NCBI GenBank assembly: GCA_950097015.1
Contig: CATNEN010000041.1
Location: 1,054,001 to 1,118,000 of the forward strand
Source of the DNA: Macrostomum hystrix
Lineage: Eukaryota; Animalia; Platyhelminthes
Reading direction: 5' to 3'
Length of the DNA stretch: 64,000 bases
Part shown: piece by piece, positions 1 to 64,000 of the stretch
Numbering within the stretch: position 1 is the stretch's first letter
How the letters are laid out: each line of letters starts with the position of its first letter
Made by a program: the position numbers and the translations under genes
The notes under the pieces: model-generated
Database searches by the model: none
What the model was told of the DNA's origin: nothing
What the model saw: only the letters and a program-made list of their open reading frames with translations

Positions 1-19
1 CCACAACGTGCCTCTCCAG

Positions 20-204
20 GTCTGCTAGACATCCCAGTCTACAAGAGCCGAGTGCAGTCGTTGCACGTGCTGTTCACGCTGTACTCGACCTTCGCGAACT
101 CGCAGCACTTTCGCAGCCTGGCCGAAGGCAACAAGCTGGACAACCGGCTGAAGCAGGACCAGCAGCAGCAGCGGGAGAACTCAGACTATGACGGATTTAA
201 CTGA
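20..204 (+). CDS. IFT46: Terminal coding exon of intraflagellar transport protein 46 (gene truncated by the window edge)
   Basis: Acceptor CTCTCCAG ends at 19. The exon translates as (G)LLDIPVYKSRVQSLHVLFTLYSTFANSQHFRSLAEGNKLDNRLKQDQQQQRENSDYDGFN*, matching the IFT46 C-terminal motif LDIPVYKSRIQSLHxLFxLYSxFxNSQHF as I recall it. Confidence 0.9.
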
Positions 205-954
205 GCGCACTTGGTGCAAAGCAAAGCAAAGGGACCGATTTTGCCTTTGCCTGGTTTACTTCTATTACTGTTCTGTCATTTCCTTTCCTCAGCAGAAAAC
301 TGGGAACTAAAATTGACACTAAATTCAATTTCGTGTCACAATTTACTTCTTGAATATATATTAATAATTATGACAGCAAGGTCATGAAAACTGCAAGTTG
401 ACTTACAGGCGCAAAATACGGATTGTCTTGCTTGGTTAACTTTTTGTTTTATTGAACTCGAAATTAAAATAATTTATTTGTGACAGGTTATAAAATCAAG
501 ATTAAAATTAGAGGCTAAAGGAAGAAATTTCTAAAAAATGAAAATAAATGCTGATGAGAATTGCGTAAATTTTAATTATTATATTGCTACTTAAAGTAGT
601 GCAACCAGAAGATGGACTTTCACTATAAAAATTATGCTTTTCAAAAGCGTAGAGGTAAAGTGTTGAGGCAGTTGAACTGGTTCGGCATTCTCACAGCCGG
701 TAATCGGAGAGCCTGCAGGATACTCGGAAATGAAACCCTGCCGGACACTTTCGGGACTTCACTCGGGAAGAAACTGGCTGGGAATTCGCACCTAAGGCTT
801 CCAAACCGGTTCTGTTATGCCAATGAAAGCAGCGGGCTCGCTTTCGGATGCAAAGCTAGCGGAGAACTTTTCTGCAGCGAGTAACACTTTAGAAATTTTG
901 TCATGGGCCGTTACTTTTGGTAATAAGCTGCTACTTTTGGTCAAAGGATGCACG

Positions 955-1316
955 TTTTGGTCATAAGCTGTAAGCTTTGGTCACGGGCTGTAAGCTTTGG
1001 TCACGGGCTGTAAGCTTTGGTCATAAGATGTAAGCTTTGGTCATAAGCTGTAAGCTTTGGTCATAAGATATAAGCTTTGGTCACGGGCTGTAAGCTTTGG
1101 TCATAAGCTGTAAGCTTTGGTCATAAGATATAAGCTTTGGTCACGGGCTGTAAGCTTTGGTCATAAGATGTAAGCTTTGGTCATAAGCTGTAAGCTTTGG
1201 TCACGGGCTGTAAGCTTTGGTCATAAGATGTAAGCTTTGGTCATAAGCTGTAAGCTTTGGTCATAAGCTGTAAGCTTTGGTCATAAGATGTAAGCTTTGG
1301 TCACGGACTGTAAGCT
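955..1316. repeat. 20-bp tandem minisatellite (TCATAAGCTGTAAGCTTTGG), about 18 copies
   Basis: Periodicity visible directly in the sequence. Confidence 0.95.
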
Positions 1317-1704
1317 CGAATCGACCTTTGCATCCCAGTTTTGTGTCTGAATTGGTCCCACTGAAAGGCCCCACGCCACGCTGCACAACAAGCGGCCCGT
1401 TTAAATCAAGCGACAATGCCAATAAATCGAAGCAGAATCCGCGCGGGGGGACTTCCTTGAGTGGCCAGTTGATTTACTCGGCAGAATTCACTTCCCTAGT
1501 CCTGCGCTCCCCAATCAACACTGGGTTGTCATAGACATGAGACAGAGACATGGGATTCCGGCTAGGTGAGTTGATGTGTTCTCAACTCATGTGTTCTGAA
1601 CAAATCTACTAAATTTCTACTGATTCTATACTCGTACATGTCTATTTAGCTGAAGTGTCTGTCATCCTGTTCACACGATAATCCTTCGTATGTACTAAAA
1701 CTAA

Positions 1705-2899
1705 TATAATCCAATCAGATAGTCTATCAGATAATCTACTAGATAATCCAATCAGATAATCTACTAGATAATCGAATCAGATAATCTACTAGATAATCCA
1801 ATCAGATAATCTACTAGATAATCCAATCAGATAATCCACTAGATAATCCAATCAGATAATCTACTAGATAATCCAATCAGATAATCTACTAGATAATCCA
1901 ATCAGATAGTCTATCAGATAATCTACTAGATAATCCAATCAGATTGTCTATCAGATAATCTACTAGATAATCCAATCAGATTGTCTATCAGATAATCTAC
2001 TAGATAATCCAATCAGATAATCTACTAGATAATCGAATCAGATAATCTACTAGATAATCCAATCAGATAATCTACTAGATAATCCAATCAGATAATCCAC
2101 TAGATAATCCAATCAGATAATCTACTAGATAATCCAATCAGATAATCTACTAGATAATCCAATCAGATAGTCTATCAGATAATCTACTAGATAATCCAAT
2201 CAGATTGTCTATCAGATAATCTACTAGATAATCCAATCAGATTGTCTATCAGATAATCTACTAGATAATCCAATCAGATAATCTACTAGATAATCTACTA
2301 GATAATCCAATCAGATAGTCTATCAGATAATCTACTAGATAATCCAATCAGATAGTCTATCAGATAATCTACTAGATAATCCAATCAGATAGTCTATCAG
2401 ATAATCTACTAGATAATCCAATCAGATAGTCTATCAGATAATCTACTAGATAATCCAATCAGATAGTCTATCAGATAATCTACTAGATAATCCAATCAGA
2501 TAATCTACTAGATAATCCAATCAGATAGTCTATTAGATAATCTACTAGATAATCCAATCAGATAGTCTATCAGATAATCTACTAGATAATCCAATCAGAT
2601 AGTCTATCAGATAATCTACTAGATAATCCAATCAGATAGTCTATCAGATAATCTACTAGATAATCCAATCAGATAGTCTATCAGATAATCTACTAGATAA
2701 TCCAATCAGATAATCTACTAGATAATCCAATCAGATAGTCTATCAGATAATCTACTAGATAATCCAATCAGATAGTCTATCAGATAATCTACTAGATAAT
2801 CCAATCAGATAGTCTATCAGATAATCTACTAGATAATCCAATCAGATAGTCTATCAGATAATCTACTAGATAATCCAATCAGATAGTCTATCAGATAAT
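1705..2899. repeat. Compound minisatellite built from GATAATCTACTA / GATAATCCAATCA / GATAGTCTATCA subunits (25- and 37-bp periods)
   Basis: Periodicity visible directly in the sequence. Confidence 0.95.
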
Positions 2900-4010
2900 G
2901 TTGAAAGCGAAAGGTCCAATTGAACTTTTTAACTAATTTTCATCAAAATTGTGGCTCGCCCGAAGCATCGACTCTGATTCTCAATTCCCTTTTTGAAAAC
3001 TAAAAACTGCCAGTCAGCACGGCGTGCCGCTCCTAGCGGAACAGGAGATCAAGTTGCCAGCCAGCCAGACAGACCCGTGACATTTTCGAATCTGCTTTGA
3101 CTTACTCGCTATTATCTCGCATATCTTGCAATAAGTATTTATGGCTATTATCCAACCTGTGCAGCTCATTGTTAGCTGCTGATGCTGCTGCTGCTGCAGA
3201 TTTCATCCTCGGCTGTCCGAAATAATACGCGAGTTTAGATTTCCCAGTTTTTTCCCGCGACACTGCGAAAAAAGAACAATGAGGAAAAAAGGGAAACTTG
3301 AAGAGAAACGGGGAGATTGCAAGCTTTAGCGCAGCCAAAGCTTTGCATTAAAGTACTCTCAACGGGGAACGAAATTCAGCAACAACACAGTGGGCATTAG
3401 GGAGGCCAACTGATCAATGGAGATCAGGACCTCCCCGGCTTAAATCTGCCGCTGATCCCTGCTTGTTGAAGTCGCGACACGAGGATCCGGGACATTGCCT
3501 CCGGAGTGGCCTGAGCAGGCGAACATTGGGACAGGGAAATCTCCCTCGTGGTGTTCCGATTTTCTCCCGGTCGAGATCAGCCAGAGAGCCAGTCGAAGGC
3601 CAGTTTGTTTTCTGTTGCTGCCACTCGCAATGAATGTGACAAAGATATGCCATCTGCACCAATCGGCGTTAAAAATCGTCCTCGACGAGACAAACATAAA
3701 TAAATATTCCGCCATTCGACACGGCCCTCCTCGTACTTCAACGAGTTCAACTCTGGCGACATGGCGTCAAGGGAGAGCTCTGCCTGATGGCATTGCAAAT
3801 GAAGTGCAGCCCGTTGTGGCACGGCCGGCTCTCTGTCGAATGTTTGAGCTTTCATAGAAAGCAGGTCGCTCCTTGGCTCGCATCTGTTATCAGAGCTGCG
3901 ATCTCACTGACTGCTCAGGAAGCCGCAGCCGGGGGGGGTGCAGGGGATGCCGTCTTCCGGGAGCAGTCATTGATTGAATTTGTGCAGTTTTCCTTCGGGA
4001 TGACGACATC

Positions 4011-4144
4011 GCCGGCTCGCCTTTCATCCTCGCCGCATCATCAGCGGCTCGCCTTTCATCCTCGCCGCATCATCAGCGGCTCTCCTTTCATCCTCGCCGC
4101 ATCATCAGCGGCTCTCCTTTCATCCTCGCCGCATCATCAGCGGC
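4011..4144. repeat. 32-bp tandem repeat, about 4 copies
   Basis: CTTTCATCCTCGCCGCATCATCAGCGGCTCGC repeated. Confidence 0.9.
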
Positions 4145-5368
4145 GAGCTCCTAGTAGTTCGTAGTCCGTGGTTCGTACTCGTTTCCCGAAATCCCGAATT
4201 TTGGCCAAATATGAATTCTTAGAAATCCCATTTCTTGAAGTATCGAATGCAAAAAATCAATTTTCCGAAAGCTTACATATTCATTCTTTCATTCTTCGAA
4301 ATCTCTGAAATCAAAAGTTTAGCTATTAACGATTGAAAAAAATGAATTTCGATTTCGAAACTTCCATTGCCTGCGTTACATTTTACTAGTATCATCGTTA
4401 CTTTGAATTTGTCTATCAGAATTCGAGCTTCGAGCAAACAAGCAAAAGCAAAAAACACAAGCCAACTGAAGATCGGCACGGAGCCTGAGTTCTGTGCACC
4501 TGTCCCAGTTAGTTTGAGCCCCACCCGACTCAAAGCTCCTCAGACAGGCTCAAAGGTTTAAAGGTATATTAATAAAGGTTTCTAAATGCAGCACCTGTCT
4601 GGATTCCAGTTGGCTTAGCAATGTTCCTCATTTGGTCATTGCCGAATCAAAGGAAATCATCTTTGGCACGCAAATTCTCAAGGTGCTGTCTTCCCAAAGT
4701 GAGAACTCGGCGGATTTGTATGAACGTGCACGACATGCGACACGGGTAAAGCCAGATATTATTTATTTTATCTTCTTTTGTATTTGGCAAGCAATTAGAT
4801 TTCAATCTTTGCTGGGCGCAGGGAGATTTGCCACTGCGCCGCCGAATGAACATTGTGTCCGTTGATGAAGCCAGTGGGGCAGAGGAAAGATGCCTGGAAA
4901 CATCAGAAAACATACATTAAGCGGTTGCAAGCCAAGCGGTTCAACACACGAATAGTCAGTAGCGGCACCCGAAGCGAAATCTATTTACAAGACGTTATCC
5001 TGGTTTTCGCTTTTCTTAGAAAACAATCGAATTGGAGCTTGCTAAATAAAAGTACGCAAATCTGAAATATAATGGAAATTCACGAGAACAATGTCAACTA
5101 TCGGATATTGTTACTTTGTCATTCGTCTTTACAGTCCTCAAGGAATGACTAAATATTGTGCTCTGATTGGCCGACTAGATCAAAGTGTCTCGTGAAAATC
5201 GAAGATTTCCTCTGATTGGCCGATGACATAGCAGCGAGTGAGGTGGGTGAATCAGTCCTGCCACCAGATTGGCTAATGAAACTGCAGAGCCTATCACCGG
5301 ATTTGATATGACGGAGCGGCGGTAGATTAAAGTGAATCGATGCTGTCACCTGATTGGTCCGTAAAAGA

Positions 5369-8300
5369 TTACTGGATCGGGGCCGGGCGCCTATTCCGCT
5401 GAGCCCTGGCCGGTGCAGAGCGGGCCAGGATTTGGCAGAGGCCGCGTCGGAAGCTCTCGGACAGGCAGCTGTAGATGGCCGGGTTGGCGCAGGCGTTGCA
5501 GTAGGACAGCAGGCTGGCCAGCTGGTTGAAGCGGTCGTAGGCCAGCAGGCTGGCGGAGGTGACGTCAAGCCGCACGAACAGCTGGCAGAAGAAGAAGCTG
5601 CCGAGAATATCGGCGAAGTGCAACGGCAGCCAGCAGATGAAGAAGGAGAAGACCAGGGCGATGACGAGGGCCATCACACGGCGACTGTTGGCGCCGCCTC
5701 GATGCCGGCCGAAGCGCCAGAGGCGTCGCAGCATGTGGGCGGAGCAGGCCACGATGATGACGAACGGCAGGGCGTAGCCGAGGGCAGGGCGGCCGAAGAA
5801 CAGCGCGTAGCGAAGCGGCCCGTCCAGCAGGTAGAAGGTGCAGAGGCCGTCGGCGGCGCGATAGACGAACGGCCAGGGCAGCGCGACCAGCACCGAGGCG
5901 GCCCACAGGCCGGCGGCGTAGCGAGGCGCGGCTGCTGCGCGCCGGCTGCCCCGCATCGAGGCCTGGCCGCCGACGCCGCAGCCGCCGGCCCGGCCAGCGC
6001 CGCCGAGGCTGGACACGGAGAGGCAACGGTCGACGGCCATGGCGGTGAGGAAGGCGGCAGAGGCGTGCATGGCCAGCGGCTGCAGGAAGTGCAGCAGTTT
6101 GCACATGACATTGCCAAGCGGCCACCATTGGGACAGGAAAAACACGATGGAGTGGACAGGGGCGCAGAAGGCCAGGAAGAACAGGTCAGCGGCGGCCAGG
6201 TGGGTCACGTAGGTGTGCACGGCCGAGCGGCGGTACTGCCTGGCCCGGATGCTGACCAGCAGGATGAGGCCGTTGCCAAGGAAACCGGCGGCCGCCACTA
6301 GCAGGTAGATGGCGAAGATAATGGCGTTGCCGACGCGGGTGGACTCAACCAGCTGCTCCATGGTCTCCTTGGAGATGTGGACTCCACAGACATTCTTGCC
6401 GTTGCTGGCTGCTTCCGCTGAGGGTTGGGTTTTGAGTGTCGCGTCCGATGATGAAGTTTTAAATTGGTGCTTTTTAAGTTATTATTCTTTGAGGACTCAG
6501 TGGTAATTCAGGGACTATTCAGTGGTAACTCAGGGACACTTCACAGGTGAGTCAGGAGGCATTCGTGAATTCCGCAGCATATAATTACTTGCAGAATGCG
6601 CGTATATCTGGAGAAATTATAGGGCCAGGAAAATCTTCAAACAGAGGAGCTCCGAAAAACTCTTCAAGATTGATGACAGCTCCGAAAATAGAATGGGAAA
6701 CATCCCCAAGGGAGCGAACTACAGACGGACAGGGGGCTCAGTTCGTTGACACTGGCATTCGTTTAGTTGTAAAGGAATGAAACTCGGAATTTATGTTCAA
6801 GGTAATCACCCTGAAAAGTGCAAGGCAGTGATGGACAGGTGACCTTGATCTGTAGTTTTATCTAGGGAAATTACCCAGACAGTCTGGCCATTTCTTTCTG
6901 CACTGCTGATGCAATGATGGGATTAATTTTTCGAGTTAGGGAGAATGAGGAGCAGGGGTTGAGTAGGCGGTGGCGATGAGGGACAAGACAGTCAGAGGCA
7001 GCTGGATATTGCCCTGACAGATGGGCGGCTGTAGGTGGACGGACTTCTGATCATGCGATGCGAATATTTACAAAATATATGTCTAGGACAACCCTGCCTA
7101 CTGCTGCTAGCCTACCCTGCCTACTGCTGCTAGCCTACCATGCCTACTGCTGCTAGCCTACCCTGCCTACTGCTGCTAGCCTACCATGCCTACTGCTGTT
7201 AGCCTACCATGCCTACTGCTGTTAGCCTACCATGCCTACTGCTGCTAGCCTACCATGCCTACTGCTGCTAGCCTACCATGCCTACTGCTGCTAGCCTACC
7301 ATGCCTACTGCTGCTAGCCTACCATGCCTACTGCTGCTAGCCTACCATGCCTACTGCTGCTAGCCTACCATGCCTACTGCTGCTAGCCTACCATGCCTAC
7401 TGCTGCTAGCCAACCCTGCCTACTGCTGCTAGCCTACCATGCCTACTGCTGCTAGCCTACCATGCCTACTGCTGTTAGCCTACCATGCCTACTGCTGCTA
7501 GCCTACCATGCCTACTGCTGCTAGCCTACCATGCCTACTGCTGCTAGCCTACCATGCCTACTGCTGCTAGCCTACCATGCCTACTGCTGCTAGCCTACCA
7601 TGCCTACTGCTGCTAGCCTACCATGCCTACTGCTGCTAGCCTACCATGCCTACTGCTGCTAGCCTACCATGCCTACTGCTGCTAGCCTAACCCGCCAACT
7701 GCTGCTAGCCTACCATGCCAACTGCTGTTAGCCTAACCCGCTAACTGCTGCTAGCCTACCATGCCTACTGCTGCTAGCCTACCATGCCTACTGCTGCTAG
7801 CCTACCATGCCTACTGCTGCTAGCCTACCATGCCTACTGCTGCTAGCCTAACCCGCCAACTGCTGCTAGCCTACCATGCCAACTGCTGTTAGCCTAACCC
7901 GCTAACTGCTGCTAGCCTACCATGCCTACTGCTGCTAGCCTACCATGCCTACTGCTGCTAGCCTACCATGCCTACTGCTGTTAGCCTACCATGCCTACTG
8001 CTGTTAGCCTACCATGCCTACTGCTGTTAGCCTACCATGCCTACTGCTGTTAGCCTACCATGCCTACTGCTGTTAGCCTACCATGCCTACTGCTGTTAGC
8101 CTACCATGCCTACTGCTGCTAGCCTACCATGCCTACTGCTGCTAGCCTACCATGCCTACTGCTGCTAGCCTACCATGCCTACTGCTGCTAGCCTAACCCG
8201 CCAACTGCTGCTAGCCTACCATGCCAACTGCTGTTAGCCTAACCCGCTAACTGCTGCTAGCCTACCATGCCTACTGCTGCTAGCCTACCATGCCTACTGC

Positions 8301-10572
8301 TGCTAGCCTACCATGCCTACTGCTGTTAGCCTACCATGCCTACTGCTGTTAGCCTACCATGCCTACTGCTGTTAGCCTACCATGCCTACTGCTGTTAGCC
8401 TACCATGCCTACTGCTGTTAGCCTACCATGCCTACTGCTGTTAGCCTACCATGCCTACTGCTGTTAGCCTACCATGCCTACTGCTGTTAGCCTACCATGC
8501 CTACCCAGGGTACCCAGATAGCAGGATCCGATGACACAAACTTTGCACTATCCGGTATCCTAATTAAGTGCGCTACTGCTTGGCAATGATGCAAAACAGA
8601 TTTGGGTGCCGTCTGGCTTCCTGAATTCGCTTAGGGTGAGCGAGTCCCCTCAAGCCCACCCGGGCCTCAGCAAATTAGCAGCGGCTGGAGCTGGCGCCTC
8701 ACGGGACTGGAAGTGGGCTGTGAAATAGACGAAACGACAGCAACAGAGATTGGGATGAGCCCAGATGAAGTACTTCACGAAGAAGGACACGGCTGTATTG
8801 ATGAAGGCATTGAACGAACGAATTCAAGTGATAAGGAAAGAGGTTTTTCTGCTCCACTGGCGGCGGTGTTCAGAGGGCTTGGACAGTGAGACAGGACTGA
8901 AGGTAAGGAGGAAACAGAAAACAAGGAAAAAGGCAGAGAATGGAAAGAGGGACAAGGAGTGGAGAAAGGAGGAGAGAGGGACAAGGAGTGGAGAAAGGAG
9001 GAGAGAGGGACAAGGAGGGTGAGAAAGGAGGAGAGAGGGACAAAGAGGGTGATAAAGGAGGAGAGAGGGACAAGGAGGGTGAGAAAGGAGGAGAGAGGGA
9101 CAGGAGGGTGAGAAAGGAGGAGAGAGGGACAAGGAGGGTGAGAAAGGAGGAGAGAGGGACAGGAGGGTGAGAAAGGAGGAGAGAGGGACAAGGAGGGTGA
9201 GAAAGGAGGAGAGAGGGACAAGGAGTGGAGAAAGGAGGAGAGAGGGACAAGGAGGGTGAGAAAGGAGGAGAGAGGGACAAGGAGGGTGAGAAAGGAGGAG
9301 AGAGGGACAAGGAGGGTGAGAAAGGAGGAGAGAGGGACAAGGAGGGTGATACGAGTAAAGGAGGAGAGAGGGACAAGGAGGGTGATACGAGTAAAGGAGG
9401 AGAGAGGGACAAGGAGGGTGATACGAGTAAAGGAGGAGAGAGGGACAAGGAGGGTGAGAAAGGAGGAGAGAGGGACAGGAGGGTGAGAAAGGAGGAGAGA
9501 GGGACAAGGAGGGTGAGAAAGGAGGAGAGGGACAAGGAGGGTGAGAAAGGACGAGAGGGACAAGGAGGGTGAGAAAGGAGGAGAGAGGGACAAGGAGGGT
9601 GATACGAGTAAAGGAGGAGAGAGGGACAAGGAGGGTGAGAAAGGAGGAGAGAGGGACAAGGAGGGTGATAAAGGAGGAGAGAGGGACAAGGAGTGGAGAA
9701 AGGAGGAGTGATGGGAAAGTAGAATAGAGAATGGGAGTGTGAGCGGCGGAGAGAGGATCAGTAGATGGTGAGAGGAAGAGGATGTAAAAATCCGAAGAAG
9801 AGAATTCCAGTTTGAGCCAGTCAGGGAGTTGGAACTGCGGGGTGCTGAGTGCAGTTGATGGGAGGGTAAGAAGCGGGCAACGAGCTGCAGGCAGAGCTCC
9901 AAATTGTGAGTGAGAAGCTGGAATGGAATGAAGACAATGACTGCAGGTCAAGCAGATAAGCCAATTCATTTCAGATAATGGACGAAAAAAGTAAAATGGG
10001 TGATAATGGATAGCGGATTAGGCCTTCAGTACCGTGTTTGAATGGATTAACAACCAGAAATAAGACCCTCCTGCTCTCTATACCCTGGAATGAATTCCAC
10101 ACCCAGTTGTAGGGAAATAAAACCGCCATCATATCTCCCTATGAGCTGCGGCGGTGGCTACACAGGTGGAATGCAGCTCCCGCCTATCATAGTGTTGAAA
10201 TGAGTTGTGAGATGAGTTGTGAGTTGTGAGATCAGTTATGAGTTGTGAGATGAATTATGAGTTGTGAGTTGTGAGTTGTGAGATGAGTTGTGAGTTGTGA
10301 GTTGTGAGATGAGTTGTGAGTTGTGAGTTGTGAGTTGTGAGTTGTGAGTTGTGAGTTGTGAGTTGTGAGTTGTGAGATGAGTTGTGAGTTGTGAGTTGTG
10401 AGATGAGTAATGAGTTGTGAGATGAGTTATGAGTTGTGAGATGAGTTATGAGTTGTGAGATGATGGGTGAGCTGTGAGAAAGATGATATAGATGAGTAGT
10501 GAGGGTGCACAGGAGCTCACCCAGGTAGCCGCTGGTGCTGGTGGCCGGGCCGTCCTGGCTGACATTAAGCAT
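5369..10572 (-). CDS. Rhodopsin-class neuropeptide GPCR, galanin/allatostatin-A/kisspeptin-receptor-like, about 366 aa; exons 10572-10521 and 6417-5369
   Basis: Seven hydrophobic helices with the motifs GN (TM1), LAAAD (TM2), DRC (TM3), CWLP (TM6) and NPAIY (TM7). The upstream exon MLNVSQDGPATSTSGYL ends at a G|GTGAG donor (phase 1) that matches the acceptor CCCTCAG|CG at 6418/6417. The 7TM exon is high confidence; the first exon is moderate. Confidence 0.85.
7093..8505. repeat. 23-bp minisatellite (CCTACCATGCCTACTGCTGCTAG), about 60 copies, in the GPCR intron
   Basis: Periodicity visible directly in the sequence. Confidence 0.95.
8945..9708. repeat. 30-bp purine-rich minisatellite (GAGAAAGGAGGAGAGAGGGACAAGGAGGGT)
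   Basis: Direct periodicity; explains the spurious ORFs at 8775-9969. Confidence 0.95.
10200..10460. repeat. 7-bp repeat (GAGTTGT)n with GAGAT variants
   Basis: Periodicity visible directly in the sequence. Confidence 0.9.
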
Positions 10573-10755
10573 TCTCAGCTCTACAGCCGTTGGCTTATCT
10601 AGTCTGTTAGAAGCAGCGGCAGCAGCCAGAAGAGAAAGATAAGTAAGCGGGCAGCGAAGGAGCAGTCAGTGTCTAACATTTATTTCTCCCCGCACCACCC
10701 CACGATTTTCGCCACCTCCGATCTCACTGGGACTTGCAGCAGCCAATGGGAGCTC

Positions 10756-12390
10756 TGTGTGTGAGTGAGTGTGAGTGTGTGAGTGTGAGTGAGTGTGCGT
10801 GAGTGTGCTTGTGAGTGAGTGTGAGTGAGTGTGCGTGAGTGTGCTTGTGAGTGTGTGTGTGTGAGTGAGTGTGTGTGTGAGTGAGTGCGAGTGAGTGCGA
10901 GTGAGTGTGAGTGAGTGAGTGTGCGTGTGAGTGAGTGAGTGTGAGTGTAAGTGTGTGTGTGTGTGTGTGTGAGTGTGCGTGTGAGTGAGTGAGTGTGAGT
11001 GTAAGTGTGTGTGTGTGTGAGTGTGCGTGTGAGTGAGTGAGTGTGAGTGTAAGTGTGTGTGTGTGTGTGTGTGTGAGTGTGCGTGAGAGTGAGTGAGTGT
11101 GAGTGAGTGTGAGTGAGTGAGTGAGTATGAGTGAGTGAGTGAGTGTGCGTGTGAGTGAGTGAGTTTGAGTGTGAGTGCGAGTGAGTGCGAGTGAGTGCGA
11201 GTGAGTGTGAGTGAGTGCGAGTGAGTGTGAGTGAGTGAGTGTGCGTGTGAGTGTGAGTGAGTGAGTGTGCGTGTGAGTGTGAGTGAGTGAGTGTGCGTGT
11301 GAGTGAGTGAGTGTGAGTGTAAGTGTGTGTGTGTGTGTGAGTGTGCGTGTGAGTGAGTGAGTGTGAGTCTGAGTGAGTGTGAGTGAGTGAGTGAGTGAGT
11401 GAGTGTGCGTGTGAGTGAGTGTGAGTGAGTGAGTGAGTGAGTGAGTGAGTGAGTGAGTGAGTGAGTGAGTGAGTGAGTGTGTGTGTGAATGTGAGTGAGT
11501 GTGAGTGTGAGTGAGAGTGAGTGTGCGTGAGAGTGAGTGAGTGTGAGTGAGTGAGTGAGTGAGTGTGAGTGCGAGTGAGTGCGAGTGAGTGTGAGTGTGA
11601 GTGAGTGTGAGTGAGTGTGAGTGAGTGTGAGTGAGTGTGAGTGAGTGAGTGAGTGTGAGTGAGTGCGAGTGAGTGCGAGTGAGTGTGAGTGAGTGAGTGT
11701 GCGTGTGAGTGAGTGAGTGTGAGTGTAAGTGTGTGTGTGTGTGTGTGTGAGTGTGCGTGTGAGTGAGTGAGTGTGAGTGTAAGTGTGTGTGTGTGTGTGA
11801 GTGTGCGTGTGAGTGAGTGAGTGTGAGTGTAAGTGTGTGTGTGTGTGTGTGTGAGTGTGCGTGAGAGTGAGTGAGTGTGAGTGAGTGTGAGTGAGTGAGT
11901 ATGAGTGAGTGAGTGAGTGTGCGTGTGAGTGAGTGAGTTTGAGTGTGAGTGCGAGTGAGTGCGAGTGAGTGCGAGTGAGTGTGAGTGAGTGCGAGTGAGT
12001 GTGAGTGAGTGAGTGTGCGTGTGAGTGTGAGTGAGTGAGTGTGCGTGTGAGTGAGTGAGTGTGAGTGTAAGTGTGTGTGTGTGTGTGAGTGTGCGTGTGA
12101 GTGAGTGAGTGTGAGTCTGAGTGAGTGTGAGTGAGTGAGTGAGTGAGTGAGTGTGCGTGTGAGTGAGTGTGAGTGAGTGAGTGAGTGAGTGAGTGAGTGA
12201 GTGAGTGTGTGTGAGTGAGTGAGTGAGTGAGTGAGTGAGTGTGTGTGTGAGTGAGTGAGTGTGAGTGTGAGTGTGTGTGTGAGTGAGTGAGTGTGAGTGA
12301 GTGTGAGTGAGTGAGTGAGTGTGAGTGAGTGTGAGTGAGTGAGTGAGTGTGAGTGAGTGAGTGTGAGTGTGAGTGTGAGTGTGTGAGTGT
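10756..12390. repeat. Compound (GT)n/(GAGT)n microsatellite, 1.6 kb
   Basis: Direct inspection; explains the 638-aa T/H/S/L ORF. Confidence 0.97.
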
Positions 12391-14221
12391 GGAGGTCGGA
12401 AAGCATACTATTCGCTGTCCCGGTCAGTTTCCGTATCGAATCCGCAATCAGGCCGTGAGCAGAATGGGCCCTCAGGCTCTCAGCCTCCACCCCAGCGGAC
12501 TGGAAAGAATCGGAAATGCGAAATATCACCTGAGCAGGCCTCAGTTCGCATTGATTTGCATTTTCAGGCCGGAGAGGCCACAGGCACGGCCGAGTATGCA
12601 CGGCCAGATAATTACACCCTGCTGTGCGCAGCGCCAGCACACACGCAGGCGCTGATTATTATTTGTAACCGATGGGCCAGCAAATTAACGATGTGACCGC
12701 TGCAGCTGTTCACTACCTCCATTCTGGGTGGACAAATTATGCAAATTAGGGGCAGAGGCCAGTTAGCCAAGGTGTTCTTGGAATACCCGGTCGGTATAGA
12801 TTGGCGATTGGTACGGATGTAAAACACTGATATCACAGCTATAAAGAAAAGCTCATGATTATATTAATGCCAGTTGGAATTGAGACATTGCATCGAATAT
12901 GGAAAGCCAGATGTGCATTACGAGCGTATAAACATGCCAACTTGCTGATTGTCCAGCCAATACTAAATTTTGCATTGGATACAGGGATTATGAACAGAGA
13001 CCAGTGTACTTTTAAGGTGCTTCACTGGCGTGATACAATATTAGGCCGGTAACTTAATACAATCTTGCAGATAACGATGTTTATGTTCTGCGGTCTGGGT
13101 TTAAGGTAATGGGGATCTTGAAGTTATGGGGATCTTGAGGTGATGGGAATACTTAGGTGATGGGGATATTTTGGGTTACTGCTAGGGTTTGAGTTAGGAT
13201 GGCGATTTTCGGACGATGAGGATCATGAGTTTATGATCTTGAGGTGATTGTGATGTTTAGGCCATAGGGAAAATATTAATTCGGGCTAATTGGGGATATT
13301 AGGTGCTGGGAAATGTTAAATTGATAGGGATTTTTATGTGACGGGAACTTTAGGTGATGGGAAGGGGCACTGAAGTATCTGCTGAAGTGCTCTGTGGACT
13401 TATAATCAGCTTTGGTCCTCGCTTGAGAAATTCAGGCCGCAGAAATCACTACTGGCTCAATGCCATTGGATGATATTTTCAGGCCCCGCAGCTGCTTTAC
13501 CCGGAGTCGCAGCTTTCGTCAGCCGCGGCTGTATCCGGGTGGAATCGATACTAATTAGATCCGCTACACGCCGCAGCTGCGGGTGTCGGGTTGCAGCGGA
13601 TTGGCAAGCCATTGCGGGCCGGTCGCTCTACGCAGTCTCAACTCTCTCTGAATGCCAGTCTGGAAGACTAAAGCCCTACAAGCAATCTAACTACAAGCAG
13701 GTGGCAGATGGAGGGCGTGCCGTTGGGGAATGTAGCCGAATAGCCGACAATTGGGAAGCAGGTAAGCTTGGGATCAAATCCGGTTCTATAATTTGAAGGC
13801 TCGGCCAAACGCCAGTTAAACCAGCAAGGACTAAATTTAGCTTAATTTAGCTTCGACAACGAAGTGCATTTTTAAAGAATTAAAATATAATTCTGTTAGC
13901 GCAGGGAATTCTAGCGGCTATCAGAGGCCATATGTCCAGCATTGAAGCGAGGGATTGAGCGGAGTGCATTAGCACTGGCTGCCCGCTGGTTTAGGACGCT
14001 AGCTGCTTGTAGCGCAAATGTGAAACACTAAATTGCCCCAAATTGCGGCCAAGACTTATGAGCGATAATGAGAATCCCCGGTGGACCGATCCGCACTTAG
14101 CCCATCCTGCTTTAGCCTCGGCACCTGCTACTTTCAAGAATTGACTTTTGCTTTTGGGAATCTCCTATCTATCGCCAATTATCCCCCAGCGGGTGCATCC
14201 CTGGAACATAGTCTACCCCAT

Positions 14222-16990
14222 TGTGTCTACTCTCCCACTCTCCCTGTCTACCCACTCTCCCTTTCTACCCACTCTCCCTGTCTACCCACTCTCCCTGTCT
14301 ACCCACTCTCCCTGTCTACCCACTCTCCTTGTCTATCCACTCTCCATGTCTATCCCCTCTCCTTGTCTATCCACTCTCCCTGTCTACCCACTCTCCATGT
14401 CTACCCAATCTCCTTGTCTACCCACTCTCCCTGTCTACACACTCTCCCTGTCTACCCACTCTCCATGTCTACCCAATCTCCTTGTCTATCCACTCTCCCT
14501 TTCTACCCACTCTCCTTGTCTATCCACTCTCCATGTCTATCCCCTCTCCTTGTCTATCCACTCTCCTTGTCTATCCACTCTCCCTTTCTACCCAACCTCC
14601 TTGTCTACCCACTCTCCCTGTCTACACACTCTCCCTGTCTACCCACTCTCCATGTCTACCCAATCTCCTTGTCTATCCACTCTCCCTTTCTACCCAACCT
14701 CCTTGTCTATCCCCTCTCCCTGTCTATCCACTCTCCCTTTCTACCCAATCTCCCTGTCTACCCAATCTCCTTGTCTACCCACTCTCCTTGTCTACACAAT
14801 CTCCCTGTCTACCCACTCTCCATGTCTACCCAATCTCCTTGTCTACACAATCTCCCTGTCTACCCACTCTCCATGTCTACCCAATCTCCTTGTCTATCCA
14901 CTCTCCCTGTCTACCCACTCTCCATGTCTACCCAATCTCCTTGTCTACCCACTCTCCTTGGCTATCCACTCTCCCTTTCTACCCAACCTCCTTGTCTACC
15001 CACTCTCCCTGTCTACACACTCTCCCTGTCTACCCACTCTCCATGTCTACCCAATCTCCTTGTCTACCCACTCTCCTTGTCTATCCACTCTCCCTTTCTA
15101 CCCAACCTCCTTGTCTATCCCCTCTCCCTGTCTATCCACTCTCCCTTTCTACCCAATCTCCCTGTCTACCCAATCTCCTTGTCTACCCACTCTCCTTGTC
15201 TACACAATCTCCCTGTCTACCCACTCTCCATGTCTACCCAATCTCCTTGTCTACACAATCTCCCTGTCTACCCACTCTCCATGTCTACCCAATCTCCTTG
15301 TCTACCCACTCTCCATGTCTACCCAATCTCCCTGTCTACCCACTCTCCATGTCTACCCCATCTCCTTGTCTACCCACTCTCCTTGTCTACCCAATCTCCT
15401 TGTCTACCCACTCTCCTTGTCCATCCACTCTCCCTGTCTACCCACTCTCCCTGTCTACCCAACCTCCTTGTCTACCCACTCTCCCTGTCTACACAATCTC
15501 CTTGTCTACCCACTCTCCTTGTCCATCCACTCTCCCTGTCTACCCACTCTCCCTGTCTACCCACTCTACCTGTCTACACACTCTCCCTGTCTACCCAATC
15601 TCCTTGTCTACCCACTCCCCTTGTCTATCCACTCTCCCTTTCTACCCAACCTCCTTGTCTACCCACTCTCCTTGTCTATCCACTCTCCCTGTCTACCCAC
15701 TCTCCCTGTCTACCCAATCTCCTTGTCTACCCACTCTCCCTGTCTACACACTCTCCCTGTCTACCCACTCTCCATGTCTACCCAATCTCCTTGTCTATCC
15801 ACTCTCCCTTTCTACCCAACCTCCTTGTCTATCCCCTCTCCCTGTCTATCCACTCTCCCTGTCTACCCACTCTCCTTGTCTACCCACTCTCCTTGTCTAT
15901 CCACTCTCCCTTTCTACCCAACCTCCTTGTCTACCCACTCTCCCTGTCTACACACTCTCCCTGTCTACCCACTCTCCATGTCTACCCAATCTCCTTGTCT
16001 ACCCACTCTCCTTGTCTATCCACTCTCCCTTTCTACCCAACCTCCTTGTCTATCCCCTCTCCCTGTCTATCCACTCTCCCTTTCTACCCAATCTCCCTGT
16101 CTACCCAATCTCCTTGTCTACCCACTCTCCTTGTCTACACAATCTCCCTGTCTACCCACTCTCCATGTCTACCCAATCTCCTTGTCTACCCACTCTCCAT
16201 GTCTACCCAATCTCCTTGTCTACCCACTCTCCATGTCTACCCAATCTCCCTGTCTACCCACTCTCCATGTCTACCCCATCTCCTTGTCTACCCACTCTCC
16301 TTGTCTACCCAATCTCCTTGTCTACCCACTCTCCTTGTCCATCCACTCTCCCTGTCTACCCACTCTCCCTGTCTACCCAACCTCCTTGTCTACCCACTCT
16401 CCCTGTCTACACAATCTCCTTGTCTACCCACTCTCCTTGTCCATCCACTCTCCCTGTCTACCCACTCTCCCTGTCTACCCAACCTCCTTGTCTACCCACT
16501 CTCCCTGTCTACACACTCTCCCTGTCTACCCACTCTCCTTGTCCATCCACTCTCCCTGTCTACCCACTCTCCCTGTCTACCCAACCTCCTTGTCTACCCA
16601 CTCTCCCTGTCTACACAATCTCCTTGTCTACCCACTCTCCTTGTCCATCCACTCTCCCTGTCTACCCACTCTCCCTGTCTACCCAACCTCCTTGTCTACC
16701 CACTCTCCCTGTCTACACACTCTCCCTGTCTACCCAATCTCCTTGTCTACCCACTCTCCTTGTCTATCCACTCTCCCTTTCTACCCAACCTCCTTGTCTA
16801 CCCACTCTCCTTGTCTATCCACTCTCCCTGTCTACCCACTCTCCCTGTCTACCCAATCTCCTTGTCTACCCACTCTCCTTGTCTACCCAATCTCCTTGTG
16901 TACCCACTCTCCTTGTCCATCCACTCTCCCTGTCTACCCACTCTCCCTGTCTACCCACTCTCCCTGTCTACCCACTCTTACTGTCTACCC
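14222..16990. repeat. 17-bp minisatellite (CCTGTCTACCCACTCTC), about 160 copies
   Basis: The 17-bp unit has no stop codon in any + frame, giving three overlapping ORFs over 940 aa that all cycle the same 17-aa motif. Confidence 0.97.
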
Positions 16991-17451
16991 ACCCTACCCA
17001 TTCTTATCGCATCAAATTTCGCTTTCGCTTAGAAAGCTCGAAGCGCTACTGAAAGTATAAAAAAGCGAAAAAAAACTAAATATTTTGAAATATGATGAGG
17101 AATTCGGCAGCTAAAAGTTAGATGCGAAACAATTGATTGCTTGAGAGCTAAAAGGGGTTATATTATATAGCAAGCTAAACAATGCTTTGACACTGCATAT
17201 ACGAGTATAAACACAAATAACTTGCGCAGACAATGTTCTTCTTTTCTCACTAACGGAACGGAAAAAATCATTGGCACATCAGGTGCACGCTTGCATAGTA
17301 TTCAGCACTTAAAAAAGCTATTAAGGAATGATTATTAGATAGCAAAACAAAAATACATAATTGCTTCCGATTTGCTTGTCTGCAGACAATTAGAAACTGC
17401 AGCTGGGAATAACAGAAGCAATGACTAAACAATGACCAGATCAGGTCTATT

Positions 17452-18888
17452 CTATCGCTTTTTTCGCAGCTGCTTGGCCCTCTTCAGCTCGACCTCCTGC
17501 TCCTTGTAGCGCTTGGCCACGTAGAACACGATGTAGAGAATGAGGGCCGGCACCGCCACGAAGGTCAGCAGAGTGCGCAGCGACAGGCCGGACAGGTCCG
17601 ACAGGCCGCCGGAGTCGCGGCTGATGGACACCAGCTTCGTCTCGAAGACAAGCGTGGCATCGGCTGCGGGCATCGAAAGGGTGGGTAAGCGGGCACTGGA
17701 TTGATAGGTGAGTGGGCAGGTGAGTTGGCATTGGATTGGGTGGGTGAGCGGGCACTGGATTGATAGGTGAGTGGGCAGGTGAGTTGGCATTGGATTGGGT
17801 GGGTGAGCGGGCACTGGATTGATAGGTGAGTGGGCAGGTGAGTGGGCATTGGATCGGGTGGGTGAGCGGGCATTGGATCGGGTGGGTGAGTGGGCATTGG
17901 ATCGGGTGGGTGAGCGGGCACTGGATCGGGTGGGTGATGACTGCATCAATGAGATTATTCTATTGCAAAACTGGAATTGAGGGTTTGAATAAACTCACGC
18001 GGAATGACAGGAGGGTGGCCCTGCTTGCCGTAGGCCAGGTCCGGGGGGATCACCAGCTTGCGGACCTCGCTGCAATCAAGCAATACGGAGTGGGGCCGTT
18101 GGAACATGCAGAACAAACGATCTGCATTGAAGACTTGATTGACAGACAGACAGACAGACGGATGGACGGACTTACTCCACACACATGCCGAGCAGTCCCA
18201 GTTACTCCACACACATGCCGAGCAGTCCCAGTTACTCCACACACATGCCGAGCAGTCCCAGTTACTCCACACACATGCCGAGCAGTCCCACTTACTCCAC
18301 ACACATGCCGAGCAGTCCCACTTACTCCACACACATGCCGAGCAGTCCCAGTTACTCCACACACATGCCGAGCAGTCCCACTTACTCCACACATATGCCG
18401 AGCAGTCCCACTTACTCCACACACATGCCGAGCAGTCCCACTTACTCCACACACATGCCGAGCAGTCCCACTTACTCCACACACATGCCGAGCAGTCCCA
18501 CTTACTCCACACACATGCCGAGCAGTCCCAGTTACTCCACACACATGCCGAGCAGTCCCACTTACTCCACACATATGCCGAGCAGTCCCACTTACTCCAC
18601 ACACATGCCGAGCAGTCCCACTTACTCCACACACATGCCGAGCAGTCCCTGCTCCCAGCCGGCAATGACCTGCCGCTTGCCCAGCACAAACTCAATAGGC
18701 TCGTTGCGGCTGTAGGAAGAGTCGAACACCTGGCCGGAGGTGAATTTGCCGGTGTAATGCACTGCCACTCTGTCGTGCTGCCTGACCTGGTCGTCGCAGG
18801 CGGCCGGCTTGCTCAGGGTGGTGATCTCCACGTAGCCAGTCTGACAGGCCAGCGGCAGCAGCAGCAGCAGCAACAGCATGGCTCTCAT
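17452..18888 (-). CDS. FKBP11: FKBP-type peptidyl-prolyl isomerase, FKBP11-like (signal peptide, FKBP domain, TM helix, basic tail), about 181 aa; exons 18888-18626, 18069-17999, 17663-17452
   Basis: The spliced product reads MRAMLLLLLLLPLAC...[80 protein letters not shown]...LLTFVAVPALILYIVFYVAKRYKEQEVELKRAKQLRKKR*. All introns are GT-AG and the phases match (2 and 1). Confidence 0.88.
17690..17938. repeat. About 20-bp-based minisatellite in FKBP intron 2
   Basis: GGGTGGGTGAGCGGGCACTGGAT-type units. Confidence 0.9.
18170..18649 (-). repeat. 30-bp minisatellite x16 made of the last 24 nt of FKBP exon 1 plus the donor GTAAGT
   Basis: Unit on the - strand: GGGACTGCTCGGCATGTGTGTGGA|GTAAGT (11 copies GTAAGT, 5 copies GTAACT). 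Confidence 0.95.
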
Positions 18889-20851
18889 AATGGAGTGTTG
18901 GACTGCAAAATTCCAATTAACTAATTACACTTAAGAGTAAAAGTTTCGACTACAGAAAGTTGCGAGTATCAAGTACATGGTGAACAGTAAAACTAAACTG
19001 AAGAAAGGCAAATAATATGCCATTCTAGAAAAGGAAACTCACAGGGCTGGATAAACTAAATTACATTTTGAAATGATTCAGTTTTTTCTACTAAGGCTCT
19101 ATTGACTTGGCAAGTCAAGAGCAAGGAGTGGCCATTATTCTACTTTTCAAGTAGTGGCTTACTATACATATTGTATAAGTCAACATCCAGCTTTCAGTTC
19201 AAGTGCAGTGCAATTTCTTGGATGACCTGTTTTTATGCTAATGCTAATTTCAATATTAGCCACCTGCTTACCCATCTATAGGCCCTACTATAAGTGATCT
19301 AGATTGCATAATTATATCGCTTCAGCTAAACAATGATCTATACAAACACCAAAAAGGAAAGCAACAGACTGCAATAGACAGCAATGGGACTGCAAAATAC
19401 TACAGTGGGACCAAAACAATAGTTTCTTTCATAATATTGCTTTAAGAGTTGTTAATATTCTGAAATCTTATTAGTTAATTTTTTTAGCAAACCATGTGTT
19501 GTCTTATAATTAACTTAGTAAAATATGTGTGAGTTCAGATTCTATGCATGGTATGATTTGTTTTTGAAAAACAAAACAAACAAAAAGGTAACAAAAATGT
19601 TGACCCTAAGATGATCAAATTACTAGTATCTAATAAACACCATAGACTTATATGTCTGACTAGAAGTAAATAGAAAAAATGCAAAATTAACATATATTAA
19701 CAAAAATAGGACAAAATTTCAATTAAAAAACTTCAGCTAGATGCTATTTATATGCAACTAACATGTTTTTCTAAAAGTATATAAATTTGGTCAACTTTTA
19801 CCCTTTTAATCAAGTTAAATTAAAACAAATATGAGCTATAAATCAGCAGAGCTCATTTAAACCATACCATAGGCCCCTATTAAAAATATAATATAAAAAC
19901 CACTTCTTTGGTCAGTTGCAGTATATTGTGGTCCAATTTCAGTCCATTTGGGTCCTGCTACACAGACCTGCTAAACACTATGAAATCCCGGCAATATATA
20001 TTTAGACTGTACCACATGCTCTATACTAATTATATACAATTTTAAATATACAATATGCTGACTAATTAGCTGAAAGCCAAGCTTACTAGCTAGCTATAGC
20101 TTTTAGCCATTGAAATGGTACATGGCTAGGCTAGCTCTACATATAATAGTAGGTCTAGGCCTAAGCTCAAGATAGGCAAGACGAGCTAGTTAATTTAGTT
20201 AAACTGAACGGACCTAAGTCCTAAGAACATAAAAAACGCACTGTAAAAGTTAAAACATTCACACTGCTCATCCCTGATGAATTCAAGCTAGGCCTATTTA
20301 AGTTTTCATGCCTTGAATACTCATAATTCATAAAAACAAATACTGAAAGTCATCGTATATAAACTGAAAATGGTGTTGTTAATATTGGAACAAAGTTATA
20401 TTCAATACTATCGGTAGTATACAATATTATACGCACTAGCACAAACAAAAAAAATTTTTTTTATTACTAAAAGCTCTATACCATGATGACAAATCAACAA
20501 TATGCGATCGCAGTTACACAGCTTTTCTACGAAATGAGCTGTTCTCATTCATTCAGCTTTGGAAATCGAAAGCCCGGAAATGTGAATTTCATTTAAAAAA
20601 ATAGGTTGCAGCTCCCTATAGGAAGTAGAAAAAACTATGAAACTGTTAGCTGCTTTAGCTAGTAAAGTAGTAACACAACATTTACTGTTAGCTGCACTTT
20701 TAAAAGAAATTTGCTTTTGTAGTGTCCACACAAAGCTCCTCAAATAAATTAACAGATAAACATTTATACACTTCAGGAAAGTCCATACTATAAAAAAAAT
20801 TTTCGCACTGAATTATTTCAACAAAAATTATTTGATCGCTCCTGGCACTTG

Positions 20852-22375
20852 TCAGACATGAGTTGATGTTGCATCAGTTTCAGTCAAGTCTCGAACCCGA
20901 GTGTCCGGCAGACTCCGAATCGGAAATGAAGCCACCAGGCAAGCGAAGCCGAGGGCTGCGAACCTGGCCGGCAGGTAGGGAATGAAGTTCACCAGCGGGG
21001 ACAGCATGCAGCCAATGCGAAGTGTGGCCATTAGGATCCCGAGCCCTGTGTTTCGCACAGCAGTCGGATAGATTTCCGCACCAACTGACATAATGGCACA
21101 AAATGATATGTTAGAAGAGAACTTTCCACCTACGGCCAGGCACACCATGAGAACTGAAATTCTCCAATTAAATTTGTCCTCAGTGACGAATATAAAGATG
21201 GCACCGATTGCGAAGCAGCAGAAGACGGTAGCGATTGCGCAAACGAACAGGGTTCGACTCCTGCTAAATAAGTTCAGTAGCAACAGTGACGGTGGCTCTA
21301 CTGCTCCCATGAGTGCAAATGTTATGTAGATGTTTGGGACTGCGTGAGTGATCACAAACGTGAACCCGTAGTATGCGAATCCACTGCTGAAACTGTACAG
21401 ACAGGTTGACAACAGATAGAACACGACCACTCGGTCTGACACCAGCTTCTTGATTGCCGCACAGAAAGATCCATCACGCACGACCCTTGACTGCAGAGCC
21501 GGTCTCGATGACCCGTGGAATTGCTGAAGCTCGTACTGTTCATCGGCTTCTTCAGGTAGCTGCATCACGTGATCTGAGCCCAGTCTGGTGACACTGTCTG
21601 GCACAGGTCGACGGTTGATCCAGGCGATGCGCTGCAGGGATCGCTTGACTTGATCCAACGATTTTGACTTCTGAGACAGCAGCCAGGACGGACTCTCGGG
21701 CAGGAAGACTGCAACCACGACTGACGGAATGGCCACAATGTTGCTGGCCATCATCAGTTGCTTGTAGTCTCGAGTGACATAGGCCAGAAGGGCCAGTAAT
21801 ATACTTCCGATCGCCGGTCCCAAGTTGTAAGATTTTACGTATCGACTGCGGTACTCCGTCATGAGCACCTCGTTGCCATAGACGAAAATCGAGCCGAGAG
21901 TCCAACTCACAAAGAAGCCGCACACCAGGCGACCAGCCAGGTGTAGCCAGAAGATCGGCGATAGCATGGCCAGTACATTCATCGAGATCGAGCCGAGCAG
22001 TCCAATCAGGACAGCTGGGATTCGACCCAGGGTGTCTGCGGCTGGACCGACCAGCAAGGAGCCGGGAATGCATCCCGCGAGCAGGAACACTGAGGACAGC
22101 TCTCCCAGAGAGGCCTGACCGTCACACAGACCGTACTCTGCACTCACTGACGTTGTGAATCCGTGCCTGCTGCTGCTGTTGGTGCTGATGTTGAGCAGCA
22201 CAGCTTCCACGAATGTTTTGTTGTTATTGCTGCTGCAGGTGAGCAGGTTGTGGAAGGCCCCCCCTGCGATGATGAATCCAGCGAAGCCGCAGGTGACGGA
22301 GCCAGCGATGCACACCAGCAGCTGGTAGGCTCCAAAGCCGCCAATCTCTTCATAAATGGCTTGCAGGTTGGGCAT
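20852..22375 (-). CDS. SLC22-family (MFS) organic cation/anion transporter-like, intronless CDS; likely start MPNLQAIYEEIGGFGAYQ at 22375 (the ORF extends to 22501)
   Basis: About 12 TM helices; SLC22-type N-terminus (IYEEIGGFGAYQ); MFS motif GPAADTLGR; E(V)L...R loop; PESPSWL; AEIYPTAVRNTGLG; C-terminal LPDT. Confidence 0.88.
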   Translation of the reverse strand: MPNLQAIYEEIGGFGAYQLLVCIAGSVTCGFAGFIIAGGAFHNLLTCSSNNNKTFVEAVLLNISTNSSSRHGFTTSVSAEYGLCDGQASLGELSSVFLLAGCIPGSLLVGPAADTLGRIPAVLIGLLGSISMNVLAMLSPIFWLHLAGRLVCGFFVSWTLGSIFVYGNEVLMTEYRSRYVKSYNLGPAIGSILLALLAYVTRDYKQLMMASNIVAIPSVVVAVFLPESPSWLLSQKSKSLDQVKRSLQRIAWINRRPVPDSVTRLGSDHVMQLPEEADEQYELQQFHGSSRPALQSRVVRDGSFCAAIKKLVSDRVVVFYLLSTCLYSFSSGFAYYGFTFVITHAVPNIYITFALMGAVEPPSLLLLNLFSRSRTLFVCAIATVFCCFAIGAIFIFVTEDKFNWRISVLMVCLAVGGKFSSNISFCAIMSVGAEIYPTAVRNTGLGILMATLRIGCMLSPLVNFIPYLPARFAALGFACLVASFPIRSLPDTRVRDLTETDATSTHV

Positions 22376-22968
22376 TTTCACTGTTTGGTCGGAAGCTCCT
22401 GAACTCTGATAAATTCCTTTGCGCTGTGTATATTGTAGCCATGCATGGGCCAGATCTGGCGCTGCTGGGTGCATGGACCGCAGCTTGGACTTGACTTTCA
22501 TTGGCCTGTCTCTGTCCTAATTTTGCTTTCAGCCTGTAACATTTCTTGTCACCGATGCAGCTGCAATGCCAGCGCTACCAATAGATGACAATGCAGTCAA
22601 CAGAAGCTGCTTGCACATACGCACTTGCACACACTGCCAGGTGTTGCCACTTGTAAAATGTGCCATCCACATGTGTAGCGCTCTGTGGTTTCATTATTAA
22701 TGTTGCCGCTGATGCCACCAGATACTGCATGACCTATACTGCAGACAGGCATGCGCCAAAATTGAAAGAATAAAATTTGTCATGCATGCATATAAAATGA
22801 CACGACTGTTTAAACTCAAAATTTAGAAACTCAAATTCGTTTTTAAATCCCAAAAATTTCGGGCCTATGGCAGATTTTTTATTCCCGGCTATAGAATACA
22901 AAAACGCCTCTTAACTACTTACAGTAGCTCGTAAACTAAAATGGTTGTCACAGGAGATCAGTTTTCTC

Positions 22969-23495
22969 GAGTTGGTTGTGACTGAGTTGGTTGTGACTGA
23001 GTTGGTTGTGACTGAGTTGGTTGTGGCTGAGTTGGTTGTGGCTGAGTTGGTTGTGGCTGAGTTGGTTGTGGCTGAGTTGGTTGTGGCTGAGTTGTCTGTG
23101 GCTGAGTTGGTTGTGGCTGAGTTGGTTGTGGCTGAGTTGGTTGTGGCTGAGTTGGTTGTGGCTGAGTTGGTTGTGGCTGAGTTGGTTGTGGCTGAGTTGG
23201 TTGTGACTGAGTTGGTTGTGACTGAGTTGGTTGTGACTGAGTTGGTTGTGACTGAGTTGGTTGTGACTGAGTTGGTTGTGGCTGAGTTGGTTGTGGCTGA
23301 GTTGGTTGTGGCTGAGTTGGTTGTGGCTGAGTTGGTTGTGGCTGAGTTGGTTGTGGCTGAGTTGGTTGTGACTGAGTTGGTTGTGGCTGAGTTGGTTGTG
23401 ACTGAGTTGGTTGTGGCTGAGTTGGTTGTGACTGAGTTGGTTGTGGCTGAGTTGGTTGTGGCTGAGTTGGTTGTGGCTGAGTTGGTTGTGGCTGA
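22969..23495. repeat. 15-bp minisatellite (GAGTTGGTTGTGGCT), about 35 copies
   Basis: Periodicity visible directly in the sequence. Confidence 0.95.
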
Positions 23496-24184
23496 GTGCC
23501 ATATATAGAATGTGCAGTTTCACATTCACCTTCAGATTGACTGGCACCAAATCGATATAAATCCCAAACACTGACAATAACCCAACCGCCAGCACTCATT
23601 GACACGGAGATGTTTGCACTTTTAAGTCTCCAGAGCTTTACCGCAGAAGCGGCGGTCAGCCTTGCGTGATGGCCTCCTTCTGGGAGCCAGGCGGAGAGTA
23701 CTGCACGAGTCCGTTTCCCATTTCCCCCAATGCACTGCTCATGCATTGATAATCTTACAGCAGTCTCACAGAGTGGTTATAAGCGCCGACTCAAGCTTCT
23801 AACTGAGCAGTTTATGAGCAAGCTTGCATAAAGTATGCCTTTGCCATGTCTGGCTCTAAGGATCTCCATTTCCGAGATGAGCTTGTCGTCGTTTTACGGT
23901 TGCTAAGCTGCTCACCAGCTGCTCATATTCAGCTTCGAGTTTCGATATTTTTATTACGTTTTCGGAACGCAAAGAAATTACAAAGACTCTTGAAAATTAG
24001 TAGAATGTTATTTTCAGTTTTAGTAGGCTGGTTTGAGTGGGCGGGCCTCGGAAACAGCGATCAGCCCAGAGTGCTGCGGAGAGCGCGACAGTTTCCTAAA
24101 TTGGACTGCCCGCATTCAGGCATAGCAGAGCAGAGCTAGTTTGGCTAAAAAATTATTCCTCTGCGCTTAAACTTCTCCTGAGAC

Positions 24185-24649
24185 CCCCAGTTCTACTGAG
24201 GTGCGGGTTTCAGGGCCACCAGATCCCCAGTTCTACTGAGGTGCGGGTTTCAGGGCCACCAGATCCCCAGTTCTACTGAGGTGCGGGCTTCAGGACCACC
24301 AGTTCTACTGAGGTGCGGGTTTCAGGACCACCAGTTCTACTGAGGTGCGGGTTTCAGGACCACCAGTTCTACTGAGGTGCGGGCTTCAGGACCACCAGTT
24401 CTACTGAGGTGCGGGTTTCAGGACCACCAGTTCTACTGAGGTGCGGGTTTCAGGACCACCAGTTCTACTGAGGTGCGGGTTTCAGGACCACCAGTTCTAC
24501 TGAGGTGCGGGTTTCAGGACCACCAGTTCTACTGAGGTGCGGGTTTCAGGACCACCAGTTCTACTGAGGTGCGGGTTTCAGGACCACCAGTTCTACTGAG
24601 GTGCGGGTTTCAGGACCACCAGTTCTACTGAGGTGCGGGTTTCAGGGCC
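24185..24649. repeat. 32-bp minisatellite (ACCAGTTCTACTGAGGTGCGGGTTTCAGGACC), about 14 copies, abutting a minus-strand donor at 24655
   Basis: Periodicity visible directly in the sequence. Confidence 0.95.
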
Positions 24650-24655
24650 ACTCAC

Positions 24656-25827
24656 CGGCTCCAATCCAGCACTAATTCACCGCCGTCCGTTGCAACACAA
24701 ACTACGGGACAACGGCACGGCCATAAAAAGTGCCTAAAATGGCAATAAATTTTACTCGCCCAGGTGGCTGGAAACAAAACGGTTTAGCGAGCAAGCCGCA
24801 AACAATTTACAATGGCTAATAAACCAGGCGTCAATTCAGCAGGATGGAGGAACGACGAGATTTGGAGCCGCCATAAAAATGCCGAGTTAATCAGCCAGCA
24901 AAAGGCAATCGGCGGATTCTAGCCCTGCTTTGGAAAGAAATGAATTGTCCTTCAGTTTCTCCCTCCCCCCTCCCCCTCCACGGATGAGGATGGAGGCGCC
25001 GCAGAGTCTGGGCAGAAAAATAAGAGGGGAATCAAAGCCGCTACAAGCCGGCCAGCCCAGCGGCTCCCCTTTCTCCAACTCCCCGTTTCCCATGCGCCAC
25101 TCAGGCTTCCTGCAGCCGCATGAGCTCCCATTGACACGGGGGATGGGGGTCCTCGCCCTCCTCACGCGCCTCTCTTTCTCGCGGGAGAACTCTGTGACAA
25201 TTTGTTAGCACCGGCTGTGGACTTGTGGCGGCGGGTTGCGGCGGCGGCTACTCCGCTAAGCTACCAATTCTCCCGCATCTCTGAGCTCCGTCATACTATA
25301 CTCAACTATACTCAACCGTCCGCTGGGATGTCTGTCTGCCCCCCAGCCCCCATCTCTCTCAGATGCCGCCTCATTACAAAGAACTCAGCCCCACCACTTC
25401 ATGTTTCTCTGTCTGCGGACAGTGGCGGGTTAGCAACGGCTGCGCCAGTGGGATTTCAGTTGTAGCAAACGGGGACAAGGCCGGGAGGGATGGGGAGAGA
25501 ATGAGGAAAAACGAGGACGCTGAGTAGTTGGAGTCCGCGCACTGCCTGGGTGGTGGGTGCGGGCTGGAGGCGGTGCCGGGGACTTTTTATTAATGGCGGG
25601 CCAGCCCCGCTGACTCGCGGTGGATTCTCCCAAGCATCAACTCAATTTCGCCGCAGCCACACGCCAGAAACAAAGGCGCAGGTAGCCAGAACAAATCGAG
25701 CTGCTCTGCACACAGCTGGCGCTTTGGTCTGCGGAGGCCGGCAGATCTGGGCCCTCAGCTTCCCCCGCGAGCTCAGCGGTCCGAGAGCAATTGTCACACG
25801 CTTCTGGAGCTGCCCGAGACAGACCAG
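24656..25827. promoter_or_regulatory. Putative divergent promoter / 5' non-coding exon region between the SLC22 gene (-) and the orphan ORF gene (+)
   Basis: GC/CpG-rich stretch bounded by a minus-strand donor (CG|GTGAGT at 24655) and a plus-strand donor (CAG|GTAGGC at 25828), with no convincing protein-coding frame. Confidence 0.4.
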
Positions 25828-25941
25828 GTAGGCTATGAAAAATTCACAATGCGCGTCTGAGAAAATAAAAAAAAAATTGGGAAGAGACAAGGACCGCTCA
25901 ATCACATACCCCGATTTCCGAATCCCAGCCCAGACGGCTTC

Positions 25942-26487
25942 ATGACGTCAAGCGGCGGCAGCAGCGGCCGCCTCGCCAAGTCCTGGGAGCAGCTGAGCGC
26001 AGCGCGAGGCCTCCGAGAAGCCTGGGCCACGCCGCGCAAACAGCTGCAAAAGCAGCAGCAGCAGCAGCCGCAGCCAGAGACGCCGGAGCCGAAGAAATTC
26101 TTCATCGGCGAGCCGGCGATGCAGCCCTCGCCGCGGGTGACGAGCATCCGCTCAATGCCCGACGGTCAGCGGCAGCCGCAGCTCGAGCGAGCGAAGCACA
26201 GCGTCAGGCGGCAGGCCTCGGACCAGACCGTCGAGTCCGGCCCTGCCTCCGCCGCCTCCTCTCTGCAGCCGCCACCTCCCCCGCCACCTCCTGCGCCTCT
26301 GCTGAGGTCGGTGAAGGCCAACCAGAGAATGTCGGTGCCGCACCTGCCCCACCAGCTGGCTGAGCGGGAGCCGCGCCGCCTCTGCCTGACCAGCGCCGCC
26401 TCCGACCACCAGCTGCCAGGCCGGCATCGGCTGCGGCCGCAGGTCTTCAGCATCGACGAAGCCCTGCGTCGGACTGTGGACGATTGA
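25942..26487 (+). CDS. Uncharacterised Q/P/S-rich protein, 181 aa, possibly extended past the TGA (see findings)
   Basis: GC3-rich codons like the bona fide genes; preceded by a candidate 5'-UTR intron (GT 25828 to AG 25928 or 25933); contains basophilic kinase-like motifs (RRQAS). Confidence 0.6.
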   Translation: MTSSGGSSGRLAKSWEQLSAARGLREAWATPRKQLQKQQQQQPQPETPEPKKFFIGEPAMQPSPRVTSIRSMPDGQRQPQLERAKHSVRRQASDQTVESGPASAASSLQPPPPPPPPAPLLRSVKANQRMSVPHLPHQLAEREPRRLCLTSAASDHQLPGRHRLRPQVFSIDEALRRTVDD

Positions 26488-26542
26488 CCTGCCAGGGGAG
26501 GGGTGGGTCGACAGTGCGACCACCGCGTGCTCCGGGCTCGGA

Positions 26543-26880
26543 AAATCTCACAGCACCAGGTTAGAATCCCCGAAATCTCACTCCAACAGGTTAGAATCCC
26601 CGAAATCTCACTCCAACAGGTTAGAATCCCCGAAATCTCACCCCAACAGGTTAGAATCCCCGAAATCTCACCCCAACAGATTAGAATCCCCGAAATCTCA
26701 CCCCAACAGATTAGAATCCCCGAAATCTCACACCAACAGGTTAGAATCCCCGAAATCTCACTCCAACAGGTTAGAATCCCTGAAATCTCACACCAACAGG
26801 TTAGAATCCCCGAAATCTCACCCCAACAGATTAGAATCCCCGAAATCTCACCTCAACAGATTAGAATCCCCGAATCTCAC
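26543..26880 (+). repeat. 30-bp minisatellite x11 spanning an exon end and the donor CAG|GTTAGA
   Basis: Unit AAATCTCACxCCAACAG|GTTAGAATCCCCG; 7 copies with GT, 4 with AT. Confidence 0.93.
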
Positions 26881-28494
26881 TGGGGTCTGTCAGCTCCAAG
26901 CCGCTCGGGTGGTCGCACTGACGGATTTCTCGGACAGAAATTTCGACAATTCTTTTAAGCCGCAAACCCGAAGGCCTTGCCCGTGCTCAAGGATTGGAAT
27001 GCATGCTTCATTTATTTTCTGCGATTTATCGAGTCCCCGAAACCTTTAGGACAGCAGTTGAGCAGTCTCTCACCATGAGGCTGGGAGCAACTCGTACTCA
27101 AATGCTTTCGTATCCGGGGTCAACAGTTGCTATGAAGTGCTGCCATCCGACTCTTTCCTCCTTCTTTAACCTGTCCCACCCTGTCGCTTCAGCTACCTCC
27201 CAATAGAAGCTTTCGAAACAGCCATTTTGCTGCTCAACAATAAATTCCCCATTTTAAAGGAACCAGCATCCATGCCTCTGCCAGATGACAGAAATAAAAC
27301 CGAATGCACCCCAGCCTGCAGTGTCCGCGTGCTTTCAAGACACAAATTATTTCAGTTGAATCGGCGCCACTTTTGTTTGAAATATTTATTTGCCGGATTA
27401 AGTTACGCTAGAAATGTGATATAGATATTTTCGAAGCATTAAATCGTTTGAAACCCCTATTTAATGTATGCTTGGCAAGAAATTATCTAAGTTGAAACTT
27501 CAGGTGTTTCAGGTGCTGTGTGATTTTTGTTTTATCTCGTGAGAGAGCAAATCAGCTGAAACAGTGAAAAACAGTTGGTGTTCCGGTGTTGCAGTGACGC
27601 TTTGTTTTGTTGAAAATAATTTGTAAAACACATTTTTATTGCTGAAAATACGGTTAGGACCAAGACGAGGGGCAAATACGGAGGGAGGGAGGTAAACACA
27701 GATAGAGAGTAGCAATAAATCACAGCTTTAGATGACAAGTTTACAAGCGCGCTTATCACTGAATTTTGTCCAACAAAAATATTTCTGTGTAAAAAATAAA
27801 GCAGCATTTTTCGCACTTTCATTCAGCCAAACGTTCTGCAGGGAGAGGGTCAATGACTAAAAATCTTTACAAAAGTACATTTTCTACTGCAAAGAACACT
27901 TTACAAAATGACAACACGCACGCGCGCCGCAAACGCTAGAAGTTAAAAGTATATTGCATGCCTTGCATATCAAAGTAAAGAGGACGAGTGTCAAATTCAG
28001 AATCACAACCAGGTAGGCAATACTCGTCATTCCGCATTTTATGAGGCTTTGGGAGGACAGGACAGACACGGGACAAAGCAGCGAGCAGTGGGCATTTTAG
28101 ACCAGATTTGCGGATCCTCAGAGCACCCCGCGGCAACAGAAATGCATCCTCAGCTTTAGCAAACCAGTACTAAAGTGTACTGACTGTGACAGGTGTAAAA
28201 CTGGTGAACAGCTCAAGTAACAGCTCGTATATTAACTAACAAAGTCGGACAAAGACAGACAAAAAAAGGCGGGTAACACACGACGCAATGACTGAGTTCA
28301 GTTGATGTCGGAGTATTTTGGGATTAAAAAGTATCGATTGACTTGATCATAGGCAGCTCAAAAAAAAGAGAAATCAGTAAAGCAGCGAAAAGAAGAAAAC
28401 CAATTAAAAGAAGATGAGCTGATCAAATTGAATCAGACAGAAAACATATTTGCACAGACAAATTTGAGTCATATCTCACGGATCTGGAGAATCA

Positions 28495-28750
28495 GGTGTA
28501 AAATCCCAGGTCCTGGATTTCAGGTGTCAAATCCCAGATCCTGGACTTCACGTGTCGAATCCCAGATCCTGGACTTTACGTGTCGAATCCCAGATCCTGG
28601 ACTTTACGTGTCAAATCCCAGGTCCTGGACTTCAGTTGTCAAATCCCAGATCCTGGACTTCACATGTCGAATCCCAGATCCTGGACTTCACGTGTCAAAT
28701 CCCAGATCCTGGATTTCAGATGTCAAATCCAAGGCCCAGAATCCCAGATT
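28495..28750. repeat. 28-bp tandem repeat (TGTCGAATCCCAGATCCTGGACTTTACG), about 9 copies, downstream of GNAT-A
   Basis: Periodicity visible directly in the sequence. Confidence 0.9.
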
Positions 28751-28845
28751 TTGATTTCTGAAAAGAAAAACCTATAGTCCTAAATCCCATCCCAAAGCAT
28801 CAAAAACTACAGAATCCCAAAGCTCTCTAATGGAATAATAAAGCA

Positions 28846-30858
28846 TTATATTTCCGCAGTGGGTTCCTCTGTCATCAGGTGTGTCATTAAATCAGCTGCC
28901 AGCCGACCAACGCTCGGACAGGCCACGCCGCGGCCGGCCAGCTTGTCCAGCGCCATGCCGGACAGGTCGCACACGTGCCAATTCTCGCTGGCCGTGCTGT
29001 CCTCCAGGCCGACCTTGATGAGCAGCTGGCGCAGGCGGCTGTCCCGCCGGCCGGCCTCCAGCCAGAACCTCACGGGTCGTACCGGCAGGCAGGTGAGCAG
29101 GCGGCCGAGCAGCCGGCGCAGGGTGGCCGCGTTAAGCAGGGCGCAGCCGCGCGCCGGGCAGCTGGGCCGCACGGCCTCCAGGTCAGCCTGCGAAAGGTTT
29201 GAGGTTTGAATTCAGCTTTTCAAAATCTCAGCATTAAAAGTGGTAGAAATCTCAGTTAAAAAATATGCAGCCTCACCTGAGCAACGGGTCCGTCCCACAT
29301 GCAGTAGGTGAGCGCCACGGTGCCCTGCAGGCGGCAGTCGCAGGCCGAGCAGGTCAGGGCGAACCGGCGGCCGGCTTCGACTCCGCCGGCCAGGCGGCTG
29401 TCGCAGTCGCGCAGCTCCAGGCGGAGGCCTGCGGGCAGCGGGCGGCGCCCGGCCTGCAGGGTGGAGGACACGGTCCTGGGGAACCACAGCTCGAAGAAGC
29501 CGATGTTCTCAGTCTCAGTCAGGAACTCGAATCCCAGGCGCCTGTAGCAGTTCACGGCCGGCTGGTTGGTCCGCTGGACCAGCAGCTTCACGTGGCCGAA
29601 ATTCGAGGCCTGCGCCAACTTGGCCAGCGTGGCTAGCAGAGACTGACCCACCTGGCGACGACGTTTGGGTAAGTTTGGTTCAGTTTGGGTCAGCCTGAGT
29701 CAGTTTGGGTCAGTCTGAGTCATTTGAGTCAGGTTGGATCAGTTTGGGTCAGTCTGGGTCAGTTTAGGTCAGGTTGAATCAGTTTGGATCAGTCTGGGTC
29801 AGTTTGGGTCAGTTTGGGTCAGGTTGGATCACTTTGGGTCAGCCTGAGTCAGTCTAGGTCAGTCTGAGTCAGTTTTGGTCAGGTTGGATCAGTTTGGATC
29901 AGTCTGGGTCAGGTTGGATCACTTTGGGTCAGCCTGAGTCAGTCTAGGTCAGTCTGAGTCAGTTTTGGTCAGGTTGGATCAGTTAGTTTCAGTCTGGGTC
30001 AGTTTGGGTCAGGTTGGATCAGTTTGGATCAGTCTGGGTCAGTTTGGGTCAGTCTGGGTCAGTTTGGGTCAGTCTGGGTCAGTTTGGGTCAGGCCGGTTG
30101 GGTGGGTCCGGCCAGTTGGGTAGGTCAGGCTGTTTGGGTGGGTCAGACTGGTTGGGTGGGTCAGTCTGGTTGGGTGGGTCAGGCTGGTTGGGTGGGTCAG
30201 GCTGGTTGGGTGGGTCAGGCTAGTTGGGTGGGACAGGCTGGTTGGGTGGGTCAGGCTAGTTGGGTGGGTCAGGCTGGTTCGGTCAGGCTGGTTGGGTGGG
30301 TCAGGCTGGTCGGGCGGATCACTCTCATGTTGGGTGGGTCAAGCTGGTTGGGTGGGTCAGGCTGGTCGGGCGGATCACTCTCATGTTGGGTGGGTCAGGC
30401 TGGTTGGGTGGGTCAGGCGGGTCGGTTGGGTCAGGCAGGGTCAGATGAGTCCTTACCTGATGCCTGCGGTACAGAGGCTCCACGTAGAGGCTCTGCACGT
30501 AGAATCCGGGCTGCGAGTGGCGCAGCAGGTAGGACGGCGTGTACAGCAGGTAGCCGACCACGCGGCCGTCGGCCTCGGCAACCATGATGCGGAACAGGCC
30601 GTCGATGAGCATGAGCCGGTGTGCCTCGCTGCCCAGGCGGCAGTACTGCAGCATGCCATCGTGACACCTAGCCAGCTCCTTCTCGTGGCAGGTCACCTGC
30701 AAAGAGCAGAAACCATTTTAAATGCGAATTTCAAAAGCGAATTCGAGCCTGTGACTTCATGAACAAAAAATTCGGGTTTTTACCTGGAACATGTCAGCCG
30801 GCTTTCCGTAGCGAATCACAACCGGAACGAAAGCGGCAGCGGAGGTGTCAAAACTCAT
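28846..30858 (-). CDS. GNAT-A: tandem SSAT-like acetyltransferase, about 343 aa; exons 30858-30784, 30696-30457, 29651-29277, 29187-28846
   Basis: All introns are GT-AG phase 0. Domain 1 has VIRYGKPAD, VVGYLLY, GFYVQSLYVEPLYRRHQ|VGQSLL and NQPAVNCYRRLGFEFLTETE. Domain 2 has LTYCMWDG and ENWHVCDL. Confidence 0.85.
29670..30443. repeat. Compound minisatellite in GNAT-A intron 2 (10-bp TCAGTTTGGG units, then 17-bp GGTGGGTCAGGCTGGTT units)
   Basis: Periodicity visible directly in the sequence. Confidence 0.93.
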
Positions 30859-30928
30859 GGCGGCGGCGGGCAGCGGCTGCTGAAATTCGGCATGTCAGGA
30901 AATGAAAGACAACAAAAGCAATAGAATC

Positions 30929-31134
30929 CTGCTGATCCCAATCACCTGTGAATCCCACTGATCCCAATCACCTGTCAATCTCACTGATCCCAATCACCTG
31001 TGAATCCCACTGATCCCAATCACCTGTCAATCCCACTGATCCCAATCACCTGTGAATCCCACTGATCCCAATCACCTGTCAATCCCACTGATCCCAATCA
31101 CCTGTGAATCCCACTGATCCCAATCACCTGTCAA
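30929..31134. repeat. 26-bp tandem repeat (CTGATCCCAATCACCTGTGAATCCCA), about 8 copies
   Basis: Periodicity visible directly in the sequence. Confidence 0.93.
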
Positions 31135-31619
31135 TTTAACAGAAGCATAGTTGTGCACTAGACACAGACCAAAGAAAGCAAGCCAGGAAGCCAAAAAGCT
31201 CAAGCAAAGTAGAAGTGCTTCAAAATATAAAAAAGCTGGCTCACAGCAGATGCGCAGCAGCGGCCTAAAACCAAAAGCAACGCCGCAAAGGTTTTGTCCT
31301 GGACGGGAAGCACGAAGAAGAAAAATGGAAATGGTCAACGCAAAAATCTGCAACAGCAGGTAAGAGCCATAATAATAAACGATACCAAATCAATAAAATT
31401 TGAAGCACCAACGATACAGATGAACTTTAATGCGTACCTAAAAACTGTACCTCGTGGACACAGACATTTCCGTCCACACAATTTTAAATTTAAATGTATT
31501 ATCTTTTATCTTGTCATACGTGGCAACACTGTCTGATTGACATTCCAAAGTACGAGTATAAGTCGAGTCACGTGAATTCAGGGTGGGTGGGCGCGCAGCC
31601 AATCAGGAAGCTCCGAAAC

Positions 31620-33611
31620 TCAGGCGGCAACCAAGAAGTGCTCGGCCAGCTGCCGGCCCGCCAGGCCACCGAAGGCGCCGCCCCGCAGCACGCAGACGAC
31701 CCAGTCGCCGTCGTGCCGACCGTCGAAGTCCTCCAGGCCGACGTGCAGCAGCATCCGGCAGAGCTCGGCCTGTCGCCGGGGCACCTCGAGCCAGATCCGC
31801 CTGGGTGACGCGGCCGCGCTGAGCGCCAGGCGGCCCAGCAGCCGCTTCAGGTTGGCGGCGGTCAGCAGCTGGCAGGGCCGGCCACAGCAGGCGGGACGAA
31901 GCAGCCGAAGCTCTACCAGCATGATGCAGCCGTCCCACATGCAGTAGGTGAGGGCCGCGGTGCCCTGCAAGCGGCAGTCGCAGGCCGAGCAGGTCAGGGC
32001 GAACCGGCGGCCGGCCTCGACCCCGCCGGCCAGGCGGCTGTCGCAGTCGCGCAGCTCCAGGCTGATGCCGGCCGGCAGGGGGCGGCGGCCGGCCTGCAGA
32101 GTCGAGTTCACGAACTTGGTCGGCCACAGCTCGAAGAAGCCAATGTTCTCAGTCTCGGTCAGGAACTCGAATCCCAGGCGCCTGTAGCAGTTCACGGCAG
32201 GCTGGTTGCTCTGCTGGACTAGCAGCTTCAGGTGGCCGAAGCCCGAGGCCAGAGATAAGCGGGCCAGGGTGGCGAGCAGCGACTGGCCGAGCTGCAGTCG
32301 GTGTTAAGGGAATTATGGGGATTATTTAAAGAACCAAGGAAATTTGACAAAGCATGAATAAGAAACGGGATCTGAAGATTAGAAAATAGAAAACCGTTCG
32401 GGAATTCCACGAAGAAAATGTAAAAATTACATGAGAAAATTGAAATGAGTCATGAGGAAATGGGACATGAGGAAATGGGACATGAGGAAGTGGGGCATGA
32501 GGAAGTGGGACATGAGGAAGTGCGACATGAGGAAGTGGGGCATGAGGAAGTGGGACATGAGGAAGTGGGACATGAGGAAGTGGGACATAAGTAAGTGGGG
32601 CATGAGGAAATGGGACATGAGGAAATGGGACATGAGGAAGTAGGGCATGAGGAAATGGGACATGAGGAAGTGGGACATGAGGAAGCGGGACATGAGGAAG
32701 TGGGACATGAGGAAGTGGGACATAAGTAAGTGGGGCATGAGGAAATGGGACATGAGGAAATGGGACATGAGGAAATGGGACATGAGGAAGTAGGGCATGA
32801 GGAAATGGGACATGAGGAAATGGGACATGAGGAAATTGGGCATGAGGAAATGGGACATGAGGAAGTGGGGCATGAGGAAGTGGGGCATGAGGAAATGGGA
32901 CATGAGGAAATGGGACATGAGGAAGTGGGGCATGAGGAAGTGGGGCATGAGGAAGTGGGACATGAGGAAGTGGGGCATGAGGAAATGGGACATGAGGAAG
33001 TGGGGCATGAGGAAGTGGGACATGAGGAAGTGGGACATGAGGAAGTGGGGCATGAGGAAGTGGGGCATGAGGAAGTGGGACATGAGGAAGTGGGACATAA
33101 GTAAGTGGGGCATGAGGAAATGGGACATGAGGAAGTGGGGCGTGAGGAAGTGGGGCATGAGGAAGTGGGGCATGAGGAAGTGGGACATGAGGAAATGGGA
33201 CATGAGGAAGTGGGACATGAGGAAATGGGACATGAGGAAGTGGGGCGTGAGGAAGTGGGGCATGAGGAAATGAGCAGTGGCCCGGGAGCGCACCCGGTGC
33301 CGCCGGTGGGTTTCGGCCACGTAGAGGCTCTGTACGTAGAGCCCTGGCTGCGCCAGCTCGGCCGCGTGCGACACAGTGTAGAGCGAGAAGCCAACAAGGC
33401 GGCCGGTTTCCATGGCAACGGCCACCAGCAGTTTGAGCAGTCCGGACTGCATCATGAGACAGTGCTCGGTGAAGCTGCAGCGGCTGTACAACTGCATGCC
33501 GTCATGACAGGCCACCAGCTTCAGCTCCAGGTCGGCTGCCTGGGCGAGGTCCGCCAGGGTGCCGGGCCGGATGAGCACGGTGGGCTCGAGTTGGGAGATA
33601 AGCGTTGTCAT
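31620..33611 (-). CDS. GNAT-B: tandem SSAT-like acetyltransferase, about 329 aa; exons 33611-33294 and 32291-31620
   Basis: LIRPGTLAD...LVGFSLY...GLYVQSLYVAETHRRHR|LGQSLLATLARLS...NQPAVNCYRRLGF...LTYCMWDG...DWVVCVL; intron CGG|GTGCGC...TGCAG|CTC at the position shared with the paralogs. Confidence 0.85.
32450..33271. repeat. 15-bp minisatellite (CATGAGGAAGTGGGA), about 55 copies, in the GNAT-B intron
   Basis: Periodicity visible directly in the sequence. Confidence 0.95.
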
Positions 33612-34669
33612 GGCATCGGGGAGATCGGATGCCGCCGAGGCTGAAACAATAAAAATTAAATGGAGTTGAAATCCAAAATTATACGCGACTTCTTGAGCAC
33701 TCAGATCCCAGAATGGAGAGGATAAAAGCCTGCTCTCAGGTGCCTCACTGAACCTGCCAAATGCACTTTTAATTTGTCCAACACCCTCGCGCGACTAGCA
33801 TGTGGGCATTGTCAGCAACTGGGAAATTATTTAATAATAAACTGTTATCCCATTGGGATAATTGCTGATGCACTCAGCTTAACTTGATCCACTGCTTGCC
33901 AGTGACATTGGAAATACGGGCTATCAGATAGTCTGAATAAATTTCCCAGTGAAAAATGATTGAGACAAACAATTTACACTGCTATAAGCTGCTGGCTGCA
34001 ATGCTAAGGCGGGTTGGCTTGATTGCGCCGATACAAAATATAACAGAACTGGTCAAATTGGGATCAGCAATGTACAGCTAGTATTGCAATCAATCGCTGA
34101 TAATTAGCTAAATAAAGTATTGTAAAATAGTAAATTAGAAACGATTTACAGACTGGACTCACAAACAGACAGCAGGATTGGTAATTCAGGTAGACTCAAA
34201 AAAACTGACTCAAGAATTGCAGAATAATGTAGAAATCAGTTGCGGCATGAATTATTGATGCGGACGGTCCAAGTCTGCACAAACAATAACAGGAGGACTG
34301 GCTTGGGATACTCAATGCTGCCCCATTCTCCCAGTCAGCTCTCGGCCCAGTGAGTTGCAAATAAAAAACAACTCCCACACTTTCACTCACTGGGCGCCGA
34401 GTGGGGATAAAAGTGCAGCACAATGGGAAGCTCCGAGAGAAAAATCTGTAAAATTTCAGGAAGACATTAGGAAAGATTGCACCAATCAGCCGTGTAGAAA
34501 AATGTTTACACTGTAAGCGAATTGCCTTGGTAAGATTAAAGCACATGGACTGCAAAAAACATTGCGGCACAAACAGCGAAGTAATGAAAAATCAGATTGA
34601 AAAAAATTGATTGCACTTTTAGATAGCTAAAATTTTAGTTTATTTTTAGCTGATCCCGGCAAGCAGAGG

Positions 34670-37020
34670 GCAGAGCGAGAAGCTAATGACCGAACTCAAA
34701 TGATCAAATGAGAGGCTAATGACCGATCTCAAATGATCAAAGGAGAGGCTAATGACCGATTTCAAATGATCAAAGGAGAGGCTAATGACCGATCTGAAAT
34801 GATCAAAGGAGAGGCTAATGACCGATCTGAAATGATCAAAGGAGAGGCTAATGACCGATCTGAAATGATCAAAGGAGAGGCTAATGACCGATCTGAAATG
34901 ATCAAAGGAGAGGCTAATGACCGATCTGAAATGATCAAAGGAGAAGCTAATGACCGATCTGAAATGATCAAGGAGAGGCTAATGACCGATCTGAAATGAT
35001 CAAAGGAGAGGCTAATGACCGATCTGAAATGATCAAAGGAGAGGCTAATGACCGATCTGAAATGATCAAAGGAGAGGCTAATGACCGATCTGAAATGATC
35101 AAAGGAGAAGCTAATGACCGATCTGAAATGATCAAGGAGAGGCTAATGACCGATCTCAAATGATCAAAGGAGAGGCTAATGACCGATCTCAAATGATCAA
35201 AGGAGAGGCTAATGACCGAACTCAAATGATCAAAGGAGAGGCTAATGACCGATCTGAAATTATCAAAGGAGAAGCTAATGACCGATCTGAAATGATCAAG
35301 GAGAGGCTAATGACCGAACTCAAATGATCAAAGGAGAGGCTAATGACCGATCTGAAATTATCAAAGGAGAAGCTAATGACCGATCTCAAATGATCAAAGG
35401 AGAGGCTAATGACCGATCTCAAATGATCAAAGGAGAGGCTAATGACCGAACTCAAATGATCAAAGGAGAGGCTAATGACCGATCTGAAATTATCAAAGGA
35501 GAAGCTAATGACCGATCTCAAATGATCAAAGGAGAGGCTAATGACCGATCTCAAATGATCAAGGGAGAGGCTAATGACCGAACTCAAATGATCAAAGGAG
35601 AGGCTAATGACCGATCTGAAATGATCAAAGGAGAAGCTAATGACCGATCTGAAATGATCAAGGAGAGGCTAATGACCGATCTCAAATAATCAAAGGAGAG
35701 GCTAATGACCGAACTCAAATGATCAAAGGAGAGGCTAAAGACCGATCTCAAATGATCAAATGAGAGGCTAATGACCGATCTCAAATGATCAAGGGAGAGG
35801 CTAATGACCGAACTCAAATGATCAAAGGAGAGGCTAATGACCGATCTGAAATGATCAAAGGAGAAGCTAATGACCGATCTGAAATGATCAAGGAGAGGCT
35901 AATGACCGATCTCAAATAATCAAAGGAGAGGCTAATGACCGAACTCAAATGATCAAAAAAGAGGCTAAAGACCGATCTCAAATGATCAAATGAGAGGCTA
36001 ATGACCGATCTCAAATGATCAAGGGAGAGGCTAATGACCGAACTCAAATGATCAAAGGAGAGGCTAATGACCGATCTGAAATGATCAAAGGAGAAGCTAA
36101 TGACCGATCTGAAATGATCAAGGAGAGGCTAATGACCGAACTCAAATGATCAAAGGAGAGGCTAATGACCGATCTGAAATTATCAAAGGAGAAGCTAATG
36201 ACCGATCTCAAATGATCAAAGGAGAGGCTAATGACCGATCTCAAATGATCAAAGGAGAGGCTAATGACCGAACTCAAATGATCAAAGGAGAGGCTAATGA
36301 CCGATCTGAAATTATCAAAGGAGAAGCTAATGACCGATCTCAAATGATCAAAGGAGAGGCTAATGACCGATCTCAAATGATCAAGGGAGAGGCTAATGAC
36401 CGAACTCAAATGATCAAAGGAGAGGCTAATGACCGATCTGAAATGATCAAAGGAGAAGCTAATGACCGATCTGAAATGATCAAGGAGAGGCTAATGACCG
36501 ATCTCAAATAATCAAAGGAGAGGCTAATGACCGAACTCAAATGATCAAAGGAGAGGCTAAAGACCGATCTCAAATGATCAAATGAGAGGCTAATGACCGA
36601 TCTCAAATGATCAAGGGAGAGGCTAATGACCGAACTCAAATGATCAAAGGAGAGGCTAATGACCGATCTGAAATGATCAAAGGAGAAGCTAATGACCGAT
36701 CTGAAATGATCAAGGAGAGGCTAATGACCGATCTCAAATAATCAAAGGAGAGGCTAATGACCGAACTCAAATGATCAAAAAAGAGGCTAAAGACCGATCT
36801 CAAATGATCAAATGAGAGGCTAATGACCGATCTCAAATGATCAAGGGAGAGGCTAATGACCGAACTCAAATGATCAAAGGAGAGGCTAATGACCGATCTG
36901 AAATGATCAAAGGAGAAGCTAATGACCGATCTGAAATGATCAAGGAGAGGCTAATGACCGATCTCAAATGATCAAAGGAGAGGCTAATGACCGATCTCAA
37001 ATGATCCAACGGGAGGCTGA
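34670..37020. repeat. 33-bp minisatellite (AAATGATCAAAGGAGAGGCTAATGACCGATCTG), about 70 copies, with 230-bp and 822-bp higher-order periods
   Basis: The diagnostic variant ATCAAAAAAGAGGCTAAAG recurs at about 35952 and 36774, and ORF-track blocks recur at +822. Confidence 0.95.
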
Positions 37021-37054
37021 TGACAGGACTCAGAAGAAGCGCAGAGGCGGCCCT

Positions 37055-38249
37055 CTAAACCGGGCCCAGCTGCAGAGCGGCGTGGCTCAGGCATTCGGCC
37101 TCGACCAAGAAGTGCTCGGCCAGCTGCCGGCCCGCCAAGCCACCGAAGGCGCCGCCCCGCAGCACGCAGACGACCCAGTCGCCGTCGTGCCGACCGTCGA
37201 AGTCCTCCAGGCCGACGTGCAGCAGCGTCCGGCAGAGCTCGGCCTGTCGCCGGGGCACCTCGAGCCAGATCCGCCTGGGTGACGCGGCCGCGCTGAGCGC
37301 CAGGCGGCCCAGCAGCCGCTTCAGGTTGGCGGCGGTCAGCAGCTGGCAGGGCCGGCCACAGCAGGCGGGACGAAGCAGCCGAAGCTCTACCAGCATGATG
37401 CAGCCGTCCCACATGCAGTAGGTGAGGGCCGCGGTGCCCTGCAAGCGGCAGTCGCAGGCCGAGCAGGTCAGGGCGAACCGGCGGCCGGCCTCGACTCCGC
37501 CGGCCAGGCGGCTGTCGCAGTCGCGCAGCTCCAGGCTGATGCCGGCCGGCAGGGGGCGGCGACCGGCCTGCAGAGTCGAGTTCACGAACTTGGTCGGCCA
37601 CAGCTCGAAGAAGCCGAGGTCCTCCGTGTCGGTCAGGAACTCGAATCCCAGGCGCCTGTAGCAGTTCACGGCAGGCTGGTTGGTCCGCTGGACCAGCAGC
37701 TTCAGGTGGCCGAAGCCCGAGGCCTGCGAAAGCTTTGCCACCGTGGCCATCAGCGACTGCCCTACCTGGGGTGAAATTTGATTCAATCGGGAAAACTTGA
37801 GACTATACTCTGGTCAACAGTCTTGCACAGGCTTATTGGAGATGCAGCAGACAGTTGAGGAGAGAGCAGACAGGTGAGGGATGGAACAGACAGGTGAGGG
37901 ATGGAACAGACAGATGAGGGATGTGAAGGTAGAAATGAAAGATTCACTGTACCCGGTGCCGCCTGTAGTCGATCTCTACGAAGAGGCTTTGCACGTAGAA
38001 GCCGGGCTCGGGCAGGTCCAGCATGTGGGACTGGGTGTACAACAGGAAGCCAGCCAGCCTGTCGAATTTCTCATCAACAGCCACCAGGAGGCGGAGCAGG
38101 CCGGCCTGCAGCATTCGCCGGTGCTCAGCGCAGTCGATTCGGCAGTAAAGCTGCATGCCGCTGTGGCTGTTGGCCAGCTCCAGCTCCTGGTTGGCCACGG
38201 ACTCGATGTCATCCGCTGTGCCGCGTCTGATTCGTATCATGGTTTCCAT
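37055..38249 (-). CDS. GNAT-C: tandem SSAT-like acetyltransferase, about 335 aa; exons 38249-37953 and 37765-37055
   Basis: IRIRRGTADD...LAGFLLY...GFYVQSLFVEIDYRRHR|VGQSLMATVAKLS...NCYRRLGF...LTYCMWDG; GT-AG phase-0 intron at the shared position. Confidence 0.85.
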
Positions 38250-38339
38250 GGCAACAGGTGGGCCCGGGTAGCGGTCAGCTGAAGTGGCGAGTTGGATTTA
38301 TATTTTGGGAATGCAAGGTTTAGCTACAATTGATCATGG

Positions 38340-38500
38340 AACCTGATTTGGGTCATTGGACCTGATTTGGGTCATTGGACCTGAGGTGGAACATGGGACC
38401 TGAGGTAGGTCATGGGACCTGAGGTGTGTCATGGGACCTGAGGTGGGTCATCGGACCTAAGGTGGGTCATGGGTCCTGAAGTGGGTCATGGGACCTGACG
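38340..38500. repeat. About 19-bp repeat (GGGACCTGAGGTGGGTCAT) upstream of GNAT-C; same family as 39565-39815
   Basis: Direct inspection. Confidence 0.85.
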
Positions 38501-39050
38501 TGAGTCTTTGCTCACCTCACGTGCGAATCCCACTGATCCCCATCAGCCGTGAATCCCACAGAACCTTAGTTGTGCACTAGACAGACCAAAGAATGCAAGT
38601 CAGGAAGCCACAAATGAGAGGTCTAGCTTAGTAGACGTGCTTTATAAGAGAATTAAGCAAGTTCACAGCAGAAGTCCAATAGCGGTACGCTGAACAGTGC
38701 TGCCCTGGACGGCAAACGTGAAGAATACAAAAGCTGCTTGAAATGGTCAAGACAAAAGTCTGCAGCAGCAGGTAAGAGGTCTAACAATGGACACTATACC
38801 AATAAAGTAAAAAGCACCAACTATACAGATGTACTTACATGTGTACCTTGAAAATGTAACTATCACAATGAAAACGGAAGAAAATCTGGTGCTAACGTAA
38901 AGCTAAGGGCGACAGTCCTGCCATAAGGACACAAATGATTTATGTCTATGCAGTTCGAGATTGAAGCGATTGTTTACCTAGCTGAATCCCAGAGTAGCAG
39001 GCGTGAATTCAGGGAGGGTGGGCGCGCAGCCAATCAGGAACCTCCGAAAC

Positions 39051-39518
39051 TCAGGCGGCAACCAAGAAGTGCTCGGCCAGCTGCCAGTCGGCCAGGTCGC
39101 TGAGGGCGCCGCCTCGCCATGCGCCCTACATAAAGTCGTGGTCGTGCCGACCGTCAAAGTCCTCCAGGCCGACGTGCAGCAGCGTCCGGCAGAGCTCGGC
39201 CTGTCGCCGGGGCACCTCGAGCCAGATCCGCCTGGGTGACGCGGCCGCGCTGAGCGCCAGGCGGCCCAGCAGCCGCTTCAGGTTGGCGGCGGTCAGCAGC
39301 TGGCAGGGCCGGCCACAGCAGGCGGGACGAAGCAGCCGAAGCTCTACCAGCATGATGCAGCCGTCCCACATGCAGTAGGTGAGGGCCGCGGTGCCCTGCA
39401 AGCGGCAGTCGCAGGCCGAGCAGGTCAGGGCGAACCGGCGGCCGGCCTCGACTCCGCCGGCCAGGCGGCTGTCGCAGTCGCGCAGCTCCAGGCTGATGCC
39501 GGCCAGCAGGGGGCGGCG
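39051..39518 (-). pseudogene. GNAT-D: 5'-truncated copy containing only domain 2, with a premature TAG
   Basis: Near-identical to GNAT-B/C from RRPLxAGISLELRDCDS to GLEDFDGRHD. An in-frame TAG lies at 39128-39126 where the paralogs read DWVVC, and the copy ends in the B-type EHFLVAA*. No domain-1 exon is present upstream. Confidence 0.8.
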
Positions 39519-39564
39519 TGCAGGGGAAATGCATTGTTTAGCTAAAATATATCACATATCCGAG

Positions 39565-39815
39565 GTGGGTCATGGGACCTGAGGTGGGTCAGAGGACCTG
39601 AGGTGGGTCATGGGACCTGAGGTGGGTCAGAGGATCTGAGGTGGGTCAGAGGACCTGAGGTGGGTCAGAGGACCTGAGGTGGGTCATCGTACCTGAGGTG
39701 GGTCATGGGACCTGAGGTGGATCATAGGACCTGAGGTGGGTCATGGGACCTGAGGTGGATCATAGGACCTGAGGTGGGTCAGAGGACCTGAGGTGGGTCA
39801 TTGGACTTGAGGTGG
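39565..39815. repeat. 19-bp minisatellite (GGTGGGTCATGGGACCTGA), about 13 copies
   Basis: Periodicity visible directly in the sequence. Confidence 0.93.
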
Positions 39816-40554
39816 GGACATAAAGTGTGTGTACTAATATACTAATACACTCACTAATCACTAATACACTTCCTGACGATCTTCCTAATTTTGAAATGGT
39901 AAATTGATAAGATAAATAAAAAATTAAATTTTCTATGCCACTATTGTTGCCAGTTAGCTTACCTTAGCTTCATCGCTTCTCTCAGGAAAGATCGTAACAC
40001 GCCCGGTTTGTCGGTCAAGATTTTCCGGTCTGGCTCTGTGGGAGGTCAACTGTTGTCTGTAAGTCTTCTCTTTAAAAGTGGGTGGCTTGGATTGTATGCG
40101 GCTCAACTTGAAATGCTGGACTTTTATTTTCTACTGTCTTACCCGATGAATCCAGTAAGCAGGCAATGACAGTGCATGACAATGTGCTACAAAAACTGCT
40201 CAGTGTAGAACAATTTTAGATGCAATATATTTTTTCGAGAAGTTTGAGACTCTATAAAGACATTTTTGAGTTCCTAAGGTCTAAGGCGTCTCGAATTGGT
40301 CTAAAGATTCCGAAAAGCGGTTTGAGTCTGTAAAGTGTCTATCATCTCAAAGGCTTCTATTGAGTCTCGAATATGGCTTAGAAGGGGCTGAAGTTTCTGT
40401 AGGGTCTGAGCAGTGTCTCAAAATGGTCTCGGCGCTTGAGTATAAAGAAATCATAAAAATAGTCTCACTGCGCCTCTGGCGTCTCAAAATATGCTGGAAA
40501 TAGGCTGAGAATAGTTTTCCCAGTACCACCCACCCCTGATTGTTCACTAGCTGA

Positions 40555-40975
40555 TAGCCTGAAAGCCCCACCCCAACACCCACCCCCAATTGTACACTAG
40601 CCGATAGCCTGAAAGCCCTGCCCTAACACCCACCCCCAATTGTACACTAGCCGATAGCCTGAAAGCCCTGCCCTAACACCCACCCCCAATTGTACACTAG
40701 CCGATAGCCTGAAAGCCCTGCCCTAACACCCACCCCCAATTGTACACTAGCCGATAGCCTGAAAGCCCTGCCCTAACACCCACCCCCAATTGTACACTAG
40801 CCGATAGCCTGAAAGCCCTGCCCTAACACCCACCCCCAATTGTACACTAGTCGATAGCCTAAAAGCCCTGCCCTAACACCCACCTCCAATTGTACACTAG
40901 TCGATAGCCTAAAAGCCCCACCCCAACACCCACCCCCAATTGTACACTAGCCGATAGCCTGAAAACCCACCCCAA
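40555..40975. repeat. 50-bp tandem repeat, about 8 copies
   Basis: GAAAGCCCTGCCCTAACACCCACCCCCAATTGTACACTAGCCGATAGCCT repeated. Confidence 0.95.
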
Positions 40976-41533
40976 ATATTCGGCTGTAGTCTCGATTGAG
41001 CAGTGTTATAAGATGATTTTGAGTATTTTTATGCCAGTGTGTTTGACATTTTGTATTCAAAAGCTGCTGAAGCGTCTTGACTCTCATAACCTTTGAAATT
41101 GCTATAATATGAGTGAATTGAGCCATGGCATAGCAACCGTTGCAGCATGATTAGCTCGTTGGTGGTTCTTTTATTGAACTTTTTATTGAACATGCTCGCC
41201 CATGCTAACAGGTGGGAATATGAAACTAATTTTATCGCTGAGTCAATGGAATATTTTAAACAGAAGGCACTAGAAAAAAAGTGCATCAAAAATTAACATT
41301 TAAACTTAAAGCTCATAATCTTTAAAGCAAAAGCATTCCCTAGAAATTAAGATAATAAATATTGCGGGCTTAGAATCGATAAGACCTAAAAACTTTTCCG
41401 TTATTACGAAATATGTATATCTATTTGAATAAACACTAGCATTAAAATCTTATTGCCCGACAGAAATCTTTCAGCGAATAAGAATAGTCGATTAGCGATA
41501 ATCAAATCTCCAAGCAAATCAGCGCAAGAGCCA

Positions 41534-42170
41534 CTCAGTCAGCCAATCAGCGTATGATCGACCCAGTCAACCAATTAGCGTATGATCGACCCAGTCAGCC
41601 AATCAGCGTATGGTCGATCCAGTCAGCCAATCAGCGTATGATCGACCCAGTCAGCCAATCAGCGTATGATCGACCCAGTCAGCCAATCAGCGTATGATCG
41701 ACCCAGTCAGCCAATCAGCGTATGGTCGATCCAGTCAGCCAATCAGCGTATGATTGACCCAGTCAGCCAATCAGCGTATGATCGACCCAGTCAGCCAATC
41801 AGCGTATGATCGACCCAGTCAGCCAATCAGCGTATGATCGACCCAGTCAGCCAATCAGCGTATGGTCGATCCAGTCAGCCAATCAGCGTATGATTGACCC
41901 AGTCAGCCAATCAGCGTATGATCGACCCAGTCAGCCAATCAGCGTATGATCGACCCAGTCAGCCAATCAGCGTATGATCGACCCAGTCAGCCAATCAGCG
42001 TATGATCGACTCAGTCAGCCAATCAGCGTATGATCGACTCAGTCAGCCAATCAGCGTATGATCGACCCAGTCAACCAATTAGCGTATGGTCGACTCAGTC
42101 AGCCAATCAGTGTATGATTGACCGAGTCAGCCAGTTAGAGTATGACCCATTCAGTCAGCAAATCAGCACA
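41534..42170. repeat. 28-bp minisatellite (CAGTCAGCCAATCAGCGTATGATCGACC), about 22 copies, nearly all carrying a CCAAT-box consensus
   Basis: Periodicity visible directly in the sequence. Confidence 0.95.
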
Positions 42171-42276
42171 TGACCGTCAGCCATGCGCAATCAGCGCTTG
42201 ACTCCCAATCAGCCGGCCAGTCAGCGAATGCCCCAGTTAACCAGCAAATCAGCGCCAGACGCAGTAAGCCAGCCAT

Positions 42277-44875
42277 TCAGACGCCAGTCCGCACTCCAAG
42301 TGCCCAGCAGTCGGTCAGGTCCGGGTGCAGCCGGCAGGCAAGCGGCAGGCTGGCCAGTTGGTCCAGTGGCTTGCCATCCAGCAGGCAGATGAGCCAGTGC
42401 TCATTGGTGGAGTTGTCCTCGAAACCGGACCGGATCAGTAGGTTGTCCAGGCCGCCGGACTTTGGGCCGCCCCGGACCGCCTCAACCCAAAGACATCTGG
42501 GCTGCTGCTGCTGCTCAGCAATAGGCGCCACAGAGTCAATTAGCCTACCAATTAAGCAGGCGAGAGAAGAGGACGAAACCGCGCCGCATTCAGAGGCCGA
42601 GTCGCAAGCAGGACGAACGGCGGACATGTCCATCTGGCGGTTTGATACCGATGAAATTTAATGGCAGACATTGATTGAAGCGTATCCAAACCGCACAGAA
42701 GGCAGCCTGTGCCATTGTGAAGGGTCTCGAACCGCACAGAGGGCGGCCTGTGCCATTGTGAAGGGTCTCGAACCACACAGAGGGCAGCCCCATTGTGAAG
42801 GGTCTCAAACCACACAGAGGGCAGCCTGTGCCAATGTGAAGGGTCTCGAACCGCACAGAGGGCAGCCTGTGCCAATGTGAAGGGTCTCAAACCGCACAGA
42901 GGGCAGCCTGTGCCAATGTGAAGGGTCTCGAACCGCACAGAGGGCGGCCTGATCCACTGGCAAAGCAGCGCTCACCTGTAGCACAGGTCCCTGCCACATG
43001 CAGTAGGTGAGGGCAGCGGCGCCCCGCAGGCGGCAGTCGCAGGCTGAGCAAGTCAGCTCGAAGCGCCTGCCGTCGCCGGCGTCACCGTCAGAAGGCCGCA
43101 GCCGCAGACTGATACCGTCTGGTAGCGGCTGCAGACCGGCGGCGGCGAATCCAGCAACGAAATCCTCGTCGATCACCTCAAAGAAGGCGACGTCCTCGGC
43201 CTCGGTCAGCACCTGGAAGCCGAGGCGCCGGTACCAGTCGACTGCGCTGTTGTCACCCTGGACAATCAGCTTGAGGTGGCCGCATCCCGTTGCCACCGCC
43301 TGACGAGCCAGCGCGATCAGCAATGATTTGCCCACCTACAATTTATTCACAATCAGTGCTTCTCTACTACTAATAGCAGTGTGATCCATGCCCACTATCA
43401 CACCTGACACCCATGCCCACTCTCACACCTGACACCCATGCCCACTATCACACCTGACACCCATGCCCACTCTCACACCTGACACCCATGCCCACTATCA
43501 CACCTGACACCCATGCCCACTATCACACCTGACACCCATGCCCACTCACACACCTGAGACCCATGCCCACTCTCACACCTGAGACCCATGCCCACTCTCT
43601 CACCTGACACCTAAGACCCATGCCCACTCACACACCTGACACCATGCCCACTCTCTCACCTGACACCTAAGACCCATGCCCACTCTCACACCTGAGACCC
43701 GTGCCCACTCTCACACCTGACACCCATGCCCACTCTCTCACCTGACACCTAAGACCCATGCCCACTCTCACACCTGAGACCCATGCACACTCTCACACCT
43801 GAGACCCATGCCCACTCACACACCTGACACCCATGCCCACTCTCTCACCTGACACCTAAGACCCATGCCCACTCTCTCACCTGACACCTAAGACCCATGC
43901 CCACTCTCACACCTGAGACCCATGCCCACTCACACACCTGACACCCATGCCCACTCTCTCACCTGACACCTAAGACCCATGCCCACTCTCACACCTGAGA
44001 CCCATGCCCACTCTCACACCTGAGACCCATGCCCACTATCACACCTGACACCCATGCCCACTCACACACCTGACACCCATGCCCACTCTCTCACCTGACA
44101 CCTAAGACCCATGCCCACTCTCACACCTGAGACCCATGCCCACTCTCACACCTGAGACCCATGCCCACTCACACACCTGACACCCATGCCCACTCTCTCA
44201 CGTGACACCTGAGACCCATGCCCACTCACACACCTGACACCCATGCCCACTCTCTCACCTGACACCTGAGACCCATGCCCACTCTCACACCTGAGACCTA
44301 TGCACACTCTCACACCTGAGACCCATGCCCACTCACACACCTGACACCCATGCCCACTCTCACACCTGAGACCCATGCACACTCTCACAGCTGACACCTG
44401 AGACCCATGCCCACTCTCACACCTGAGACCCATGCACACTCACACACCTGACACCTGAGACCCATGCCCACTCACACACCTGACACCTGAGACCCATGCC
44501 CACTCTCACACCTGACACCTGAGACCCATGCCCACTGACCTGCAGTCCGCGATGACCCTGGCAGACGTAGATGGCCTGCAGGTACAGTCCGGGCCGGTCA
44601 TGCCTGTCTGAGTGCGAAGAGGTGTACAGGGCGAAACCCGCCGGCCGGCTGCCATCTTCGAAGGCGACCTCGGCGACCAGCAGGCGGGCCAGGCCGGACT
44701 GCAGTGCCTGGCGGTGGTCCGCGGCCTGCATGCTGCAGAACTGCAGCATACCGTCGTGATTGGCGGCCATGTCGCGAACGTGATGGGCCACAAACTCGGC
44801 GTCCTCGTCTGGCCGTCCGGGTCGGATCAGCAGCGGCTCCTGCGGCGTGGAGCTTGTTGAATTTGTGGACGACAT
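42277..44875 (-). CDS. GNAT-E: most divergent tandem SSAT-like acetyltransferase, about 350 aa; exons 44875-44540, 43335-42976, 42633-42277
   Basis: LLIRPGRPDED...PAGFALY...GLYLQAIYVCQGHRGLQ|VGKSLL...DNSAVDWYRRLGF...LTYCMWQGPVLQ|MDMSAVRP...EHWLICLL; all introns are GT-AG phase 0. Confidence 0.85.
42700..42952. repeat. 41-bp tandem repeat, about 6 copies, in GNAT-E intron 2
   Basis: GAGGGCAGCCTGTGCCATTGTGAAGGGTCTCGAACCGCACA repeated. Confidence 0.9.
43388..44535. repeat. About 25-bp minisatellite (CCCATGCCCACTCTCACACCTGAGA) filling GNAT-E intron 1
   Basis: Direct periodicity; begins immediately after the donor. Confidence 0.95.
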
Positions 44876-44967
44876 TGCGCACTGCGTGTGCACTGCTGCT
44901 GGCTGAAGATCAGGAATACTCAGTAGTGAAAATGGATAGCCAAAATAAATGCATTGCTAAACTATAC

Positions 44968-45340
44968 CTATGGATTGCTAGACTATACCAATGGATTGCT
45001 AGACTATACCAATGGATTGCTAGACTATACCAATGGATTGCTAGACTATACCAATGGATTGCTAGACTATACCAATGGATTGCTAGACTATACCAATGGA
45101 TTGCTAGACTATACCAATGGATTGCTAGACTATACCAACGGATTGCTAGACTATACCAATGGATTGCTAGACTATACCAATGGATTGCTAGAATATACAT
45201 ATGGATTGCTAGACTATAGAGATGGATTGCTAGACTATACCAATGGATTGCTAGACTATACCAATGGATTGCTAGAATATACATATGGATTGCTAGACTA
45301 TACCAATGGATTGCTAGACTATACTAATGGATTGCTATAC
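44968..45340. repeat. 21-bp minisatellite (GGATTGCTAGACTATACCAAT), about 18 copies
   Basis: Periodicity visible directly in the sequence. Confidence 0.95.
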
Positions 45341-45799
45341 CAATATAGTTCTCGTTTTTCATTTTCTATTACTTTGAGTAACAAAATTTTAATAAGTAAA
45401 GGAAAACGCAAAAGAAACTAACTCACGAAAGCAGCCGACAAGTCAAAAAAGGAAAAGATTAAACGCAGAAAACGTTTTCTAACTTTTTCTATTTACTTCT
45501 AATCAGGTGGTGAATGTTGAAGCTTGATAAAGGCAGCAAAACAAGCAAGATACCGAGGGCTTTTTCAACATGAAACAAAATAACGATAAGCAAACGAAGG
45601 TCTGAAAACATTACAGAACAAAACTATTGACGAACGATGTGTCGCACGCTATTCGTCTTTTTTCAACTGACAAAAAAATAGACGATGGATGAACGCGAAA
45701 ATAACGTAACCTATGCTGGGACTTTAAGAAGGAGATAAGATTGAGCCAATCATACAGCACGGCAAGCTGACTTTGCAGAGCTTGGGACAAAAGCAAAAC

Positions 45800-46590
45800 C
45801 CGGAAGCTGCAGGTAGGGAAGCCCAGTTCCGGGGCGGGCAGCCGGAAGCTGCAGGTAGGGAAGCCCAGTTCCAGGGCGGGTAGCCGGATGCTGCAGGTAT
45901 GGAAGCCCAGTTACAGGGCGGGTAGCCGGATGCTGCAGGTAGGGAAGCCCAGTTCCAGGGAGTGTAGCTGATGCTGCAGGTAGGGAAGCCCAGTTCCAGG
46001 GCGGGCAGCCGGAAGCTGCAGGTAGGGAAGCCCAGTTCCGGGGTGGGCAGCCGGAAGCTGCAGGTAGGGAAGCCCAGTTCCAGGGCGGGCAGCCGGAAGC
46101 TGCAGGTAAGGAAGCCCAGTTCCATGGCGGGCAGCCGGAAGCTGCAGGTAGGGAAGCCCAGTTCCAGGGCGGGCAGCCGGAAGCTGCAGGTAGGGAAGCC
46201 CAGTTCCAGGGCGGGCAGCCGGAAGCTGCAGGTAGGGAAGCCCAGTTCCAGGGCGGGCAGCCGGATGCTGCAGGTAGGGAAGCCCAGTTCCATGGCGGGC
46301 AGCCGGAAGCTGCAGGTAGGGAAGCCCAGTTCCAGGGCGGGCAGCCGGAAGCTGCAGGTAGGGAAGCCCAGTTCCAGGGTGGGCAGCCGGATGCTGCAGG
46401 TAGGGAAGCCCAGTTCCATGGCGGGCAGCCGGAAGCTGCAGGTAGGGAAGCCCAGTTCCAGGGCGGGCAGCCGGAAGCTGCAGGTAGGGAAGCCCAGTTC
46501 CAGGGTGGGCAGCCGGATGCTGCAGGTAGGGAAGCCCAGTTCCATGGCGGGCAGCCGGAAGCTGCAGGTAGGGAAGCCCAGTTCCGGGGT
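45800..46590. repeat. 42-bp GC-rich minisatellite, about 19 copies, containing CTGCAG|GTAGGG
   Basis: GGGAAGCCCAGTTCCAGGGCGGGCAGCCGGAAGCTGCAGGTA repeated. Confidence 0.95.
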
Positions 46591-47269
46591 AGGGTGGCTT
46601 TCCAAGAAAAAACCCGAGCTCACATTGAGTGCGCAGTCTAATAAACAAGACTCAAATATATGTAAGTGCATTTATGTTGATTTGAGCAGCAAAAAATGCG
46701 CGCGCACCGCAGACTAACAAAAAGATGACATCGACTAAAGAAATGCAACTTTGCGCCAATGGATTTCTACATCCGTACAAAATGTTTCTTCAGCTCTTCA
46801 TCTAGAGACATTTTTCTTGTATCTCGGGCTGATAAAATACAATTTCACTCTAATGAAGAAATAAACAAATATATAAATGTAATAAGCCGGCATCCAATGC
46901 AATGAAGCGGCTCTGCTATAGATAAAGGCTTGGTGTAAAAAGTGGTACAAAATATTTATTGATATTTGTTAAAGAAGAGGCCGCGAAAATGCTTTTTAAA
47001 GCAGCGCCATCTGCGCACACAGGTAAAATGTGCGATTGCTTCTACTGCAAGATAAAACTGGGCTGGAAGTTGGGCAACAGGCAACCGCGCCGGTTGGGAT
47101 CAATTTGTTAACTGGGAGAATTTAACGGAAGCAACGAGAAACTGACAAAACGGAAGAACAGCAAATAAACCGTGAGGAAACTAAACGGCTGCTCCAAGAT
47201 ATGTGGAAAAAGCTTATAAAACTTAAGGGATATTTGGGGGAACAGCTTATAAATTATGATAATATTTTA

Positions 47270-47480
47270 GGGAATAGCCTAGCAAAGTACGGGGATATTT
47301 AGGGAAACGGCCGACTAAAGTATGGGGAAATTAGGGGAAATAGCCTACCTAACTATGGGGATATTTGGGAAAATAGCCTAGCAAAGTACGGGGATATTTA
47401 GGGAAAGGGCCGACTAAAGTATGGGGATATTAGGGGAGATAGCCTACCAAGGTATGGGGATATTTGGCGGAATAGCCTAC
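47270..47480. repeat. Degenerate about 33-bp repeat with an approximately 100-bp higher-order period
   Basis: GCCTAGCAAAGTACGGGGATATTTAGGGAAA recurs about 100 bp apart. Confidence 0.7.
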
Positions 47481-48369
47481 TAGAAGATAGCATTTCTTTT
47501 AATAGGCCTTCCAAAAATGGAACTATAAAACAACCGCGCACTAGACGCCAAAGTCACTAAGAGCTAACGCAAAAAATGACTAAAAAGGCTGTAGAAATAG
47601 ATATTAAAATCTTGCTATTGGTTTGGCTGATTTGCAGTGCTCAGTGCAAATAATTTTTTCATGCTGTTGCTCATTCTCACAACAGCAGCAGCCAGTCAGG
47701 AAACAGATCTTCCAGCGGAGCGCTCACGGACTGCTGCGAGCTCGGCTGCGACAGCGGCTGCTGCTGCTGCTGATCCTACAATATTGAAACAGAAAACTTT
47801 AATCATATGAAAAATAGGTATAGAGGATAAACATAGATCACACCAGGGGCAGTTGTACAGTCACTGGCATAGTCGCAGCAATGCCTAGCGAATCCAGACA
47901 CGGTGGAATGCATCTGTCCATGGACAGGGAGTGCCCATCTTACAGCGAAGTAAATTAAAGCTATGGGGAATTCAGTTTCTAAGATTCGAACTGCAGACCT
48001 CTCACTGGGCTAGAACCACCGCAGGTTAACAAGCTAATAATTATTTAGTTTCGTTCACAATAAACTAGTGGACAGCTTTATGAATACAAATATGAAAACA
48101 GTTGGACACGGAGAAGATCCCATTGATCCCATTTAAGTTGATTGCATTTATCACAAATCATACATGTAATCTGCCACTTCAGTTCCACCGATAACAAATG
48201 ACAATGTGTAAGCAATGCAATAAAAACTGCGTGCTTTTTAAATACACAATGGAATCGCTATTCAAAGCGAGCCTATATAAAAATAGTGAAACTTGGGTCT
48301 GGCCTACTTTATGCCAGCTTCTGCAGTTCCCATAACTTTTACTACAACTCTAAAATGTGCTAAATGGTC

Positions 48370-48370
<1 letters not shown>

Positions 48371-48410
<40 letters not shown>
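48371..48410. repeat. (GT)n microsatellite
   Basis: Direct inspection. Confidence 0.97.
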
Positions 48411-48413
<3 letters not shown>

Positions 48414-49067
48414 AGGTGGGCAGGGAGACACGAGAAACACGAGCCCAGCTGTTATATAGTCCGAGTGTGTGTTCAGTTGCATAAACAAAGCATATTTAAA
48501 TTCATTGCATAGTAATAACTCACTGACAGCCACACACAAAGAGTGAAAGGACAATGGCGCGCATATATATGCAACTATTAGAATAAATTTAGAAGCCAGA
48601 AGAGGCAATTAATGATGAGTAACAAAGACTAACACAAGAGCAGGCATTGTGGCGCTGGACAAAGACAAGACAGAAAATAAAGAATGAGAGATCAGGTGAT
48701 TGAGAGTTAGACAGAACTCACGCCAAGCTCGAGCAGACAATTCGGTAACAGCAGGCAACAAATAAAGAATGCAACACGTGCTAACACGACTGGTTCAGAG
48801 ACATTTAACAGACAAGAGCAGGTTGGAAAGGGTTTCATCAAAACCTTCCCTAGAAGTGACAGGACTTATAACCTAGTTTTTGTCCCGGAAACAAAGCAAA
48901 AACTCAACTTATGCAGGGTTGGCGAAAATCTCGCGGGTTTATAACAAGGCTCCGAAATCCAGCAGCAAGCCTCTTTCATGGACTGCTAAACTAATAGCAA
49001 CTACCGCGAAATATGCAGTTTAATGCTATCTTAAATAACATTATACTACTCAACTACGAGTACTCGT

Positions 49068-49684
49068 ACTCTCCCGTGTCTCATCTCTCCACTACACCAT
49101 TTCTCCCGTGTCTCATCTCTCCACTACACCATTTCTCCCGTGACTCATCTCTCCACTACACCATTTCTCCCTTGTCTCATCTCTCCACTACACCATTTCT
49201 CCCGTGTCTCATCTCTCCACTACCCCATTTCTCCCGTGTCTCATCTCTCCACTACACCATTTCTCCCGTGTCTCATCTCTCCACTACACCATTTCTCCCG
49301 TGTCTCATCTCTCCACTACCCCCATTTCTCCCGTGTCTTATCTATCCCCTGTATCATCACTCTCATGTCTCATCTCTCCCCTGTCTCATCACTCTTATGT
49401 CTCATCTCTCCCCTGTCTCATGTCTCACCTGTCTCCTCTCTCCCCTGTCTCATGTCTCACCTGTCTCCTCTCTCCCCTGTCTCATGTCTCACCTGTCTCA
49501 TCACTCTTATGTCTCATGTCTCCCCTGTCTCATGTCTCACCTGTCTCCTCTCTCCCCTGTCTCATGTCTCACCTGTCTCATCACTCTCATGTCTCATGTC
49601 TCACCTGTCTCATCACTCTTATGTCTAATGTCTCACCTGTCTCATCACTCTTATGTCTCATGTCTCACCTGTCTCATCACTCTC
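49068..49684. repeat. Compound CT-rich minisatellite (about 32-33-bp TCTCCCGTGTCTCATCTCTCCACTACACCATT, then TGTCTCA-based units)
   Basis: Periodicity visible directly in the sequence. Confidence 0.9.
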
Positions 49685-50864
49685 AAGTTTCAACTTTACT
49701 TGAGCAATAAATAAAGAAATGAAAATCATTATTAATTGCTATAAACTTGAAAATTATGCAATTCCAAGTGAACACAATTAGCAAATTACAAAAGACCCAT
49801 CGGTAGAAAAGCGTACATGCTTAAACACAGGTGTACACTTATTGCTTTAAGCTCCTCGTACTTCTCATACTATAGGAGTATTCATACTCCTACAGTATGA
49901 GATGGAGCCCAACTGGAAGTGACCTATGCACAAAACCCAGGTGAATTCAACACAGACACACCGAATTCCACAAGCAATTCCGCTTGAGTTCACACGCTCA
50001 CAGTAACCCGAGACCAGCACTTCACTCTCCCTTCCTCCCGCTCTGAGGCTACGCAGCTAAAAAAATAGGACTGAAGAAAGCCGAGCCTCTAGGAGTCTCT
50101 GATTTCCTCAGCTCCGAATTGCTTGCTCTAAAAAAGCACTGGAGCCAGCCAGAGACCACCCGCAACAATGCCTGCCTACGAAGCGGAACCACCCAAACTG
50201 CAACCCGACCGCATGGCAACAGGCGGATTGGCGGCGGCGCAGCTTCCTCTCCCACTGCGTGATTCCTCAAAGCCTAGACAGAAGGGGAAAAGTAGGGGCA
50301 GCCTATGAATGGCCCAAACAGATTAGCACCGCCGGTGACGCAACCGACCGGCCGGGCCCATCTGGCGGCAGGAACTGCCAGATTATGGGGACAATGGGAA
50401 AATATAAAAAAGAAATGGGATATCCTGGGATTTAATTCCCCTAGCTGGGCCCCGGAGACAACCCCAGCCGGGAGGTTTCGAGTTTGACTTTTGTCTCCCT
50501 AATTGCTCCAGTGAAGTGGAACGGAATTAAGAATGCAAAGCTAAACACACAGTCAGCGGCCCAGCTACCTGTTTCGCAGGTGACAAAAAGCTCTAGACAA
50601 ATCTAAATCTTATTTAAAGAGAATATTAAAAGGGATTAGAAAAAAAGTGTGATTTAATCCCAAAAGAGCTTCTTATAAGAGGGTCCCAATTAGCACAAGC
50701 AAGGTGCCTCTTGATCGCTTAATAAGTTAACCAAATAGATGAGACAATAAATGGCCGTAGCGGGAAATAACAAAGGAATTTATCCGGCAGGAACCTGCTG
50801 CGATTCTAAGTGGACCTGCTATGATACAGGCCACGTTTATTTGAAATTAACTGTGGCACCTGCG

Positions 50865-51360
50865 GCGATTCTAGCGATCCAACCTGCTGCGATTCCAGCT
50901 ATATACCCTGCTGCGATTCCAGCTACATACCCTGCTGTGATTCCAGCTACATACCCTGCTGCAATTCCAGCTACATACCCTGCTGCGATTCCAGCTACAT
51001 ACCCTGCTGCGATTCCAGCTACATAACCTGCTGCGATTCCAGCTACATACCCTGCTGCGATTCCAGCTACATACCCTGCTGTGATTCCAGCTACATACCC
51101 TGCTGCGATTCCAGCTACATACCCTGCTGCGATTCCAGCTACATACCCTGCTGTGATTCCAGCTACATACCCTGCTGTGATTCCAGCTACGTACTCGTAC
51201 TCCGCTGCGATTCCAGCAATCCAACTGCTGCGATTCCTGCTACGTAGTCCGCTGCGATTCCAGCCATCTACTCCGCTGCGATTCCAGCTTCCATAACCCG
51301 CTGCGATTTCAGCAATCCACCCTACTGCGACACCAGCTACCAACTATGCTGCGATTCCAG
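50865..51360. repeat. 24-bp minisatellite (CCTGCTGCGATTCCAGCTACATAC)
   Basis: Periodicity visible directly in the sequence. Confidence 0.93.
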
Positions 51361-51484
51361 CAACTTAACTTTTTTGATTTTTTCCAATTTCAAACCAGGC
51401 CATGCTTATTTTGATTAATGAAGAAAAAACAAGTGAATTAAGTTGTCTCGACTAAACTAACAGCAGAAGACAGCAATTGAAAAG

Positions 51485-51490
51485 TTTATT
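51485..51490 (-). promoter_or_regulatory. Candidate polyadenylation signal AATAAA for the RhoGAP gene
   Basis: TTTATT on the + strand about 90 nt past the RhoGAP stop codon. Confidence 0.45.
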
Positions 51491-51578
51491 AGGGCATTTA
51501 CAAGACCAAATAGATTTCTCAATGAAAGCAAACGCAAATAAAGAGTCAGAATTCCCGACAGCCGCAGCTCGACACGAG

Positions 51579-53351
51579 TCAGCGACCAGAGCCCGACGTC
51601 GCTGGCAGCTTCGCCGTTAGAAGGCCTTCAGAGCGAAGCAAGCTGGACTTTAACGATGGCGACAGAAGCCACGGCCAGCGACTGCCGCCGACAGCCTTGC
51701 ACCTCTGTCGGCGAATTCCGCCGCGCAGGCGAAGAGCTCGGAGGCTGTCGCGAGGAGAAAACTCATCGTCGGCGACCTTGCGGCGACATCGGAGCAGGCG
51801 ACGTCGGCGGGAATCGCTAGCTGACGATAAGTGGCAGCTGGACGATGTCGTTGCCAATGTCGACGGATAGTCCGATGGCGAAGGCGAGGGCGAGGCAGAC
51901 GGCGAATGCAGCGATGGCGATGACGGTGTCGCCAGGCGGTTCAGCAGGAACTGACGCAGGCGCCGCCTTTCCGCATCATCGACTTCGTCAACTCGGCGAC
52001 GACAGCCAGAGCCACCGATGAGGGGCTCGGGATGGCGCTGACATAGCCGACTGCCGGAGACCAGATTTTTTAGGGAGGTCACGCTGAGCGGAGCTGCTCG
52101 GCTTGTCGGCGTGGCGGGCGGCGTGGCTTCCACCGACGAGGGATGACGAGGCAGCGGCGGTGGTCGGCCACGCCGATGTCCCGGACTGCGGCTGCGAGAG
52201 CGGGACCGACTGGCGAACCGGCTGACTGCGGCGCGCAGGGCGGCGAATGCGCCTCCGCTGCCGCCACCACCGCTGCAACTTTCACTACGTCCGCGAAGCT
52301 TCGCAGCTGATTTGCTTTTGCTCAACGCCACAGGGTGAGCAGCAGCAGCAGCAGCAGCAGCAGCTGTAGAAGACTGTGATGGCTCGGCAGCGCAGACAGC
52401 GGAATCGTCGTGTTCGCCGAGCTCTCGATGGTGCCGGATGAGCAGGGCGGCCGCGGCGTTCAGACGAGCCACGGCGTCTCTGGGCGAGGCGGGGGAGGCG
52501 GCGGCGCTGTCCACGTGTCGCAGCAGGCAGGGTCCGAGGCAGGTGGCCAGGTTGCTGGCGTCCATGCGGTTCAGGGCGGAGTGCTGGGCCACCTGGGGGA
52601 CGATAAGAGGCGGTGGGAGGGTGGAGATTGCGGTTCCCATGATTGATTCGTGCAGGAATAATTTGACTGGGAATCTGTCCACTCAATAGCCTGGCCGAGC
52701 ATTTCATTTGAATGTTGGAATTTTTATTAATAAATTATGCCTAGAGACTGACATTTCAGTAAGCCCCACACCAACCTGCGCCAGAAAGCCGCACAGATGC
52801 CGCAGCGCTCGCAATTGGCTTGCTGTCACCGTCGGCGGTCGGCAGCGACGTCTGAGTAGGTCGCGAGCTCGACTCCCGTCAATATCGGACGCGTCAGCGC
52901 CGGCTTCGGCCAGCTCCCTGGCCAGCGACGGAGGCAGCAGCGGCTCCGGCAGTTCGCGCAGCCAGGCCTTCAGCGCGCAGGCGGCGTCCCTGGCCGGCGT
53001 GGCCTCGCCGATGATCCCGATCCCGACGCCCTGTCCGCCATCGATCCGGCGCCGCAGCTCCTGCAGACGGGAGCGCGGAGCCTCCACCCGGAAGAGCCCC
53101 TCCACGGTGAGGTGTCCGGCCAGGTGGTGGCAGCAGGCGGCCATGAGGGCGGGCACCGGGCCCAGTCCGGGCACCTCAACGGTTGGCTGCGAGTCCAATG
53201 CCCGGCCGAAGAATCTGCTGGCGCCGCTGTTGTCATGGCAACAGGGCTTCCGCTGCTGCTGCTGATTTAGCCTGGGCCGGCTGGGCAGGCGCAGCAGGCC
53301 GGCAAGAAAGGGTGACGGCAGCAGCGCCGGCTTGATGAGTGGCGATTCCAT
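51579..53351 (-). CDS. ARHGAP11A: RhoGAP-domain protein, ARHGAP11A-like, about 529 aa; exons 53351-52776 and 52592-51579
   Basis: FFGRALDSQPTVEVPGLGPVPALMAACCHHLAGHLTVEGLFRV (arginine finger)...LKAWLRELPEPLLP...FLAQ|VAQHSALNRMDASNLATCLGPCLL. The N-terminal FG..P...VP..G.VP pattern resembles ARHGAP11A as I recall it; a long low-complexity tail follows. The symbol is a best guess of subfamily. Confidence 0.8.
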
Positions 53352-55081
53352 GACGATGCGGCAACCCAGAACTGACTAGCAGCTGGCAGAGCCTCGCTTT
53401 ATGTTTGGAATGAACTCGGCAATTTGATGGAAAGCGCCGTGCTTAGAATTTCGCGCGCTTCGCTTTGCTTGACGTTGGAGAATTCGCGCCGCGGAATATT
53501 TATACAGAGAGGAGCTGAGGAATGTGCCAGGCTTGGACACTCCACAGCGACCCCCACCCCAGCCCGTCTCCCTTCCGCAGCCAATTAAAAACGAGGTCTC
53601 CCGAACCCCCAAAACCCCATTCCCCTCCCCCAGGATCGCATCCCAGGCTCAAAGCCTCACAAAGAAGCCGCCAGCCGAGCCGGGTGATTTATTCCCATCT
53701 TGTTGTCTTATAAAAAATCGTGAGCAGTCTCCACACCTGGCCCCCTAGCCTCGGTTACGTAGAAACAGAGCACAAAAAGCTGATTTAGATTGTTCCTTAA
53801 AACTTCTTTCTTCCCTTTTTTAGTTTCCTATCGAAGATCAACAAAGAAAACAAGCGGCCTCAGAAACACACAAAGGAGGGATCCCGCATCGAGTTGGGGG
53901 GGGGTGCCGCTGACAAACAAGACGAGCACACAATCAAAGAAAAAAATCCAAAGCTGTCTCTGATCAAAATCCTAATGGGATTAAGGGGGTCTCGTGCAGG
54001 GATAAAATCTGGTCTCCAGATCAGATATTTTCCTTCTACCTGACGAGACCTACTTGCCATTCAAACAGTACGCATGGGGGCTTAAGGAACAAAGACTGAA
54101 ACAGCCTATTAGGAGCAAGAGAGGAGCAGCTGGTCTCAGCGGCCCACTTAGGGAGTTTCTCGTGGCCTCCACGTGTCAGCAACCACACAATGAGCCGGCC
54201 TGCCAATATTCCTCATCAAAAATAATAAATTCGAAAAAACCTCGGAATAAGAAATCAAATTTAGTGTTCTCCCCATTATTTCACTGAGCTGGCACGCTGA
54301 ACTGAGTGACTTGAAGGCCCACGCCAGATGGTGGGTCTTGAGACTGCAGGCAGCCGCGCCAGCTGCGTTTTTACCTCCGCGGAGCCTTTCCCAAAAATGA
54401 GACCTCCGCCTCTCCACATATATTATTTCCGTGTTTTATTGCTCCGAGCACAATAACGCCTAGGTGAATAAATATATTATATTACCTGGGTCAGGTCACA
54501 GCACAGACACGGACGGACAAGAACGAGCTGCATAAGACGGATCTTATACAAGACACTGAGACAGAAAAAACTCGGCCTCAATCATTGTCAAGGAATCTGA
54601 CTAGACTGCATCTGCCAGAGTCCACTCATCACCATCCACCATCAACACTGAGTAGATTTCATTAATTGCCAGAGTCAGGTTAAATTATATCGAGTCTTTG
54701 TTCTTTGAAAGTTGACAGCATGTCTAGTCTAGACTCCGACTATTGTGAATAAGTCAGTGGGAATTTCCCATTGGGTTGAGCTCTGTTGCTATCTGCCTTT
54801 CTCCTCGGCAAACACTTGCGACCAATCTTCAAAAATTTAATAGGATAAATGTTTAAGACAGCGACAGAGAGAAAAAGCGAAGGAGCAGCTTGAGAACGCT
54901 CACTGATAGACAGACAGTTCCGGGTCTTTGTTCTGACACGTGGGTCTTTGTTTGCGCTGAGACTGCGCGACACGGGAAGAGAGGCGACGGGAATTCTAAC
55001 CGGATCGAATGGCATATTGTCAAATAAATGCTTGAGAACATGATGGCGGCGTTTGAGTGCGAGTGAACTGGCAAAAAAAGC

Positions 55082-58000
55082 TCAGGGACTTTCCGGGAAC
55101 GCGTGACTGGGCTTGAAGACAGACGACTGGCTTAGCCGTTTAAATAAATATTCTTCTAGAAAGTTAGACGATGATTTAGACAAGCTGTTGCCACTTCTTA
55201 ATGACTTCAGCTAAGCCGCTTGGAAGACTAAACTAAATGCTGCTTATGAAATGTGACACAGTCTGCACCCGGTAAATATAAAAGATATCACCTTATCAAA
55301 CTTTATTAAACACTTGACAATTTAGTTGGTAAGTTTAAACTATCTACCTGGCCATCTACCACCTATGTACCTGGCCATCTAACACCTATCTACCTGGCCA
55401 TCTAACACCTATCTACCTGGCCATCAAATATATATCTAACTGGCCATCAAATATATATCTACCTGGCCATCTACCACCTATCTACCTGGCCATCTACCAC
55501 CTATCTACCTGGCCATCTACCACCTATCTACCTGGCCATCTACCACCTATCTACCTGGCCATCTACTATCTATCTACCTGGCCATCTACTATCTATCTAC
55601 CTGGCCATCTACTATCTACCTGGCCATCTACTATCTATCTACCTGGCCATCTACCACCTATCTGCCTAGGTGTCCATCTACAACCTATCCACCTGGTGAT
55701 TTACTCCAGGCGCCCAACTCACCATCAGTCGAGTCTCCACGCTGGGCAGGTGGCCGGGCAGGGCGGAGGCGGGCTGGCGGCCCTGAGACTCTGGGTTAAT
55801 CCAGTGGCAGCAGATTAGTGGATCTGAGTCAGCCGGCGAGCCGTCGAAATTCACCGGCGCTGCCAGCTGTTAAAGAAAAAACGATTGGACAGCTTTTATA
55901 AAAATCTATAGAAACTATTACTATTCTTCAACTGCCTACTAACAGTAAAAAGTAGGAAAATGTACAAAAATCATTAAGTTTGCATCCAATTGCTAATCAT
56001 GAAAGGATTACAAGATAAAAAAGCGAGACAATGATAAGATTTTGGAAAAGAAACTAATTGAATCCAATAATTGCATCGGGAGTATCAAAGAATCTGAGAG
56101 AGATTATCAAAGAATCTGAGAGAGATTATCAAAGAATCTGAGAGAGATTATCAAAGAATCTGAGAGAGATTATCAAAGAATCTGAGAGAGATTATCAAAT
56201 AATCTGAGACAGATTATCAAAGAATCTGAGAGAGATTATCAAAGAATCTGAGACAGATTATCAAAGAATCTGAGAGAGATTATCAAAGAATCTGAGAGAG
56301 ATTATCAAAGAATCTGGGAGAGATTAACAAAGAATCTGAGAGAGATTATCAAAGACTCAGGCAGGCAGCAGGTCCCGAACTCACAGCGCACTCCTCGACA
56401 TCCCCGTCGATCTCGTCATTCGCGACGGTGCCGAACCAATCGCCGGCCGACGCCAGCAACTCCTGCCGCTCCGGCAGGCTCCAGTTGCTGGACGACTCGC
56501 TGCTCATCAATCCAGGAGAGGACGGCGCGGGCTGCCGCTGCTGCTCATTGCTGACCCGCCTGAGCTGTCCTGAAGACACCAGGCTGCACAATCCGGCCTC
56601 GTCGCCTCTCCACGAAAACATTGTCACCTGCTGCTGCTGCTGATAAAGAAATTGACGCGACGACTGCAACACGCCGCCGCCGCAACCGCTGTCAGCTGAC
56701 GATACGAGGCGGGTCACGCGAGACTGCAATTAAATTACAAATGTACTACTGTCAGTATCTTGAAAACTGGGTTTGATGAGGGTGAAAATAATTCGGTTAA
56801 AGGTCTTCACCCCTATTGGCATTGACACAACACACTAAATAAACAGGCCCCGGTCATGTGACAAATTTACATTGCATCCAGGCGAACCCGAAGAGTCTGA
56901 TGGACAGTAGCGGCGCCATGTTATTACTTTTAGCATTTTAAGCATTTAAGTTCGACTGCACTGACTGGCCCAATTACTTGCAAACCGGGCCGATATGTAC
57001 CGAAAACGAATTGTATCAAAGAAAATATTTTCAGGAAATTACTGCGCAGTTAAAAACGAATTAATCTTTGCAGAGGGGCTGCGGCAATTTAAATTGGCGG
57101 GTTGAACCGCAGGCTGCAGCCAATCCTGGCCATTCCGCTGACCCCAGAGCACACACTCACACAGGTGCAACTGACTTTCTCATCGTCAGGCAGTATGCAC
57201 TCCCACCGTGCTTTAGGATTTGGCCCTTGCTTAGCCTTGCAAACAGCTTAGAGATAAGTGGCGAATAAAAGAACAGAAAATAGTTAGCTGCATGAGAGCA
57301 GTAGACACTGACACACCAATTTCACAGAGACACGCATGTGACAGCGCAAAAGGTAGCTGATAACTACGAAAACAGAAAAAGTATATCATATTCTATTTTA
57401 TGATAAGCTGTTGCCGCTGAATGAAATTTGCAACTTCCAGCATTGAAAACAACAGGACAGGCTTAAGTGTGACAGCAGGTTAACAGGCAGATACTGCGTA
57501 CATTGCTGCTTCAGTAATGACACACATTCCACAGAAACCACTGCCTAGCTGTACTTTAGCTGCAAAATTAATCTTACTGCCTTTTGCTTCGTCTGTTGCA
57601 ATTGCTCAGCGGCAATCAAGGAACACAACAGAGCTATTCGCTTTTAACCCTCATTTGGTCAGCTATTAGCCCCTGATTTAGTCAGTTATTAGCCCCTGAT
57701 TTAGTCAGCTATTAGCCTCTGATTTAGTCAGTTATTAGCCCCTGATTTAGTCAGTTATTAGCCCCTGAATTAGTCAGTTATTAGCCCCTGATTTAGTCAG
57801 TTATTAGCCCCTGATTTAGTCAGTTATTAGCCCTTGATTTAGTCAGTTATTAGCCCCTGATTTAGTCAGTTATTAGCCCCTGATTTAGTCAGCTATTAGC
57901 CCCTGATTTAGTCAGTTATTAGCCCCTGATTTAGTCAGTTATTAGCCCCTGATTTAGTCAGTTATTAGCCCCTGATTTAGTCAGCTATTAGCCCCTGATT

Positions 58001-58849
58001 TAGTCAGCTATTAGCCCCTGATTTAGTCAGTTATTAGCCCCTGATTTAGTCAGCTATTAGCCCCTGATTTAGTCAGTTATTAGCCCCTGATTTAGTCAGT
58101 TATTAGCCCCTGAATTAGTCAGTTATTAGCCACTGATTTAGTCAGTTATTAGCCCCTGATTTAGTCAGTTATTAGCCCCTGATTTAGTCAGCTATTAGCC
58201 CCTGATTTAGTCAGTTATTAGCCCCTGATTTAGTCAGTTATTAGCCCCTGATTTAGTCAGTTATTAGCCCCTGATTTAGTCAGTTATTAGCCCCTGATTT
58301 AGTCAGTTATTAGCCCCTGATTTAGTCAGCTATTAGCCCCTGATTTAGTCAGTTATTAGCCCCTGATTTAGTCAATCATTAGCCCTTTTTAGACAGGTAT
58401 TGTTCCTACTAAGCCAACTTCCCGGGAACCTATTTTCTCACCTCACTGGCGTTGCTCCGCCTTCGACTCAGGCGGCTACGGCGTGGTCGCTGCTTCGCTT
58501 TGCCGCTGCTGCCAACGCTAGTTGTAGTGGCCAAAAGCCGCGGCTGCTTCGCCGGCGGATGCAACAACGCCGACACTGGCGGCAGCGGCTGAGGAGGGAG
58601 CGGAGAAGTCGGAGATGGAGGCAAACTAGTCGAAGGTGAGAAAACAATCTCGACTGTAGCCACGTCTGAGGCCGAGGCGCATTTCACCGAGCTCATCGCC
58701 GAAGGCCGAGTGGGCGCCGGAGCCCTGCTGACAGTCTGGTGGTGCCTTGAAGTCACCTCCACTGCGTTATCTGGCGAGTCGGCGAAATCGCTGCCCGCAA
58801 TGGCCACGTCGTCCTCCTGTCTGCGAGGCAGAGTCTGCTTGCGGACCAT
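55082..58849 (-). CDS. Uncharacterised S/P/Q-rich protein, about 339 aa; exons 58849-58442, 56723-56385, 55866-55723, 55210-55082
   Basis: Three GT-AG introns, all phase 0 (GAG|GTGAGA, GCT|GTGAGT, ATG|GTGAGT; acceptors TTGCAG, TTTAACAG, GGCTTAG). The frame is open across all junctions, and exon 3 is open only in this frame. The last exon is the least certain. Confidence 0.55.
55340..55670. repeat. 23-bp minisatellite (CTACCTGGCCATCTACCACCTAT)
   Basis: Periodicity visible directly in the sequence. Confidence 0.9.
56088..56352. repeat. 22-bp minisatellite (TATCAAAGAATCTGAGAGAGAT), about 12 copies
   Basis: Periodicity visible directly in the sequence. Confidence 0.95.
57655..58385. repeat. 23-bp minisatellite (GCCCCTGATTTAGTCAGTTATTA), about 32 copies
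   Basis: Periodicity visible directly in the sequence. Confidence 0.95.
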
Positions 58850-59655
58850 GACGATGATGGGGATGATGAAGGCGTCGAGGGTGATCAGCGTTGCTAATGA
58901 CTAGACCTGCTTCCCGTAGAGGCTGTGGAATTCAATTTAGGCTTGTGCATGTACAATGGCACACTTTATATGCAGAATTTCTAAGATAATTTTTTTTAGT
59001 TTACTGTTTCTGGTTTAATAGCACAGTTTCAGCGGAAAGAAAACATAAATGTAACTAAACAACAATTAAGCAGTTTAAAAGAACAAAATCAAAACATAGA
59101 ATTTTTTACATAACAAAAAGAAATTACTTTGTTATTAGCAAAATATGAAAAAATAAGGGTTAGTTTAATAATTTAGATACCAATTACCAATACAGCATAT
59201 TAACTACTCAATAATTAACATGTAAGTTTAACTAATAGCCTTATAAAGAACACACATAAAACTTTTAATGATGATTAATAAGGAAAGAATTTTAGAAAAA
59301 TAAAACAAATAACGCTTTGTCATTAAGGTATGTATATATAGACTCCCTATAGGTTGTTGATATAAGTGATAGCCAAGCCCTAGGTCAATGCCAGCTGTTA
59401 GCTTAAATTCTACTGCTTTGATCACTTAATAATTACTATATAAAGTTTAAGTCTAGCTTAGGTTGTATGAATATTTTAGATTTTGGACTTAGATTAGAAA
59501 GACCAAAAATGTTAATTCTGAATTATAATATCACCCATTCCCATTAAGCTAATAAAACAGCAACTCCAGATTCTTAGAAAGAACCTTATGTTTCAGTTAA
59601 TTTGTTCCTACTTATTTACTATAATAAGTAAAGTAGTGCAAAATAAATAGGAAGT

Positions 59656-60311
59656 GCTTATTCCCATGGTCCCGTGCCGATAATTTCAATTTTATCCACA
59701 CGGATCCATGCCGATAATTTTCTGCTTATCCACACGGCAGCTTGTATGAATAGGTCTACTTTCAAGTCCCTACTATTCTTCTCTGAGCATAAGGATTTTG
59801 CTTCAGAGTATAGTTTATAGTGTACACTATCAATGCATAGTGTAAAAGAATAACAATGATGTATAATATGTGTGACGAGTTTGGTGCTGACCAGAATTCT
59901 GCTGGTTGACTCGTATGATTTTCTTTGATTGACTTCTTACTTTCTAAGTCAATACAATTCGAATGAAAACATGTAACGATGACAAAAGATTTAGTAAGTT
60001 GTTATTACAAAAATTAAAAAGGATGACACTAATGTCGGTTAATGAATGTGTAGGTCAAAATGTAGAACACTGTTGTAACACACTGGGAACTTTGTCGATC
60101 TATTGGCTTGAGGGTTCAGCAAAACGGTCAAACCCGAAAGGGCCTCGTTTCAAAGAACAGAACCGCATGGATAAAATTGAAATTAATGCCACGGCATATA
60201 TAGAGTTTTAGACCTATTCAGACAAGCTGCCATGTGGATAAGCAGAAAATTATCGGCATGGCTCCGTGTGGATAAAATTGAAATTATTGGCATGGGACTG
60301 TGGGAATAAGC
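59656..60311. mobile_element. Putative MITE / non-autonomous DNA transposon with about 103-bp imperfect terminal inverted repeats
   Basis: 59656-59758 (GCTTATTCCC...ATAGGTCTA) is the reverse complement of 60209-60311 (TAGACCTATT...GGGAATAAGC) with scattered mismatches. The core is AT-rich and non-coding, and no clear TSD is visible. Confidence 0.65.
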
Positions 60312-62419
60312 TCTGCCAAATAAATAATAGTAGCTAGGATCTATCTAGGTATACATTTTAAGACTTAAGAGTGACAATGTAAAAAAGAATGTTGGTAGTG
60401 GTAATTTCAACATAGTTATGTTTAAAAGAAAGTTAAATCATATTCATTTAAAAACAAAAACAAAATAAAAATTTCTAACCTTAAATTTTAATAGGCCCTA
60501 TTACTTTTTTAAATATAGGGGCCTACCAAATATTTTAGAGGCTAACAACTGACAGTTGATCAACAAGTGGGTGAAGTTTAAAGTTGATTGGAAAACTGCA
60601 AAGAATTTTATAAGGGTTCCATATCTTTAAACACAGCTCCTGGGATTGGGAGTGCCTTTTGGTACCCAATTCAATTTGTTCCCAATGCAATATATATGGT
60701 GTAAATCATGGTGGACAGAAACTGTGTGAATAGTATAAACAATGTAAGGCTTGTAAGCTAAGTAAAACAGAACAGTATTTTATCTGAATAGGCCCCCTAT
60801 ATGTTGAAATAATATCAATTTGAGAACTATTCATTAATATTTAAAATAACCAAGTATTCATAGGGCCTAATAAATAAAAACAAACAACACCATTAGTAGC
60901 TACACAAATAGGAACAGGCCTAGAGACATATGAATGTTCATAGCAACATAAATCACACAGATCATTATTTTGCAGTAGTATATAGTTTTTAGCTACTAAA
61001 TTAAAGACTTTTAATTAGCTAAAAAGACTTCTGGGACTCTGGGAGACTTGTTGCCAGCAATTAAATGATAAAACAGAATAGTCTTAATTTGTGAATTATA
61101 ACTCATAGAAATCTACTCTTCGCTTCACATTTACTTGCTCTTACGTCTCTTTTAATCGACAACTTTTTTTCAGAAAACTGGTGCGGCAAGCGGAAAACCA
61201 GTTTGATGCTATTCTGGTTCTTTGCGTACATTCAGACATCAGATGACCAATAGAAGTTAATCTTGCTTCAACTGGATTTAGGATTGCCGTTGCACGCTGT
61301 TCTATTCTTGGAACACCCACAAACTAGTTTTATATTTCTGATATTTTAATGCTTAAAATATACACGCAAATAGGGATAATACATATAATTGTTTATTATT
61401 TGTACATTGGCTTATTTAATTTGGTATTTTTGATTAAATCCGTAGCACGAACGGTTGATTCACTGTTTTGAATTTCTATTCATCTGGCTTGTACACTGCA
61501 TCAGCTTTAGTACATGTGAAAACAATTGCACTAAATTGTGCACCATTTTACACAATTGGAATTGTGCTGAATGTCTGCATACCGAATTCGACCTTTTCTT
61601 TTAAATATTACTCTAATTTTTAGCCTCCTCAAGCTGTTGGTTAGCTTCGAAAGTTATCTTATGCGGTTAGAATCTTATCTTGACCACGCCATGTTGCCAT
61701 GTTGTATTCAAACTTTCTGACTCTCTTTACCGGTTTCGCGTTTTAGTATTTTTGTATGTAATATTTTTCTATCACACGCTCTTAAATTATCGATCAAATC
61801 CCATAGACTCTCTCCAGTGAGATTTTTGCAGTGCATGAGTTTCTTGCCAGACTGGTATGGGTAGATTTTAGACTTAGATTATTAATTATTCGCTGGCCAG
61901 GGTGAATAAGCGTATTCAAGGGGAAATCAGTTAGCTATAACCTGATTCGAATAGCTTTCCAAATAGCTTACTTAACAAGCGCCAGTGTATACACCAAGCT
62001 TGTTAAAAATGGGATTTCTCATAATCGCATGAGCCCTCGGCTAAACATTCAATAGTGAAAGCTAAAACACATTACAGTATGTCAATACATCTTCATGTAG
62101 TTGTCTTTATATGGCAAGTTATTCACTTTGTTAGTAGGAAATAGGAATAAAAAATGAAATTGAAGCAGATTTAAAATACATGTTTAGTGTTAGTTAAAGT
62201 TAAGCTACGAGCTAAATGTAAAATTGATGTTATATTTAGGCAAAATAATGTAAGCTTTTTATTAATTTGTCAATAAGTTGCAAAAGCATTGTCGAATTAA
62301 GCGCATAAAAGCGATATTTAAAAGACAGCGGCTCTGACAAGCTCAGAAACAACTACAAATACCTTTGGCCTATTTACATAACTATTATAAAATGCTCAGT
62401 AAAATCAAATGGTTAAAAT

Positions 62420-63596
<1,177 letters not shown>

Positions 63597-64000
63597 TCCA
63601 GCACGGACAGACAGTCTGACTGGGAATGACAGTCGAATTTATTCTCCATTCCTAATGAAGAAACAGGAATTTTGAGTATTGCTGAATTGTATGCAGAAAC
63701 TGGTGCAGCGTGTCAGGGTGTTTGCATCTGCTTTGCTGCTAAAATAAGCTCAAACCAGCACAAAGCACACAGTTATTCGAGAAATGTAAAATAAAGAACA
63801 AAAACTGTTTCTGTCTTTCACCTGACCACTAAGCGCAAAGCAGAAAATCGCTGCAGCTGCTCACCTGAGAAAAATGTGAGCAGGACTCAGGCCTGTGAGC
63901 AGTACGGTTCGAGGTAGAAAAAACAAAGGCGAAGCAGAAATGCGAGACCAAAGCTAAAATAAAAGTTGAGTTGAGGCAGCCAGAATGACAATATTTGAGA

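Follow-up and report, generated by a model that had tools for sequence, protein, structure and literature searches.

A tandem gene family of Macrostomum hystrix that probably encodes fused, strand-swapped SSAT-type pseudo-dimers with one potential active site

Enzymes of the SSAT type are known from the literature as strand-swapped dimers, and the spermine site of a SAT1 subunit takes Asp82, Trp84, and Trp154 from the other subunit, according to the preprint describing PDB 2B58. A minus-strand tandem array of SSAT-like double genes occupies positions 28846-44875 of the window (i.e., the whole 64,000-nucleotide stretch of Macrostomum hystrix DNA that was analysed), and it raises the question of whether two such subunits have been joined into one chain and, if so, how many active sites the chain retains. 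The initial annotation had proposed a single-chain heterodimer with one site, in which half 1 binds acetyl-CoA and catalyses, and half 2 supplies the elements that act in trans. Its statement that the Trp-bearing loop and the C-terminal arm act in trans is right, as the three SAT1 residues named above come from the partner subunit.

The array comprises four intact genes (Table 1), and their models agree in length and outer coordinates with the earlier description of four genes of 329-350 aa, each with two SSAT-like units; a fifth member, gene D, was absent from that count. In the gene models, all introns of genes A, B, C, and E are canonical GT..AG introns in phase 0, and the intron of gene B is a 15-bp minisatellite. 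Gene C is expressed, and its RNA agrees with the modelled splicing and bears the Macrostomum spliced leader: RNA contigs of three runs skip exactly 187 nt (37766-37952), a spliced-leader acceptor AG lies at 38280-38279, and the 5' loose end of the RNA corresponds to M. lignano spliced-leader bases 12-34. An RNA contig specific to gene B shows up as a loose end at 37724. RNA contigs also include a half-2-only transcript from gene D, whose ORF of 125 aa ends at a premature stop ahead of the Trp strand. At the nucleotide level, the second halves of genes B (31623-32093) and C are 99.2% identical; this half is homogenised between the two paralogues, and exon 1 meanwhile diverges.

Table 1. Members of the array and the two halves of gene C (positions in the window)
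Feature	Position	Strand	Description	Basis
Gene A	28846..30858	-	343 aa, 4 exons: 30858-30784, 30696-30457, 29651-29277, 29187-28846	GT-AG phase-0 model
Gene B	31620..33611	-	329 aa, 2 exons: 33611-33294, 32291-31620	GT-AG phase-0 model
Gene C	37055..38280	-	335 aa, 2 exons: 38249-37953, 37765-37055	RNA contigs and model
Half 1 of gene C	37568..38249	-	SSAT-like GNAT; P-loop variant split by intron; Gln for general-base Glu; motif B with putative catalytic Tyr	
Half 2 of gene C	37058..37567	-	Degenerate GNAT; CxxCDC, LTYCMWDG, GDWVVC strand	
Gene D	39126..39973	-	Fifth member, half 2 only; mini-exon 39973-39963 (ATG + 8 nt) spliced to 39492-39126	
Gene E	42277..44875	-	350 aa, 3 exons: 44875-44540, 43335-42976, 42633-42277	GT-AG phase-0 model

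The M. lignano locus is syntenic, with four genes in identical order. Gene A is the orthologue of M. lignano P0003, with exons 82-89% identical to that locus, and gene E, the most divergent paralogue, is the orthologue of P0007. Because gene order is the same in both species and 82 residues are invariant across the eight proteins (39 in half 1 and 43 in half 2), the array cannot be regarded as a product of chance. Both halves are under purifying selection, with dN/dS values of 0.26 for half 1 and 0.31 for half 2. These data bear on the suspicion that the double genes are an artefact of annotation, i.e., that the halves are separate adjoining genes or that half 2 is a decaying remnant. Half 2 indeed has no Pfam match, and M. 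lignano P0004 and P0006 are chimeric gene models. Nonetheless, a single exon spans the boundary between the halves in genes B and C, RNA contigs cross that boundary, half 2 is constrained, and the two species share synteny and length. Exon structure, RNA, dN/dS, and synteny already contradict this reading, which is scarcely credible.

The window was analysed by single exons, whereas the full-length proxy for searches and folding was the M. lignano orthologue P0001 (approx. 78% identical to gene C). In phmmer searches against the PDB, half 1 matches NATA1 (1e-10), thialysine acetyltransferase (4e-8), and SAT1 (5e-6), and in VIA fold comparisons of the predicted model it matches thialysine acetyltransferase, SAT1, SAT2, and NATA1 with Z of 16-18.2 and rmsd of 1.6-2.2 Å over approx. 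140-160 residues, the swapped arm included. The best fold match is the C. elegans thialysine N-acetyltransferase (Z 18.2, rmsd 1.6 Å over 160 residues); with human and mouse SSAT (Z 16-18), model residues 9-170 pair with chain residues 4-170, again including the swapped arm. The SSAT-like character ascribed to half 1 is thus supported by both sequence and fold. Its motif A variant, RRH(R/Q)(V/L)GQSL, and its motif B, N..AV.(C/W)YRRLGF, are present in the translations as had been noted, motif A being divergent in gene E (HRGLQVGKSL). Tyr139, the counterpart of the catalytic Tyr140 of SAT1, is invariant within N..A...Y.R.GF, as are N132, A135, R141, and G143 of motif B, R100, G105, and the beta-bulge region. 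By comparison, the N-terminal motif IRPxTxxD was described too specifically, as only (I/L)R.G...D is found, with R12, G14, and D18 invariant. The reported loss of Trp from half 1 holds for the β3-β4 loop and for the position of SSAT W154, but genes A-C carry a Trp five residues later (ELWP).

Half 1 also departs from SSATs at two points. Instead of the P-loop pattern Q/R-x-x-G-x-G/A, it has R-R-H-(R/Q)-(V/L)-G or, in the E lineage, R-G-L-(Q/K)-V-G, such that all eight proteins have Arg, Gln, or Lys in place of the first P-loop Gly, which intact relatives almost always retain. The general-base Glu92 of SSAT is replaced by an invariant Q91, and the neighbouring Asp93 by Ser or Ala, likewise in eight of eight. 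The P-loop form R-x-x-R-x-G is also seen elsewhere, in a degenerate half.

The second half is much harder to recognise. BLASTP finds no match between the two halves (E 28), and hence the internal duplication is invisible in pairwise comparison; a Pfam search of the half-2 exons finds no domain; and a half-2 HMM run against 157 relatives matched, outside Macrostomum, just the C-terminal W..C.L.G..L..LA motif. However, when half 2 was compared separately with an SSAT-like GNAT profile in hhalign, the probability was 74% (E 2.9e-5), with TYxxWxG and the C-terminal Trp strand in register. In the full-length AlphaFold model (pLDDT 87, pTM 0.87), the order of strands and helices is alike in both halves, except that half 2 has no α1-α2; the input alignment of this model included tandem GNAT proteins, which may have biased half 2 towards a GNAT fold. 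Folded alone from a family-only alignment, half 2 still gives nearly exclusively GNAT fold matches, at low confidence (pLDDT 64, Z ≤8.4). The proposed homology of half 2 to SSAT/GNAT proteins is therefore upheld by profile and model: as far as alignment and prediction can tell, half 2 is a divergent GNAT of the SSAT type that lacks the P-loop, the catalytic Tyr, and helices α1-α2. The translations also bear out the motif pattern claimed for it, i.e., no motif A and a Leu where the catalytic Tyr would be, together with a retained LTYCMW(D/Q)G and a C-terminal ENWHV, GDWVV, or EHWLI. At the level of motifs, the losses are complementary, with half 1 keeping the presumptive cofactor and catalytic elements and half 2 keeping the cross-dimer parts.

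The predicted packing of the halves suggests what this complementarity may serve. In the model, the half-2 strand W300-R306 is placed in the half-1 sheet, as in the strand-swapped SSAT dimer; this arrangement was read from the aligned ranges of fold matches rather than from superposition on the SAT1 dimer. Non-swapped GNATs (Ta0374, PaiA, Ard1, and RimI) align to model residues 8 to approx. 308, which indicates that strand 300-306 occupies the place of their own last strand. Both W222 and W300 belong to the invariant set of half 2 and, in the sequence alignment, are in register with Trp84 (β3-β4 loop) and Trp154 (last strand) of SAT1. It is reasonable to assume, with a probability of roughly 0.6, that each protein is a single-chain SSAT-type double-GNAT, a fused strand-swapped pseudo-dimer in which half 1 most likely contains the sole active site and half 2 completes it. 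Half 1 (approx. residues 1-170) would be a complete SSAT-like GNAT domain equipped with the elements for acetyl-CoA (the P-loop variant, motif B, and Tyr as general acid) and would both bind acetyl-CoA and catalyse. Half 2 (approx. residues 171-320), a GNAT domain minus α1-α2, the P-loop, and Tyr, would be maintained by purifying selection for its part in completing half 1: its last strand, with the invariant W300..C303, would insert into the half-1 sheet, its β3-β4 loop, with the invariant Y-C-M-W-x-G, would line the acceptor pocket, and the two would take over the roles of partner-subunit Trp154 and Trp84 of human SAT1, respectively. The reciprocal site, on half 2, would be dead. Alternatively, half 2 might be a regulatory, allosteric, or partner-binding domain that has no part in the half-1 active site. 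Its own invariant cysteine cluster (C207-D-C209, C220, C243, and C303) and invariant GRRF motif are in keeping with such a role, as is its homogenisation between genes B and C, but the invariant Trp residues fall exactly on the two SSAT trans positions and strand 300-306 lies within the half-1 sheet of the model, which makes a purely regulatory half 2 distinctly improbable.

The proposed single-chain, one-site pseudo-dimer is thus structurally well supported (by the pTM of the model, strand packing, and motifs), but catalysis, and above all polyamine specificity, is not assured, given the replacement of Glu92, Asp93, and the first P-loop Gly. The flatworm family has lost acidic residues of the acceptor channel of SSAT, with Cys at Asp82' in addition to the two changes in half 1, and we infer from these replacements that the acceptor is probably a small amine of lower basicity rather than a long polyamine. 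Another possibility is a pseudoenzyme in which the fused fold serves to bind a ligand or a protein and neither half transfers acetyl groups. The invariant Gln in place of the general base and the altered P-loop would fit such a protein, as would the half-2-only transcript of gene D, and a review states that the Glu92-to-Gln change in mouse SSAT confirmed the essential role of Glu92. Nonetheless, no variation is seen in Tyr139, motif B, R100, G105, or the beta-bulge region, and half 1 evolves under constraint. Moreover, a dedicated base is dispensable in many GNATs, which function without one. A pseudoenzyme is consequently unlikely, although less so than a regulatory half 2.

Compared with SAT1-type enzymes, the flatworm proteins have the catalytic Tyr and motif B in half 1 and the counterparts of Trp84 and Trp154 in half 2; they differ in forming one chain with one potential active site instead of a strand-swapped homodimer, in the substitutions described above, and in the absence of α1-α2 from half 2. 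The suggestion that such an architecture was undescribed is overstated, since double-GNATs in which a single domain is active and a Trp acts in trans have already been characterised, namely HisAT/NAT16, N-myristoyltransferase (NMT), and MshD, and databases contain many tandem fusions of SSAT-like units. HisAT/NAT16 and NMT likewise have two GNAT domains per chain, swapped strands, and an N-terminal domain that binds acyl-CoA; in HisAT, the second domain supplies a Trp to substrate binding, according to the literature. However, their global superposition on the flatworm model is poor (TM 0.32-0.44, rmsd 8-16 Å), the flatworm second domain is truncated, and the flatworm family derives from an SSAT-like dimer. 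MshD and the tandem GNAT of clavulanic acid (2WPX) are monomeric tandem GNATs whose inactive domain is part of the substrate site, but their TM is just approx. 0.45. As in the known double-GNATs, translations and the model point to two GNAT-fold domains per polypeptide, with acyl-CoA and catalytic motifs in one only. The domain arrangement does not match solved double-GNATs (NMT, HisAT, MshD-like, VipF, and GlmA; TM 0.32-0.46, rmsd 7-16 Å), and none of their chains is among the best 50 fold matches by Z. Thus, the double-GNAT design is known, and the SSAT-like half 1 with a complementary half 2 in Macrostomum is its new form.

Tandem fusions of SSAT-like domains occur repeatedly, with examples from bacteria, from a liverwort, and from a mite. 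Bacterial representatives (cyanobacterial HEY9645391.1 and MEM9448715.1, and 327-aa proteins that form an ESM Atlas cluster) have the same length and two-domain shape as the flatworm proteins, and the flatworm model aligns with bacterial tandem proteins at TM 0.76/0.78 over 292 residues. The cyanobacterial clade shows the polarity of loss seen in the flatworm: half 1 is intact except for the C-terminal Trp, and the loop and DWRIC persist in a half 2 whose P-loop, Glu-Asp pair, and Tyr decay. These proteins differ in their bacterial origin and in a second domain that keeps α1-α2, and none is characterised. The animal tandem SAT2-like proteins (Brevipalpus XP_074604070.1 from a mite, and P0031) are also fused SSAT-type duplicates, the second half of P0031 matching human SAT2 at E 3e-34; however, the two halves of each protein are intact and are one another's nearest relatives, which indicates recent and independent duplications. 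Relatives with both halves were not found outside Macrostomum in an exhaustive protein search, in which tandem hits rank high only through both domains matching half 1, and a word-based protein search gave matches in M. lignano only. No NCBIfam family scores above cut-off for the flatworm or bacterial tandem proteins, and a literature search found no paper on these Macrostomum genes. A quick version of the domain tree reveals no shared ancestry between the bacterial tandem proteins and the flatworm family; it gives no donor lineage and leaves half 2 unplaced on a branch of length 2.4, and we therefore make no claim of horizontal transfer.

A wider reading, which we put at somewhat short of even odds, is that SSAT-like obligate dimers have been fused repeatedly and then, on at least two independent occasions (in the cyanobacterial clade and in Macrostomum), have degenerated with the same polarity, leaving catalysis to half 1 and the trans elements to half 2. 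If so, these proteins would constitute an SSAT-type double-GNAT class, structurally apart from the NMT, HisAT, and MshD types and without a solved or characterised member. The flatworm half 2 would then be an interchangeable module, homogenised by gene conversion and transcribed alone from gene D, while the specificity-determining N-terminal part of half 1 diversifies. Such proteins would offer a natural example of an obligate homodimer with shared active sites that was fused and then cut to one site by complementary losses, and the same outcome in unrelated lineages would make them useful for studying subfunctionalisation within a fused dimer as well as the half-of-sites behaviour of SSAT enzymes. 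The general understanding of how double-GNAT enzymes act is unchanged by the flatworm family. For flatworm biology, the array represents a Macrostomum-specific, expressed family of four to five genes that probably encode small-amine acetyltransferases whose acceptor pocket is altered and less acidic.

The gene models rebuilt here for the four intact members of the array (A, B, C and E) match the initial annotation in product lengths and outer coordinates, and every intron in them is of phase 0 with canonical GT-AG borders. The closest protein matches of the window are M. lignano proteins (62-83% identity), and in that species (GCA_002269645.1) the same four genes keep the order E-C-B-A, with a RhoGAP gene flanking the array on the same side. 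Minisatellites make up most of the introns and spacers of the array, and simple ORF calling thus yields long reading frames that are spurious. Several M. lignano database models of the array (P0004, P0005, P0006, P0008 and P0009) are chimeric or frame-shifted read-throughs of adjoining paralogues. Full-length searches and folds used P0001, the M. lignano orthologue approx. 78% identical to gene C, as a stand-in, and window genes were analysed exon by exon. In assembled contigs from three public RNA runs, the 187-nt intron of gene C is skipped exactly, with zero cover inside it, and the 5' end carries 23-24 extra letters, which in reverse complement equal bases 12-34 of the 35-nt spliced leader (SL) published for M. 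lignano. Transcription of gene C is thereby shown, as are cis-splicing in agreement with the model and trans-splicing of the SL; the ATG within the leader lies in a different frame from that of the gene. A second RNA contig has the gene-B version of exon 2.

Features of the array and its neighbourhood (window coordinates)
Feature	Window	Strand	Remark
Rhodopsin-type GPCR	5369-6361	-	neighbour
MFS/sugar-transporter-like ORF	20852-22501	-	neighbour; single exon, 549 aa
Array of four intact genes	28846-44875	-	A 343 aa, B 329 aa, C 335 aa, E 350 aa
Gene B, half-2 coding DNA	31623-32093	-	
Gene C, half-2 coding DNA	37058-37567	-	
Gene C, intron	37766-37952	-	
Gene C, ATG	38249	-	
Gene C, SL acceptor AG	38280-38279	-	
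Gene D	39126-39973	-	mini-exon spliced into partial copy of gene B 3' end; RNA contigs
Gene D, half-2 coding DNA	39130-39492	-	
Gene D, fragment	39518-39054	-	begins at half 1/half 2 boundary; internal stop
Gene D, mini-exon	39973-39963	-	ATG + 8 nt, then GTAAG donor
Minisatellites	29663-30436, 32451-33269, 43386-44519, 34677-37024		introns/spacers; units 10-57 bp, up to 2.3 kb
Spurious minisatellite-derived ORF	32427-33611		394 aa
Yae1-like and RhoGAP exons	50837-53351	-	neighbour

Half 1 is an SSAT-like domain. Exon by exon, Pfam gave no more than weak GNAT matches, and P0001 matches solved structures in residues 9-160 only, with the SSAT group on top (plant NATA1/GNAT8, 1e-10; thialysine acetyltransferase, 4e-8; SAT1, 5e-6). 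Residues 6-170 of its AlphaFold model superpose on C. elegans thialysine acetyltransferase (Z 18.2, rmsd 1.6 Å, 160 residues) and on human and mouse SSAT (Z 16-18). For half 2, no pairwise similarity to half 1 and no Pfam match were found. Its profile nonetheless matches that of 35 SSAT-like domains (probability 74%, E 2.9e-5, 98 columns) in register, placing LTYCMWDG on the Y-S-T-W-x-G loop and DWVVC.L.G..L..LA on W-x-x-C-R-L-x-G-x-x-L-x-x-LA. In a multiple alignment with tandem relatives, approx. 45 residues are missing from half 2, equivalent to helices α1-α2, and the order of strands and helices in the full-length model (mean pLDDT 87, pTM 0.87) is otherwise equal in both halves. Folded alone, half 2 gave a low-confidence model (pLDDT 64), yet almost all of its Foldseek and VIA matches were GNAT-fold proteins (Z up to 8.4), and GNAT sequences could not have biased this fold because the alignment was family-only. 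Half 2 also has conserved cysteines (C-x-x-C-D-C, Y-C-M-W, C243 and W-x-x-C303; P0001 residues 204-243 and 303) and an invariant GRRF motif, possibly a metal site or disulfides.

According to the preprint describing PDB 2B58, the spermine site of SAT1 lies at the A-B interface, where subunit A gives Glu28, Tyr78, Tyr90 and the Glu92/Asp93 pair, and subunit B gives Asp82, Trp84 and Trp154 (numbering checked against the alignment of SAT1). Comparison of SAT1 elements across eight flatworm proteins reveals that the complementary loss first noticed by eye is real, with the elements split between the halves in all eight. Half 1 retains Tyr140 and motif B (Y139, N132 and A135 invariant), where half 2 has Leu for Tyr, and a variant P-loop (R100 and G105 invariant) that is absent from half 2. 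Conversely, Trp84 of the β3-β4 loop and Trp154 of the last strand are invariant in half 2 (W222 and W300), and half 1 has no Trp in the loop and Gly/Phe in the strand.

Human and mouse SSAT dimers swap their last strands between subunits. SSAT chains cover residues 9-170 of the model (157-162 residues), a range that therefore includes their swapped arm, whereas non-swapping GNATs (Ta0374, PaiA, Ard1, RimI and NAA60) align from residue 8 to approx. 308 (approx. 146-160 residues), so that their own last strand falls on the half-2 strand W300-R306. These ranges indicate that the predicted model contains an SSAT-like strand exchange within one chain. Thus, of the proposed single-chain pseudo-dimer with one active site, the fold and packing are well supported by the predicted model, but catalytic competence is less assured. 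Two points were overlooked initially: the general base Glu92 is replaced by Gln in 8/8 proteins, with Asp93 replaced by Ser/Ala and Asp82' by Cys, and the first P-loop Gly is Arg, Gln or Lys. According to a review, Glu92-to-Gln in mouse SSAT confirmed the essential role of this residue. Catalysis is thus probable rather than certain, and acceptors other than long polyamines are more likely.

Tandem SSAT-like proteins also occur elsewhere. An exhaustive search found 536 relatives, and approx. 40 of the best 150 are 285-400 aa long and carry two SSAT-like domains; cyanobacterial, Acidobacteriota, liverwort and mite proteins are named examples. The Logan protein P0031 consists of SAT2-like units in tandem (human SAT2, E 3e-34). 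In a quick tree, both halves of many tandems are each other's closest relatives, and fusion thus arose many times. In one cyanobacterial clade, the half-1 and half-2 lineages are old and distinct: half 1 is intact except for loss of the C-terminal Trp, and half 2 keeps YSTFLT (β3-β4 loop) and DWRIC, with decay of the P-loop, Glu-Asp pair and Tyr in seven members (P0017, P0018, P0023, P0043, P0051, P0075 and P0076), so that decay has the polarity seen in the flatworm family. In the tree, flatworm half 1 is a separate clade amid single-domain metagenomic proteins, and half 2 lies on a very long branch; no common descent with the other tandems and no donor lineage can be argued from it. Bacterial 327-aa tandem GNATs of one ESM Atlas cluster superpose on the model (TM 0.76/0.78, 292 residues).

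Half 2 is maintained rather than decaying, given its dN/dS of 0.31 (half 1, 0.26; range over four genes, 0.17-0.38; Nei-Gojobori, versus M. lignano orthologues) and 43/82 invariant residues. Between genes B and C, amino-acid/nucleotide identity is 53%/66% in exon 1, 85%/90% in the half-1 part of exon 2 and 99.4%/99.2% in half 2, a pattern repeated between M. lignano P0001 and P0002; half-2 coding DNA of B, C and D is approx. 99% identical. Near-identical halves 2 beside diverged exons 1 in both species point to gene conversion limited to half 2, which would homogenise this half alongside divergence in the N-terminal region of half 1. Gene D, which lacks a visible counterpart at the M. lignano locus, has its mini-exon joined in frame to the fragment in RNA contigs, giving a 125-aa, half-2-only ORF that ends just short of the Trp strand; its transcript may come from a pseudogene or may encode a truncated partner that is functional.

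A literature search found no paper on the flatworm family and no curated family covers it. Double-GNAT enzymes with one active domain are already established (NMT, MshD, Eis, VipF, clavulanate tandem GNAT and HisAT/NAT16), and novelty is therefore moderate. Solved double-GNATs (2WPX, HisAT 9EMP, MAB_4324, GlmA, VipF and NMT) reach only TM 0.32-0.46 against the model and are absent from its top 50 structure matches by Z. The family would work like the established double-GNAT enzymes, from which it differs in its SSAT-type dimer origin, its truncated second domain and a structure that superposes on none of those solved.
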